From: Macrostomum lignano
Taxonomy: Eukaryota
NCBI GenBank assembly: GCA_002269645.1
Contig: NIVC01002785.1
Location: forward strand, 1 to 64,000
Direction of reading: 5' to 3'
DNA: 64,000 bases
How positions within the stretch are numbered: the stretch's first letter is position 1; each line of letters begins with the position of its first letter. The notes under the pieces were generated by a model, which saw nothing but the letters and a program-made list of their open reading frames with translations, did not search any database and was not told the DNA's origin. Position numbers and translations under genes: made by a program. Positions 1-64,000 of the stretch are shown here, piece after piece.

Positions 1-230
1 TTTGTTTTTTAAGTAGAAGAAAGTTTTTTCTGCTAAAACATACGCTGTTGTTTTCAAAATGCGAAAAAATATTGTACAATTTGAATGCCAATTTCTATTA
101 TCGAACGTCCACCGACGGAAGTTTGCGAAGATCAGCAGCAGCTTCATCTGATCTTGTTGCTTTGGCTTTTGTTTATGCTCCTAGTTGTATGCAACTTGGT
201 TGATATATTTTAATAAAGCATACGCACGCA

Positions 231-3200
231 ATGCCTCTCTTTGGAAAGAAAAAGAGGAAATTACTCAAGAGAGTCCAAGCCATCAAACTTCTCCAACAAA
301 ATCTACATCCGCAAAACAGCAATCATAATCATGGTCATGGTCCTACTTCACCATCTAAAAGTAAAAATCAAGAATACTATGATCCACCTCGCCCAAAGTA
401 CAATTTTCATTGCCAATTGGCTCATGGCAGCCCAACTGGAATAATTAGTGGATTCACTAATGTCAAGGAACTTTATGCTAAGATTGCAGAGTGCTACAAT
501 ATTGAGTCATCAGATGTAAGCCTTCATGAAATTATTTTAATTTCAGTGTTATTATGCTATGTTCATACTAGTTCTAAGAACTATCACTTGTTTTATCTTA
601 TTTTGACCTGTAGTAATAATATGGTTTTAGATATTTTATAAGCCTTTATTTCATTTATTATCTTGTAACCAAAGAAGTCTAAATAAAATATTGCATTTTT
701 CAGTTAGACTTTAACGATTTTAGCTATTTTCGATTCTGTAATAACATATTGCTTGTTTTTGGTTTTATTACAAACTAACAGCTATTATCTCATATAATAT
801 ATAGTATTATTATAAAATGAAAAGCAAATACAGAGATACATTTTATTTTTATCTTGAATAATTTGTTTATCTTATTGCTAGTGTTTATTTTTGTTATGCA
901 AGTCTTATTTATATTAGTCCAAGTGACAAGATTCTATAAATTGGCCTTTATATTAATTGATCTATTTATGTATAAAATCATAGTGACTATATTTATTGAA
1001 ACAAATCAACAAGTAGTCATAGTATTATACTCTCTCAAACTTGAAGTATGTAGAACCTAAAAAAGTAATGTCCATGAGCTTTTTAAAGTTGTCATATTTT
1101 TAGGCACAAAGTATTCAAGTTTATTATATTATAAATAATATGAGAACTAAGGGTTTATCAATAATACATTACCTTAGAACTATCATCAATAGGACATTGC
1201 TTTGTATTCTTATTGTATTTTTTTTTCCATATAAAATTTTTCTATATTTGTAATTTGACTAAGTTATATATTGAAGAAATTATTCATATTCTTTTTATAA
1301 TGGTATAATATATTATATGGTTTCTACTGTAAGTATATGATTAGTATACATTTAGTAGTTATACTAGTTTGGTCCTTCCTGGTGGCTATAAATATAGAAC
1401 TAATAGAATGTTTATGCTTTTAGTTTTCCTCTTTTACTTTAAATTGATTTAGAATTTACTCAGCAGTGCCAGTATGTGATACAATTAGAAAAATATTTCT
1501 AGCCTTTAGCCCTTTTATTCTCCTAGATCATCTTCTGCACTCTGAACACGCACAAGATCGAGATGGAGCACCTACTGGGTGGCCAAATTGGACTAGACGA
1601 TTTCCTATTTGCCCACATTAAAGGCCAGAAAAAGGAGATTGAAGTAGAAAAGTCGGAGGACGCCCTCGGCCTCACCATCACCGACAATGGCGCTGGTTAT
1701 GCTTTCATCAAGCGAATCAAGGCTGGCTCCATAATTGACAGAATTGACCACATCCAGCCCGGGGATCACATTGAGAAAATTGACGGCGAAAATTTCGTTG
1801 GTAAGAGGTTTTTTTTACTACACATCACAGATAAATATTCTAACTGCCTGTTGGAATGACTTGTATAAGTTTAGAAGCCAGATACTAGAATAACTAGATA
1901 TTTAGAAGCCAGCGAAGCTTGTAGATTTACACAACCTTCTAATTGGTTCAGCCATAATGACAATGTACATTAGCCAGCGCCAATGAAATGTACATGCTAG
2001 CTTTAGGCTGGAACATTGAATGAAGAAGGCAATAAAAATTGGGTGGCGGCGGGGTGGTTTTTGTGTGGAAAGACGCGGTTTGAGGGCTTAACCCACAGAT
2101 ACTAGAATGACTAGATGGGCCACTCAGGCATAAATACTTAGAAAACAGCTTTCTACTTTCAGCTCAGTGGCAAAGAAGAGTGCATAAACATTTTATAAAA
2201 ATAAAGGTAGCTGAAATGACTGATAAGTTTAGAAGCCAAGCTTGCAGGCGCAAACAACTTGCTAATTGGTTCAGCAGTAATGTACATTAGCCAGTCCACT
2301 GAAATGTACATGGCAGCTTTAGGCTGCAGTTTCGAGAAAGGCAATAAAAACTGGGGCGGGGCGGGGGGGTGTGTGGAAAGGCGCGGTTGGAGGGTTTAAG
2401 CTTGTGGGTAAGAGCACATAAATGAGCCTTGTCATAAAAATACATTAAAATGCTTCTGTTTAACTTACTACTGAACAGAAAGTAGTTTATACGCAAATGG
2501 GCTGAGTGGCCCATCTATCTTATTCTAGTAGCTGTGGTTACGTGTGTAAATTTATAAAATTCCTCTTATGCATTGGTCCACTGTTTCTTCCGCATCGCAG
2601 GTAAGCGTCACTTTGACGTTGCTAAGCGTCTAAAAGAAATTCCCAGAGGAACCACATTCGTGCTGCGCTTAGTTTCGCCGGAGAAGTCGCCATACGCTAA
2701 TTTGAATCCGCGCTCCGGCTCCCGCGGTCACCCAGCGGGTGGCGGCGGCGGGGCGGCGGACTCGGTAGCGGGAAGAAGACTATTCGCCTGAAGGCGCGGG
2801 GTGGCGGCGGCGGCGGCGGCGAGGAAGATGTTAGCGAGGTTAATTTTTTGTTATGGAAATCAGAGAAGTGACCAAAATTAGACTGTGTGAATAGATAATC
2901 CTGAAAGCCTTCTTATATTGTATACATGTAGGCTGTTGGCAGTAAAAAAACTAATTAGTTGATTCTATCTGAACTTACACAGCTTCTGCAATAAGCAACA
3001 TTATTTGAATAATTACTGCGTGTAGGCGATAAAACACCTGGCCAATAATTAGGCAACAAACTATCTGCCCAACTAATTAGACAACAAACTACCTCGCAAA
3101 CTAATTAGACAACAAATTATCTGGCCCACTAATTAGACTACAAACTACCTGGCCAACTAATTAGACCACAAACTACCTCGCAAACTAATTAGACAACAAA

Positions 3201-3816
3201 TTATCCGGCCAACTAATTAGACTACAAACTACCTGGCCAACTAATTAGACAACAAACTACCTGGCCAACTAATTAGACAACAAAGTACCTGGCCAACTAA
3301 TTAGAAAACAAGCTACCTGGCCAACTAATTAGCAACAAGTTACCCGACTAACAAATTAAGCAACAGACGGCATGATAGACCATATTTACTGAAAATTTCC
3401 CAGCTAGATACTATAGTTAGTAACCAGAAAGGCCAAATCAAAGCTAATCCGTCTCTAATCCGCACTGGCTCTGTATCCAGGCCCCGGATCAGGCGGCCGC
3501 CGCGGCCATCGAGGCCATTAATCGTCTAATCGAAGGCTTGTTAGGCATCTCGGACGCCGAGCTCGCCCAGAGCATCTGGGAGATCGGCCAGGTGGCCGGG
3601 AATCCGCACGAATTCGCTCTGATGGTGGATCGCGACCTCGGCGAGTTCGCCTTCCCGGATGGCCTCGTCTTCGACTTCTGGGGCGCCGTTAGCGACGCCA
3701 AAGCAGGTCGAATCCGGCCCGGAAGTGGCGGCGGCGGCGGCGGCAGGGCGCCTGCGGATTCACTGGAAGCTGAGCCGGAAGAAGAGGGTGCAGTGGAGTT
3801 CACAGAGGAGTTCTAA
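231..3816 (+). CDS. GIPC1: GIPC family PDZ-domain adaptor (GH1-PDZ-GH2), 4 exons: 231-515, 1527-1800, 2601-2838, 3481-3816; apparent 1-nt frameshift near 2751
   Basis: Translation contains [82 protein letters not shown] and C-terminal [26 protein letters not shown], all matching GIPC motifs I recognise. GT-AG junctions have compatible phases. Confidence 0.93.
1878..2093 (+). mobile_element. Partial, diverged copy of the CACAGA-MITE family, abutting the full copy at 2094
   Basis: Shares CAGATACTAGAATAACTAGAT and internal blocks (AATTGGTTCAGC, TGTACATTAGCCAG, GGCAATAAAAATTG) with the full copies. Confidence 0.65.
2094..2536 (+). mobile_element. ~440-bp non-autonomous TIR element (CACAGA-MITE), copy in GIPC intron 2
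   Basis: Ends CACAGATACTAGAATGACTAGATGGGCCACTCAG ... CTGAGTGGCCCATCTATCTTATTCTAGTAGCTGTG form a ~34-bp inverted repeat; internal sequence is shared with 3995, 13451 and 22307. Confidence 0.85.
3045..3360. repeat. 28-bp minisatellite (CTAATTAGACAACAAACTACCTGGCCAA, ~11 units) in GIPC intron 3
   Basis: Direct tandem units visible. Confidence 0.9.
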
Positions 3817-3994
3817 TGTTGGCTGAGTGTTTGCTGACTGCAGTTTTTCTGTTTGTACACAAAAGACGCGATTATTTGTTTTCTATCACAACTTTTAACG
3901 TAAAAAACTGAACAACTGCAACAATCAGCCTGCACTGTCTGAAATGGAGGGTTTTTGGAAGAAGAGCTGGCTACTCCATTTTCTCATTCTGGGT

Positions 3995-4442
3995 CACAGA
4001 TACTAAACTAACTAGATGGGCCACTTAGGCATATATATCCTTAGTAAAACAGCTTTCTACTTTCAGTTCAGTAGCAAAGAAGAATACATAAGCTAATTTT
4101 ATAAAAAAGAAAATGACTTCGATAAGTTTAGAAGCCCAAGCTTGCAAGCATAATCAACTTGCTAATTGGTTCAGCAGCAATGTACATTAGCCAGTCCACT
4201 GAAATGTACATGCCAGCTTTAGGCTGGAATTCCGAGAAAGGCAATAAAAATTGTGGCGGGGCGGGGGAGGGTAGTGTGGAAAGGCGCGTTCGGAGGGTTT
4301 AAGCTGGGGGGGGGTAAGAGCCAATAAATCAGCCTTGGCTTTAAAAATGCTCTAAAATTCTTCTGTTCGACTTACTACTGAACTGAAAGTAGCTTACACG
4401 CAAATGTGCTTAGTGGCCCATCTAGTTATTCTCGTATCTGTG
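3995..4442 (+). mobile_element. CACAGA-MITE copy
   Basis: Same TIRs; flanks TTCTGGGT / CTCTGTGT are a 6/8 match to an 8-bp TSD. Confidence 0.88.
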
Positions 4443-4964
4443 CTCTGTGTCTCCTATACTTACTTTAACGAATTGAGTTGCCTTTTTGAACAATTTTAAA
4501 TAGGAAAAATAAGAAGTCATAAATCAATATTATTCATTGTTGCGATATCAGACTTGTGTTCGCGAACCCATTGTTATCGATAAAAAGGTTGTGGAACTAC
4601 TTATATACGTGTTTCTCTGTGGACTACATAATTCACTCGTGACTTTGGTACATTTTTTATGCTTCTTATGCTTTTCTTGCGCTCAATTTGCTTTACTAAT
4701 TGAATCTCTGTTTGTTTTGCAGAGTTAAGCAAGTCGAGCCACACAAATCAGTCAGTGTTCCTGAGTTATTTTTTATTCACCGTATTAGTTTTGTCGTTTT
4801 TGTCTTTGTTGTTAAATAGGTTTTTTTACTTTTTTGGCTAGTGTTTCTTTTTTGCTCGTTTGCCATCGTTATAAAAATCTTTCGCACTTGTTCGAGAATG
4901 ATAAGTCATTTTTGAAGGTTTTTATCGCTTTTGCTGATTACTCTCTTGGCCAATCAAAAGACAT

Positions 4965-5220
4965 GCGGTTAAGGTGGAGTTGGTAACTGAGCACCCAATC
5001 AGAAACTAGTAAGTGCAGAGGTTGGTTATTGATCAGCCAATCAGAAGCCAGTCAGGGCAGAGGTTGGTTATTAATCAGCCAATTAGAAACCAGCCAGGGC
5101 AAAGGTTGGTGATTAATCAGCCAATGAAAAGCCAGTCGGTGCAAAGGTGGTTTTAACAGCCAATAAGAAGCAGTCAGGCAAAGTTTGATTGAACAGCCAA
5201 TCAGAAGCCAGTTTGACAGT
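4965..5220 (+). repeat. Degenerate ~42-bp tandem repeat, each unit carrying a CCAAT box (CAGCCAATCAGAA)
   Basis: About 6-7 (A/G)GCCAAT-type motifs at regular spacing. Confidence 0.6.
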
Positions 5221-6103
5221 TAGCTAGTCTTGTGTTTATAAATGGACCTTTGCCGTGCTAATTCGCTTGTCACTTCCTGCACTTTTCTTATTTTTTGAGG
5301 CGCTTTTGCCTAAAACGGTTTGTAATGCATTCCATTTTGTGTAAGACAGCACTTTTTAGACGCTAATTTCACTTTTTTGAGTCTCCGTGTCATTTAAAAA
5401 AATATTTTCAATCGCACCCAAAAAGTTTAGAATCTTGTTTTCATAAAACTGTTTCAAAATAGAAATCCGCGGTTTCAAGCCACATAATCGCGTGTGCTCA
5501 ATGTAAACCATAAACTTCATTCATCAACTACTTGAATTGCACTTTCGCGTCAAACAGAAAAATAGCTTTATATATGGGTCACTTTTAACCATTTCCTAAA
5601 TATTTTCACATTAAAATACCTTATGTGACCGGAGTTACAGTTTTTTCATTTTTCATTGTTTTCATACATAATGGATTCTGTTCTAAATATGCATGCGCAT
5701 ATAGCTTTACTTACTTAACTTGTAGAGAGAGCAGTTATAGTCAAGCTTATACAGTTTACAATTACGAGTAAAAATCGTATAAAAATCACTGGCTGTGTGC
5801 TGCCACCTACTGTTTATTTGATTTTTCGGTTGTGTACTAACGTCTACGTGCATGTACATGCATTCACAAACAGCTTTCCGTCATCATTATGTTCACTATG
5901 CGCGTCTACTGGGTTGTTTCTAATTCACGTATTATTGTTATTATTAAATAAACAAACAAACGATTCACTTATTGGTAATAGAAATTTATTCGAAATGAAA
6001 ATTACAAAACTGCAGAATCTATCTTTCTTGCTTTTTAAATATTACTTTACAAGGAATACTAAAGTAGAAGGACGCAACACTCGACGTCTATGGAAAAATT
6101 GTT

Positions 6104-6900
6104 TTGAAGGCCACTTTTCGCCAAAAAGTACATTACGGAGATAGGGATAACGACGCCAGTTTGCTACCGCCCAAGTTTAGCGGCCAATCAAACGTCCACT
6201 TTTGGCTGAGCATCTTTGAAGACTTCGTCGAAAACAATAATTGGTACGATGCAAAGTGTTCCTCCAAAGTGAGGCTCCTGCTGAGAGGGGAGGCCCAGGT
6301 CTGTGTTTGGGACATGCCAGATGCTGAGAAAAAAAGTTATAAGAAAATCAAGGCACTTCTTCTCGAGCAGTACGGCGGTTCTGCGAATCAGCACCGCGCC
6401 ATCGCCACGCAGGAGTTCCAAAGTCGACAACGCAAGAATGGCGAGTCAATCAGGAAGCTCTTGTTCGCTCTCAGGCTGCTGTACATGGGAGCCTGCCCGG
6501 ATGACCCACCAACGCTCCGCGATCGGGACGTCAAGTTCAGAATTATCCATCTATTAAGCGCAGGGATACCCGAAGCCCTGCTCAAGGAGAGCGACTCGGA
6601 TACATGAACACTGGGCACGCTGGTCGAGAGAGCCACCAGACTGGAGCTGGTGATGAGCAAGAACACGCCCGCAAGTTTGCCTATGGTCTTCGCGGTTAAC
6701 GGAGTTTCCTTGCCTGACCAGTGCGCCATGTGGTCCGATCTCAATTCCGCCGTCCACCAAAAACTTCTCGAACTTCTGTCGACCGCTGTTGGACAAGGTG
6801 CTCGGAGAGCGCCTTGAAGACACTCTGCAGAATTAAGTGCATCGGGTTGCTGTTCCTCCAGGAAGTCAATTGATCCCTGCTGCTGTCGAGCTGGGTGGTG
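6104..6900 (+). mobile_element. Ty3/gypsy-type gag (capsid) remnant, 5'-truncated, with an internal stop at 6605
   Basis: LPPKFSGQSNVHFWLSIFE...LRGEAQ...QEFQSRQRKNGESIRK resembles the retrotransposon gag capsid motif pattern. Confidence 0.75.
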
Positions 6901-6919
6901 GCGGTTCGACTCAGCATGT

Positions 6920-8190
6920 CCGGACGACATTCTCTCGACCAGGCCGACAGCAGAGCGTAAAGTTGAACTGCTGAATCGTGTCAAGCCAGCGCGCCAGACG
7001 CCCTTCAGGTTCCTTAGTCTGCAGCAGGCCCTTCAGTGGCTGATGATCGGTGAACGTGGTGAAGTGCTTCACGTTACACACGTACGACTTGAAATGTTTT
7101 AGGCTCCATACTAAGGCGAGCAGTTCTCTGTTGGTAGCTGAATATAGTTCCTTTCTGTCTTATTCAGGGTCCTTGAGGCGAAAGCAACCGGCAGTTCCGC
7201 ATCTCTGTGCGCCTGACTGCATGAGAACCGCACAGATTGCAAATGCGCTTGCATCGCAACTCAGGATGAAGGGCCGGCTATAAAGATCTGCTGGTAGCCT
7301 AAGCACGGAAGCCTGGCAGATCCTTTCCTCTAGTTCGGTGAAAGCATGCTCACACTCATACGTTCAGGTGAAGCCGGTCTTTTGCGTAGCTGCATGCAGA
7401 GGCGCAGCTATCCTGCTGAAGTCGTGGATGAATCACCGGTAAAATCCCAGCATGCCGATGAATCGCCTCACTTCCTCAGCTGAGCTCGGCGTCTGAGTCT
7501 TCGATAAAGCTTCCCTTCCACTTTACTGGGGACTGGCCTCCTTTGCTGCTGACAAGATGGCCCAGGTACTTGACACTACGGTATGCAAACACGGACTTCT
7601 CCTTGTTTAGCTTGTTCACCGGCCTTGTTCAGCGCTTTGAAACCGTTCAAAAACCCGGCGTAGACTGACTAGATGCTGGTCAAAGCTCTTGCTGAATACT
7701 ATTAGATCATCCATGTAGACCAGGACCTCCTCCCACGCGAGGCCAGACATGATCAGCTCCATTAGCCGTTGGAACGTAGCCGGCGAGTTGCACATTCCAA
7801 ATCCCATTTTCTTGAACTGCATGAATCCTCTGGTAGAGTAAAACGTCGTCTTGTAGCGGTCGGCTTCCTCAACTTCCACTTTATTAAAACACTGCTTGCA
7901 ATCGATTGTCGTAAACCAAGAGCAGCCTAAGAGCGCGTCCATGGACTTGTTGCAGGTGTGGGAGCGGATTTATAGGCGTCCTCGACCCTAGCGGCATTCA
8001 GCTGGCGCCAGTCAGTGCAGATGCGGATGTCTCCGCTCTTCTTCTTGACTATGCCGTGGCCCATGGAGAGCTCGACGGCTAATGATGTCGTGCGAAAGCA
8101 TCTGGCCAATCTTGTCGTTGCGAATGGTCCCTCAGCAGCAGGGGAATCGGTCGCTGGCGCTGCCTGAATGGCCGTGCTCCGGCCTCGAGC
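6920..8190 (-). mobile_element. Ty3/gypsy pol remnant (RT and RNase H), frameshifted
   Basis: IVKKKSGDIRICTDWRQLN, FGMCNSPATFQRLM and VYMDDLIVFS (RT), plus ILSCDASAFAICAVL and TDHQPL (RNase H) read on the minus strand. Confidence 0.88.
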
Positions 8191-8362
8191 TTCGGCAGGA
8201 GTTCCTAAGAAAAGGAATTTTTCGGCGAAAAGTGGCCTTCAAAAACTTTCTCCATGAAACGTGAGTGTCGCGTCCTGTATATACGTTGCTTTAGTTGTCC
8301 TTGGTATCGACGCCAACGGCAGATTTACACTGTACGTATGCTGAGTGTACTTTCATTACAAC

Positions 8363-8400
8363 CACAGATACTAAAATAACTAGTTATTCTAGTATCTGTG
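8363..8400. mobile_element. 38-bp TIR-only remnant of the CACAGA-MITE family with a perfect 8-bp TSD
   Basis: ATTACAAC-[CACAGATACTAAAATAACTAGTTATTCTAGTATCTGTG]-ATTACAAC. Confidence 0.85.
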
Positions 8401-10280
8401 ATTACAACCGACGGTTCAGCTGCATATGACGTCGTTATCCATCGATGTAATGTAAAAGCACATATATTTGTCATCGACGTCAATAATAGACGTTAACAAC
8501 GTCGGCCAAACGTCGCTGACGTCAGATTGCTGTAAGCGGTACAGTCTACTAAACAAACCTCGGTGTCAGATTGTTGATCATCGCCACATTTACATACATG
8601 TACGTAATTTTAATTTTCATGACACGCCAATGAAATGCAGATTTTTCTAAGACAACCATCACACGTTTCATGCATCACTGAGGATGCATAAATGTGTACA
8701 TAACGTCTACAACGGCTCTTATCTAGGCATTTTAGCAATCACAGTGGTCATCGATTTTATGATCTCATACTAGATACTACTAATTGACTCTAGCTTTCTT
8801 GCTACGTAAAAATATACGAAAAACTTCGTTTCTAAGAAAACCTTTTAAGACTGACTTTTTTACGCGGAAATTGTCTTCTTGATATATAATAATTATATTA
8901 TTAATTGATATAATCATGTCTCGAAAGTTATGCCAGGAAAACTTATCCTTTTTAAACACAAAACTGTTTTATTAAATATGTGTTAAATGCTTATATCATA
9001 CTAATAATACTACTTGCCTGTTTTAGGCCCCTATCATTTCTATAAATTTTGCTTTAACAACTGAACTCTGATGCCTTCATCTTACTTATAAAGTTATAAT
9101 ATAACATTTTTAGTATATGGAAATTGGCTATTGTGACTACAATTACAACTAGGACTATGGCTAGGACCTATAATGTAAGATAGAGTCTATAATATATATA
9201 TATATAAACCTATGCCTTGACTTGACTATACTATAGTCAACTTACTATGATTTAACACCAAAGCCTATATATATATATCAGATATAGGCCTACTAAAAAT
9301 ATCATACTATATATTAATACATGTGTATATATAAATTATAATGTATTATCCATACTAAAATAGAAAAATAATAAATAGGCCTACAATGGCCCTTTGAGCC
9401 TATCCCTTTAATACACTAGGCCTACTGGCCTACTAGATTTATTATATTATAGGGTAAGGATATCAATTCTCTAGAAAATTTGTATCCCTAAGACCCAAGG
9501 ATTTTTTTTGGCTAAACCCTTAGCTAGAGTCTCTAGTAAAGAATATATAAACATAAAAAATATATCTATCCAAAGTTCCAAACCAAAAAAACTTGTAGAT
9601 ATATCATATAGCAGTTTGATTATATATATGATTAGACTATATTTGACTATGTAATTGCTAATGCTAGTATATATAATAATAGATAGTATTGTATAGAATA
9701 TAAAACTTATAATAGTTAAAATATATATAAAAATAATTAAAATATATATAATAGGCTATATATAAAAATTAAAATATTACTAAATCCCACCTTAGAAAAT
9801 TATAATATGATCTAGACTACCTACCTTACGCTATCTACTATCTTGCTTGCTTGTCTTCTTAAATGCTTCAACACTTGTCTATCTGTTTATCTGCTTGCCT
9901 AGGTCCCTGCCTATCTATCTATCTATTAAGGCAGAATTGCTACTATTTAATCACAGTTGGGAAACAGCTTGAAGCTCACAATAAGATGCTATTGTCAACA
10001 ATTGAAGTATGTATATAATGTAATCAGCTTTAACAGAGTGTCATCACTGAATTGTGAGCCCACTTTTGTTAGAAAGAGTCTTGCTAACAAAAATGCATAT
10101 TCTGCTGCAACACAAGTTGCAAAGATAGAAATCAGAATTATATATAATAACTTTATATTTCTAGCATGTTGATATAAGATAATACTGATTAAGCAGTTTT
10201 ATTTATAAAAAAAATATGATATATTATGAAGTGTTAAATTCCCAGTTTATTAAAATTCACTATCTCTGGAGTTGGAGTTT

Positions 10281-10566
10281 GGGGTTATAGCCTTGTGGTT
10301 AGAGCATCAGACTCACAAATTGAAGTCAGGGGTTCAATTCCAAATCCCACTAGAAAAAATTGTCTTAAGCAAGACATTTAATTCTGCATTGCTTCAGTTC
10401 ACCTAGCTGTAAACAGGGTAATTAAGGGTGTGTGTGGTGACCTTTTAGTCCTTTGACTGAATAGCTATACATGTATGTAGCCTTAAGATGTGCCACACAA
10501 GAGCTGTAGCTGAGTTGCCACTGCACATCTGGCCCAATTGCAGCAGGTGTAATCTATTATTATTAT
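10281..10566 (+). mobile_element. Degenerate tRNA-derived SINE with a CORE-like central domain
   Basis: A-box-like TAGCCTTGTGGTTAGAGC, B-box GGTTCAATTCC, then GCAAGACATTTAAT...CAGTTCACCTAGCTGTAAA resembling the CORE-SINE domain, and a (TAT)n-like tail. Confidence 0.55.
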
Positions 10567-10689
10567 TAACACAGCTGCTCTCTACTTCCAGTTCAGTAGC
10601 AAAGAAGAATACATTTTATAAAAATGGAGCCAGCTAAAATCACAATGCCCCTTTGCCCACTAATTTGGCATCTTCTTATATCAGGCTTG

Positions 10690-10925
10690 GACCCCTTAGT
10701 GCTGGCTCCCCTTAGTGCTGGCGCCCCTTGGTGCTGGCGCCCCTTGGTGCTGGCGCCCCTTGGTGCTGGCCCCCCTTGGTGCTGGCGCCCCTTGGTGCTG
10801 GCGCCCCTTGGTGCTGGCTCCCCTTGGTGCTGGCGCCCCTTGGTGCTGGCGCCCCTTGTTGCTGGCGCCCCTTGGTGCTGGCGCCCCTTGGTGCTGGCGC
10901 CCCTTGATGCTGGCGCCCCTTGGTG
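10690..10925. repeat. 16-bp minisatellite (GCTGGCGCCCCTTGGT)n
   Basis: About 14 tandem units; the same unit occurs at 50925-51030. Confidence 0.92.
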
Positions 10926-10966
10926 TCAATCAGCATTACATTTTCGAGAGTAAATTTTTCAGAGAA

Positions 10967-11701
10967 ATGCTGTCGCCCGGCTTGGACCAACCCGACCGCG
11001 CCCATGTCGACGCCGATGAACCTCCTGTCCGGGACGTCGGCTTGAACGAAGTCGACTTCGACATTGACATTGACGCGCCTCAGCCGCCGCCTCCGCCACC
11101 GGCGGCTCTGCTAGACGAGTCGGATTTGGACAAGTGCAGCCGGGCCGACCTCCTAGCGATGCTCCGCGACCTCCTGGCCGACCGCGTCCGCCTGCTGCGT
11201 CGGCATTCGAGCACAGTTGATCAGCTCAGCGCCCGCCTGAGCTGGCGCTCAGACGAGTTGCACTCGATTCGCCAGTCCGCCGAGTCGGTCGGCCGAGAGA
11301 ACGCCGACCTGCGCCGCCTGCTGGCCGGGGTCGAGTCCGAGCGGCTGCGCCTGCTGGACACCGGCCAGCAGTGGCGGGCCTTGGCCGGGCAGAGCGGCGC
11401 CGCCCTGGCCAACGAGCTGGCCGACCTGCGAGTCAAAGTGGCCGGTCTGGAGCGCCTGCTCGGACAGCTGGACGGCGGCGACTATCGGAGGCTGCCAGCT
11501 GACGGTCAGGAGGCCGCCGCCTCCATCAACTCTGCCGTTGCCAACTCGACGTCAGTCAGACTCGGCGCGGACGCTTCAATTGATGTTGGGCGTCGACTGG
11601 CTAGCGTGGAATCTTCGCTGCCGTCGATGCGGCCGTCGGAGGCGCTGATGCTGAGGCATCTGGTGACGCTGGCCCGGCAGAAGCAGTCTGCCGCTCATTA
11701 G
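10967..11701 (+). CDS. Uncharacterised coiled-coil protein (244 aa from ATG 10967; may be an internal or terminal exon after the TTTTTCAG acceptor at 10962)
   Basis: Long GC3-rich open frame with an acidic/Pro-rich start and heptad-like helices (RENADLRRLLAGVESERLRLL, LANELADLRVKVAGLERLL). No family recognised. Confidence 0.6.
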   Translation: MLSPGLDQPDRAHVDADEPPVRDVGLNEVDFDIDIDAPQPPPPPPAALLDESDLDKCSRADLLAMLRDLLADRVRLLRRHSSTVDQLSARLSWRSDELHSIRQSAESVGRENADLRRLLAGVESERLRLLDTGQQWRALAGQSGAALANELADLRVKVAGLERLLGQLDGGDYRRLPADGQEAAASINSAVANSTSVRLGADASIDVGRRLASVESSLPSMRPSEALMLRHLVTLARQKQSAAH

Positions 11702-12361
11702 CACTTTTTAGATCCTTATTATATAATATAGTCCAAACGGAGGCATCTGTCTCTGTTTTTGTTTCAAAAGTGCAATTCTACGTCTGTTGTCCAAGTGCGA
11801 GGAGAGGCGTGTCAGTTCTGCTCATTCCGCGGACTCCTGAGCATGGAGACAGATACGTACGTAGGGCCACACGCGCTCACGCAGGGTATTGTAAATAAAT
11901 CTTTACCATGGACAGCTGAAGTAGGATGGATCATTTGCTATAAGTCGGGTTTTCTCAGAAATTTACCATCGACAAATTCGCTAGGGTAAGAATCAGATTA
12001 CCTCTAGATAGCATACTAAATGCACTAGCGACATCTCCAGCCCATTTCTGAGAAAATTGAGTGTAGTGTTATACTAATTCATGCCCGTGAACTTTACACT
12101 ATAATATTTTAGTAATATTTCCGAATACAAAGTTGGGTTCAAAGTATCTGTCCCTTCTTAATGTCCTTTTTATGTATTTATTTTTTATCAATGCAACCAA
12201 GGCTCTGTCAGTGACTGAGGTTAATATTTTTTTAACTTTCGTCTTAACTCTCCAAGAATTCTTGTTCATTAGAGATAAAAGTACTTTTGTTCTAAATGCA
12301 AACCTTAATCTCTTTCACTTGCTGTCTTTTGTCTTTTTATTTCATTTCAATGAAAGTCTGC

Positions 12362-12890
12362 TAGGAATGAAGGCGCGGAGCTGCTGAGTGTCTGATGGGA
12401 ATGAAGGCGCGGAGCTGCTGGGTGTCTGATGGGAATGAAGGCGCGGAGCTGCTGAGTGTCTGATGGGAATGAAGGCGCGGAGCTGCTGGGTGTCTGATGG
12501 GAATGAAGGCGCGGAGCTGCTGGGTGTCTGATGGGAATGAAGGCGCGGAGCTTCTGGGTGTCTGATGGGAATGAAGACGCGGAGCTGCTGGGTGTCTGAT
12601 GGGAATGAAGGCGCGGAGCTGCAGGGTGTCTGATGGGAATGAAGGCGCGGAGCTGCAGGGTGTCTGATGGGAATGAAGGCGCGGAGCTGCAGGGTGTCTG
12701 ATGGGAATGAAGGCGCGGAGCTGCAGGGTGTCTGATGGGAATGAAGGCGCGGAGCTGCTAGGGAATGAAGACGCGGAGCTGCTGGGTGTCTGATGGGAAT
12801 GAAGACGCGGAGCTGCTGAGTGTCTGATGGGAATGAAGGCGCGGAGCTGCTGGGTGTCTGATGGGAATGAAGACGCGGAGCTGCTGGGTG
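12362..12890. repeat. 34-bp minisatellite (GGGAATGAAGGCGCGGAGCTGCTGGGTGTCTGAT, ~16 units)
   Basis: Direct tandem units visible. Confidence 0.93.
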
Positions 12891-12980
12891 TCTTGGCACC
12901 CCAAGAGCAGATCCTAATTGAATGATGACTCTCAATGCCTGATACGCTAATCAAGAACTCAACACATTGGAAATTTTCAG

Positions 12981-13349
12981 TCACACAGCTCAGACAGCCA
13001 CGGGCCCGCGCTGCCCTACCCACTGGTCTACTACAAGGATCCCTACTTCCGCGTTGTATCCCTGTTGCTAGGCAACGCGGCTGCTTTCGGTTTATCCGTC
13101 TGTCTGTATGCCGGCTCTCGACGAATGCTGGCTAGAGATCGGCTGTTTAGCTGCCTGATCAGCCTGATACCGTATCCGGTTGCCATGGTAACTGGGACTA
13201 AGCTGGCCAGATTTACCTACGCCGTGCACCGGACTCAATCGAGCAGCGACAGCGTGAGATACCCGGCTTGGTCCCGCATCACCGGCTGGCTCGAGCCGGT
13301 TTTCGGCCCGCCGGTTATTTCGTCGGCCGCTCGGCACAAATTCAATTAG
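12981..13349 (+). CDS. Putative terminal exon (123 codons including the stop) with two hydrophobic segments; product unknown
   Basis: TTTTCAG acceptor at 12980 and an open GC-rich frame SHSSDSHGPALPYPLVYYKDPYFRVVSLLLGNAAAFGLSVCLYAG...CLISLIPYPVAMVTG...KFN*. It overlaps two X-box-like motifs, so the call is ambiguous. Confidence 0.35.
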   Translation, partial: SHSSDSHGPALPYPLVYYKDPYFRVVSLLLGNAAAFGLSVCLYAGSRRMLARDRLFSCLISLIPYPVAMVTGTKLARFTYAVHRTQSSSDSVRYPAWSRITGWLEPVFGPPVISSAARHKFN

Positions 13350-13450
13350 CACTTCATAAAGTATCGATGATTGGAATTATGCGTTGAACGTTTCTTTAGC
13401 GGGATGCTGGAATTCACGCCAGCTGGAACTCTCTAGCGATGGGGCGAAAG

Positions 13451-13914
13451 TACAGATACTAAAATAACTAGATTGGCCACTCAGACACATTATACTCGTA
13501 CTTAGCAAAACAGCTGTCTACTTTCAGTTCAGTAGCAAAGAAGAATACACAAGCTATTTTATAAGAATAAGGCAGCTGAGATGACTTTGATAAGTATAGA
13601 AGCCCAAGCTTGCAGACGTAAACAGCTTGCTAATTAGTGCAGCCAAAATGTACATTAGCCACTGAAATGTACAAGGCAGATTTAGGCTGGAACAACCGAA
13701 GAAGGTAATAAAATTGGGTCGCGGGCCGGGGGTAGAGGTTCTATGAGGAGTTTGAGGGTTTAATAGCTTGGGGGGGGGGTAAGAGCCAATAATTAAGCTT
13801 TGTCTTTAAAAATTAATTAAACATTAAAATGCTTCTATTTAACTTACTACTGAATTGAAAGTAGCTGGCACGCAAATGTGCCGAGTGGCCTATCTAGTTA
13901 TTCTAGCATCTGTG
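13451..13914 (+). mobile_element. CACAGA-MITE copy
   Basis: Same TIRs (first base T); flanks GGCGAAAG / GTCGATAG are a 6/8 match. Confidence 0.85.
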
Positions 13915-14329
13915 GTCGATAGTGGACTTTTTTGGACAAGCGATTCTACAAAAAATTCGGACATCTTAGACACCTTTGACACCCATGTCTTAGTCTACTT
14001 TTAATTTACAGTGTGGTGAAGACTATAGGCGCGAAAATTGATGTTGCCATAATTTTGACCGTGATTTGCAGCTTGTCCCCATTTTTACGCATTGACAATT
14101 GGCAAAATACCCACTCCTGTCGACTCGTATAGCCATATGTATAAATATATTGAATAGTTTTGCTTCACTGATGTAGCGACTGAGTGTATTTTTGCCAGTT
14201 AATTTCCTATCGCCGGCTATTCAAATTTAACTTTACGGATAGACTAGTAGGACTATAGGGATGTTTGTATCAGGAGTGCACAAATACTACTTAGGCCTTG
14301 TCGGTGTGTCACCAAGTTGAGAACTTTTA

Positions 14330-14745
14330 GGAGACAGGTTTATATACATAGGAATATACATTCCGAAGATAGACAGGTTTCCCATTTTTTGAAAAAAATT
14401 GTTATTGCTTTTGATAGAAGGGAGACCCAGTGTTCATATTTTGAGATGCCTTGCCTTATAGGTACAACAATAAGATTGTAATGATACAATCGTACTATTT
14501 TATCATTCTGTTACACGTTTTGTTACTCAGTCATTGAGCTAAGGATGATACTCGTAAAATAGACTCATAAAACCAATGATCCGAGTCGTGCCATTTTTAT
14601 GTTTTTTAGGCACAAGACATGTACAATTACATGTAGGATATAAAATTAATAAAGAATCCTAATTTTCTAAACGAAAAGCTTTATGAATATCAATAGAGCT
14701 ATAAGAAAGGCAAGGCTTTGTCTACAAAAGCAACTAAATGCATTT
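14330..14745. repeat. Dispersed repeat shared with 40800-41240 (the latter contains internal inverted repeats, foldback-like)
   Basis: GACCCAGTGTTCATATTTT and AATTTTCT(A/G)AACGAAAAGCTTTATGAAT...AAGAAAGGC occur at both loci. Confidence 0.55.
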
Positions 14746-14843
14746 CGCGCTGCGGCAAGCTGCAGTGAGCTGTACCAGTCACGCAGGTGGGCCGTGTATT
14801 TTTAATTTGCTTTCAATCAGACTGCATCGTTGAAGCTGGGCCT

Positions 14844-15131
14844 CTACAGCTTGATGCAGCTGATGATCTGACTGGCGCTGCTGCCGCACTTGCTGGCCAG
14901 GCAGGCAGCCAGTTCGTTGATGTTGTTGCCATTGGAGACGAAGCAGACCAGCAGGCTGGTCACGATGCAGGTCACGGATGTGATGCCGTTCTGCTGCAAG
15001 CAGATGGTGTCCAATCGGAGCACGGGAACGACCTCGTGAATGATGTCGTTCACGACCTCGTTCTTCTGCTCCGGAGTGTAGGCGGCGGCGGCAAAGGCCA
15101 CGAGAGCGAACAGGCAGAGGAGCTTGTACAT
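14844..15131 (-). CDS. Small secreted six-Cys protein, copy 1 (95 aa, intronless, most divergent)
   Basis: MYKLLCLFALVAFAAAA signal peptide, GCAGCCATG start context, C-x10-C-x7-C-x13-C-x4-C-x9-C; four paralogues in the window. Confidence 0.85.
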   Translation of the reverse strand: MYKLLCLFALVAFAAAAYTPEQKNEVVNDIIHEVVPVLRLDTICLQQNGITSVTCIVTSLLVCFVSNGNNINELAACLASKCGSSASQIISCIKL

Positions 15132-15879
15132 GGCTGCTGAGCTGGGTGCTTTGGTGCTGATGGCACAGGCTTGGGTCCGTCGCTCAGTCAGCCTTTGCCC
15201 CCGAATGCATATTGAAATACTCCTAAATGTCTGAATAAGTCGCAGGTGACGCAGTTTTGATTGACCCCCCCCACTCCACCGCAAATTGTTGGTCCGCCCA
15301 CGGCCTGTCGGGTCAGACCGCTTGGCTGCTAAGTGACGGTGAGACACTGCCAGCTTTTCTACTGACGCCCTTTGTCATGTTTTTTTTTCAAGTCAGCTGT
15401 CAAGATAATGCGGCTCGACTGTCAGCGTTCGCTTGCCGACTGCTAGTCGAATTTAGTAGTCGCATATTTTCTAAGCAGATTTTTCGACACTTTAAGAGCT
15501 TCATTCCGCAATTTGATCACAATGGGATCCATTATGCACAAACATGTAAGGGCGCATTTCTGTGACTACCAAAGTCTAATTATCTATTGTAGTGTGTTGT
15601 GAGCTATTTTGTCTTGAGGATCGGGGTTATCTTTGTCTACTTTTTACACACAAGGTTTTATTGGTCAGGGAGACATAATCCCGTTATTCCAGCGTCTTTA
15701 AGGGGCTTCTAGTGTTTATAGAGTGTTTACATGCTCTTAAATGGTTCAAATATCTCAAAAGATGTACCAGTGTCTTCAAGTGTCATCAGAAAACTGCTAG
15801 TGGCTCTAATTAATTTCCAGCGTCTTTAGACAAGCGCCAGTGTCTAGTAAAATTCCAGTGTCTTTGAACTAGCCCAATG

Positions 15880-16200
15880 TCTTTTGTCTAGCGCCAGTGT
15901 CTCTTGTCTAGCGCCAGTGTCTGTAGACTAGAACCAATATCTCTGGACACGTAGACACGTGCCAGTATCTCTAGACATACGTCAGTGTCTCTAGACTAGC
16001 GCCAGTGTCTCTAGCCTAGCACCAGTGTCTCTAGCCTAGCACCAGTGTCTCTAGCCTAGCACCAGTGTCTCTAGCCTAGCACCAGTGTCTCTAGCCTAGC
16101 ACCAGTGTCTGTAGACTAGCGCCAGTTTCTCTAGACAGGCGCCAATGTCTCTAGCTTAGCGTAGGTATCTCTAGACAAGCGCCGATGTCTGTAGATTAGC
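15880..16200. repeat. 20-bp minisatellite (CTCTAGCCTAGCACCAGTGT)n, degenerate at the edges
   Basis: Direct tandem units visible. Confidence 0.88.
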
Positions 16201-16546
16201 GCTCAGGGACGTCGTCACCAGGGGAGACAGGGGGATATGCCAATGCTTTTTATCCCAGGACCACTAGCAAAAGAGGCTAGTGTTCTGCTATAGCCTCAGA
16301 ACACAGGCTAGCAGAAATCAATAGTGAAATCAAGTGAAACCAAGAGTTTTCCTTCGGGCGACAAAATAAGTTTCGCCCCCCACGCCATAAAAATCCATGG
16401 AGGCACCCCTGCCAGCGCCAGTGTCCCTGAAAATAAGCGGCACTGTGTATATACTGGAATGCCACGGGGTGGGCACCTGGATTCGCTACCTGTCCGAGTA
16501 TACGAGCTGTACAAATGCACAGTGCAAACCATTCACTGCTCTTCAG

Positions 16547-18813
16547 TCCTCAATCAGCGCCACAGCTGCTCATTGGCTGCTTCTGCCGCTGCCTGCGCGG
16601 CGGAGCAGCAGCAGCCGAATCACGATCCGAGTTCGAATCCCGGCGGCGCCGATATCGGCCGTCTTCTGCTAGCCGTGGAGCCGCGCCGCTGTGGCCTGCT
16701 GGCCTTCGCCGAGTCCGGCCGGTCAGTGCTGGCCGAGGCGGCCGCGCCACCAGAAAACCCCGACGAAATGCTGGCGACGGCGCGCGACCTGCTTCAACGC
16801 CCGATGACTCCGGGTGAAGAGGCTGCCGCGCCGGCCGAGGACGTGACGGTGTCTGTTTCGACCGATCGTCTGCGCCATCGGCGCTGGTTGGCCCGCGCCG
16901 GGCGCGAACTCCTGACCGTCGGGCTCGGCTGCATCGAGTCCGTGTCGCCCGACTTTGCCTCGGCCACTCTGATCAGCCCGGAGGGCGTCCGGCTTCGCGT
17001 TGCCGCCGATGTTGGCGACTGTCCCAATTTCTGCCTCGTCGACTCGGAGCTGCCAGTTCCGATCCCCGGCGGCGGTGGCGGCGACGGCAGCCTGCGGCGC
17101 CTGTTCGACCGGTTCGCCGGGGCGTCGCGGTCGCTGCTGCCGCACTGGGAGCTGCTGGAGCGGCTGGACAGCCGGCTGGTCGTGCTTGAGCCGCGGCCGG
17201 CCCAGCGTAGGCGCTCGCTTCACCGACGGGTGCTGCTGGCCGAGTGAGTGGCTTTTGCTGAGCAACTGGCGACTCTAGCTGAGTGTTTTAATCAAATATT
17301 TGCATTTTTGCACTACACAGCTCCGCAGACTTCTTGAGCTTTAGGTAGGTATAAAATTGTTGCAGTTTTGATAGGATCATAATTTTGTTCCTATAGGGGT
17401 TTGATGGTGCCGATTTCAAATCTGAGTTTCGTTTTTTTGTAGCTTAAAACCAACAGCCGGGGCATAGGGAATGGGGAGTTTTAGGGTGGGGAGAATCTTC
17501 ATGGGGATTGATTTTATGTACATAAACTTCAACAGAAGCATGGGAGTCTATTGTAGATTAGGTACATAAATTCGGAGACTGAGGGGGGGGCTTAAATAAA
17601 AAATTCGGCAAGCCATCAAACACCTCCATGAAGAAAAAATGACAATCCTATCAAAACTAATTGACATCAGCAGCTGTAGTTAACTTCAGAATAGAGACAA
17701 GACAGATTAGTAAAAATTAGCATAGATAAACAGTAAAGAATGTACGGCTAGTCGTCACAACAATGAGAGAACGACAGCAAATCAAAAAGCGGGAGGTAAG
17801 GGGCGGGTGGCGAACCCTGAGTCAGCATATTTAAATTAGAATAGACACTATTTTTATCGGAGTTTAAATTTGAACCCTCTAAATGTTTTTATTAGAATAA
17901 TTTCATCAAACTTTGGAAAATATTTACAGTTGAAAGGTATGATTCCAAAAAAACTTCAAATTTCATACACACAATTCTCCGAACCTGCTTATATCAAATT
18001 ATCACTAATTACATAGGAGATTAGCAAATTAAGCTCCTGTTAACTCTGAAGGTAATTTTTGCAGTTTTTTGCTCTAAGACTCTGGCGAAAAAATCGGAAG
18101 TATTTTTATGTACCTAAAGCTCAAGAAGTCCAGGTCCGCTTCCTATCTCCAACATGCAATCGGATTTAGCACAGGCTGTTTTGTCTATGGCACATCCTTT
18201 TGTTGAAGATTGCAACTGCCATCTTCATGAGGTCGGCCCCAGGTGTGCTCAGATACTGAATACCCTAAATAGCCGCCATCGCGCACTAAAACAAAAACTA
18301 CATCATATTGATGCGGAGGCAGCTCCAACTCCCCGCAGCCGCGCCAGCAGCCTGCTGATCAGGCTGGACCCCGACGCCAGCCCGGCTGCCCTGCCATCCG
18401 TCAGTGCCGCAGGTCCGGCTGCCGAGGCCATCGAAGTGGCCGTGACCGCCAACTCCGCCGCCTGGAAGGCAGGCGCGGACGTCGCGGACTTTGTGTCCAA
18501 CCTGAGCGCTCTGCTGGGCGGCTCCGCCTCGCTTGCCGAGCCTTCAGCCGTCGAGACCGAGCAGCCGGTGGCGGGCGATGCTGGCGTTGAGGCCGCTACC
18601 GAGGATGTCGACTGCGGCATCTGCTACGCTGACTGCTCCGCCGATGGTCCCGACTGCGTCACTTGCGAGCGCTGCCGGCGCCGCTACCACCGCAGCTGCG
18701 CAGTGGAGTGGCTGCGCGGCCTGCCGGACACTCGGCAGGGCTTCAACCGACTGCACGGCTGCTGCCCCTACTGCAGGGCGAGGCTGTGCGTGCTGCAGGA
18801 CTGTCAGGATTGA
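16547..18813 (+). CDS. FANCL: E3 ubiquitin ligase FANCL; exons ~16547-17243 and 18339-18813; true start uncertain (possibly ATG 16397); apparent 1-nt frameshift near 16641
   Basis: HWELLERLDSRLVVLEPRP...RRVLLADRASSLLIRLDP aligns with the FANCL DRWD motif, and the RING DCGICYA...C..C...YHRSCAVEWLRGLPDTRQGFNRLHGCCPYC is characteristic of FANCL. The phase-2 GT-AG intron 17244-18338 is consistent. Confidence 0.88.
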
Positions 18814-19110
18814 GCCGCCAGCTGTCATCAATAAGTCAGCCAAGTATCCCGCTTTGCCATTCACTGCAAATCTTGTAGTAAACAAAAAGTGTCGAAGACA
18901 AGCCATGAATTCTATGCATTTGAACCCTGTGTCCGAGTTCGAGTTCCCACTTGCACTTTAAATTCTATCGCGTGCGACAAAATAAAAATATAAAGTCAAT
19001 TAAACAGTGAGTTTTGATAGTTTAATTAATATTTTAGCTGGCGCTTTCAACTGTTCCAGATTGCGCTCAGCAACCGAATTGTATTTCTATGCATTGATAG
19101 AAAACTGCAT

Positions 19111-19398
19111 TTACAGCTTGATGCAGCTGAGAATCTGGATGGCGCTGCCGCCGCACTTGTTGGCCAGGCAGCCGGCCAGCTGGCTGATGTTGGTGCCGTG
19201 GGCGAAGTAGCAGGAGGCCAGGTTGGAGATCAGGCAGTTCACGGAGCTGATGCCGTTCTGCTTCAAGCAGTTGGTGTCGATGCTGAGCACGGGAACGACC
19301 TCGTGAATGATGTCGTTCACGACCTCGTTCTTCTGCTCCGGAGTGTAGGCGGCGGCGGCGAAGGCCACGAGAGCGAACAGACAGACGAGCTTGTACAT
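19111..19398 (-). CDS. Small secreted six-Cys protein, copy 2 (95 aa)
   Basis: Same signal peptide and Cys spacing; protein identical to copy 3. Confidence 0.87.
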   Translation of the reverse strand: MYKLVCLFALVAFAAAAYTPEQKNEVVNDIIHEVVPVLSIDTNCLKQNGISSVNCLISNLASCYFAHGTNISQLAGCLANKCGGSAIQILSCIKL

Positions 19399-19757
19399 GG
19401 CTGCTGAGCTGGGTGCTTTGGTTGCTGGCTTCTTGAGACTGGCTGCTGGGTTGAGTTGCTGATTGGGTCTCGGGCTCGGTCGCTGGGCTCTCATTTATGG
19501 TGCCGCTGGTGGCGCTGCAGGTGACGCGGTCTCGGACTGCCGCACCGCGCGCAATCCGTTAAAGCTGTCAGAACTGTCACAAAGTTTTTAACCGGTTTAT
19601 TTTGTCTGCTGTTTAGTGGTTTCCAATATCTCATCTCTTATCATGCGTTTTGGTATTTGACAGTCTTGTTGCCTGCGCTGCTGTCAGAATATCAGCGCAT
19701 GCTGCTTAATTCACAAATATTTTGCACTGTCGGCGGTTTTCCGAAACCAAGTTTTTA

Positions 19758-21064
19758 GGAGGGGTGTGCAATAAGTTTCTGGATGTGCGAAGTCTGAAAT
19801 AGTTGGAGAGCAACTGACAGTCATTTTTAAGGTACTCTCCAGAAGAATCTATGCACCATTGCATCCTCTCATACCACTTATTGAAGCAGCTGGACCACTA
19901 AACTTGGCACCCCCTTGACATGCTTGATGAAGGCCTCGACTGCAGCTTCCGGCGATGAATAGCGACTGCCATGCATCTTCTGCTCGGTTTGCGGAAACAC
20001 AAAGAACTCGCGCGGGGCCAGGTCTGTGCTGTAGGGTGGATGGCGGAGCTCTTGACTGTGTTCTCCAGCCAGAAATTCGACCACTTACCTGGACTTGTAG
20101 GTGGAGGCGTTGTCGTGATGAAGAAGCACACCCCGAGCTCGAGTCCTTGAACGGCAATTGGAGAGAGCACTCAGCACTTCTGACAGGCAGTAGTTGGTAC
20201 ACCAGTCGCCAATGACTGTGCGCTGCTGCACAAGTGGCACAGTCGCTAGATGAGCAGCTTTCGTCACAAAAACGGCCAACATCTGCTTTGCCACGCTGCG
20301 CTCTCGATGCAGCTTCAATTGTGGGGCGCCTTTAACTGGTGTTCACTGTGCCGACTGCTGCGTGTGGTCTCTGGGTCGAAACTGTAGATCCAGGATTCTT
20401 CACCACTGACGATTTCCCAGATCCAGTTTGAGCGGCCACCATCGAATCTGTCGAGCATGGCATGGCACCAAGCCACCCGAGCCTCCTTTTGCTCCTCCGT
20501 CAGGTGATGAGGCACCCAGCGTGCAGAAATCTTGCTCAGGTTGAGCCTTGAGTGCAGAATCGTGCGGATGGCTGCCGATGAGATGCCCACTTCTGCCTCC
20601 ATCTGGGCCACAGTTACCCTGGCATCATTCTTAGTCATGGCCTGAATAGCAGCACTCATATTCTCATCCCTTGCTGCAGAGGTGGGCCAGCCGCTGCAGT
20701 CTTCATCATCCAGACTCCGTCGGCTATGTCGAAATTCGGCAAACCACTCAAAAACTGGTAGTGGAAGGTACTTTATTACCAAAAACTGCCTAAAGTTCCT
20801 CAAAGCTCTTTTGCTGTCTTAAACCTCTTTTGTAGCCATAGTAAATAATTGCTCTCCAATGGCCTCTGTTGAGCTCCATTGTAAATTATCTGTGTTAGGG
20901 GGGTATGCTAACTTTTGTGTGTGCGCAGCACAGGCTTTATATGGTGAATTTGTCTGAAATTGCACAAATGTAATCACAAGATAATGTACATAATACCTGC
21001 TATGCCAAATTGTAAACATCACCTTCCCAATCTGTGCATCTGGAGTCTTATTGCACACCCCTCG
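19758..21064 (-). mobile_element. Full-length but defective mariner (Tc1/mariner) element, ~1.3 kb
   Basis: TIRs (G/C)GAGGGGTGTGCAATAAG at both ends with TA flanks; transposase motifs WVPHHL, LHHDNAS and HPPYSTDLAP are split over several frames. Confidence 0.92.
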
Positions 21065-22306
21065 TACTATGCGCCTATGAGCCTTGTTGCTGGGTAAACT
21101 GAGCGATTTCTAAGCGGTAAATATTGCACAAAATCGATAAGCATCCTTAAAGTAAAACGTTTGATGAAGTCATCCGTAGCTGAGGATGGTTCTTAGAGTT
21201 GAGAAAGCTTAATCCTAAGTTGCTAAGGCTGAATGTAACTTTGCGTTCGCTAAAACTTTGGTAAGTCAGAGCGGTTTCTTATATTATTTCATAAATTTAA
21301 GACAGGTTGGAACTGTTGTAATTCTTGTTAGCAAAGAGACACCGCCTTTTATGCAGCTACTGTACATGTACATTTATTTCTCAGTGCATGTTGTCGGCGC
21401 TTGTGAATGCAGAATCTAAAAATAATTTCGCAACTTTGTCAAGTAGTTTGGCTATACTTTGGAGACATGCATATGGTAGCATAAAGGACTTAGTTTAAAA
21501 TTTCTAGTGAATCGTTCCAAAGATGTTCCAAAGTTCGTCCACCCCATGTCTGGGAGGGCATCGCAAACCCGAAAAATTACAACTCTAAAAAGTGCTTTCC
21601 ATATCATAAACCGGAAACATCATAACTCCGAATGCTAGCAACGCCTAACGCTATTTTCGTTTTCGGAGCTGTGATATTTCGGGTTTGTGATCTTTCTTCG
21701 GGAAGCATGGTATTTTATCAACCATGTGATGCACGCGGGCAGGTATACGAGCCGTACATGGACTTTAGAGCGCTTCAGACTAGTTGTGATTGGACATGCA
21801 CTGATTTCTTTGCTAGGTAGCCATATACGCCGTGAAATGCCTTGACACGGTCTCTATCTCTGGCCTATGCCACAAGCCTTTAATTGTCAAGCTCGATTAC
21901 AATCGTGTAATCAGGGAGATGTAATCAGTTTTATTATTATTACTATTCTGGCTCGATAAATCAATCAGATTGAACATTTGGAATTTTCTGCAAAATAATT
22001 TTAAAACTATATCTAGATAGTTCTCGCCGCCATCAAGTTACGCGCTGTCAAATTGAACAAATCGGATAATGTGCAAAGCAACGAAAAAGTACATAGCTAC
22101 AAGGAATAACAACACACATAAATCGCCTCATTTGATAGCGCAGCGTGGATGAGCCTGTTATGTTCTTGCGGGAATTATTTCTGCAGCAACAAGCTATAAA
22201 AGTGCTTGGTTCCCTGATTTTTTAAGTTTTTTAGTTTCTCTATCGCGACGGTTGTCACCTTTCTCATGGTGGTTCGTCTTCTGCTTGTAGTTTTCTGCCC
22301 GCAGAC

Positions 22307-22747
22307 CACAGATGCTAAACTAACTGGATGGGCCACTCAACCATAAATACTTAGTAAAACAGCTTTCTACTTTCAGTTCAGTAGCAAAGAAGAATACATA
22401 AGCTATTTATAAAAATAAAGGCAGCTGAAATGACTAATAAGTTTAGAAGCCCAAGCCTGCAGGCGTAAGCAACTTGCTAATTGGTTCAGCAGTAATGTAC
22501 ATTAGCCAGTCTACTGAAATATACATGGCAGCTTTAGGCTGAAATTCCGAGAAAGGCAATAAAAATTGGGGCGGGGCGGGGGGGTTGGTGTCGTGTGGAA
22601 AGGCGCGGTTGGAGGGTTTAAGCTGGTGGGTAAGACCCAATAAACGAGCTTTGGAATTCAAATGCTTCTGTTTAACTTACTACTGAACTGAAAGTAGCTT
22701 ACACGCAAATGTGCTGAGTGGCCCATCCAGTCATTCTAGTATCTGTG
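22307..22747 (+). mobile_element. CACAGA-MITE copy
   Basis: Same TIRs; flanks CCGCAGAC / CCGCAAGC are a 6/8 match. Confidence 0.88.
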
Positions 22748-23375
22748 CCGCAAGCTTACAGTTCTCCGCTATATGCTGCAAGTTGCCCTTCAGATTTATT
22801 CGCTTCAATCAGTCTCGATCGCACAATCGCTTGTATTCCAGGACGACTTAAGAACACAGGACATCTTGGGTGAATATTGACAATTGGGTGAAGAAGACCA
22901 AATGTTAGCGGTGACATGGAATTGCCCTAGGAGAGAATTTTATCAGCAGCATTAATTGCAAGCATTTTCGCCAGCAGTATCTGACAAAGCAATTGTCAAA
23001 GCCTTGTTTTTTGCAATCGTCAGTGATAAAGCGCGTAGGCTAGGACCACTGGAACAATTACGTTACTTTAGTAGTCCTTGAGCACTACTAGTTTATCCAG
23101 GAGCAGTAATAGCAGATCGTGGGTGTTATTGCTGTAGCAGCTGGTTGATAAATCCGAGAACACCAATAAATTAATTTGTTTTAACTAAAGACACCCTTTG
23201 ATCAGACAATTCTTTAACTTATCTGGGGATATAAAGTTTCCAGTTTTCTTAACTTTGTTATCCCAACAAGTCTAAACAAAAAATGCACTCAGAAAAGAAA
23301 TTCAGTTATTAGTAAAGTAAGATCGTTGTTAATATTGTACTTTAAGTTTATTTTATAGCCTCAATACCGAAACAT

Positions 23376-23663
23376 TTACAGCTTGATGCAGCTGAGAATC
23401 TGGATGGCGCTGCCGCCGCACTTGTTGGCCAGGCAGCCGGCCAGCTGGCTGATGTTGGTGCCGTGGGCGAAGTAGCAGGAGGCCAGGTTGGAGATCAGGC
23501 AGTTCACGGAGCTGATGCCGTTCTGCTTCAAGCAGTTGGTGTCGATGCTGAGCACGGGAACGACCTCGTGAATGATGTCGTTCACGACCTCGTTCTTCTG
23601 CTCCGGAGTGTAGGCGGCGGCGGCGAAGGCCACGAGAGCGAACAGACAGACGAGCTTGTACAT
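23376..23663 (-). CDS. Small secreted six-Cys protein, copy 3 (95 aa)
   Basis: Protein identical to copy 2; shared sequence runs from the stop codon to ~190 bp upstream of the ATG. Confidence 0.87.
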   Translation of the reverse strand: MYKLVCLFALVAFAAAAYTPEQKNEVVNDIIHEVVPVLSIDTNCLKQNGISSVNCLISNLASCYFAHGTNISQLAGCLANKCGGSAIQILSCIKL

Positions 23664-24129
23664 GGCTGCTGAGCTGGGTGCTTTGGTTGCTGGCTTCTTG
23701 AGACTGGCTGCTGGGTTGAGTTGCTGATTGGGTCTCGGGCTCGGTCGCTGGGCTCTCATTTATGGTGCCGCTGGTGGCGCTGCAGGTGACGCGGTCTCGG
23801 ACTGCAGCACCGCGCGCAATCCGTTAAAGCTGTCAGAACTGTCACAGAAGGCTCTGCAAGTAGCGTTTCCTTCCCTTATCTGTGCGTATGAGCGTAGTAT
23901 AGAGCTAATTTACTAATCCTCCTTCCTAATTAGCATAATTAGCTTCCTAATACTTCCTAATTAGCATACTCATGCGGCGGAACAACAGTCTGTGGGACAC
24001 TGTCGTGACACGGCCGCGCCACAGCCTGTCAGACCTGTCACCAGCGATATGGGCCAGTTTGGCCAACTAAGGTTTTCCACTAATTTCACGGCCAGGGCGC
24101 GTAAAATCAGCATACGTAGGTCAGCATCA

Positions 24130-24900
24130 GGCAGGAGAGTCAGACCTCAGGATGCTGCGAGACGTGACACTGGGTGACCAAAAAGCCATCCTCTTCCTGC
24201 AGAGTCCTGCGGAGCACGTAGGTTGGAAACTCTGCAGTGGGTCCATCGGATGTTTGGAAGAACGCCATAGAACTGCTGTACACGTCCATGACTGCCCGCA
24301 CAAGCAGAGGTGGCACTCCATGCTGAGCGAGCAGCCAGGCTATGGCCAGCCTGCTGACAGAATCAAAGGCTTTGCGGAAGTCGATGATTATTGCCGCCAC
24401 CTGCTCAGTAGTTGATCTGCCAGAAAAAAAGCCACTCTGAAAAGCTGGCATGCGCGAGCTGAGCGCTGGGAGCAGGCGCGGTTTCTCAGCACGGCGTTCA
24501 GCGCTTTTGGGAGAATGCAATCCCGCGCCGGTTGTCTAGTCTGGTGGAGTTGCCTTTCTTGGGGATGGAGATGATCTTTGAAGTCTTCCACTGCTTGGTG
24601 GCAGAGGCGGGCTCGTCCCCGCCAAGGCGGTTGAGCAGGCGGTTGGTCACGGTGCCAAGCAGCTCAGGCAACTTCAGCACTCTCGGGGCGGATTCCGTCA
24701 ACTCCAGACGGAGCGTCCGCTCGCATTGCCTCCAGGACCTTAGCGACCTCGTCCATGATGATTGGAGTGAAGCAGAAGGACTCGGCTGGGGCGGACGTCA
24801 GGCCGGAGGCTGGTGGGAGAAGCAGCAATTTGGATGGCCATGCAAAGGCCTCGGGTGAAAAATTTGGGCGATGGCTATCCCAGCTGAGGGACACTTGATG
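24130..24900 (-). mobile_element. Non-LTR retrotransposon RT remnant (RTE-like), frameshifted
   Basis: WKTSKIISIPKKGN...NRRGI, FQSGF..GRSTTEQ and IDFRKAFDSVSR motifs. Confidence 0.8.
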
Positions 24901-25437
24901 GGGGCTGAGTTTACTCAATTTCCTGTCATTATAGCGATTTACAGGGTGACAATTGCGCTGTAACAGTTTAGCCAAAATGGGAGAAAAATAATTCCGACTT
25001 CTATGGACAACAATGCAGTGTCTACATTAATGCAATCACTTCAATAAAATAGTAAGTGAGAAAAATTTAAACACGCTCGTAAAAATGAGAAAGCAATGCT
25101 GTTTCCTTTTGTAGAAGTTATATATCTTCTGAAATAACTTTTGGAATCCTGCTTTTAAAGTTGGGAATGCTTAATTAAAGTCGAGCCTTTTTATGCTCAA
25201 AATAACCCAAACAAAACAACCCGAACGTTTCTGTTTGATCCTTAAGAAAATGCCATTAAGACAACCATTTGTATAGTTGTACTGATTTCCAAAGACATTA
25301 TTTCCATTTTCCGGGATTCTATTTGGTTGGATTCAACATTGCCCCGAAAATTGTCCATAAAACATGTCTATGTTTTATGTAGAAGACAAAAAATGCCTTT
25401 TTGAGGGAGCTATTCGTATAAATCACGAAAGCCGAAG

Positions 25438-25615
25438 GCTGTGTCTCAATAATACAAGCGCACATTATGAAGTGTGTCTCAATGACACAAGCGCACATTA
25501 TGAAGTGTGTCTCAATGACACAAGCGCACATTATGAAGTGTGTCTCAATGACACAAGCGCACATTATGAAGTGTGTCTCAATGACACAAGCGCACATCAT
25601 GAAGTGTGTCTCAAT
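25438..25615. repeat. 33-bp minisatellite (GTGTGTCTCAATGACACAAGCGCACATTATGAA, ~5 units)
   Basis: Direct tandem units visible. Confidence 0.9.
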
Positions 25616-26155
25616 GGACCAATTTGCTTCAATTTGCGGTAATTTACTCGAGAAAATAAGGCGGCATGCTTGCAGCTCGTAGAACTGGATAGGTAAAACT
25701 TGGCGCACAAGATGGACAATTTACGACAAAAAGATAAAATGATCAATAAATATACTTCGCCAAAGTCCTGCTTTTTCAAAGGAATGCATCTCATTGTTGC
25801 ACCTTTTTTACCCGAGCTGTCGGAGGGGTTTATTAACGGTGCTGAATTTGTCGGTCAATAGAACCTACCCTAATAGTTCAAGCGGTCGCAAAAACAGCTG
25901 AATCATCTTGCAAGAACATTCGAGAAGACATTAAGCTGAACCGCGACTGCAGGACAGTCAATCAATTTGAAGCGATAAGAAGTAGCTGCCTCTGGCAGGG
26001 CGTGGGCGGCGTGACAGGCCGAGACCGCGTCACCTGCAGCGCCACCAGCGGCACCATAAATGAGAGCCCAGCGACCGAGCCCGAGACCCAATCAGCAACT
26101 CAACCCAGCAGCCAGTCTCAAGAAGCCAGCAACCAAAGCACCCAGCTCAGCAGCC

Positions 26156-26443
26156 ATGTGCAAGCTCGTCTGCCTGTTCGCTCTCGTGGCCTTCGCCGCC
26201 GCCGCCTACACTCCGGAGCAGAAGAACGAGGTCGTGAACGACATCATTCACGAGGTCGTTCCCGTGCTCAGCATCGACACCAACTGCCTGCAGCAGAACG
26301 GCATCAGCTCCGTGACGTGCCTGGTGAGCAACCTGATCACCTGCTTCTTCTCCAGCGGCACCAACATCAGCCAGCTGGCCGGCTGCCTGGCCAGCAAGTG
26401 CGGCGGCAACGCCATCCAGATCATCAGCTGCATCAAGCTGTAA
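26156..26443 (+). CDS. Small secreted six-Cys protein, copy 4 (95 aa, opposite orientation)
   Basis: MCKLVCLFALVAFAAAA signal peptide and the same Cys spacing; intact ORF. Confidence 0.87.
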   Translation: MCKLVCLFALVAFAAAAYTPEQKNEVVNDIIHEVVPVLSIDTNCLQQNGISSVTCLVSNLITCFFSSGTNISQLAGCLASKCGGNAIQIISCIKL

Positions 26444-28104
26444 ATGCTCTGCTGGCTGTGCTCTCAAAGATAGCTAGATTTCAAATACACTTGACTACGT
26501 TGAAATCAGATTTAATACCTATTAATTCACTTGGTCTGTTGGTGGTTTTCAGTTTCGAATGACAAATTAGAGAAGCAGCTGAGTATCATCAGTCGCTGGT
26601 TTTGATGGCGATGAATTTGGTTAGAATGAGTGGCTATCTTATTAAGCTCGAATTCCTCATTGGAGTTTCTTTGTTTATTGAAGTAATGTAGAGTAGGATC
26701 GACTGCTCATTAAACGGAACGGTTCCGTATTGGGTGCGGCAGTGGGTTGAGAGGCAGAATGGAGTCCTTGCAGCCAATCGGCAACGAATATTGACAGCTC
26801 ATATTTGTAAATTATCGCGTAAACAAGTGGGAAAGTTCCAATGTGCAATTGCTAGTCAGGATGAGTCCTTGAACTAGCGCTAAAATGACTGTGTATTTCC
26901 CAGCCTTCTACAGTCACTATATTGCTAGTTTCTTAAGGACAAAGTTAAAAGCATTCCACAGTGATTGATGGCATCTTAGCAGCTCCTCTTAAGCTATAAG
27001 CTTTAACCCTAACGCTAACTAAAACGCATGGCTTGTACGCTCGTCCATTGGAAGTGGGAGAGAACAAAAAAAGCAGCTCGTAGCGTCCTTTTAATTAGAC
27101 GCATTGATCTTCTCGATGGCCTCCATCTTGAGTAGCATCCTATGACAGTTTTTCATGGCTTCATGGAGCCGCAATTGTCCAGGCAGATGCCGTCAAAGAT
27201 ACCCTGAAAGGACTCAGATCAGCCGTTTTAGTTGCTTTTGAAAGTAGAGATTTATTTTGTGGAGTGCGGCACACTGGGAAGCACGGGTGACGTGATTGGC
27301 TGCTGTTATAAGGTGCAATTTTTTCAGCCTTTTGTCTTTTTGTCTTTCAGCCTGCTTGGCTATATCTATCTTCTTTCTGCGTTCGTTAATTCAACAACAG
27401 AACAGACATAAAGGTACACAGGCCGGGCTTGTGCCATTGCACACCTTTGATGGCGACTCGCTTGTTAGAATATACCTACTATCCCTTAAAATCCTTTCAT
27501 AACATGTCATAAAATTATTCACTGTAAATTAAAAGTGGCTGAAAAAGTGGTCGAGAGGTGGCCGGTTGTAAGTGGCTGGTGAGGGACTGAAAGTGTCCTT
27601 CCTTCAGCCACTAAAAGTGACCCTCTTTTATGGCCACTTTTTAGCATTTTTTCAGCCGTTTTTCGACCCGCCGTATTACACTTTACGGTCTCATTGTCTT
27701 AGGGTCTCCTTCCGGAGACTGCAGGTGCTGTACGATCTCTCCTGATAGAATTCTCAGTACTCTATGGTCCAACCATGGGCTTTGGAGCAACCAATAAGCA
27801 AAGCAGTTGATGACTTTGAAGTGCTTGGGAAGAGATGCGGACATGCCGGTGGTTCGGAACTCGCCAGAAAACATTTAAATACTGTGCGGGTTTTTTCCAC
27901 GGAATTCCCGCGCGTATTCCAACGTATTTCCGCGGACTATCCTGGGACAGTACTCAAAGCCATTTTTCTATACACTATTTTTATGAGATGCTCCAATTCG
28001 GCATCGGTGTTCTAGGCTTAATTTGTTCGTCTATCCTAGCTGAAGCGACAACACATGCAATTATGCCTCTCTTACTCTTTAAGAAGCAAGCAAGCCGGAA
28101 ATTC

Positions 28105-28325
28105 GGTCAGCGAGCCGACGTCCCCGACCTGGTGCTGGCCCGGGAGCCGCTGACCCGGCTGCAGCTGGCGCCGCAAACCCCGCCACCCCGGAGGACCTGT
28201 CGGTGCTCAGTCAGGGCGTTGTGCTGATGGACAGCCAGCGCCTCAGCGGCGATGACTGCGTTTATGTCAGCCCGACCGGCTGGCTGACTGTCGGCCTGCG
28301 GCTGGAGGCTAAAAGTGCAGTGTGA
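28105..28325 (+). other. Isolated GC-rich exon-like fragment, possibly the end of a MATH/TRAF-type domain
   Basis: One frame ends ...LSGDDCVYVSPTGWLTVGLRLEAKSAV*, loosely like MATH-domain C-termini. It needs a frameshift near 28170 and no upstream exons were identified. Confidence 0.25.
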
Positions 28326-28737
28326 CAGCCACACCAATGCGGTACTTCACTGTTATTGAACATGCTTTCTGAAGTCGCTTGTGCTTTTATTATTGTTATT
28401 ATCATCGTAATTAATATTATTGACATTGTTATAACTGTTATTCATATTAGAATCTCATATACAGGTATTCTTGTTCACATTCAATGCCTACAGTTAGAGC
28501 CGTGTCAGAAATATACAAAATACAGAGATTGAATCATAGGCCCGAAAAATGTACACTATGTGATTTGATGGAAACTGTACGCAGACACACACAGCTCACA
28601 CGCTCACACAGGGTGTACATCGGCCCGGACTTTCTGATCGTCAGGCATGTACATGTACACTCTCTGTGCCTTGGCGTGTGAATGGCAGTTAATTAATAGA
28701 TATTTCACCTGATTTGGTTATAGCCAAAGTGTATTTG

Positions 28738-29025
28738 TTACAGCTTGATGCAGCTGAGGATCTGGATGGCGCTGCCGCCTCACTTGCTGGCCAGACAGCC
28801 GGCCAGCTGGCTGATGTTGGTGCCGCTGGAGAAGAAGCAGGTGATCAGGTTGCTCACCAGGCACGTCACGGAGCTGATGCCGTTCTGCTGCAGGCAGTTG
28901 GTGTCGATGCTGATCACGGGAACGACCTCGTGAATGATGTCGTTCACGACCTCGTTCTTCTGCTCCGGAGTGTAGGCGGCGGCGGCGAAGGCCACGAGAG
29001 CGAACAGGCAGACGAGCTTGCACAT
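28738..29025 (-). pseudogene. Small secreted six-Cys protein, copy 5, with in-frame TGA replacing Cys5
   Basis: ...AGC AAG TGA GGC GGC AGC GCC ATC CAG ATC CTC AGC TGC ATC AAG CTG TAA; paralogues have TGC at this codon. The upstream CATAAAT and GCGTCACCTGC motifs are also lost. Confidence 0.75.
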
Positions 29026-29704
29026 GGCTGCTGAGCTGGGTGCTTTGGTTGCTGGCTTCTTGAGACTGGCTGCTGGGTTGAGTTGCTGATTGGGTCTCGG
29101 GCTCGGTCGCTGGTGTCGCGGTCATTCGCACCTTAGAGGCAGCTAATCTCGTAAGTTCGACAAGTTTTACGATTAATAATGATGGTAATAATTATGCTTG
29201 ACCGAAAAAAATGCGCCAGATGACAAATATAGTTTGCTAGCTCTGTAGTCAGAATGCTAGTTGTGAATTAATATTTTATATTATCATATAATTTGAATCT
29301 TGTAAAAAGTCAGTTAAGCCTGACTGATCCACGAGACACACAATAAGCGAAATCTGGTACAGCCAGTCTCTACAGAAAATTTGAATAAAAATTATGAATT
29401 CATTTTTGATTTGCAATAAATATTAACTTTTAGGTAAAAATGTCATGATTTAAGCAGCTAAAACTTTCTTATTTGACATTGATAATGAAGTCCTGTTAAA
29501 ATAAAACAAAGTTTGAAATTTACTATCGAATTAGTGAATGAACTGCTCAAATGGACACAATTGGCCACTCAACTTTATTGGTTTTCGGTGCCCTCACTTC
29601 AATCCCGTCTTATAACATTCCTGGATCGCCGAGTCCCTGTCATCGAATTGACGTCCTTGCGTTCAAACCCTTGCCGACAAGTCCCTGTGCTCCAATCCCA
29701 GTTC

Positions 29705-30002
29705 CCACAGTCCCTTGTCCCTCAGTCTCTTGTCTCTCAGTCCCTTGTCCCTCAGTCCCTTGTCCCTCAGTCTCTTGTCCCTCAGTCCCTTGTCCCTCAG
29801 TCCCTTGTCTCTCAGTCCCTTGTCCCTCAGTCTCTTGTCCCTCAGTCCCTTGTCCCTCAGTCCCTTGTCCCTCAGTCCCTTGTCCCACAGTCCCTTGTCC
29901 TTCAGTACCTTGTCCCTCAGTCCCTTGTCTCTCAGTCCCTTGTCTCACAGTCCCTTGTCCCTCAATCCCTTGTCCCTCAGTCCCTTGTCCCTCAGTCCCT
30001 GC
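29705..30002. repeat. 15-bp minisatellite (CAGTCCCTTGTCCCT)n immediately after the MAO-like stop codon
   Basis: About 20 tandem units. Confidence 0.92.
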
Positions 30003-30009
30003 TCTCGAA

Positions 30010-33000
30010 TCAGCCGTCATGGCCAGCTTCCAGCTTGGTCGCCGCGGCGGTGGCCGCCCGCTCGCCGCTCTCAATGGCGCCTTCCATGTAGCCGACCCAC
30101 CGCCGCGCGAACTCGGTGCCGGCAAACAGCAGACGGCCGTCGCACAGGCCGGCAGTGGCCGCGGCCAAGTCGGCCAGGTGGAACCGGCCGAATCCACAGG
30201 GCGCCACGTCTGATGGGCAGCCGCCGTTAAACGGCTCGGCGCGCCAGAACTTCTCGGCGAAGTGGAGGCAGTCGGTAGCGAGGCCGGAGGCTGAATCATG
30301 AGGGAAGAATTTGGCCAGATGGCGGAGAACCGCTTCGCGACGGGCCTCCGGCGTGGGCAGGCACTCGAGGTCCTGGGAGGGCCGACCGGCCGATAGTAGC
30401 ACCAGAGCAGCTGATCCGGTGTCCGTGGTGCCTGGTGTTGAGAACCGGATGTGAATTCGATTGGAACCGGGTGTCAATTCGGGATAAGAATGAAATATAT
30501 GGATTGGAGAACCGGGAGTTAATCGGATTAGAGAACCGGAAGTTAATCGGATTAGAGAACCGGGAGTTAATCGGACTAGAGAACCGGAAGTTAATCGGAT
30601 TAGAGAACCGGAAGTTAATCGGATTAGAGAACCGGAAGTTGAGTACGGTTATAGAACCGGAAGTTAATCGGTTTATAGAACCGAAAGTTAATCGGATTAG
30701 AGAACCGGAAGTTAATCGGATTAGAGAACCGGAAGTTAATCGGATTAGAGAACCGGGAGTTAATCGGACTAGAGAACCGGAAGTTAATCGGATTAGAGAA
30801 CCGGAAGTTAATCGGATTAGAGAACCGGAAGTTGAGTACGGTTATAGAACCGGAAGTTAATCGGTTTATAGAACCGAAAGTTAATCGGATTAGAGAACCG
30901 GAAGTTAATCGGATTAGAGAACCGGAAGTTAATCGGATTAGAGAACCGGAAGTTAATTGGATTGGAGAACCGGGAGTTAATCGGATTAGAGAACCGGAAG
31001 TTAATTGGATTGGAGAACCGGAAGTTAATTGGATTGGAGAACCGGGAGTTAATCGGATTAGAGAACCGGAAGTTAATCGGATTAGAGAACCGGAAGTTAA
31101 TCGGATTAGAGAACCGGAAGTTAATCGGATTAGAGAACCGGAAGTTAATCGGATTAGAGAACCGGAAGTTAATCGGATTAGAGAACCGGAAGTTAATCGG
31201 ATTAGAGAACCGGAAGTTGAGTACGGTTATAGAACCGGAAGTTAATCGAATGAGAGAACCGGAATTTAATCGGATTAGAGAACCGGAAATTATCCAGATT
31301 AGAGAACCTGAAGTTAAGTACGATTAAAGAACCGGAAGTTGATCGGATTTCAAAAAATTCGACCAACCATCGAATCCGGTCACAATGGGAGACAGCGGGT
31401 CGCAGCTGAACAGCTCGCCGGAGTAGCCGAGCCGTCGCCACCAGGCCTCCGAGTAGGTAATGATAAACTTGGCGTAATGAGACGGCACCGCGGCACCGAC
31501 AGCCGTCTGCAGGCTGACGGCGGCCGGCTCGGAGGAGGGCAGGGCCAGGCGGGCCAGCTGGTTGGGCGGCACGGCAGCGATGACCAGGCGGGCCAGCAGG
31601 CGGTCTCCGCTGCTCAGGCGGACGGCCAGGCGGGCGCCTCCGTCTGGCGCATCGGTTGACGCCAATGACGCAGTCTCGACCTCTTCAACGCCGGCCACGG
31701 GGCTGCCAAGTCGCAGCCGGCCGGGGCCCAGCCGGTCGGCCAGGCGGAGGCTCAGACTCTGCGCGCCACCCGCCAGTCGGTAGCCCTGCGGACAGCGGGC
31801 CAAGACAGCTCGTAGGTAGGGCACGAAGACAGAAAGGCAGACGGCAGATTTAATCTGAGCTGACTGAGATCTCAGCTCAGACACCTGCCTTCTCGATGAG
31901 ATCTCAGCTCAGACACCTGCCTTCTCGATGAGATCTCAGCTCAGACACCTGCCTTCTCGATGAGATCTCAGCTCAGACACCTGCCTTCTCGATGAGATCT
32001 CAGCTCAGACACCTGCCTTCTCGATGAGATCTCAGCTCAGACACCAGCTCTCTCAGTAGGAGATCTCAGATCAGACACCTGCCTTCTCGATGAGATCTCA
32101 GCTCAGACACCTGCCTTCTCGATGAGATCTCAGCTCAGACACCTGCCTTCTCGATGAGATCTCAGCTCAGACACCTGCCTTCTCGATGAGATCTCAGCTC
32201 AGACACCTGCCTTCTCGATGAGATCTCAGCTCAGACACCTGCCTTCTCGATGAGATCTCAGCTCAGACACCTGCCTTCTCGATGAGATCTCAGCTCAGAC
32301 ACCTGCCTTCTCGATGAGATCTCAGCTCAGACACCTGCCTTCTCGATGAGATCTCAGCTCAGACACCTGCCTTCTCGATGAGATCTCAGCTCAGACACCT
32401 GCCTTCTCGATGAGATCTCAGCTCAGACACCTGCCTTCTCGATGAGATCTCAGCTCAGACACCAGCTCTCTCAGTAGGAGATCTCAGCTCAGATACCAGC
32501 TCTCTCAGTAGGAGATCTCAGCTCAGACACCAGCTCTCTCAGTAGGAGATCTCAGCTCAGACACCAGCTCTCTCAGTAGATCTCAGCTCAGACACCAGCT
32601 CCTTCAGCCGCACAAGCGCACCTGAGCACCGTCAGGCATGTCGCTGATCAGTCGCTGGAAGTCGCCAACCGAGTGGAACATTCTGGCTGCGTAGAGCGCC
32701 GAAACGGCCGCAGGCTCCTGGCCGAACAGGATCCGAATTGTCGAATCCAGAAGCGAGCGGACGTTGCGCGTCCAGCACAGGCCGGCGGCCTCCGTGCTCA
32801 TTGTGCGGCCGTCCAGTAAGGCCTGGCATTTGGCGTAGCATTTTTAAAATAGAATTGTTATCTAATGGATAGATTTCGTGTAAACATCTAATTTTAAAGC
32901 ATACATTGTGCTTAGACTACTTTCCTATGAGCATATTGAATGCAAATTACAACAGGATTTTGCAAAGAAAAGTCAAATTTGTCAATTTTTAGCAACAGAC

Positions 33001-35115
33001 ACTTGGTCACATACACTTGGTCACAGACACTTGGTCACAGATACTTGGTCACAGACACTTGGTCACAGACACTTGGTCACATACACTTGGTCACATACAC
33101 TTGGTCACATACACTTGGGTCACAGACACTTGGTCACAGACACTTGGTCACATACACTTGGGTCACAGACACTTGGTCACAGACACTTGGTCACAGACAC
33201 TTGGTCACATACACTTGGTCACAGACACTTGGTCACAGACACTTGGTCACAGACACTTGGTCGCATACACTTGGTCACATACACTTGGGCACATAAACTT
33301 GGTCACAGACACTTGGTCACATAAACTTGGTCACAGACACTTGGTCACATACACTTGGGCACATAAACTTGGTCACAGACACTTGGTCACATACACTTGG
33401 TCACAGACACTTGGTCACAGACACTTGGTCACAGACACTTGGTCACAGACACTTGGTCACAGACACTTGGTCACAGACACTTGGTCACATACACTTGGTC
33501 ACAGACACTTGGTCACAGACACTTGGTCACAGACACTTGGTCACATACACTTGGTCACAGACACTTGGTCACAGACACTTGGTCACAGACACTTGGTCAC
33601 AGACACTTGAGCAGTTAATTTTTTAGTTTAATTTTTTACTCGCAGTAAATTTAAAACTATGAATACCAGATATGTTACTATATATTTAGAGTGTAAACAA
33701 TGAATCATGAACCCAATACTTCTTTTGAACACCAAATAAGGTAAACTCTCTCATTCTCAGTGTGCTCAAGGCGAACTCTTCACTAGCCTGATCCGACGGC
33801 AACTCCGGCAACGATGCCGGCTCGCTCCCAGCAGCTTCGGGCACAAGCGACGACCTGCCTGACACCGACAGTCGGGACTCGAACCGGTAGATTGCCTGCG
33901 CCAAGTCCAGGTTGCCCAGCAGGCCAATGCTGGGCAGCTCGCCCGAGTAATTTGTCACCCTGCCGTCCGCTAGCTGAAGCAGCTTGCGGCCCTGGGGTTG
34001 GTTGTTGGGATTGGCTTGTTGATTCAATGCGGCCTCTGAGATCTCATTAGCGCCATTTCCTCCGATTTGACACATCTGAGATCTCATTAGCGCCATTTCC
34101 TCCGATTTGACACATCTGAGATCTCATTAGCGCCATTTCCTCCGATTTGACACCTCTGAGATCTCATTAGCGCCATTTCCTCCAATTTGAAACCTCTGAG
34201 ATCTCATTAGCGCCATTTCCTCCGATTTGAAACATCTGAGATCTCATTTGCGCCATTTTCTCCAATTTGACACATCTGAGATCTCATTAGCGCCATTTCC
34301 TCCGATTTGAAACATCTGAGATCTCATTAGCGCCATTTCCTCCAATTTGACACATCTGAGATCTCATTTGCGCCATTTTCTCCAATTTGACACATCTGAG
34401 ATCTCATTAGCGCCATTTCCTCCAATTTGAAACATCTGAGATCTCATTAGCGCCATTTCCTCCAATTTGAAACATCTGAGATCTCATTAGCGCCATTTCC
34501 TCCAATTTGAAACATCTGAGATCTCATTAGCGCCATTTCCTCCAATTTGAAACATCTGAGATCTCATTAGCGCCATTTCCTCCGATTTGACACCTCTGAG
34601 ATCTCATTAGCGCCATTTCCTCCGATTTGAAACATCTGAGATCTCATTTGCGCCATTTTCTCCAATTTGACACATCTGAGATCTCATTAGCGCCATTTCC
34701 TCCAATTTGAAACATCTGAGATCTCATTAGCGCCATTTCCTCCGATTTGACACCTCTGAGATCTCATCATCCTAGAGATTATCAAAGACAAAGATTAGAA
34801 GAATTCTCAAATGCGAACAGCCAAGTAGCACCTCATTGAACTGCTGGTAGCGGCTGATGCCCAGTTCCTCGGCCAGCTGGCACACCCGAGGCTGGCAGTC
34901 GCCGACCCACTGCCCGCCCAGGTCCCACCAGTCTGTGCCGCCGCTGCCACTGCTAGGCAAGGCGGTGCTCAGGGTCCGGCCGCCCACCCGGTCCTTGGCC
35001 TCCAGCACTAACAGGCGGGCCGCTGGCCGCGACTCCAGCAGGCGGACAGCTGCCACCAGGCCGGAAATTCCAGCGCCAATTATCAGGGCATCAAATGGCT
35101 GGTTGGAAGCCTGAG
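30010..35115 (-). CDS. Flavin monoamine oxidase family protein; exons ~35115-34832, 33991-~33800 (3' end unresolved), 32822-32622, 31785-31368, 30431-30010; start exon not located
   Basis: FAD-binding DALIIGAGISGLVAA...VLEAKDRVGGRT, DLGGQWVG, GGAQSLSLRLA and C-terminal LLFAGTE...GYMEGAIESGERAA. Splice phases are consistent where resolved. Confidence 0.88.
30480..31345. repeat. 24-bp minisatellite (AGAGAACCGGAAGTTAATCGGATT)n filling an MAO-like intron
   Basis: About 35 tandem units with recurring variants. Confidence 0.93.
31855..32600. repeat. 32-bp minisatellite (GAGATCTCAGCTCAGACACCTGCCTTCTCGAT)n filling an MAO-like intron
   Basis: About 22 tandem units. Confidence 0.93.
32995..33610. repeat. 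14-bp minisatellite (ACACTTGGTCACAG)n in an MAO-like intron
   Basis: About 43 tandem units. Confidence 0.93.
34035..34768. repeat. 40-bp minisatellite (CTGAGATCTCATTAGCGCCATTTCCTCCGATTTGACACAT)n filling an MAO-like intron
   Basis: About 18 tandem units. Confidence 0.93.
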
Positions 35116-38100
35116 GACATGATGCTGTTGTTGCAGAACTAATTAATAAAATTAACATTTTACATAGACATTATTCTTATTATTTAAATTGACTTTATAT
35201 GTACTTCTACTAGTAGTAGGGTATGAAAAATTATGATTAATAAAGATTTTAAATGCAATAATGTTGTTGACTGAAGAGAGAGATGAGTCATTTCTTATAG
35301 TTCTTTTATAAATTTTAATTCATATATACTCATACCTAATTTATTAAACCTCAACTGGTTATAAAATAAAATATCTTATTAATTTATTAATGTATATTCT
35401 TACAAAAATATTTATTTAATTTGCATAATTCATCTATTAGTCAAAACCTACATAATTATATAAAAGCCAAATGTAAATAAATAACTTTCTAATATACCAG
35501 ATTACTGCAGAAAGCAAAAATCTGAAAATATATCTGAAAATCTGATATTGATGAATTGAAAAATATATATATTAGTAAAGGTAAGGTTAAACTATATCCA
35601 TGGAATTCCTATCGTTTCCTTGATATGACACAACAAAAAAGATTTTTTAAAAATCATTACTTGTTCAAACATGTCTCAATCATATTCTCGAAAAACATTT
35701 AAGAATACTAATATGAGAATCTAATTGCCCATACTTTCCACATTTTATGCACTTTGCTAATTACATAGGAGTATAATACTATATAATGAAAATGCTAATT
35801 CAGTCTAAGCGAAAATATCAATTTTAACATTTTCTTTGTTTCTAAGAAAATTATATACTTGAAATTGAAATGTTCCTCAGGTTATCGGCTGTATAATAAA
35901 TAAGCAATTAGGTCAGTAAAACATATTTTAGCAACTCAACAGACTTCTTAAGCGGCTTGATAAAAATTATTTTTTTATCATAGCAATAAAAGTAAATTTA
36001 AGACATAGAATGACGAGACACGGGTGCAGTGCCCTTTCCTTTCTTTTGATCGTTTCTTGCTGTTGTTAAACGAGGAGGCAAGCTGGGGCAACCCGCGGAT
36101 CAGCCCAAAGAAGGGCTCTGCCGCTATAGTATAGTAGGGGCCATACTGCCAGGGGCCGAAGCCCGAGAGGCCCAGATTGGGACCAGGACTCAAGGCGTGG
36201 TGAAGCCTTATTGGATGCTACTAACCCAAGCATGGACTAAGACACCGCCAACCCAATAGTGGAATCAGGGACGGTGCAAAACCGATCCACCCAAGCCACT
36301 CCCAGCGACAAAACCTGAGTGTGCGCGAAAAAGATTGGAATTGAAAATTGATGAGAACGCACTTTTTTCCAAATTTCACGCTCGCACATGGGTTCCAAAC
36401 TTGCTAGCCTACTAACAGCAGGCTATGGGCGTTTTTCTTCCTCTTTTGTAATTTTTCTAGAATTCATACTAGTAGGACTTTTGTAGCTATATTAATCTGC
36501 CATACTTGTAGTAATAATAAACATAGGCGCGGTTTTTTGCTGCTTTTGGGTCATAAATAATAATTGCGTCTGAGCTAGTTTGACAGCCACCTGCGCCTCA
36601 CTCAGTGCTGGGGCTGGCGCCAGATGGTCTGAGAGGATGCGGGCGGTAGCTTTTTTCTCATCATTTTGACAGGCCATCAAGATTTATGAGGTCAGGGCCT
36701 ATTGTTCGTGTTCACTCAAGCGTGTGACACAGCTTTGACAGCTATGCGTTTTACCCCTAAAAGTACGTTGGGATTAGCGACTAGCGATTTCTCTTTATTA
36801 CCTTCACTTTCTACTTAATAAGAGCTTTCTAATGTATATTTTTTCATTAATTTCTGTCAATTCTACGCGAAAAGTCATAAATCATTTTGTTGCGATTTTG
36901 ATTGATTTATGGCCGCACCTGTCATATTTTTACGACCCCGAGGGAACTGATAGGATCTCCCGGTCACGTGACTTTGGGTGGCAACAAGCTCAGTCAATCA
37001 GAAAATTTGACGCTCATTTTAACAAATCGACTCAGCCAATCAGAATCGACGTGTTCCATTATAACAAACTGCGGTCCAGTTGGCGGCTATTTAAACCGGT
37101 GTTTTTGGCCCGCTCGGACTAACTTTTCAACCCTTTTTGGAGACCGGCCAGGAACTTGTTCTCTCCCTGGCCCGACCGTCGTTTCTTGATCCCCGGATTG
37201 CGACTCCCCCCATCATCATCAAGGACGAATTCCCCCGGTCATCAGCAGTGAACATCAAAGTTAAGAGCGTCACCTGCTAGCTATCTGCGAAGACTGTGAC
37301 AGCATCATCCCGGGTCTACAGCTGCGAAGCACTAAGCCGATTCGGTCACTGTAGATTACCTGGTCTCCGGCTGTTGAGTTTCTGATTGGTTGGGTGAGAG
37401 GCTACCTAGACTTGCTTGATTGGGTGATTCCCTATCTGCCCCCTGTTTCAGTAGCTGGATTAGGCGCACACTTTTGCTCATTTTGTTCAGTAGTGCTGTT
37501 ACTGAGGCAGAAACTATTCAATAATACTGCTAGTAGTCTGAAGCTCCAATTTAATCTGAGGTGTGAAGTGATCTAAGGAGAAGGTTAAATCTAACAGTTA
37601 TTTTTATCGGTTTTATTTCTTTGTTCGCCGATGGCTCAGATGAGTGGCTAAGCTAGTAGGCGCCGGTCATAGTGAACCAATGGCAAGGCAGTTCTCAGTC
37701 GATCGATCTATCGAATCAGTTAGCGAAACTGCCAGTAGTGCAGAATCGGCGCCAGAGATGTACTTTGTGCACTCTAGGTTAGCCAAGCGGCTCGGGTGAT
37801 GAATCATGCGGTCTCTGAGGTTCGAGTTAGCCTATCATCAGCGCTAGGAGAGGCTGGTTGGCGCGTTGAAGGCCAAAAGTACAACTCTTCGTATTTAGCA
37901 ATGTAATAGTACATGTAGCTACCCCATAGTCTCGCCACTGCAAGAATCCCCTGCACAAGTCCCCTCTGTACCTGCATGGCCAATGCGATCAAGTCCCAGC
38001 AGTGTCCCTTATCATCGGCTATGACTTCGAGATTGACAGCAAAAAGACACTAGTTGGCAGGTAAGTGCTAAGCCCCCTCTAGTCGGAAGCCCGATTTCGA

Positions 38101-39731
38101 AAGGTGGCAGCGGGTTAGTTAATCTGCAGATTAGCTGATCTCTACCTTCAAAATTCTCCCTGCTTGTCTCTCGCTGTCCCTCCCTTGGCTCTAGACTGCT
38201 CGCCACACGATCAAGCTACCATGGGGCTGACCATCTGACAGGAGTGGGGGGCCAGGACTCTAATTGATTTATTTCTGAGACCTGAGGCCCGAAGGCTTCC
38301 CCACAAGGGGGCCGAAAGGTCGAAACCCATCAAAATTTTTGGAAAATTTATTGGTAAGCAATCCGAGAGCGGAAAGACCCGATCGACTCTAGGGAAATGG
38401 CTTAATTTTGGAAGCGAGAGTCTGAGCAGCTTATTTACCAAGGGCGAGTTTAGTATCAGGTAGGCAACCGCATAAATCCTCCTATAGGGCTGCGAGCCTC
38501 AAGGCTTTTTTACTACCCAGCTCTAATTAGCCCAAGCCAAGGGGTCGGAGAAGGGGCACCATGGAGCAAAGGGACACCGGACTCAGCTGGTTTTCTCCGA
38601 TTCGGGACGAACTCTTCCCCAGCAGGGACACCAATCCACTGTGAGGGATGAGAGCCAGAGACACAAAAGCAGGGAGACTTCCAGAGGAGCCAGCAGATGG
38701 ACCAAGGGAGCAGGTGGAATCACAGAGGCGAGATCTATCAACTCCTAAATCGCTTCTTGTTACTAGAAAAAATTATGGTTCATAAAAGAAAGTTTTTTCG
38801 TCTTTATGAAATTTATTATTTGCAAAACGACCCCATGCCAGGCCTCAGAGTGCAGAAATATAATCACTCCCGGTCGCCGCCCGGCCACTTCTGTCAGGTG
38901 GTCAAGCCCCAAGGTAGCAAGCTGGTTGCCCCAAGATGTGGCGACCATGCAGCTACGCTCTAGAGGTAAAAGAAGGCAGCGATAGACGAGCAGAGAAATT
39001 TAAAAGTTAGAAATTGGCTATACCTTTAATCCTAAGCTAGGCCAAACCACGGTCACCTACCGAGCGAACTACATATGTAGCTCTCTCGAACTTGGAGTTC
39101 CGACTAGAACACTATTAACTAACCTGTCAACTACATGTAGTATGTCAATGGTCATAAGCCGATAAAAGGGACGCTGCTGGGGCTGGATCGCATTTGCAAC
39201 GACAGAGAAGAATTTTTGCAGCGGAGTTCTTGCGAGGCGAGTGTACAGCTGCAGTGTACAGGGTCGGGGATGTACTATTACTTTATCTAAATCCCATATG
39301 CAAGCTTCTCCCCATTATAAATGTGACTGAAACTCTCCGGCAGCGCTGATCCAGGGAAAAAATTGTTTTGTGATCAAATCTGCCCTCTCATGCACTAAGC
39401 TGGTGCAAATATACTCAAGATGATTCAGAGCTAATAAGCGAAGTTCTCATTATTATAAACACGCAATTTTTTTTGCCTCAAAAAGTTCCGCAAATGAAAA
39501 GCAAGCAAGCAAAGTGCAATGCTCAATCGAGCTACTGAGAACGGGGTCAGATAAAGAGCACAACTGCCCAGCTAAGCAAGTTCCAAGTAGCCTCTCACGT
39601 ACCCAACTAATCAGATATACTCAGACTGCCGATGGCCAAGGAATCCTGAGACCGCCAGACGCAGGACATTTTTGGTAGAGTAAAGGGCGCTGAAATCTTG
39701 ATGCCGATCCAGCATTTGATTTTGATATGTT

Positions 39732-40296
39732 GTGCATCACCGTGCATCACCGTGCATCACAGTGCATCACCGTGCATCACCGTGCATCACCGTGCATCAC
39801 CGTGCATCACCGTGCATCACCGTGCATCACCGTGCATCACCGTGCATCACAGTGCATCACCGTGCATCACCGTGCATCACCGTGCATCACCGTGCATCAC
39901 CGTGCATCACCGTGCATCACCGTGCATCACCGTGCATCACCGTGCATCACAGTGCATCACCGTGCATCACCGTGCATCACCGTGCATCACCGTGCATCAC
40001 CGTGCATCACCGTGCATCACCGTGCATCACCGTGCATCACCGTGCATCACCGTGCATCACCGTGCATCACCGTGCATCACCGTGCATCACCGTGCATCAC
40101 CGTGCATCACCGTGCATCACCGTGCATCACCGTGCATCACAGTGCATCACCGTGCATCACCGTGCATCACCGTGCATCACCGTGCATCACCGTGCATCAC
40201 CGTGCATCACCGTGCATCACCGTGCATCACCGTGCATCACCGTGCATCACCGTGCATCACCGTGCATCACCGTGCATCACCGTGCATCACCGTGTA
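39732..40296. repeat. 10-bp minisatellite (CGTGCATCAC)n
   Basis: About 56 nearly perfect units. Confidence 0.95.
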
Positions 40297-41564
40297 TCCC
40301 GCGAAGACGTTGGCATGTCACAATCCGGCACACGTAGTAGATTCTGATCGGCAACATTTTTGAGAAATTAGAAGAGCCAAAAAAACTTATGAAGTCCGGC
40401 GAGCACTGAAAAATGACAGGTGCTGTCATAAATCATCCGATTTTGATACAAAATGATTTATGAGTTTCAGCAATGCCAAGTCCAAAATCGACATAAAAAT
40501 ACAGTTACTTTGGATCGGGGATTGATGAGGAGAGTGCAATGGGATATTCTAAGAGAAGATTAGGATTAAAACGAATATTAGGGGTTAAGATTACACCTAA
40601 TCCAAATATCGATTTTTCACCGTGTAGAGTATCACAAGTATCACCGTGTATCTCAGAGTAGCACCCAAGGACAACTAAAGCAACGTATATACAGGACGCG
40701 ACTTTCACTTTTCATGGAAAAAGTTTTGAAGGCCAGTTTTCGCCGAAAAATACACTACGGATACAGGAAGTTTTCATTTTTTCAGCACTAAAATTGTGAT
40801 TGCCTTCGATAGGAAGCAGACCCAGTGTTCATATTTTAATATGTTGTGCCTTTCTTATTGCTCTATCAATTTTCATAAAGCTTTTTGTTCAGAAAATTAG
40901 GATTCTATGATAATTTTTGATTCTACGCACTATTGCACGTGCCCTATGCCTAAAAACCCATTAAGATGGTTTGGCTCGGCTCATTGATTTTATGAATCTG
41001 TTTTTTCATTCTTAGCTGACTGTGTAACAATATGTGTAACAGAGATTATGAAATAGATGCATAAAACCTATGAGTCGGGCTGTGCCATGCACTTTTATGA
41101 TTTTAGGTATAGGAAATGTACTTAGAATAAAAATAACATCCGCGGTGCCGTAGAATCCCAATTTTCTGAACGAAAAGCTTTATGAATGTCAATAGAATTA
41201 CAAGAAAGGCCAGACATACCAAAAGACAAACATTGGGTCTGCGTGTCCTATCGAAAGCAATAAAAATTTTTGTGTTGAAAAAATGCACTAATGATACAGC
41301 ATCGGCCCATGCATGTACAAAAATTTCTATACTCGTACATGCCAATTTGCTTGTGCAAAGACCGTCCAGATCGTCAGGTAGGCTGGCGACTCCGTCAGCG
41401 TGACCCTTTTGTGGCGAACCCTTTGTGGGGACCCTTTGACTTAACTTGACTTAGCTGCAGGGCTGTCCCGGAGGGGACACGGTGGGAAGGCACAGACGAC
41501 GCCCAGGGAGGCCCCCCAGTTGTGCAGCTGTGTTGCGCTCTGGAAAGTAGAGTTTAGCCTAGAG

Positions 41565-42748
41565 CACAGAATATAGACAGAATGGCCGATCAGCCCTCTC
41601 GCAGAAAAATCTGCCGCAAAAAGTATTAGCATATTTAGCTACTTTTGTGATGAAGAAAGATAGTAGTCACTTATACTTACTCGTATGCGGCTCGGAAAGG
41701 TTCTGCCATAGACGACTGAGACTGCGAGTAGCAGCAGCCGATGCCATAGAATATACAGTATATTCTGTGACAGCGGCTGCTGCTACTGACATTAATAAGG
41801 CAGTGATTGGCAGCAACGAAGGCATTAACAGAGACAACTGTAACATTATGACAGCATCAAGAAGGCAATGCGCTGCTCATGGCTGCCAGAATTACGCAAA
41901 CAAATGTCCTGCACAAACGAGATTTCATCGTTTCCCAGCAAACCGTGAAAGGTATGTTCATGTACATGCGTGACTTGCCTGCTATTGCCACACAGTCATT
42001 CACTGAAACCTCACTACTGTAGGTGTGAAGATTGGGCTCGGCACATCTTCCGATCAGACCTCTTGGGCAAGAAAAACAAAGCGAGGTGGAAGAACGCTGT
42101 CGTGTGCAGCCACCATTTTCCCGACAGCATGTACGTGTGTCCTGACCAGAGACATGAGCCTGGGGTCAGACTGATGCCCACGGCATACCCGACGCTCCAG
42201 CTGTACAAAGAAAGAGCAGAACCTTACCGCTGCAGTTAAAAGAATGGGACTCACGCTTTCCGGCATCGTGTGTGACCAGGAGTCTACTCAGTGGCAGTGT
42301 TTGCGACAGTTAGGTGCGAATCCTGATCGCCCTTCCGTGTGCATCGAAGTAGACGGAGTTCAGTCACTGATTCCAGCTTTCATCGATGTTCCTCATTGCT
42401 TAAAGAACATGCGAAATGCTCTGCATAAGCATTGCATTGAATTTGATTATAGCGGCACTCGAAAAACTGCAAACTGGGCAGATATTGTTGCTGTGGCTCA
42501 AGTAGAACTAGGAAAGCCTGGAATCAATTATTAATCAGCCTAGGCACTGCCAAACCTGTTAATTTTAAATTCTGAAGCAGTATCTAAGTTTATAGAATCA
42601 TACGCAGAGTCTACATATATTATAAATATACATTTGCATATCGAGTTTTCATAACTACTGCTCCGCTTCACCACAAAAGTAGTTTGTTTGCATATTAATT
42701 TCCAAACATTCTACGACAGCCGAACGGGCATTCTGTCTATATTCTGTG
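41565..42748 (+). mobile_element. Internally deleted P-element/THAP9-superfamily DNA transposon (1184 bp)
   Basis: Perfect 20-bp TIR CACAGAATATAGACAGAATG (27/31 when extended), perfect 8-bp TSD GCCTAGAG, a THAP domain, and a transposase fragment GIVCDQESTQ...FIDVPHCLKNMRNAL. It interrupts a LINE remnant. Confidence 0.92.
41848..42239 (+). CDS. THAP zinc-finger-only ORF (106 aa; exons 41848-41951 and 42023-42239) inside the P-like element
   Basis: CAAHGCQN...FHRFPANRER|CEDW...VVCSHHF...RLMPTAYPTL is the C2CH THAP signature; the phase-2 GT-AG intron is intact. Confidence 0.7.
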
Positions 42749-43584
42749 GCCTAGAGGGTGGCCCGTAGGTAGCGCATTGAGCTTTTGTACGATTTTGGGT
42801 CTGTTGGATCGTTTCGTAATGCTGTCATTTCTGAGTACTTGGAGAATTGGTGCACCGTAGGTCATGGCGCTCTCAACATATGCTCTGTAGAGCATTTTTA
42901 GTGTCTCACTGCTGAGTTTGGTGAGTTTGGAGATTCGATGGATTGACATAATAAGTGCTCTGCATTTGGTGATTACAGCCTTACACTGGGGTTTCAGGGT
43001 GAGTCTATAGTCAAGGTTAATGCCCAGAAATTTCACTTCTTTTTGGTAGGTTAGGGTTGCGTCTCCTAGTTTTAGTTCCGGCCTGATGTCCCTTCTAGTC
43101 GGGTTCGCTGGGGCATAGGAAAAGACTATAGCTTGACTTTTGCTAGCATTTATTTTGATGCCTTGTTCTCCGCACCAGGCCCAAAGGCTGTTCAGGTAGG
43201 GTTGAACTATATTTCGGAGTTCTCCGAAGGAATTGACAGATCCCCAGATGGCCATGTCATCTGCAAATTGGCTCTTCTTGATGTCTGGATGACCCGTTTG
43301 GGGCATTGTGCTGATGAAGAGCAGGTATAAGAAGGGGCTGAGTAATGAGTATACCTCCCTGGGGAACGCCTGCCATAATTTGAAACGAGTCACTAAGGAT
43401 GTTGTTAACCTTGAACCGAAAACTTCTGTTCTCAAGGTAGTTAAAGCAGATCCTGGTAATGGCTGTTGGCAAGTCTACCTGGAACATTCTATACCTAATA
43501 TAGTTATGGACCATCGTGTCAAAGGCTCCCTCCACATCGAGAAAGATGCCTAGGCTTCTCAAGTGTTCTGCTTCTACTAAATTT

Positions 43585-44135
43585 ACATCTGGAGCTGCAA
43601 AAGTTTACGGTAAAACTGAGATGCTCCCGAATAACATTTCAAGTTAGCTGCACCGGCCCCTTCTCATTTTGCATGGCCTGCGCGCATATAGAACACGGAC
43701 TACTTAAGTACGACAATTAAGTAGTCCGTGATATAGACTAGTCTAGCAACACGCCAAATGCTCGCTGCACAATCTTAGTAAAGGCATTTAGGCAGGTCGC
43801 AGAAAAAAAACGACAGAAAAATGATAAATCTTTCCGAATCCAGCTGCCAACAAACCTAAGCCACCCCCTGTTGAGCAGTGGAGCAGCCCCAAACCAGTGC
43901 TGTCGAACCTCTGGGGTAGTTGAAGCCCTGCTCAATACGCCGTAAACAACGCCGTGTGCAGTGGTTTCAGCGCCAAAATTATCCGGAGCAGTGGCCCTGG
44001 AAATTGTCTTTTTGAATGCGTGTGCGCACAGAATCCATGCCTGAGAGTTTTGGGAGCCTTTCGTTTGGGGCTATAGAGAGTTGTTTCTATTTCAAAAGCA
44101 TTCATCGCGAATGCACACAATAGGCGACCTTAGAT
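43585..44135. repeat. ~550-bp dispersed repeat; second copy at ~56535-57150
   Basis: Long shared blocks such as AAACTGAGATGCTCCCGAATAACATTTCAAG and GAGCAGTGGCCCTGGAAATT. Confidence 0.8.
43694..43730. mobile_element. 37-bp TIR-only insertion with an 8-bp TSD
   Basis: ATATAGAA-[CACGGACTACTTAA GTACGACAA TTAAGTAGTCCGTG]-ATATAGAC; absent from the paralogous repeat at ~56691-56708. Confidence 0.8.
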
Positions 44136-44149
44136 GAAACACCTTTAGT

Positions 44150-44757
44150 TCTGCAGGATAGGTGTTTTAGGTCTGCAGGATAGGTGTTTTAGGTCTGCAG
44201 GATTACTTGTGCTTTAGGTCTGCAAGATGAGTGTGTTTTAGGTCGGTATTAGGTCTGCAGGATAGGTGTTTTAGGTCTGCAGGATAGGTGTTTTAGGTCT
44301 GCATGATAGGTGTTTTAGGTCTGCATGATAGGTGTTTTAGGTCTGCAGGATAGGCGTGTTTTAGGTCTGCAAGATAGGCGTGTTTTAGGTCTGCAGGATA
44401 GGTGTTTTAGGTCTGCATGATAGGTGTTTTAGGTCTGCATGATAGGTGTTTTAGGTCTGCAGGATAGGCGTGTTTTAGGTCTGCAAGATAGGCGTGTTTT
44501 AGGTCTGCAGGATAGGTGTTTTAGGTCTGCAGGATAGGTGTTTTAGGTCTGCAGGATAGGTGTTTTAGGTCTGCAGGATAGGTGTTTTAGGTCTGCAGGA
44601 TAGGTGTTTTAGGTCTGCAGGATAGGTGTTTTAGGTCTGCAGGATAGGTGTTTTAGGTCTGCAGGATAGGCGTGTTTTAGGTCTGCAGGATAGGCGTGTA
44701 TTAGGTCTGCAGGATAGGCGTGTATTAGGTCTGCAAGATAGGCGTGTTTTAGGTCTG
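44150..44757. repeat. 22/24-bp minisatellite (TTTTAGGTCTGCAGGATAGGTG)n
   Basis: Tandem units; part of the block duplicated at 47770-50030. Confidence 0.93.
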
Positions 44758-45194
44758 ATTTTGTCTCTTTGGAAGTTGATTTAGTGCTTTTTGTGTAGTG
44801 AATAATTTCCACAAAGCCCCTGTATCAGCATTTTACAAATAAGCAAAATTATCTTGCCAATAGGCGGTCAGTACTGGCTTGCTAAGAGTTTGTTAAAAGC
44901 CGAAGAAGCTACAAATTAAAAAAAGAATATCGTGGTTTAATAGGAAGTTAGACAAGCAAGTCTGCTGCTAACATTGATCTAAACCGAATAAATAAAAAAT
45001 GAAAAAACGTAAACAGAGAATGTTGAGAATATTTTGATATGGAGGTTAGGTACAGGCAATCGAGTTTATACTAAAAAACAAAACTTGATACTGAAGGATC
45101 TGGCAATTTGTTTATATGAGTTCAGCTGTTTAAGTCTAGCTTAAATTTAGAGTTCCTATCGTATCAGGATCTTCTGCTGTTGCTAAGCAGTGGC

Positions 45195-45576
45195 TCACAG
45201 CCGGCAGCTGATGACGGCCATGGCGGCAGCTGGCAGCAGCAGCAGCCAGGAGAGGCTGCGGAGGCGCTCACCGGAGTTGCAAAAGTCACTGCTGCAGCAG
45301 TAGACGTAGTTTCCATACCTGTCCGTTCCCCCACGGCAGTAGCTGGCACATAAGCGGTCCACAGTTGTGGTGCCGTAGTACTTGTATTTCTGCAATTAGT
45401 CATGCGGAATGCTGAGGTGACTTATGAGCTGGTTAGACTGTCTGTCTGACAGTTTTAACTCACTGCGCAGTAGGTGCAGCCGCTAACAACATTGTTCTGA
45501 CTGCTGTAGAATTTCTCGCTGCAGGTTGTGCAGTTGTAGCAATCCAGAAAAAGGGCATCGGCATTGAGCGTCACAA
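45195..45576 (-). CDS. Ly6/three-finger (LU-domain) gene B: exon 2 (45576-45464) and exon 3 (45389-45195) intact, no own signal-peptide exon found
   Basis: LDCYNCTTC...GCTYCA|KYKYY...LCASYC...YCCSSDFCN followed by a hydrophobic GPI-type tail; in frame, and paralogous to gene A. Confidence 0.7.
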
Positions 45577-45621
45577 CTGCATGGGCGAATTAGTTAGCGA
45601 GTAAATTTACTCATTGCTCAT

Positions 45622-47080
45622 TACTGGCGCCCCTCAATTCTGGCGCTCATTACTGGCGCCCCTCAATTCTGGCGCTCATTAATACTGGCGCCCCTCAATT
45701 CTGGCGCTCATTAATACTGGCGCCCCTCAATTCTGGCGCTCATTACTGGCGCCCCTCAATTCTGGCGCTCATTAATACTGGCGCCCTTCAATTCTGGCGC
45801 TTATTAATACTGGCGCCCTTCAATTCTGGCGCTCATTACTGGTGCCCCTCAATTCTGGCGCTCATTACTGGCGCCCTTCAATTCTGGCGCTCATTACTGG
45901 TGCCCCAGGATTCTGGCGCTCATTACTGGCGCCCCTCAATTCTGGCGCTCATTACTGGCGCCCCTCAATTCTGGCGCTCATTAATACTGGCGCCCCTCAA
46001 TTCTGGCACTCATTAATACTGGCGCCCCTCAATTCTGGCGCTCATTACTGGCGCCCCTCAATTCTGGCGCTCATTAATACTGGCGCCCCTCAATTCTGGC
46101 GCTCATTACTGGTGCCCCAGGATTCTGGCGCTCATTACTGGCGCCCCTCAATTCTGGCGCTCATTAATACTGGCGCCCTTCAATTCTGGCGCTCATTAAT
46201 ACTGGCGCCCTTCAATTCTGGCGCTCATTAATACTGGCGCCCTTCAATTCTGGCGCTCAATAATACTGGCGCCCTTCAATTCTGGCGCTCATTAATACTG
46301 GCGCCCCTCAATTCTGGCGCTCATTACTGGCGCCCCTCAATTCTGGCGCTCATTAATACTGGCGCCCCTCAATTTTGGCGCTCATTACTGGCGCCCCTCA
46401 ATTCTGGCGCTTATTAATACTGGCGCCCTTCAATTCTGGCGCTCCTTGCGCCCTCAATTCTGGCGCTCATTACTGGCGCCCCTCAATTCTGGCGCTCATT
46501 AATACTGGCGCCTCTCAATTCTGGCGCTCATTAGTGGCGCCCCTCAATTCTGGCGCTCATTACTGGCGCCCCTCAATTCTGGCGCTCATTACTGGTGCCA
46601 CAAGATTCTGGAGCTCATTACTGGCGCCCCTCAATTCTGGCGCTCATTACCGCTCATTACTGGCGCCCCTCAATTCTGGCACTCATTACTGGCGCCCCTC
46701 AATTCTGGCGCTCATTACTGGCGCCCCTCAATTCTGGCGCTCATTACTGGTGCCACAAGATTCTGGAGCTCATTACTGGCGCCCCTCAATTCTGGCGCTC
46801 ATTACCGCTCATTACTGGCGCCCCTCAATTCTGGCACTCATTACTGGCGCCCCTCAATTCTGGCGCTCATTACTGGCGCCCCTCAATTCTGGCGCTCATT
46901 ACTGGCGCCCCTCAATTCTGGCGCTCATTACTGGTGCCCCAAGATTCTGGAGCTCATTACTGGCGCCCCTCAATTCTGGCGCTCATTACTGGCGCCCCTC
47001 AATTCTGGCGCTCATTACTGGTGCCCCAAGATTCTGGAGCTCATTACTGGCGCCCCTCAATTCTGGCGCTCATTACTGCT
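45622..47080. repeat. 29/32-bp minisatellite (CTGGCGCTCATTACTGGCGCCCCTCAATT)n
   Basis: About 48 tandem units. Confidence 0.93.
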
Positions 47081-47382
47081 GGCAACCACCCAATAAAAAT
47101 GCAGACTACGCCCGCAACCGTGCATAAAAGACAATTAAATGGTACAACCGTGGAAAGTGAACCGCGGAGAATTCAAACTGAGTAGAGTTTTATCTCACAA
47201 TTCCCAGTGGTTAATTTCGCACTAGCTGTACATGCAATGCAGTCCCAGACCCACAGCCACGCCCAGAGCCAAACCTCGTGTATATACGAGGAGGCGCTCC
47301 GGTTCCTGCTATTCTAACAAAGTTCACAATCCCGAAGACTTTCCGAAGAGCTGCCAAATCTAAACACTGATCCGCACGCACA

Positions 47383-47607
47383 ATGCGACTTGGACTGGTT
47401 CTCCTGCTGCTGCTCGGGGGTAAGAGACAGAGCTGGGGGACACCGGGAATTCTGCGATGAAATCCGATAAAACCGACTAACCAACCAAACTTCCTCATAG
47501 CCTTCATGCTGACTGCCGAGGCCATCAATTGCTACACCTGCACGCTGTGCAGCGAGACTTTCAAAATGAGCGAAGTGTCCACAGCGACCAACTGCACCTA
47601 CTGCGGA
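47383..47607 (+). CDS. Ly6/three-finger gene C: exon 1 (47383-47419) and exon 2 (47501-47607); exon 3 not found
   Basis: MRLGLVLLLLLG|AFMLTAEAINCYTCTLCSETF...NCTYCG|gtgag; TATATA at ~47281. Confidence 0.65.
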
Positions 47608-47769
47608 GTGAGTGCTTGCTCTCTTTTATGACCTGAGGAACTTAACAAGGGGGAAACTCCAAGAGGCACAGAGGGAGAAATAGGGGAGAGACCAAGAGAA
47701 GTCCGAGAGAAAGAGAGAGAGAGAGAGAAAGAGAGAGCAGGCAAACTGCTATGATTTCATTTTGACATG

Positions 47770-49203
47770 AGGTCTGCAGGATAGGTTTTTTAGGTCTGCA
47801 GGATAGGTGTTTTAGGTCTGCAGGATAGGTGTTTTAGGTCTGCAGGATAGGTGTTTTAGGTCTGCAGGATAGGTGTTTTAGGTCTGCAGGATAGGTGTTT
47901 TAGGTCTGCAGGATAGGCGTGTTTTAGGTCTGCAGGATAGGTGTTTTAGGTCTGCAGGATAGGCGTGTTTTAGGTCTGCAGGATAGGTGTTTTAGGTCTG
48001 CAGGATAGGTGTTTTAGGTCTGCAGGATAGGTGTTTTAGGTCTGCAGGATAGATGTTTTAGGTCTGCAGGATAGGTGTTTTAGGTCTGCAGGATAGGCGT
48101 GTTTTAGGTCTGCAGGATAGGTGTTTTAGGTCTGCAGGATAGGTGTTTTAGGTCTGCAGGATAGGTGTTTTAGGTCTGCAGGATAGGTGTTTTAGGTCTG
48201 CATGATAGGTGTTTTAGGTCTGCAGGATAGGTGTTTTAGGTCTGCAGGATAGGTGTTTTAGGTCTGCAGGATAGGCGTGTTTTAGGTCTGCAGGATAGGC
48301 GTGTTTTAGTTCTGCATGATAGGTGTTTTAGGTCTGCATGATAGGTGTTTTAGGTCTGCAGGATAGGCGTGTTTTAGGTCTGCAGGATAGGTGTTTTAGG
48401 TCTGCAGGATAGGTGTTTTAGGTCTGCAGGATAGGTGTTTTAGGTCTGCAGGATAGGCGTGTTTTAGGTCTGCAGGATAGGCGTGTTTTAGGTCTGCAGG
48501 ATAGGCGTGTTTTAGGTCTGCAGGATAGGCGCGTTTTAGGTCTGCAGGATAGGCGTGTTTTAGGTCTGCAGGATAGGTGTTTTAGGTCTGCATGATAGGT
48601 GTTTTAGGTCTGTAGGATAGGTGTTTTAGGTCTGCAGGATAGGCGTGTTTTAGGTCTGCAGGATAGGTGTTTTAGGTCTGCAGGATAGGTGTTTTAGGTC
48701 TGCATGATAGGTGTTTTAGGTCTGTAGGATAGGTGTTTTAGGTCTGCAGGATAGGTGTTTTAGGTCTGCAGGATAGGTGTTTTAGGTCTGCATGATAGGT
48801 GTTTTAGGTCTGTAGGATAGGTGTTTTAGGTCTGCAGGATAGGCGTGTTTTAGGTCTGCAGGATAGGCGTGTTTTAGGTCTGCAGGATAGGTGTTTTAGG
48901 TCTGCATGATAGGTGTTTTAGGTCTGCAGGATAGGCGTGTTTTAGGTCTGCAGGATAGGCGTGTTTTAGGTCTGCAGGATAGGCGTGTTTTAGGTCTGCA
49001 GGATAGGTGTTTTAGGTCTGCAGGATAGGCGTGTTTTAGTTCCGCATGATAGGTGTTTTAGGTCTGCATGATAGGTGTTTTAGGTCTGCAGGATAGGCGT
49101 GTTTTAGGTCTGCAGGATAGGTGTTTTAGGTCTGCATGATAGGTGTTTTAGGTCTGCAGGATAGGCGTGTTTTAGGTCTGCAAGATAGGCGTGTTTTAGG
49201 TCT
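47770..49203. repeat. 22/24-bp minisatellite (TTTTAGGTCTGCAGGATAGGTG)n, second array
   Basis: About 63 tandem units, followed by the same unique flank as the 44150 array. Confidence 0.93.
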
Positions 49204-49643
49204 GATTTTGTCTCTTTGGAAGTTGATTTAGTGCTTTTTGTGTAGTGAATAATTTCCACAAAGCCCCTGTATCAGCATTTTACAAATAAGCAAAATTATT
49301 TTGCCAATAGGCGGTCAGTACTGGCTTGCTAAGAGTTTGTTAAAAGCTGAAGAAACTACAAATTAAAAAAAATGAATATCGTGGTTTAATAGTAAGTTAG
49401 ACAAGCAAGTCTGCTGCTGACATTGATCTAAACCAAATAAATAAAAAATAAAAAACGTAAACAGAGGATTTTGAGAATATTTTGATATGGAGGTTAGGTA
49501 CAGGCAATCGAGTCCATACTTAAAAAACAAAACTTGATGCTGAGGGATCTGGCAATTTGTTTATATGAGTTCAGCTGATTAAGTTTAGCGTAAATTTAGA
49601 GTTCCTATCGTATCAGAATCTTCTGCTGTTGCTAAGCAGTGGC

Positions 49644-50118
49644 TCACAGCCGGCAGCTGATGGCGGCCAGGGCGGCAGCTGGCAGCAGCAGCAGCCAGGA
49701 GAGGCTGCGGAGGCGCTCACCGGAGTTGCAGCGGTCCCTACCGCAGCAGTAGACGTAGTTTCCAGCGGAGTCCCTTCCCTCGATGCAAAGGCTGGCGCAT
49801 ACGCGGTTCACAGTTGTGGTGCCGTAGTACCTGTATTTCTGCAATTAGTCATGCGGAATGACATATGAGCTGGTCAGACTGACTGTCTGTCAGTTTTAAT
49901 TTAACTCACTCCGCAGTAGGTGCAGCCGTTAGCAATGGAGTTCTGGCTACTGTAGAATGTCTCGCTGCATGTTGTGCAGGTGTAGCACTGGATCGCATCG
50001 GCGCTGAGCGTCACGGCTGCAAGGGCGAACTATTGCAAATTAGAAATTAAGAAGCTAAGGTCAATAAGTCACTTCGCCACTCACCTCCGAGCACCAGGAG
50101 AAGCAGAGCGAAACGCAT
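49644..50118 (-). CDS. Ly6/three-finger (LU-domain) GPI-anchored protein A, complete (111 aa; exons 50118-50085, 50016-49910, 49838-49644)
   Basis: Signal MRFALLLLVLGAVTLSADA, a 10-Cys domain from IQCYTCTTC to YCCGRDRCN (the LU-domain C-terminal CCxxxxCN), and a hydrophobic C-terminal tail; splice phases 1 and 0 are consistent. Confidence 0.88.
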
Positions 50119-50544
50119 GGTTGCTCTTGGTAAGGGCTTGTACTTTTCTTCCTATAAGAGCTCTGTAGCTTTTTAAAAAATGTAGTTTGAGCTTATAGAC
50201 TGCATGGATGAGGGCAGTTTTATGTAGGGGTTTTGTTCCCATGACAAAGCTTCTCAAAAAAATTGAGAAGACAATAAGGCATTCCTAAGTGTAAGAAGCG
50301 GCAGGTTTGCTGCCTCACCCAACACGCAGCGCTGGATGCTAAAGGGCTGGGCATTGCACTGAGTTGCCGCGTCAGTTCATAGAAGGCTTAAAATCTATGC
50401 TTGTTTACCGCCAGTGTGGCATTCAATTTGACAGGCATTGTCCCATTTCTGCTATTCGCAATATTTTGCTCTAGTAGATGTGGGTGCGCCCCCTGCACAA
50501 ACATTTTAAGCCAGCTAGCCAGACAGTTGGGTACGATGCGGCGC

Positions 50545-50812
50545 TAAGTTCACGAAGATTTCTCAAATCTGTTTACAGTTGGTCTAGGGCTAAGTTCACG
50601 AAGATTTCTCAAATCTGTTTACAGTTGGTCTAGGGCTAAGTTCACGAAGATTTCTCAAATCTGTTTACAGTTGGTCTAGGGCTAAGTTCACGAAGATTTC
50701 TTAAATCTGTTTACAGTTGGTCTAGGGCTAAGTTCACGAAGATTTCTTAAATCTGTTTACAGTTGGTCTAGGGCTAAGTTCACGAAGATTTCTTAAATCT
50801 GTTTACAGTTGG
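50545..50812. repeat. 46-bp minisatellite (~6 units)
   Basis: (GGTCTAGGGCTAAGTTCACGAAGATTTCTCAAATCTGTTTACAGTT)n. Confidence 0.92.
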
Positions 50813-50924
50813 TCAAGCCCCGTTCTTAATTTGAGTTACGCTCGTACCTATGCATGCACCAGAGGCATAGCCAAATGGGGGGGGGGGGCGAGGGGGACCG
50901 CGGCCTTACAATTGGCTGGCAACA

Positions 50925-51030
50925 ATTGTGGCGCCCCTTGGTGCTGGCGCACCTTGGTGCTGGCGCCCCTTGGTGCTGGCGCCCCTTGGTGCTGGCGCCC
51001 CTTAGTGCTGGCGCCCCTTAGTGCTGGCGT
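50925..51030. repeat. 16-bp minisatellite (GCTGGCGCCCCTTGGT)n, short array
   Basis: Same unit as 10690-10925. Confidence 0.88.
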
Positions 51031-51597
51031 TCTTTCTTTTCCCGCCCGCTGTGTAGATGTACTCATACATAAATACAGAAATGTTTCAAGAACATCTGTT
51101 TGCAAACATATTTGGCTGGGGTATAAATATACAATACAACTTAAGGCCAACTTAAGCTAAAGTTCGTATGTACCCCAAATCAGTCAGTCTGACTGTCTCA
51201 ACACAGCATTGGCGTCGCAATCTGGGCCCCGCAAGCTAGGTTTTCCTTGTAATGGTTTAAAATTTTTCAATTTATTTAAGTTTTTGGAGCAGTGCAGCAA
51301 TTGGCTGGCACTGAAAATCAAAACCAAGCCAGTAACTATTACAGAAGGGAGTTAGTTATCGCAAAAGACAAAAAATGAACAGAGCTCACTGGGACTGTTT
51401 GCTGCAAATGAAGTACACAGGTAGAATAACTAGAGTCTAATAACTAGAATATTTGTTAAAACTAGTAAAATACTAACAAAACCCATCAACTGGTGAAATA
51501 TCCTATGTAACGGGTAATTTAATTATGACAGTGAGTTGTCTACAGTTTACTCGTTGTTATCTTGGGTAGTAGTGACTTGCAAGTTGCAAGTTACAAA

Positions 51598-53299
51598 TTA
51601 AGGCACAGTTGGCTCAGATATGAAATGAATTGTAGTTGACAATAGCTTGCAGTAGACACGTGCTATATTGAGGATGATTAAGGGGCGCTTATAGCGCTGC
51701 CAGGTGGCTTCGAAGTCACTGTGGGCTGATTCAACAGGCTGTTCACTGAAGCTACCAAGTCCCTTGCCAAACTTACTGCAGAATGCTGGCACATGGTCAA
51801 AAAGCGCGTGCATCTTTGGCGTCACTGGAAGCTCGATGTACCTGCATGTTGTCTGGAAGCGAGCAATGTGGAGACTAAAGTCAGCTGCCAGACTTTGGCC
51901 AAAGCAAGCTTCGCGCACAGCATTGAAGTCATGAAGTGCAGTTGCGTAGAGCTTCAGGTGTGCAGGCAGCACGCTCCACAGCTCACCCGTCTTCAGGAGG
52001 AGCTTCTTGCATGCTGGGCCCTCCAGGCAACCTCCGTGGTACTGCTGCCGGCAGATGCCTGCTTCATAGGCCCACTCGTAGGCCAATTGCCTCCCCAGCT
52101 TTCATTGAGAGCATCAAGCAGCCGGTTTACAATGCCAAGCATCATGTGCAACTCTGGCGGTGGTACCAAGTCTAGCAGTTCAGCAGAGTCGCTCCCAGGT
52201 AGCAGTGGGGGCTGGACGCAGTTGGCAAAGTTTTTTTGGCTAGAGGCTGGTGTCCACCAGCTGCCTGAAACTCACCTGCAAGGCGTTGAATTGAGCCGAG
52301 CGTCCGCCTTTGTGCTGGCACTTCCCATGGCGGCCTGCCCTCACAGTGCAGGCAGGGATGCGATGAAGAGTGGCTCTGGATCCCGCTAATAATGTTGGCG
52401 AGTTTAAAATCGCAGGCTAACGTGAAGTTGATGAAGGTAATGTCGATGGTTGACATTAGTACACTAACGTTCTGGTAGCATTCTCTGACATCCTCAACAA
52501 GGGCTGCAGGATGAGGATCTTTTTCACTCCTGTGGCGCCCACCAAGAGACAGTGGCGCCCACCAAGAGACAGTGGCAGTGACTCATCCCCCTCTCTTGCG
52601 CAACCTTTTCTCACGCCATTGTACGTTTCTCTGATCACCTGAGCCGCACGTAGCGTCTGGCTGGTGCTGAGGTTCAGTGCAGTCTTCATGGCCCGCATTG
52701 TGCTATGTTGCAGCGATGCAATCTCAGTAGTTGATGTACCAGCCACTTGAACTTGGAGTGGGCGTCCACCTGTGCCAGAAGTCAAGCTTGCAGTTGCTAA
52801 GGAGCCAGAAGAGGTGGCTGCACCCAGCTTCTCACGCAGAAGACCGCAGGCTACGTGCTCCCTTGAGTTTGGGCTTAGGGCATCAAGATAGCGCAGCTTT
52901 GCCGCCTGTCCACACTCGTGCCTCAATCCACGCGCCACTGGCGATGAGCACGTCTCACAGCGGTTGACAACACTGTTTCCCATCGGCCCAGTTGCATTAT
53001 TTGGAGCCAAGTGGCGTCATGATCCCTGCTGTAGACTTATCTGGCATGAAGCGGTGATACACTGCCACATTCTTGTTGGCTCTGCTGGATCCCACATGGC
53101 ACATCCAGCAGTTGCACTCGGGGCGTTCGCGAGTGAGTGGTGGAAGATCGCGCAGATCTGCAATAACTTGCTCGTAGAGCATTCTTGGTGGCAGAGGTGT
53201 TGGTGCAAGGCTGTTTTGCGACATCAGCTTGATTCTGCAACAATTGCAGATACTGGAAGCCAGAAATCCTCGATGGCCCTGGAGTGAATTATTCAGCAC
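51598..53299 (-). mobile_element. Fragmented Chapaev/Transib-like (RAG1-core-related) DDE transposase
   Basis: CNCWMC and C..C...RG..H.C zinc motifs, ACDFKLANIISGIQSHSSSHPCLHC, VPPPELHMMLGIV and TPKMHALFDHV...GLGSFSEQPVES; several frameshifts; termini not identified. Confidence 0.7.
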
Positions 53300-53849
53300 A
53301 ATATTGTGAGCAGAAACACAATTTTCAGGTGTACAGCGATTTTAGCCAGGTATGGGCAGGTAAAAGAGCACTTATGAACCAAAAGTGACTGAGAAAGAAG
53401 AGAAATATAAATCCTATCTAGTTTTAGTCTTTTCATAGGTGCAGGATAGTCACCATGTTCTTCCCTAAGCTTCTAGTCCTTCTTGTAGTACCCACCTGGT
53501 ACAAAACATCTGTGTACTAATTAGCACACCTGTACGCTATACAGACAATGCGATAGGATTTCAACGATTGCTTTTTTGGACTTCTGTTAAGTCAAAGATT
53601 CATGGGAAATCAGTATTTTTCAGGGTATATTTCATTGACCAAACTCACTCTTCAGGGGAGACGTGGGGGTTTTGAGTTTTAAGTGAATATGAGTTGCCAG
53701 CCCAGCCGAGGAGGCCGCCACTGCAAATTAAATAAGCGCCAAAAAAGTACACAGTGCATAGAATAGCTCCTGGCACATTGTTGGTGCCACGGATCAACAT
53801 CTCGCCACCAGAGCAATTCCTGCCACAACAGGGACCGCCAACGAGGCCG

Positions 53850-54150
53850 TGGAATGACTGGAAGAGCCAGTTTGGCAACAACATGTACCTTTGTGGCGGC
53901 GACAAGACACGAGAAAGAGGTGCTGAAGGATAGCGGATCCTCTTGGCGATGCAGGCATCGCGCCACCACAGAATTCGAGTCGGGAACAGACCCCGCCGGG
54001 ATTCGACGGGACCGTGAAGCTGCTGAAGGAGCAGTTTGGTGGCAAGACCAACGTGGCGACGCTGAGCGCCACAGTTTTCGGCAGCGAGGGCAGCCACCCG
54101 GGAAGAAAATTGCTTGTAGAGCATCATTGAGTCACAAAACTCTACTACAA
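53850..54150 (+). mobile_element. LTR-retrotransposon gag-like fragment
   Basis: DWKSQFGNNM, FDGTVKLLKEQFGGKTN and FRQRGQPPG in shifting frames. Confidence 0.4.
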
Positions 54151-54384
54151 CGACAGCAGCGAGGAGGACCCAGTGGAGCTCCAGGTGAACGCCGTCCTGT
54201 TAATGTGGGCACTGCAGATCGTGAGCCCAAGCGAACTGGCCCAAGCATCTCTACAGGACCCGGAGGTCAGCCGTTCTGGCTGATCAAGGAGCAGCTCCCA
54301 GTCTGGAATGAAGGCAAGTGCCTGGCGAATGGGTTGCGCGCGGCTGGTGATTCCCGCTTCGCTGAGGGAGAACTGCTGGCGCAC

Positions 54385-56462
54385 TCTCTGTCCCTCCCGC
54401 TTTCCTCTCTCTGTCTCTCCCCGCTTTCCCCTCTCTGTCTCTTCCCGCTTTCCCCTCTGTCTCACTCCGCTTTCCCCTCTCTCTGTCTCACTCCGCTTTC
54501 CCCTCTCTCCCCTCTGTCTTGTCTTTCCCCGCTTTCCTCTCTGTCTCTTCCCGCTTTCCCCTCTCTGTCTCTTCCCGCTTTCCCCTCTCTGTCTCACTCC
54601 GCTTTCCCCTCTCTCTGTCTCACTCCGCTTTCCCCTCTATGTCTTTCCCCGCTTTCCCCTCTGTCTCTTCCCGCTTTCCCCTATCTGTCTCTTCCCGCTT
54701 TCCCCTCTGTCTCTCCCCGCTTTCCCCTCTCTGTCTCACTCCGCTTTCCCCTCTCTTTGTCTCACTCCGCTTTCCCCTCTGTCTCTTCCCGCTTTCCCCT
54801 ATCTGTCTCTTCCCGCTTTCCCCTCTGTCTCTTCCCGCTTTCCCCTCTCTGTCTCACTCCGCTTTCCCCTCTCTGTCTCTCCCCGCTTTCCCCCTCTGTC
54901 TCTCCCCGCTTTCCCCTCTCTGTCTCTCCCCGCTTTCCCCTCTCTGTCTCTTCCCGCTTTCCCCTCTCTGTCTCTCCCCGCTTTCCCCTCTCTGTCTCTT
55001 CCCGCTTTCCCCTCTCTGTCTCTCCCCGCTTTCCCCTCTCTGTCTCTTCCCGCTTTCCCTCTCTGTCTCTCCCCGCTTTCCTCTCTGTCTCTTCCCGCTT
55101 TCCCCTCTGTCTCTTCCCGCTTTCCCCTCTGTCTCTTCCCGCTTTCCCCTCTCTGTCTCACTCCGCTTTCCCCTCTCTGTCTCTCCCCGCTTTCCCCTCT
55201 CTGTCTCTCCCCGCTTTCCCCTCTCTGTCTCTCCCCGCTTTCCCCTCTCTGTCTCTCCCCGCTTTCCCCTCTCTGTCTTTCCCCGCTTTCTCTTCTCTGT
55301 CTCTCCCCGCTTTCCTCTCTGTCTTTCCCCGCTTTCTCTTCTCTGTCTCTCCCCGCTTTCCTCTCTGTCTCTCCCCGCTTTCTCCTCTGTCTCTCCCCTC
55401 TTTCCCATCTCTGTCTCTCCCGCTTTCTCCTCTGTCTCTCCCCTCTTTCCCATCTCTGTCTCTCCCCGCTTTCCCCTCTCTGTCTTTCCCCGCTTTCTCC
55501 TCTCTGTCTCTCCCCGCTTTCCCCTCTCTGTCTCACTCCGCTTTCCCCTCTCTGTCTCTCCCCGCTTTCTCCTCTCTGTCTCTCCCCGCTTTCCCCTCTC
55601 TGTCTCTCCCCGCTTTCCCCTCTCTGTCTCTCCCCGCTTTCCCCTCTCTGTCTTTCCCCGCTTTCTCTTCTCTGTCTCTCCCCGCTTTCCTCTCTGTCTT
55701 TCCCCGCTTTCTCTTCTCTGTCTCTCCCCGCTTTCCCCTCTCTGTCTCTCCCCGCTTTCTCCTCTCTCTCCCCTCTTTCCCATCTCTGTCTTTCCCCGCT
55801 TTCCCTCTGTCTCTCCCGCTTTCCTCTCTGTCTCCCCCGCTTTCCCTCTGTCTCTCCCCGCTTTCCTCTCTGTCTCTCCCCGCTTTCCCTCTGTCTCCCC
55901 CTTTTCTCTGTCTCTCCCGCTTTCCCTCTCTGCTCTTCCCCGCTTTCTCTCTCTGTCTCGCTTTCCCCTCTCTGTCTCTTCCCCGCTTTCCCCTCTCTGT
56001 CTCTCCCCGCTTTCCCCTCTCTGTCTCTCCGCTTTCCCCTCTCTGTCTCTCCCCGCTTTCCCCTCTCTGTCTTCCCCGCTTTCTCCTCTCTGTCTCTGCT
56101 TTCCCCTCTCTGTCTCTCCCCGCTTTCCCCTCTCTGTCTCTCCCCGCTTTCCCCTCTCTGTCTCTCCCCGCTTTCCCCTCTCTCCCTCACTGTCTGCTTT
56201 CCCCACTGTCTCTCCCCGCTTTCCCCTCTCTGTCTCTTCCCCGCTTTCCCCTCTGTCTCTCCGCTTTCCCCTCTCTCCCCTCTGTCTTTCCCCGCTTTCC
56301 CCTCTGTCTCTCCCCGCTTTCCCCTCTCTGTCTCTTCCCCGCTTTCCCTCTGTCTCTGTCCCCCGCTTTCCCCTCTCTGTCTCTCTCCGCTTTCCCCTCT
56401 GTCTCTCTCCGCTTTCCCCTCTCTGTCTCTCCTCGCTTTCCCCTCTCTCTCCGCTGTCCCCT
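54385..56462. repeat. Pyrimidine-rich degenerate ~20-22-bp minisatellite (CTCTGTCTCTCCCCGCTTTCCC)n
   Basis: About 2.1 kb of tandem units; source of the long spurious ORFs. Confidence 0.95.
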
Positions 56463-57527
56463 CTTTAAAAGTTCATCAAGAACTTTAACAGGCTCCTTAG
56501 TAAAGTCAAAGTGAAACAGAAATAAATTGTAAACCTAAATCTGGAGCTGCAAATTTCCCACTCGTCACGGTTGCGTGTTAAACAAACTGGATACGAGTGG
56601 CGAGAAAAGTTTACGTTTAAACTGAGATGCTCCCGAATAACATTTCAAGTTTGCTGCACCCGCCCCTTCTCATTTTGCATGGCCTGCGCGAATATAGGCT
56701 GGGTCTAGCAACACGCCAAATGCTTGCCACTCAATATTAGTAAAAGCATAGGCAGGTCGCGCGCACGGTTGCTATGCAAGTTTTCAACAAAAATATTTAT
56801 AAAAAATGTCATAAATCTTTCCGAATCCAACTGTCACCAACCCCCCTTTGAGCAGCCGAGCAGCCCCAAACCAGTGCTGTCGACCCCCTGGGGGTAGTTG
56901 AAGCCCCACTTCAGAAAACCCCTCTGCTAAATAGACACGCGGTGTGCTGTGGTTTCAGCCTCAAAATTATCAGGAGCAGTGGCCCTGGAAATTATAATTG
57001 TCTTTTCAAATTCATGTGCGCACCTATCCATACCTGAGAGTTTTGGGGGCCTTTCGTTTGGGGCTAGAGAGATTCGTTTCTGTTTCTACAGCTTTCCTCA
57101 CGAGTGCACACAATAGCCGACCTCAAATGGAACACCGCCTGTCAAGGCGAGCCCGAAACCTTAGCTATCACTTCTGTATTTTTGCTAGATGAGGCGCCTG
57201 CTATGGGTTTGTTATACTGTAGTCCCACAGATTCTGAGTTTATTTGCAATTGCAACTGCGTCAAATTATTTTTGAAAATAGAATGCCAGTCCAATAGGAC
57301 AATTACAGAACTGCGTAACAGAAAACTGGAGCCATCACCCGCCTCTGCACACACTTAGAAGCATGGATGCTTGAATGGTGCAACCAACCCCATGAGGCTC
57401 CATAGCAACCGCTGGCGGTGTATATAATTACCCGAGCTGAGCGGCAACGGCACCCAGCCAAGCCGAGCTTCAACAGCCTTCAATTCCATAGCCATATTTT
57501 GCCGTTCGCTGTTGCGCCTGCCACAGA

Positions 57528-58062
57528 ATGCGCGTCGCCCTGCTACTGCTTGTGCTCGGAGGTAAATTCCTTGTAGCTTAATAGCCATCTTATTTGATAG
57601 CAGTAATCTATAATCATTTTAAACTCCACCCTTCCCGGTTGAAATCCCGCAGCCTCCATGCTGACCGCTGAGGCCATCAGTTGCAATTTTCTCTGCAGAG
57701 ATCAATTTCAAGAGCAGCGAAGTGACATCATACCGGCTGCATATGCGGGGTGATGCTAGATTTTTATCGATACTTAGCTACTGCAATAAGCACTGGTGCG
57801 GACAATCGCGCAAAATCTAATTGCGCATTTAAACAATTGAGCGTCATCAGACACGGTGCTCATCTTCTTTTGTTGTATTTGATTTGCGCTTGGGTGGTTT
57901 GTTAGGCCTTCAGTATCCCACCGCTGGCACCAAATATTGTACCTGTGCTTCTCTGGCTGCGCTAGCACAGTGTTGTAGGCTCTCCGTCTTCTGCAATCGG
58001 AAGCCTTCTCAGTAGCGTTGGTAGTGCTGTCACCAGTCACTTCGGGTCTCAGCCTTCGGTGA
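57528..58062 (+). pseudogene. Ly6/three-finger pseudogene E (exon 1 57528-57561, frameshifted exon 2 from 57653, degenerate exon 3 ~57913-58062)
   Basis: MRVALLLLVLG|gtaaat; ASMLTAEAISC then a frameshift; CCRLSVFCN and FSVALVVLSPVTSGLSLR* in different frames; GTATATAA at ~57419. Confidence 0.6.
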
Positions 58063-58294
58063 GGTGAGGATCCCGTCGGAAAGAAATAACAAAGAAGAGA
58101 GAACACAGCACTTCAGGCAGATTTGCGATTTTACATGTAGACTAATTAATAGTCAGCAGATCCTACCGGGCTCAGTGGGTCGGCTGGGAGGACGGTGTTA
58201 GCCTCAGAGCAGACTCAGAGGTCTGGATTTAGGAGGGGAACTGTTTTACGAAATGTTATACAAATATGCACACAATTTCTCCTTGGTGCAATTA

Positions 58295-59850
58295 TGGCGC
58301 TCACTACTGGCGCCCCAAGATTCTGGCACTCATTACTGGCGCCCCAAGATTCTGGCACTCTTTACTGGCGCCCCAAGATTCTGGCACTCATTACTGGCGC
58401 CCCAAGATTCTGGCACTCATTACTGGCGCCCCAAGATTCTGGCACTCATTACTGGCGCCCCAAGATTCTGGCACTCATTACTGGCGCCCCAAGATTCTGG
58501 CACTCATTACTGGCGCCCCAAGATTCTGGCACTCATTACTGGCGCCCTAAGATTCTGGCACTCATTACTGGCGCCCCAAGATTCTGGCACTCATTACTGG
58601 CGCCCCAAGATTCTGGCACTCATTACTGGCGCCCCAAGATTCTGGTACTCATTACTGGCGCCCCAAGATTCTGGCACTCATTACTGGCGCCCCAAGATTC
58701 TGGCACTCATTACTGGCGCCCTAAGATTCTGGCACTCATTACTGGCGCCCCAAGATTCTGGCACTCATTACTGGCGCCCAAGATTCTGGCACTCATTACT
58801 GGCGCCCCAAGATTCTGGCACTCATTACTGGCGCCCCAAGATTCTGGCACTCATTACTGGCGCCCCAAGATTCTGGCACTCATTACTGGCGCCCCAAGAT
58901 TCTGGCACTCATTACTGGCGCCCTAAGATTCTGGCACTCATTACTGGCGCCCTAAGATATTGGCACTCATTACTGGCGCCCCAAGATTCTGGCACTCATT
59001 ACTGGCGCCCCAAGATTCTGGTACTCTTTACTGGCGCCCCAAGATTCTGGCACTCATTACTGGCGCCCCAAGATTCTGGCACTCATTACTGGCGCCCCAA
59101 GATTCTGGCACTCATTACTGGCGCCCCAAGATTCTGGCACTCATTACTGGCGCCCCAAGATTCTGGCACTCATTACTGGCGCCCCAAGATTCTGGCACTC
59201 TTTACTGGCGCCCCAAGATTCTGGCACTCATTACTGGCGCCCAAGATTCTGGCACTCATTACTGGCGTCCTAAGATTCTGGCACTCATTACTGGCGCCCT
59301 AAGATTCTGGCACTCATTACTGGCGCCCCAAGATTCTGGCACTCATTACTGGCGCCCCAAGATTCTGGCACTCATTACTGGCGTCCTAAGATTCTGGCAC
59401 TCATTACTGGCGCCCCAAGATTCTGGCACTCATTACTGGCGCCCCAAGATTCTGGCACTCATTACTGGCGCCCCAAGATTCTGGCACTCATTACTGGCGC
59501 CCCAAGATTCTGGCACTCATTACTGGCGCCCTAAGATTCTGGCACTCATTACTGGCGCCCCAAGATTCTGGCACTCATTACTGGCGCCCTAAGATTCTGG
59601 CACTCATTACTGGCGCCCCAAGATTCTGGCACTCATTACTGGCGCCCTAAGATTCTGGCACTCATTACTGGCGCCCTAAGATATTGGCACTCATTACTGG
59701 CGCCCCAAGATTCTGGCACTCATTACTGGCGCCCCAAGATTCTAGTACTCACTACTGGCGCCCCTTCCGATTCAAGCGCTCATTACTAGCGGCCCGAGAT
59801 TCTAGAACTCTCTATACTGACGCCCCAAGATTCTGGCGCTTATTACTGGC
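58295..59850. repeat. 29-bp minisatellite (CTGGCACTCATTACTGGCGCCCCAAGATT)n
   Basis: About 52 units; related to the 45622 array, with further degenerate units at 60105-60240. Confidence 0.94.
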
Positions 59851-60600
59851 ACTGCAGTGACTTGGCTTGTGTTGTGTGGGGTGCTGGGGGTTACTGCGTA
59901 CACTTTACCATCGTGCTCTTTAACTCTCTCCTTCGCTTGTTCTTTTGTGCGTACGTGCACGTGACTAATATGTCTATTTTACAGTCCCCAAATTATTGAT
60001 CGGTTAAAATAACTATTTCGACAAAAAAAACATATATGAATGATTTTATCATGCTATCGCATAAGCATCTTTCTGCCATGTAAACTAAGTGAAGTCTTTA
60101 CAGGCACCCCTCAATTCTGGCGCTCACTACTGGCGCCCCTTCGATTCTAGCGCTCATTACCATGTCACCCCAAGAATTTAGCGGTCATTACTGGCACCCC
60201 TCAATTCTGGCGCTCATTACCGGCGCCCCTCGGTTCTGGCGATTGTCGTTACTGTCGCTCTAGGTTGCTGGGGTCCCATATTGCTGGCAACCACACATTA
60301 AAGAATGAATGGACTACGCCCATGCAGAAACCGTGCATAAAAGCCAATTAAATGGTACAACCGTGGAAAGTGGACCGCGGGGAATTCACATCGAGTTGAG
60401 TTTTTCGCAGACTTCACCCACAGTTCTCAGCGGACAATTTCACACACTAGCTGCTTGCACGCGCAGTTCCACAGCCACGCCCAGAGCCAAACCTCGTGTA
60501 TATACGAGGAGGCGCTCCGGTTCCTGCTATTCTAACAAAGTTCACAATCCTGAAGACTTTCCGAAGAGCTGCCAAATCTAAACACAGATCCGCAAGCGCA

Positions 60601-60825
60601 ATGCGACTCGGACTGGTTCTCCTGCTGCTGCTGGGGGGTAAGAGACAGAGCTGGGGGACACCGGGAATTCTGCGATGAAATCCGATAAAACCGACTAACC
60701 AACCAAACTTCCTCATAGCCTTCATGCTGACTGCCGAGGCCATCAATTGCTACACCTGCACGCTGTGCAGCGAGACTTTCAAAATGAGCGAAGTGTCCAC
60801 AACGACCAACTGCACCTACTGCGGA
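60601..60825 (+). CDS. Ly6/three-finger gene D: exon 1 (60601-60637) and exon 2 (60719-60825); exon 3 not in the window
   Basis: Near-identical to gene C, including the promoter and intron 1. Confidence 0.65.
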
Positions 60826-61202
60826 GTGAGTGCTTGCTCTCTTTTATGACCTGAGGAACTTAACAAGGGGGAAACCTACAAGAGGCATTTTTTAATGTTG
60901 TGCCCGAACAGAGAGAGAGGGGAGAGACCGAGAGAGGGGGAAATGGGAAGAGAGGAGGGAGGGCACCTCCAATCTTGGGTGCTGACACGTTGAAAAAAGA
61001 CTGATAAGTCAATTTAGTTAATGTTTCTCCGATATTTCGAATTTTAATAAATAATAAATTTTAACAAGAGAGAGAAACAAAGAGAGAGAGGGAGCGTGAG
61101 ACAGAAAGAGAGTGAGAGAGAGGGAGAGAGAGAGGGGGGGGGACAGGAAGGCACCTCCAATCTCGGACGCTGACACGTTGAAAAAAGGACTGAAGAGAGA
61201 GG

Positions 61203-61270
<68 letters not shown>

Positions 61271-61387
61271 CAGAGAAGCGGAGAGGGGGAGAGAGAGGCA
61301 GAGGGCAGAGAGAGAAAGAGAGAGAGGGAGAGAGAGGGAGAGAGAGAAGAGAGGTCACGGCGTGTTTAAAAAATAATTAATTTAGTA

Positions 61388-61429
61388 TGGGCTACCGGTT
61401 TCGAGCCTCTGGGCTCTTCGTCAGGCCAA
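61388..61429 (-). ncRNA. Minimal type I hammerhead ribozyme (HHR2)
   Basis: Minus strand UUGGC-CUGACGA-A-GAGCC CAGA GGCUC-GAA-ACCGGU-A-GCCCA: conserved core, 5-bp stem II, palindromic stem III and a GUA cleavage triplet; stem I has only 3 contiguous bp. Confidence 0.75.
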
Positions 61430-61469
61430 ATAGAGAAGAGATAGAGATAGAGAAAGAGAGAGAGAGAGG

Positions 61470-62153
61470 ACCGAGCGTTGACCGAGTTGCAATCGATCCT
61501 CTGGCTGATGGTGATCTTGACGGTCGTGGACGCGGATCCCGGGCAGACGGAGGTGAACCTGGCGTGCGCCTGGCAGCACTTGCACAGCCGAGCCGGGTTG
61601 CACGGCAGGAAGCCGAACTCCCACCGCCTTGTCGGGTAGAAGCCCAGCTCCGCCAGCACCTCGTATTTGATATTGCATAGAAAACGCCTGTTATAGCCCT
61701 GGTGCTGCACCAGATTCGACAGCAGCTCGGTGCAGGCCGCGTCGAAGTCGAGCACCTGCGGGCGTATCTGATGAGCTGGGACTTGACCACACCCCTAAAC
61801 GTCCGCCTCGGGTGAGATGAGTCGCGGTGGATAAGAGCTCGGCTGTCCGTGGGCTTGAAGAAGACTCTGGTCGCCAGACGCTTGGAGTCCCCCTCGCGGT
61901 CACAGAAGACGGTGGTATCCAGGAAGTTGACCTCGGTGCTGCTGTAGCTCAGCTGCAACCTGATGTTCGGGTCGAGGCCATCCAGGAGCTCGTGAAAGCG
62001 GACCAGCTCGTCTCTCGTTCCGTGCCAGACGCCGAAGATGTCGTCGATGTAGCGCAGCCACAGGGCGGGCTTCTGCGGGCTGAGCTCCAGGCCCCGCTGC
62101 TCCCAGTAGCCCATGTAGATGTTGCTGTAGCTGGGTGCAAACGACTTCCCCAT
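61470..62153 (-). mobile_element. Penelope-like element RT fragment running into the linker before the GIY-YIG endonuclease, truncated at both ends by (TC)n
   Basis: MGKSFAPSYSNIYMG, WLRYIDDIFGVW, VNFLDTTV and FKPTD..ALIH..SSHP....GVVKSQLIRY are PLE RT motifs; after a frameshift it reads C...CKCC...ISQRIDCNS.N. Confidence 0.85.
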
Positions 62154-62205
62154 GGAGATAGAGAGAGAGAAAGTGAGAGAGATAGAGAGAGAAAAAGTGG
62201 GAGAG

Positions 62206-62240
<35 letters not shown>

Positions 62241-62276
62241 AAGTGAGAGAGATAGAGAGAGAGAGAGAGAAAGTGG

Positions 62277-62324
<48 letters not shown>

Positions 62325-62332
62325 AAAAGTGG

Positions 62333-62366
<34 letters not shown>

Positions 62367-62398
62367 AAGTGAGAGAGATAGAGAGAGAGAGAGAAAGT

Positions 62399-62448
<50 letters not shown>

Positions 62449-62519
62449 AAGTGGGAGAGAGATAGATAGAGAGAGAGAGAGAGAAAGTGAGAGAGATAGA
62501 GAGAGAGAGAAAGTGGGAT

Positions 62520-62573
<54 letters not shown>

Positions 62574-62603
62574 TGAGAGAGATAGAGAGAAAAAGTGGGA
62601 GAG

Positions 62604-62638
<35 letters not shown>

Positions 62639-62659
62639 AAGTGGGAGAGAGAGAGAGAG

Positions 62660-62694
<35 letters not shown>

Positions 62695-62769
62695 AAGTGG
62701 GAGAGAGATAGATAGAGAGAGAGAGAGAGAGAAAGTGAGAGAGATAGAGAGAGAGAGAGAAAGTGGGAT

Positions 62770-62836
<67 letters not shown>

Positions 62837-62944
62837 AAAAGTGGGAGAGAGATAGATAGAGAGAGAGAGAGAAAGTGAGAGAGATAGAGAGAGAAAAAGT
62901 GGGAGAGAGATAGATAGAGAGAGATAGAGAGAGAGAGAAAGTGG

Positions 62945-63017
<73 letters not shown>

Positions 63018-63092
63018 TGGGAGAGAGATAGATAGAGAGAGAGAAAGTGAGAGAGATAGAGAGAGAGAAAGTGGAAGAGAGAGAGAGAGAGC

Positions 63093-63128
<36 letters not shown>

Positions 63129-63130
63129 AA

Positions 63131-63169
<39 letters not shown>

Positions 63170-63386
63170 TGGGAGAGAGATAGATAGAGAGAGAGAGAGC
63201 GAGAGAAAGAGAGAAAGTGGGAGAGAGATAGAAAGATAGATAGAGAGAGAGAGAGAAAGTGAGAGAGATAGAGAGAGCGAGAAAGAGAGAGAAAGTGGGA
63301 GAGAGGGAGAGAGAGAGCGAGAGAGAGAAAGAGAAAGAGAGAGAAAGTGGGAGAGAGAGAGCGAGAGCGAGAGAGAGAGAAAGTGG

Positions 63387-63433
<47 letters not shown>

Positions 63434-63522
63434 TGAGAGAGATAGAGAGAAAAAAAGTGGGAGAGAGATAGATAGAGAGAGAGAGAGAGAAAGTGAGAGA
63501 GATAGAGACAGAGAGAAAGTGG

Positions 63523-63572
<50 letters not shown>

Positions 63573-63583
63573 AAGTGGGAGAG

Positions 63584-63616
<33 letters not shown>

Positions 63617-63651
63617 AAGTGAGAGAGATAGAGAGAGAGAGAAAGTGGGAT

Positions 63652-63724
<73 letters not shown>

Positions 63725-63732
63725 GAGAGAGG
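62154..63732. repeat. Compound (GA)n microsatellite with recurring AAAGTGGGAGA/GATAGA interruptions; shorter GA tracts at 60905-61350 and 61430-61470
   Basis: Direct inspection. Confidence 0.97.
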
Positions 63733-63801
63733 AGGGCGCCTCCAATCTCAGGCACGGACGCGGTACATGTAAAAAGGACAAACAAGTCAAGATGATTTAA
63801 G

Positions 63802-63842
63802 TTGCCGATATTTCGAATTAGGTAAATTCTTCGTCAGGGCAA
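63802..63842 (-). ncRNA. Minimal type I hammerhead ribozyme (HHR1)
   Basis: Minus strand UUGCC-CUGACGA-A-GAAUU UACCU AAUUC-GAA-AUAU-C-GGCAA: 5-bp stem I, 5-bp stem II, palindromic AUAU stem III and an AUC triplet. Confidence 0.8.
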
Positions 63843-64000
63843 GTGAAAAGTAGCGACAAGTGGTGTTGTAAAAGTTATTAAATAGGCGGGTTAGAGGGAG
63901 AGAGAGTAGGCAGGTAGATAGAGAGCGTACGGTATGTACACTTGGTGTGAGTCGATAAAACACTATTAGAGTTGAAAATGCAAAATAAAAAACAGTGCAC

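What the first reader, a model, noticed from the sequence alone, without database searches (positions are those of the whole stretch)
60955..63845. Hammerhead-ribozyme-bracketed Penelope fragment embedded in (GA)n microsatellite (retrozyme-like cassette)
Seen: on the minus strand the order is HHR1 (63842-63802), a ~50-nt box (AAAAGGAC...CCTCCAATCT on +), 1.6 kb of (UC)n, a PLE RT fragment, (UC)n, then HHR2 (61429-61388). After that come more (UC)n, a second box (~61150-61190), a decayed HHR1 (CCGATATTTCGAATT, ~61029) and a third box (~60963). Both intact ribozymes are in the same sense as the RT and have different stem II and III sequences. Established: minimal type I hammerheads with palindromic stem III occur in Penelope-like elements and retrozymes and are thought to cleave as dimers. 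Inference: cleavage at ~63807 and ~61393 would release a ~2.4-kb RNA that is about two-thirds (UC)n. Such a unit could be a non-autonomous PLE derivative that carries or seeds microsatellite, and it sits in the presumed intron 2 of Ly6 gene D.
Basis: partly seen in the sequence, partly recalled or inferred. Interest (0 to 1): 0.72.

Follow-up and report, generated by a model that had tools for sequence, protein, structure and literature searches.

The report
Truncated Penelope retrotransposon ends in microsatellite
A 3-kb GA-rich repeat block in a gene intron has collected five broken, same-direction pieces of Penelope-like retrotransposons, two with intact minimal hammerhead ribozymes; this looks like ordinary Penelope insertion debris, not a new ribozyme-bracketed mobile unit.

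Summary
Two intact minimal type I hammerheads lie on the minus strand (63842-63802, 61429-61388). The three 'boxes', the half-decayed hammerhead, the 1.6-kb GA array and a Penelope-like (PLE) coding fragment (62156-61474) are all where stated. Rfam finds nothing. My structural descriptor finds exactly these two sites (0.08 expected per shuffled window), and so does a covariance model trained only on outside min-HHRs (E=5e-6 and 0.0017).

The 'retrozyme-like cassette' interpretation is not supported:
- The two ribozymes belong to different families (all five stem II pairs and the stem III palindrome differ) and cannot heterodimerise (ddG 0.0).
- They are not copies of one terminal repeat, and there is no tandem unit.
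- All pieces are antisense to the host gene.

All three box copies end at the same nucleotide (...GAUUGGAGGYGCC) against (CT)n but start at different points. That is the signature of 5'-truncated retrotransposon 3' ends. A 60%-identical PLE from a metagenome has the same layout: ORF, hammerhead, homologous tail, microsatellite.

Best reading: repeated, strand-specific insertion of Neptune-like PLEs into a (GA)n tract, matching the published 3'-proximal hammerhead, 'tail', truncation and microsatellite bias. It is a new member of a known kind, of modest interest.

The parts
63893..63925 (.). Outer edge of the GA/CT-rich block, 5' of the HHR1 copy in PLE sense. It has the CTCTATCTA-type variants also seen in the main array.
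63843..63892 (-). About 50 nt of PLE 3'-UTR remnant upstream of HHR1. This is the 5' truncation point of copy 1. AACTTTTACAACACCACT resembles L001's TGCTTTTAAACTTCCACT.
63802..63842 (-). HHR1: intact minimal type I hammerhead (family A). Stem I 5 bp, stem II 5 bp, extra A, stem III palindrome AUAU. Cut between 63807 and 63806.
63735..63801 (-). Tail of copy 1 including box 1 (63782-63735). It ends ...GAGAUUGGAGGCGCC, 72 nt after the cut site, directly against (CT)n.
62155..63731 (.). Complex (GA)n array, 1577 bp, with 25 AAAGTGGG landmarks 36-82 bp apart and GATAGATAGAG variants.
61474..62156 (-). PLE coding fragment: RT motif B (MGKSFAPSYSN), YIDD, thumb and the C-x5-C-xx-C linker. It has one frameshift near 61760 and stops at CNSVNA, just before the GIY-YIG domain. 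It is 78% nt identical to L002.
61430..61473 (.). (ATAGAG)-type spacer between the coding fragment and HHR2.
61388..61429 (-). HHR2: intact minimal type I hammerhead (family B). Stem II GAGCC/GGCUC, stem III palindrome ACCGGU. Cut between 61393 and 61392.
61354..61387 (-). Short tail of the HHR2 copy, ending about 39 nt after the cut site (U-run then AAACACGCCGUGACC), followed by (CT)n.
61194..61353 (.). (GA)n tract.
61150..61192 (-). Box 2: the 43-nt 3'-terminal piece of family A only, with (CT)n on both sides. It is 93% identical to box 3.
61067..61134 (.). Degenerate (GA)n tract.
60962..61062 (-). Copy 3 of family A. It holds the 3' half of HHR1 (61043-61029, with the CUGANGA core lost), a spacer and box 3 (61005-60962). 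It is 80% identical to copy 1 over 90 nt.
60905..60961 (.). GA-rich end of the block, on the side nearest the host exon.
60719..60826 (+). Host exon (…AEAINCYTCTLCSETFKMSEVSTTTNCTYCG followed by gtgagt). The PLE block starts about 80 nt into the following intron and is antisense to it.

Best explanation
The block 60905-63925 is a (GA)n.(TC)n-rich tract in an intron. Neptune-like, endonuclease-bearing Penelope-like elements hit it several times, always in the same orientation.

Shown: there are five co-oriented PLE pieces.
- Three are 3' termini of one family. They share a fixed 3' end (...GAUUGGAGGYGCC, 72 nt past the hammerhead cut) and have different 5' truncation points (about 150, about 100 and 43 nt).
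- One is the 3' terminus of a second family (HHR2 plus a 39-nt tail).
- One is an internal RT-to-linker fragment.

Inferred mechanism, by analogy with published PLE biology:
1. The RT-EN protein, whose CX2-5CxxC linker has been proposed to direct microsatellite targeting, nicks the repeat.
2. Reverse transcription starts at an internal site a few tens of nt downstream of the hammerhead. This produces the constant 'box/tail' end.
3. Synthesis usually aborts early, leaving short hammerhead-plus-tail stubs.
4. The array then grew further by duplication of longer blocks.

The hammerheads are passengers of the PLE terminal region. They are of the minimal kind that needs a second identical copy, or the PLE protein, to cleave. 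Here each is single and antisense to the host gene, so they are most likely silent.
For: 1. Ribozyme class. Both motifs have the published metazoan PLE min-HHR build: stem I of 4-5 bp, an unpaired nt 5' of stem II, and a minimal palindromic helix III. Most such motifs are single and derive from truncated PLEs (PMC4209133). My descriptor and the outside-trained CM confirm both sites.

2. PLE identity of the coding fragment. It has relatives at 79% (P0002) and 60% (P0001) amino-acid identity. P0002 continues past the window's breakpoint into GIY-YIG (VYTVFCRRC...VYVGET; Pfam PF01541, E=0.006, below the cutoff). The C-x5-C-xx-C linker is present in the window, P0002 and L001. More distant hits carry RVT_1.

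3. The box is a 3' terminus. Three copies share the same end and differ in their starts.

4. Independent copy. L001 has its ORF end at 3081, a hammerhead of the same build at 3413-3458 (CM 30.2 bits), a homologous tail (U-run, GUGUCAGCAC) and then a (TCAG/TCAT)n microsatellite.

5. Literature.
- HHRs lie near the 3' ends or in pLTRs. There is a 30-40 bp tail, partial tandems and truncated copies are common, and insertion is biased to microsatellites, a bias linked to the CX2-5CxxC linker (PMC8557442).
- Reverse transcription starts internally about 85-90 nt past the HHR cut, the tail lies between the two start sites, and HHR cleavage is dispensable for insertion (PMC11167929).

6. Clustering. 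All PLE pieces lie in the only (GA)n block of a 64-kb window that contains many other tandem arrays.

7. Array-type CTAT-variant motifs occur on both sides of the inserts. This fits insertion into an existing tract.
Against: - The RT fragment lacks its own 3' end and is separated from HHR2 by 44 nt of repeat. Simple target-primed reverse transcription does not predict this. A later deletion or a template switch has to be assumed (note).
- A (GA)n preference has not been reported for PLEs in the papers I could read. Those report (TA)n, (CA)n and (C)n.
- With microsatellite flanks, no target-site duplications can be read.
- Only one outside copy (L001) shows the same hammerhead-tail-microsatellite layout. 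Four more distant relatives on long contigs had no intact hammerhead.
- Independent insertion and local duplication of box+(CT)n cannot be fully separated for boxes 2 and 3, which are 93% identical and 190 nt apart.
Confidence: 0.7

Rival explanations
1. One reading: HHR1 and HHR2 bracket a 2.4-kb non-autonomous, retrozyme-like or pLTR-capture unit. The unit is transcribed, self-cleaves at both ends, and is mobilised in trans by PLE proteins, carrying the microsatellite with it.
For: Two intact, co-oriented hammerheads lie 2414 nt apart. Host DNA captured between two direct pLTRs and moved in trans is documented in Adineta vaga (PMC3846280). Animal non-LTR retrozymes are thought to derive from PLE pLTRs (bioRxiv 10.64898/2026.07.22.740005).
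Against: - The two ends belong to different families, not one repeat. Only 69% of positions match over 108 aligned, and all stem II pairs and the stem III palindrome are replaced in compensated fashion.
- There is no heterodimer gain (ddG 0.0) and no in-cis partner for either ribozyme.
- There is no tandem unit and no canonical HHR with loop-loop contacts, both of which define retrozymes (PMC7229834).
- The box is followed by (CT)n in all three copies, so it is an end, not an internal 5' leader.
- The block is antisense to the host gene.
- No TSD can be read.
Confidence: 0.06
2. The microsatellite is brought or seeded by the element rather than being its target. The PLE RNA ends in (UC)n, either by read-through from a previous repeat site or by reiterative copying by its telomerase-related RT. 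This resembles the repeat tails of stringent LINEs or the telomere-repeat ends of EN-minus PLEs. Each insertion adds repeat, which later expands.
For: - Every PLE 3' end here is followed by (CT)n in the sense strand.
- L001's tail grades into (TCAG/TCAT)n and itself contains GUCAG motifs.
- EN-minus PLEs use reverse-complement telomeric repeats next to HHRs to attach to chromosome ends (PMC8557442).
- Strict co-orientation of five pieces fits priming by annealing to one strand of the repeat.
Against: - Array-type sequence also lies 5' of the outermost copy (63925-63893).
- The 1.6-kb array has a higher-order block structure unrelated to any PLE sequence.
- In the Anolis PLE, priming occurs at an internal site without homology to the target (PMC11167929).
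- The window tail shares the GUGUCAGC motif with L001 yet abuts a different repeat.
Confidence: 0.15
3. There were only one or two original insertions. The multiple box+(CT)n copies arose by unequal exchange or segmental duplication inside the unstable array.
For: The array clearly grew by duplication of blocks. Boxes 2 and 3 are 93% identical and 190 nt apart.
Against: - Homology of box 2 starts abruptly at UCAGUCC, with (CT)n upstream. The upstream flank of box 3 (HHR1 3' half plus spacer) is not duplicated.
- Box 1 differs from boxes 2 and 3 by a 5-nt indel and 12-23% substitutions.
- HHR2 is a different family.
Confidence: 0.09

Closest known systems
Minimal type I hammerheads (min-HHRs) of metazoan Penelope-like elements (Cervera & de la Pena 2014, PMC4209133)
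   Same: Full catalytic core, open stem I of 4-5 bp, an unpaired nucleotide 5' of stem II, and helix III reduced to a 4-6 nt palindrome that can only form between two copies. They sit next to PLE coding sequence and occur as single motifs from truncated elements.
   Different: Stem II here is 5 bp; the Schistosoma families described have 7-8 bp. Self-cleavage was not tested. Rfam models do not detect them.
Canonical EN+ PLEs of the Neptune/Nematis type (Arkhipova 2006; Craig et al. 2021, PMC8557442)
   Same: RT followed by thumb, the CX2-5CxxC linker and, in relatives, a C-terminal GIY-YIG with CxxC. The hammerhead lies near the 3' end, followed by a short tail. Copies are truncated and co-oriented, and associated with a microsatellite.
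   Different: The window copy is only a 680-bp internal fragment with a frameshift and no EN. The associated repeat is (GA)n, and (TCAG/TCAT)n in L001, not the (TA)n, (CA)n or (C)n reported. Clade placement rests on the linker motif, not on a phylogeny.
PAc (Poseidon of Anolis carolinensis) insertion mechanism (Frangieh et al. 2024, PMC11167929)
   Same: The genomic 3' ends of insertions lie a fixed few tens of nt downstream of the hammerhead cut (72 and about 39 nt here; about 85-92 nt in PAc). The roughly 33-nt difference between the two tail lengths is about the size of the PAc 'tail' between two RT start sites.
   Different: PAc targets AT-rich DNA and lacks the CX2-5CxxC linker. In PAc the hammerhead overlaps the ORF start. 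The RT start sites for this family are inferred from junctions only.
Non-LTR retrozymes of animals (Cervera & de la Pena 2020, PMC7229834; Li et al. 2026 preprint)
   Same: Type I hammerheads of PLE ancestry in non-coding repeats.
   Different: Retrozymes are tandem arrays of 170-450 bp units, each with the same canonical HHR, and give small circRNAs. Here there are two different minimal HHRs 2.4 kb apart and no unit repeat.
pLTR-mediated capture of host DNA in Adineta vaga Penelope (Arkhipova et al. 2013, PMC3846280)
   Same: Foreign sequence lies between two co-oriented PLE terminal regions.
   Different: There the two pLTRs are copies of one sequence and the unit has an 8-10 bp TSD and an empty allelic site. 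Here the ends belong to different families and no TSD can be read.

Membership tests
Hammerhead ribozyme, minimal type I (PLE min-HHR) | Conserved core: C3U4G5A6N7G8A9, G12A13A14, A15.1-U16.1, H17 | tested here: met
   Both sites have every core position.
Hammerhead ribozyme, minimal type I (PLE min-HHR) | Open stem I (4-5 bp) and closed stem II, with an unpaired nt 5' of stem II | tested here: met
   HHR1 has stem I 5 bp and stem II 5 bp. HHR2 has stem I 3 bp, a C·U mismatch and one further A-U pair, and stem II 5 bp. Both have an extra A. The same trait is seen in 9 of 9 outside min-HHRs and is described in PMC4209133.
Hammerhead ribozyme, minimal type I (PLE min-HHR) | Helix III reduced to a palindrome, allowing a domain-swapped homodimer | tested here: met
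   The palindromes are AUAU and ACCGGU. RNAcofold gives the swapped dimer for HHR2 (ddG -3.5). For HHR1 the 4 A-U pairs are too weak to appear in the MFE dimer.
Hammerhead ribozyme, minimal type I (PLE min-HHR) | Scores with a covariance model of the class | tested here: met
   Model R1, built from four non-window min-HHRs, gives 27.2 bits (E=5e-6) and 19.5 bits (E=0.0017), with no other hit in the window.
Hammerhead ribozyme, minimal type I (PLE min-HHR) | Self-cleavage at H17 | not testable with these tools
   Needs in vitro transcription of monomer and tandem-dimer constructs, with and without PLE protein.
Rfam Hammerhead_1 / other Rfam hammerhead families | Match to the curated covariance model | tested here: not met
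   No hit at gathering score or at E<=10 with lax filters on 60700-64000.
Penelope-like element, canonical EN+ (Neptune/Nematis type) | PLE-type RT with thumb | tested here: met
   The fragment covers RT motif B to the thumb. Its best hits are RT proteins carrying RVT_1 and HTH_animal. Pfam does not score the fragment itself.
Penelope-like element, canonical EN+ (Neptune/Nematis type) | C-terminal GIY-YIG endonuclease | tested here: inconclusive
   Absent from the window copy, which is truncated at CNSVNA. It is present in the 79%-identical relative P0002 and in L001 (GIY-YIG E=0.006, below the Pfam cutoff; motifs VYTV...VYVGET visible).
Penelope-like element, canonical EN+ (Neptune/Nematis type) | CX2-5CxxC Zn-finger-like linker upstream of EN | tested here: met
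   C-NPARL-C-KC-C in the window, C-NPTRL-C-KC-C in P0002 and C-GTNTP-C-EC-C in L001.
Penelope-like element, canonical EN+ (Neptune/Nematis type) | Hammerhead-bearing terminal region (pLTR) with tail at the insertion end | tested here: met
   HHR plus a 39-72 nt tail forms a fixed 3' end in four window copies and in L001.
Penelope-like element, canonical EN+ (Neptune/Nematis type) | Placement in the clade by RT phylogeny | not tested
   No reference set of named PLE clades was available. The assignment rests on the linker motif only.
Non-LTR retrozyme | Tandem repeats of a 170-450 bp unit, each with the same type I HHR | tested here: not met
   There is no unit repeat. The two HHRs are 2414 nt apart and differ.
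Non-LTR retrozyme | Canonical HHR with loop 1-loop 2 contacts, active in tandem | tested here: not met
   Stem I is open with no loop 1, which is the minimal build.
Non-LTR retrozyme | Expressed as small circular RNA | not testable with these tools
   No transcriptome is available.
pLTR-bracketed captured unit (A. vaga type) | Two direct copies of the same pLTR | tested here: not met
   HHR1 end vs HHR2 end: 69% identity over 108 aligned nt, with all stem II pairs and the palindrome replaced.
pLTR-bracketed captured unit (A. vaga type) | Target-site duplication and an empty site | tested here: inconclusive
   Both flanks are CT repeat, so no TSD can be read. No allele or orthologue is available.

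The most novel reading that the evidence does not exclude
This PLE lineage homes strand-specifically to (GA)n.(TC)n, and to other microsatellites in relatives. It would do so by pairing a repeat-bearing RNA 3' end with the nicked repeat, in the way its telomere-attaching EN-minus cousins use telomeric repeats. Each abortive insertion would deposit a hammerhead-tail stub plus more repeat. The element would then both target microsatellite arrays and help build them, possibly including mobilisation of repeat-filled units bracketed by PLE ends.
Probability: 0.12. Interest if true: 0.6.

Novelty: new member of a known kind. Interest (0 to 1): 0.3.

Why it matters
As it stands, this is a well-preserved example of known PLE biology. 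Minimal dimer-type hammerheads mark the 3' ends of truncated copies, and the copies cluster in a microsatellite.

It has practical value for annotation. Rfam misses these ribozymes entirely, while a small class-specific model finds them cleanly.

The fixed tail end at 72 nt and about 39 nt past the cut offers a sequence-level readout of where this family's reverse transcriptase starts. That can be compared with the single PLE studied biochemically.

If a genome-wide census confirmed the strict (GA)n strand specificity, it would add a new target repeat to those known for PLEs. It would also make the proposed role of the CX2-5CxxC linker in repeat recognition testable.

Tried and rejected
1. Rfam at gathering score and at E<=10 gave no hits. 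I do not count this as evidence against the ribozymes, because an outside-trained min-HHR model finds both.

2. Pfam on the window fragment gave nothing useful. Relatives were needed.

3. A protein-pattern scan of metagenome contigs with the linker+EN profile gave no confirmed relative.

Eight true min-HHRs survived the structural filter, and none is followed directly by a microsatellite. Only L090 among those loci has a detectable PLE endonuclease.

5. A second large protein search with P0002 returned only itself and L001's protein, so no closer 3' UTRs were obtained.

6. Four distant Neptune-like relatives on long contigs, plus L003 and L004, had no intact min-HHR within reach, so they do not help decide whether the repeat is target or cargo.

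7. A conserved terminal hairpin in the box (GCACC/GGUGC vs GUGCC/GGCGC) is not more stable than shuffled sequence (z about -0.3), and three copies are too few to judge. I dropped it.

8. The third CTGANGA...CGAAA match, at 26553-26592, fails the structural descriptor and is chance.

9. I looked for any link between the array's AAAGTGGG landmarks and PLE sequence and found none.
Full report
**Observation**

- HHR1 (63842-63802) is UUGCC-CUGACGA-A-GAAUU/UACCU/AAUUC-GAAA-UAU-C^GGCAA.
- HHR2 (61429-61388) is UUGGC-CUGACGA-A-GAGCC/CAGA/GGCUC-GAAA-CCGGU-A^GCCCA.
- All invariant hammerhead core positions are present in both. The cut sites fall between 63807/63806 and 61393/61392, which are 2414 nt apart.
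- Three 'boxes' lie at 63782-63735, 61192-61150 and 61005-60962. A half hammerhead lies at 61043-61029; its 15-mer is identical to part of HHR1. These align with each other and occur nowhere else in the window.
- The 1577-bp GA array (62155-63731) is real. It is a complex array with 25 AAAGTGGG landmarks spaced 36-82 bp apart and GATAGATAGAG variants.

**Are the ribozymes more than chance?**

Rfam gives no hit, either at gathering scores over the whole window or at E<=10 with lax filters over the region.

A structural descriptor finds exactly the two claimed sites in both strands of the 64 kb. It requires stem I, CUGANGA, 0-1 extra nt, stem II, GAAA, A15.1...U16.1, H17 and closure of stem I. 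In 200 dinucleotide-preserving shuffles it gave 0.08 hits per window, 0.005 with a palindromic stem III, and none with stem II of at least 5 bp as well.

I then built a covariance model from four minimal hammerheads found on unrelated metagenome contigs. It hits HHR1 at 27.2 bits (E=5e-6) and HHR2 at 19.5 bits (E=0.0017), with nothing else in the window at E<=10. It also hits the hammerhead of the related element L001 at 30.2 bits.

The Rfam miss therefore reflects the models, not the sequence.

The build matches what Cervera and de la Pena described for metazoan Penelope-like elements: a short open stem I, an unpaired nucleotide 5' of stem II, and helix III reduced to a palindrome. They also note that most such motifs are single and come from truncated elements (PMC4209133). 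All nine outside min-HHRs I recovered share the unpaired nucleotide.

**The coding fragment**

The only PLE-like coding sequence in the window is 62156-61474 on the minus strand. It runs from RT motif B (MGKSFAPSYSN) through YIDD and the thumb to a C-x5-C-xx-C linker. It has one frameshift and stops at ...CNSVNA.

- Its closest relatives are P0002 (79% aa identity; 78% nt identity over 688 nt to L002) and P0001 (60%).
- P0002 continues beyond CNSVNA into a GIY-YIG nuclease (VYTVFCRRC...VYVGET). Pfam PF01541 scores E=0.006, below the cutoff. L001 encodes the same domain.
- RT plus a C-terminal GIY-YIG plus the CX2-5CxxC linker is the canonical EN+ PLE architecture of the Neptune/Nematis type (PMC8557442).
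- The lineage is rare in the databases. A second search returned only P0002 and L001's protein.

**What the 'box' is**

The three box copies end at the same nucleotide (...GAGAUUGGAGGYGCC) and are each followed by (CT)n. They start at different points:
- copy 1 extends about 50 nt upstream of HHR1;
- copy 3 reaches only into the 3' half of the hammerhead;
- copy 2 is just the last 43 nt.

 A constant 3' end with a variable 5' end is the signature of 5'-truncated retrotransposon copies.

L001 gives an independent view of an element with its whole 3' end. Its ORF ends at 3081 and a hammerhead of the same build lies at 3413-3458. A tail homologous to the window's follows (spacer, U-run, GUGUCAGCAC), and then a (TCAG/TCAT)n microsatellite runs to the contig end. 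The HHR2 copy has a shorter version of the same tail, ending about 39 nt after the cut.

These distances fit the only biochemically studied PLE. There, reverse transcription starts internally about 85-90 nt downstream of the hammerhead cut, at two adjacent sites, and the 30-40 bp between them is the genomic 'tail'. Hammerhead cleavage is not needed for insertion in that system, and the ribozyme cleaves only with the protein present (PMC11167929).

**Is it one cassette?**

Four tests speak against this.

1. The two bracketing ends are not copies of one repeat. All five stem II pairs, the stem III palindrome (UAUA vs CCGG), H17 and the tail length differ, in a fully compensated way. Identity is 69% over 108 aligned nt. 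Terminal repeats made in one retrotransposition, and retrozyme units, start out identical. This is divergence between families, not decay in place.

2. RNAcofold gives the expected domain-swapped dimer for HHR2+HHR2 (6-bp intermolecular helix III, swapped stem I, ddG -3.5 kcal/mol). It gives no gain for HHR1+HHR2 or for HHR1 with its decayed copy (ddG 0.0). No ribozyme here has a partner in cis.

3. The features that define animal retrozymes are absent. These are tandem 170-450 bp units, each carrying the same canonical HHR (PMC7229834; preprint 10.64898/2026.07.22.740005).

4. The host gene is on the + strand: a signal-peptide exon near 60601-60637, then exon 60719-60826 with a GT donor. The PLE block is antisense to it and would need its own promoter.

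pLTR-mediated capture of host DNA does exist (PMC3846280). There, however, the two pLTRs are identical and target-site duplications and empty sites are seen. Here the flanks are repeats and no duplication can be read.

**Most likely history**

A (GA)n.(TC)n tract in this intron was hit repeatedly, and always in the same orientation, by Neptune-like PLEs of at least two families. Most events aborted early and left hammerhead-plus-tail stubs. The tract then grew further by block duplication.

Supporting points:
- All PLE pieces lie in the only GA block of a window full of other tandem arrays.
- Array-type CTAT variants flank the inserts on both sides.
- A microsatellite insertion bias is published for PLEs with this linker (PMC8557442).

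Open points:
- The RT fragment lacks its own 3' end and is separated from HHR2 by 44 nt of repeat.
- (GA)n is not among the repeats reported as PLE targets in the papers I could read.
- The rival in which the element carries or seeds the repeat cannot be excluded without empty sites or a genome-wide census.

**Verdict**

The ribozymes and the PLE fragment are real, but the composite is best explained as ordinary clustered PLE debris in a targeted microsatellite. It is not a new ribozyme-bracketed element. This is a new member of a known kind, of modest interest.

Noticed in passing
window 45616-47078, 58291-59850, 60098-60241: The same 29-bp minisatellite unit (…TTACTGGCGCCCCTCAATTCTGGC…) forms three separate arrays. 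One lies just upstream of the Ly6-like gene that hosts the PLE block.
   Followed up: no
window 30501-34767, 39732-40298, 44249-44757, 47770-49204, 50543-50814: The window is unusually dense in long minisatellite arrays. Units are 24, 32, 14, 40, 10, 22 and 46 bp; for example GTGCATCACC x57, and AGGTCTGCAGGATAGGTGTTTT in two arrays.
   Followed up: no
window 54384-56448: A 2-kb CT-rich array with a 24-bp unit (CTCTCTGTCTCTCCCCGCTTTCCC) on the + strand. It contains no PLE tail, box or hammerhead, unlike the GA block.
   Followed up: partly
window 26553-26592 (-): A third match to CTGANGA…CGAAA. It fails the stem I/II descriptor and the min-HHR covariance model, so it is a chance match.
   Followed up: yes
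window 60490-60826 (+): The 5' end of the host gene is visible: a TATA-like tatatac near 60500, a signal-peptide exon (MRLGLVLLLLLG, then gtaag) near 60601-60637, and an exon at 60719-60826 encoding …AEAINCYTCTLC…NCTYCG, which is Ly6/three-finger-like.
   Followed up: partly
L001 3459-3875: In the 60%-identical PLE, the tail grades through degenerate CAGCCTGTCAGTCAGAC units into a (TCAG/TCAT)n microsatellite. The tail itself contains GTCAG motifs, which hints at tail-repeat microhomology.
   Followed up: partly
L029 1185-1225 and 1732-1775 (+): A short metagenome contig carries two different minimal hammerheads about 550 nt apart on the same strand, with no PLE ORF detectable using my queries.
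   Followed up: no
L248 9278-12210: The Ptychodera flava locus with a related RT fragment has several long (AT)n tracts 2-5 kb downstream. This fits the (TA)n association reported for other PLE clades.
   Followed up: no
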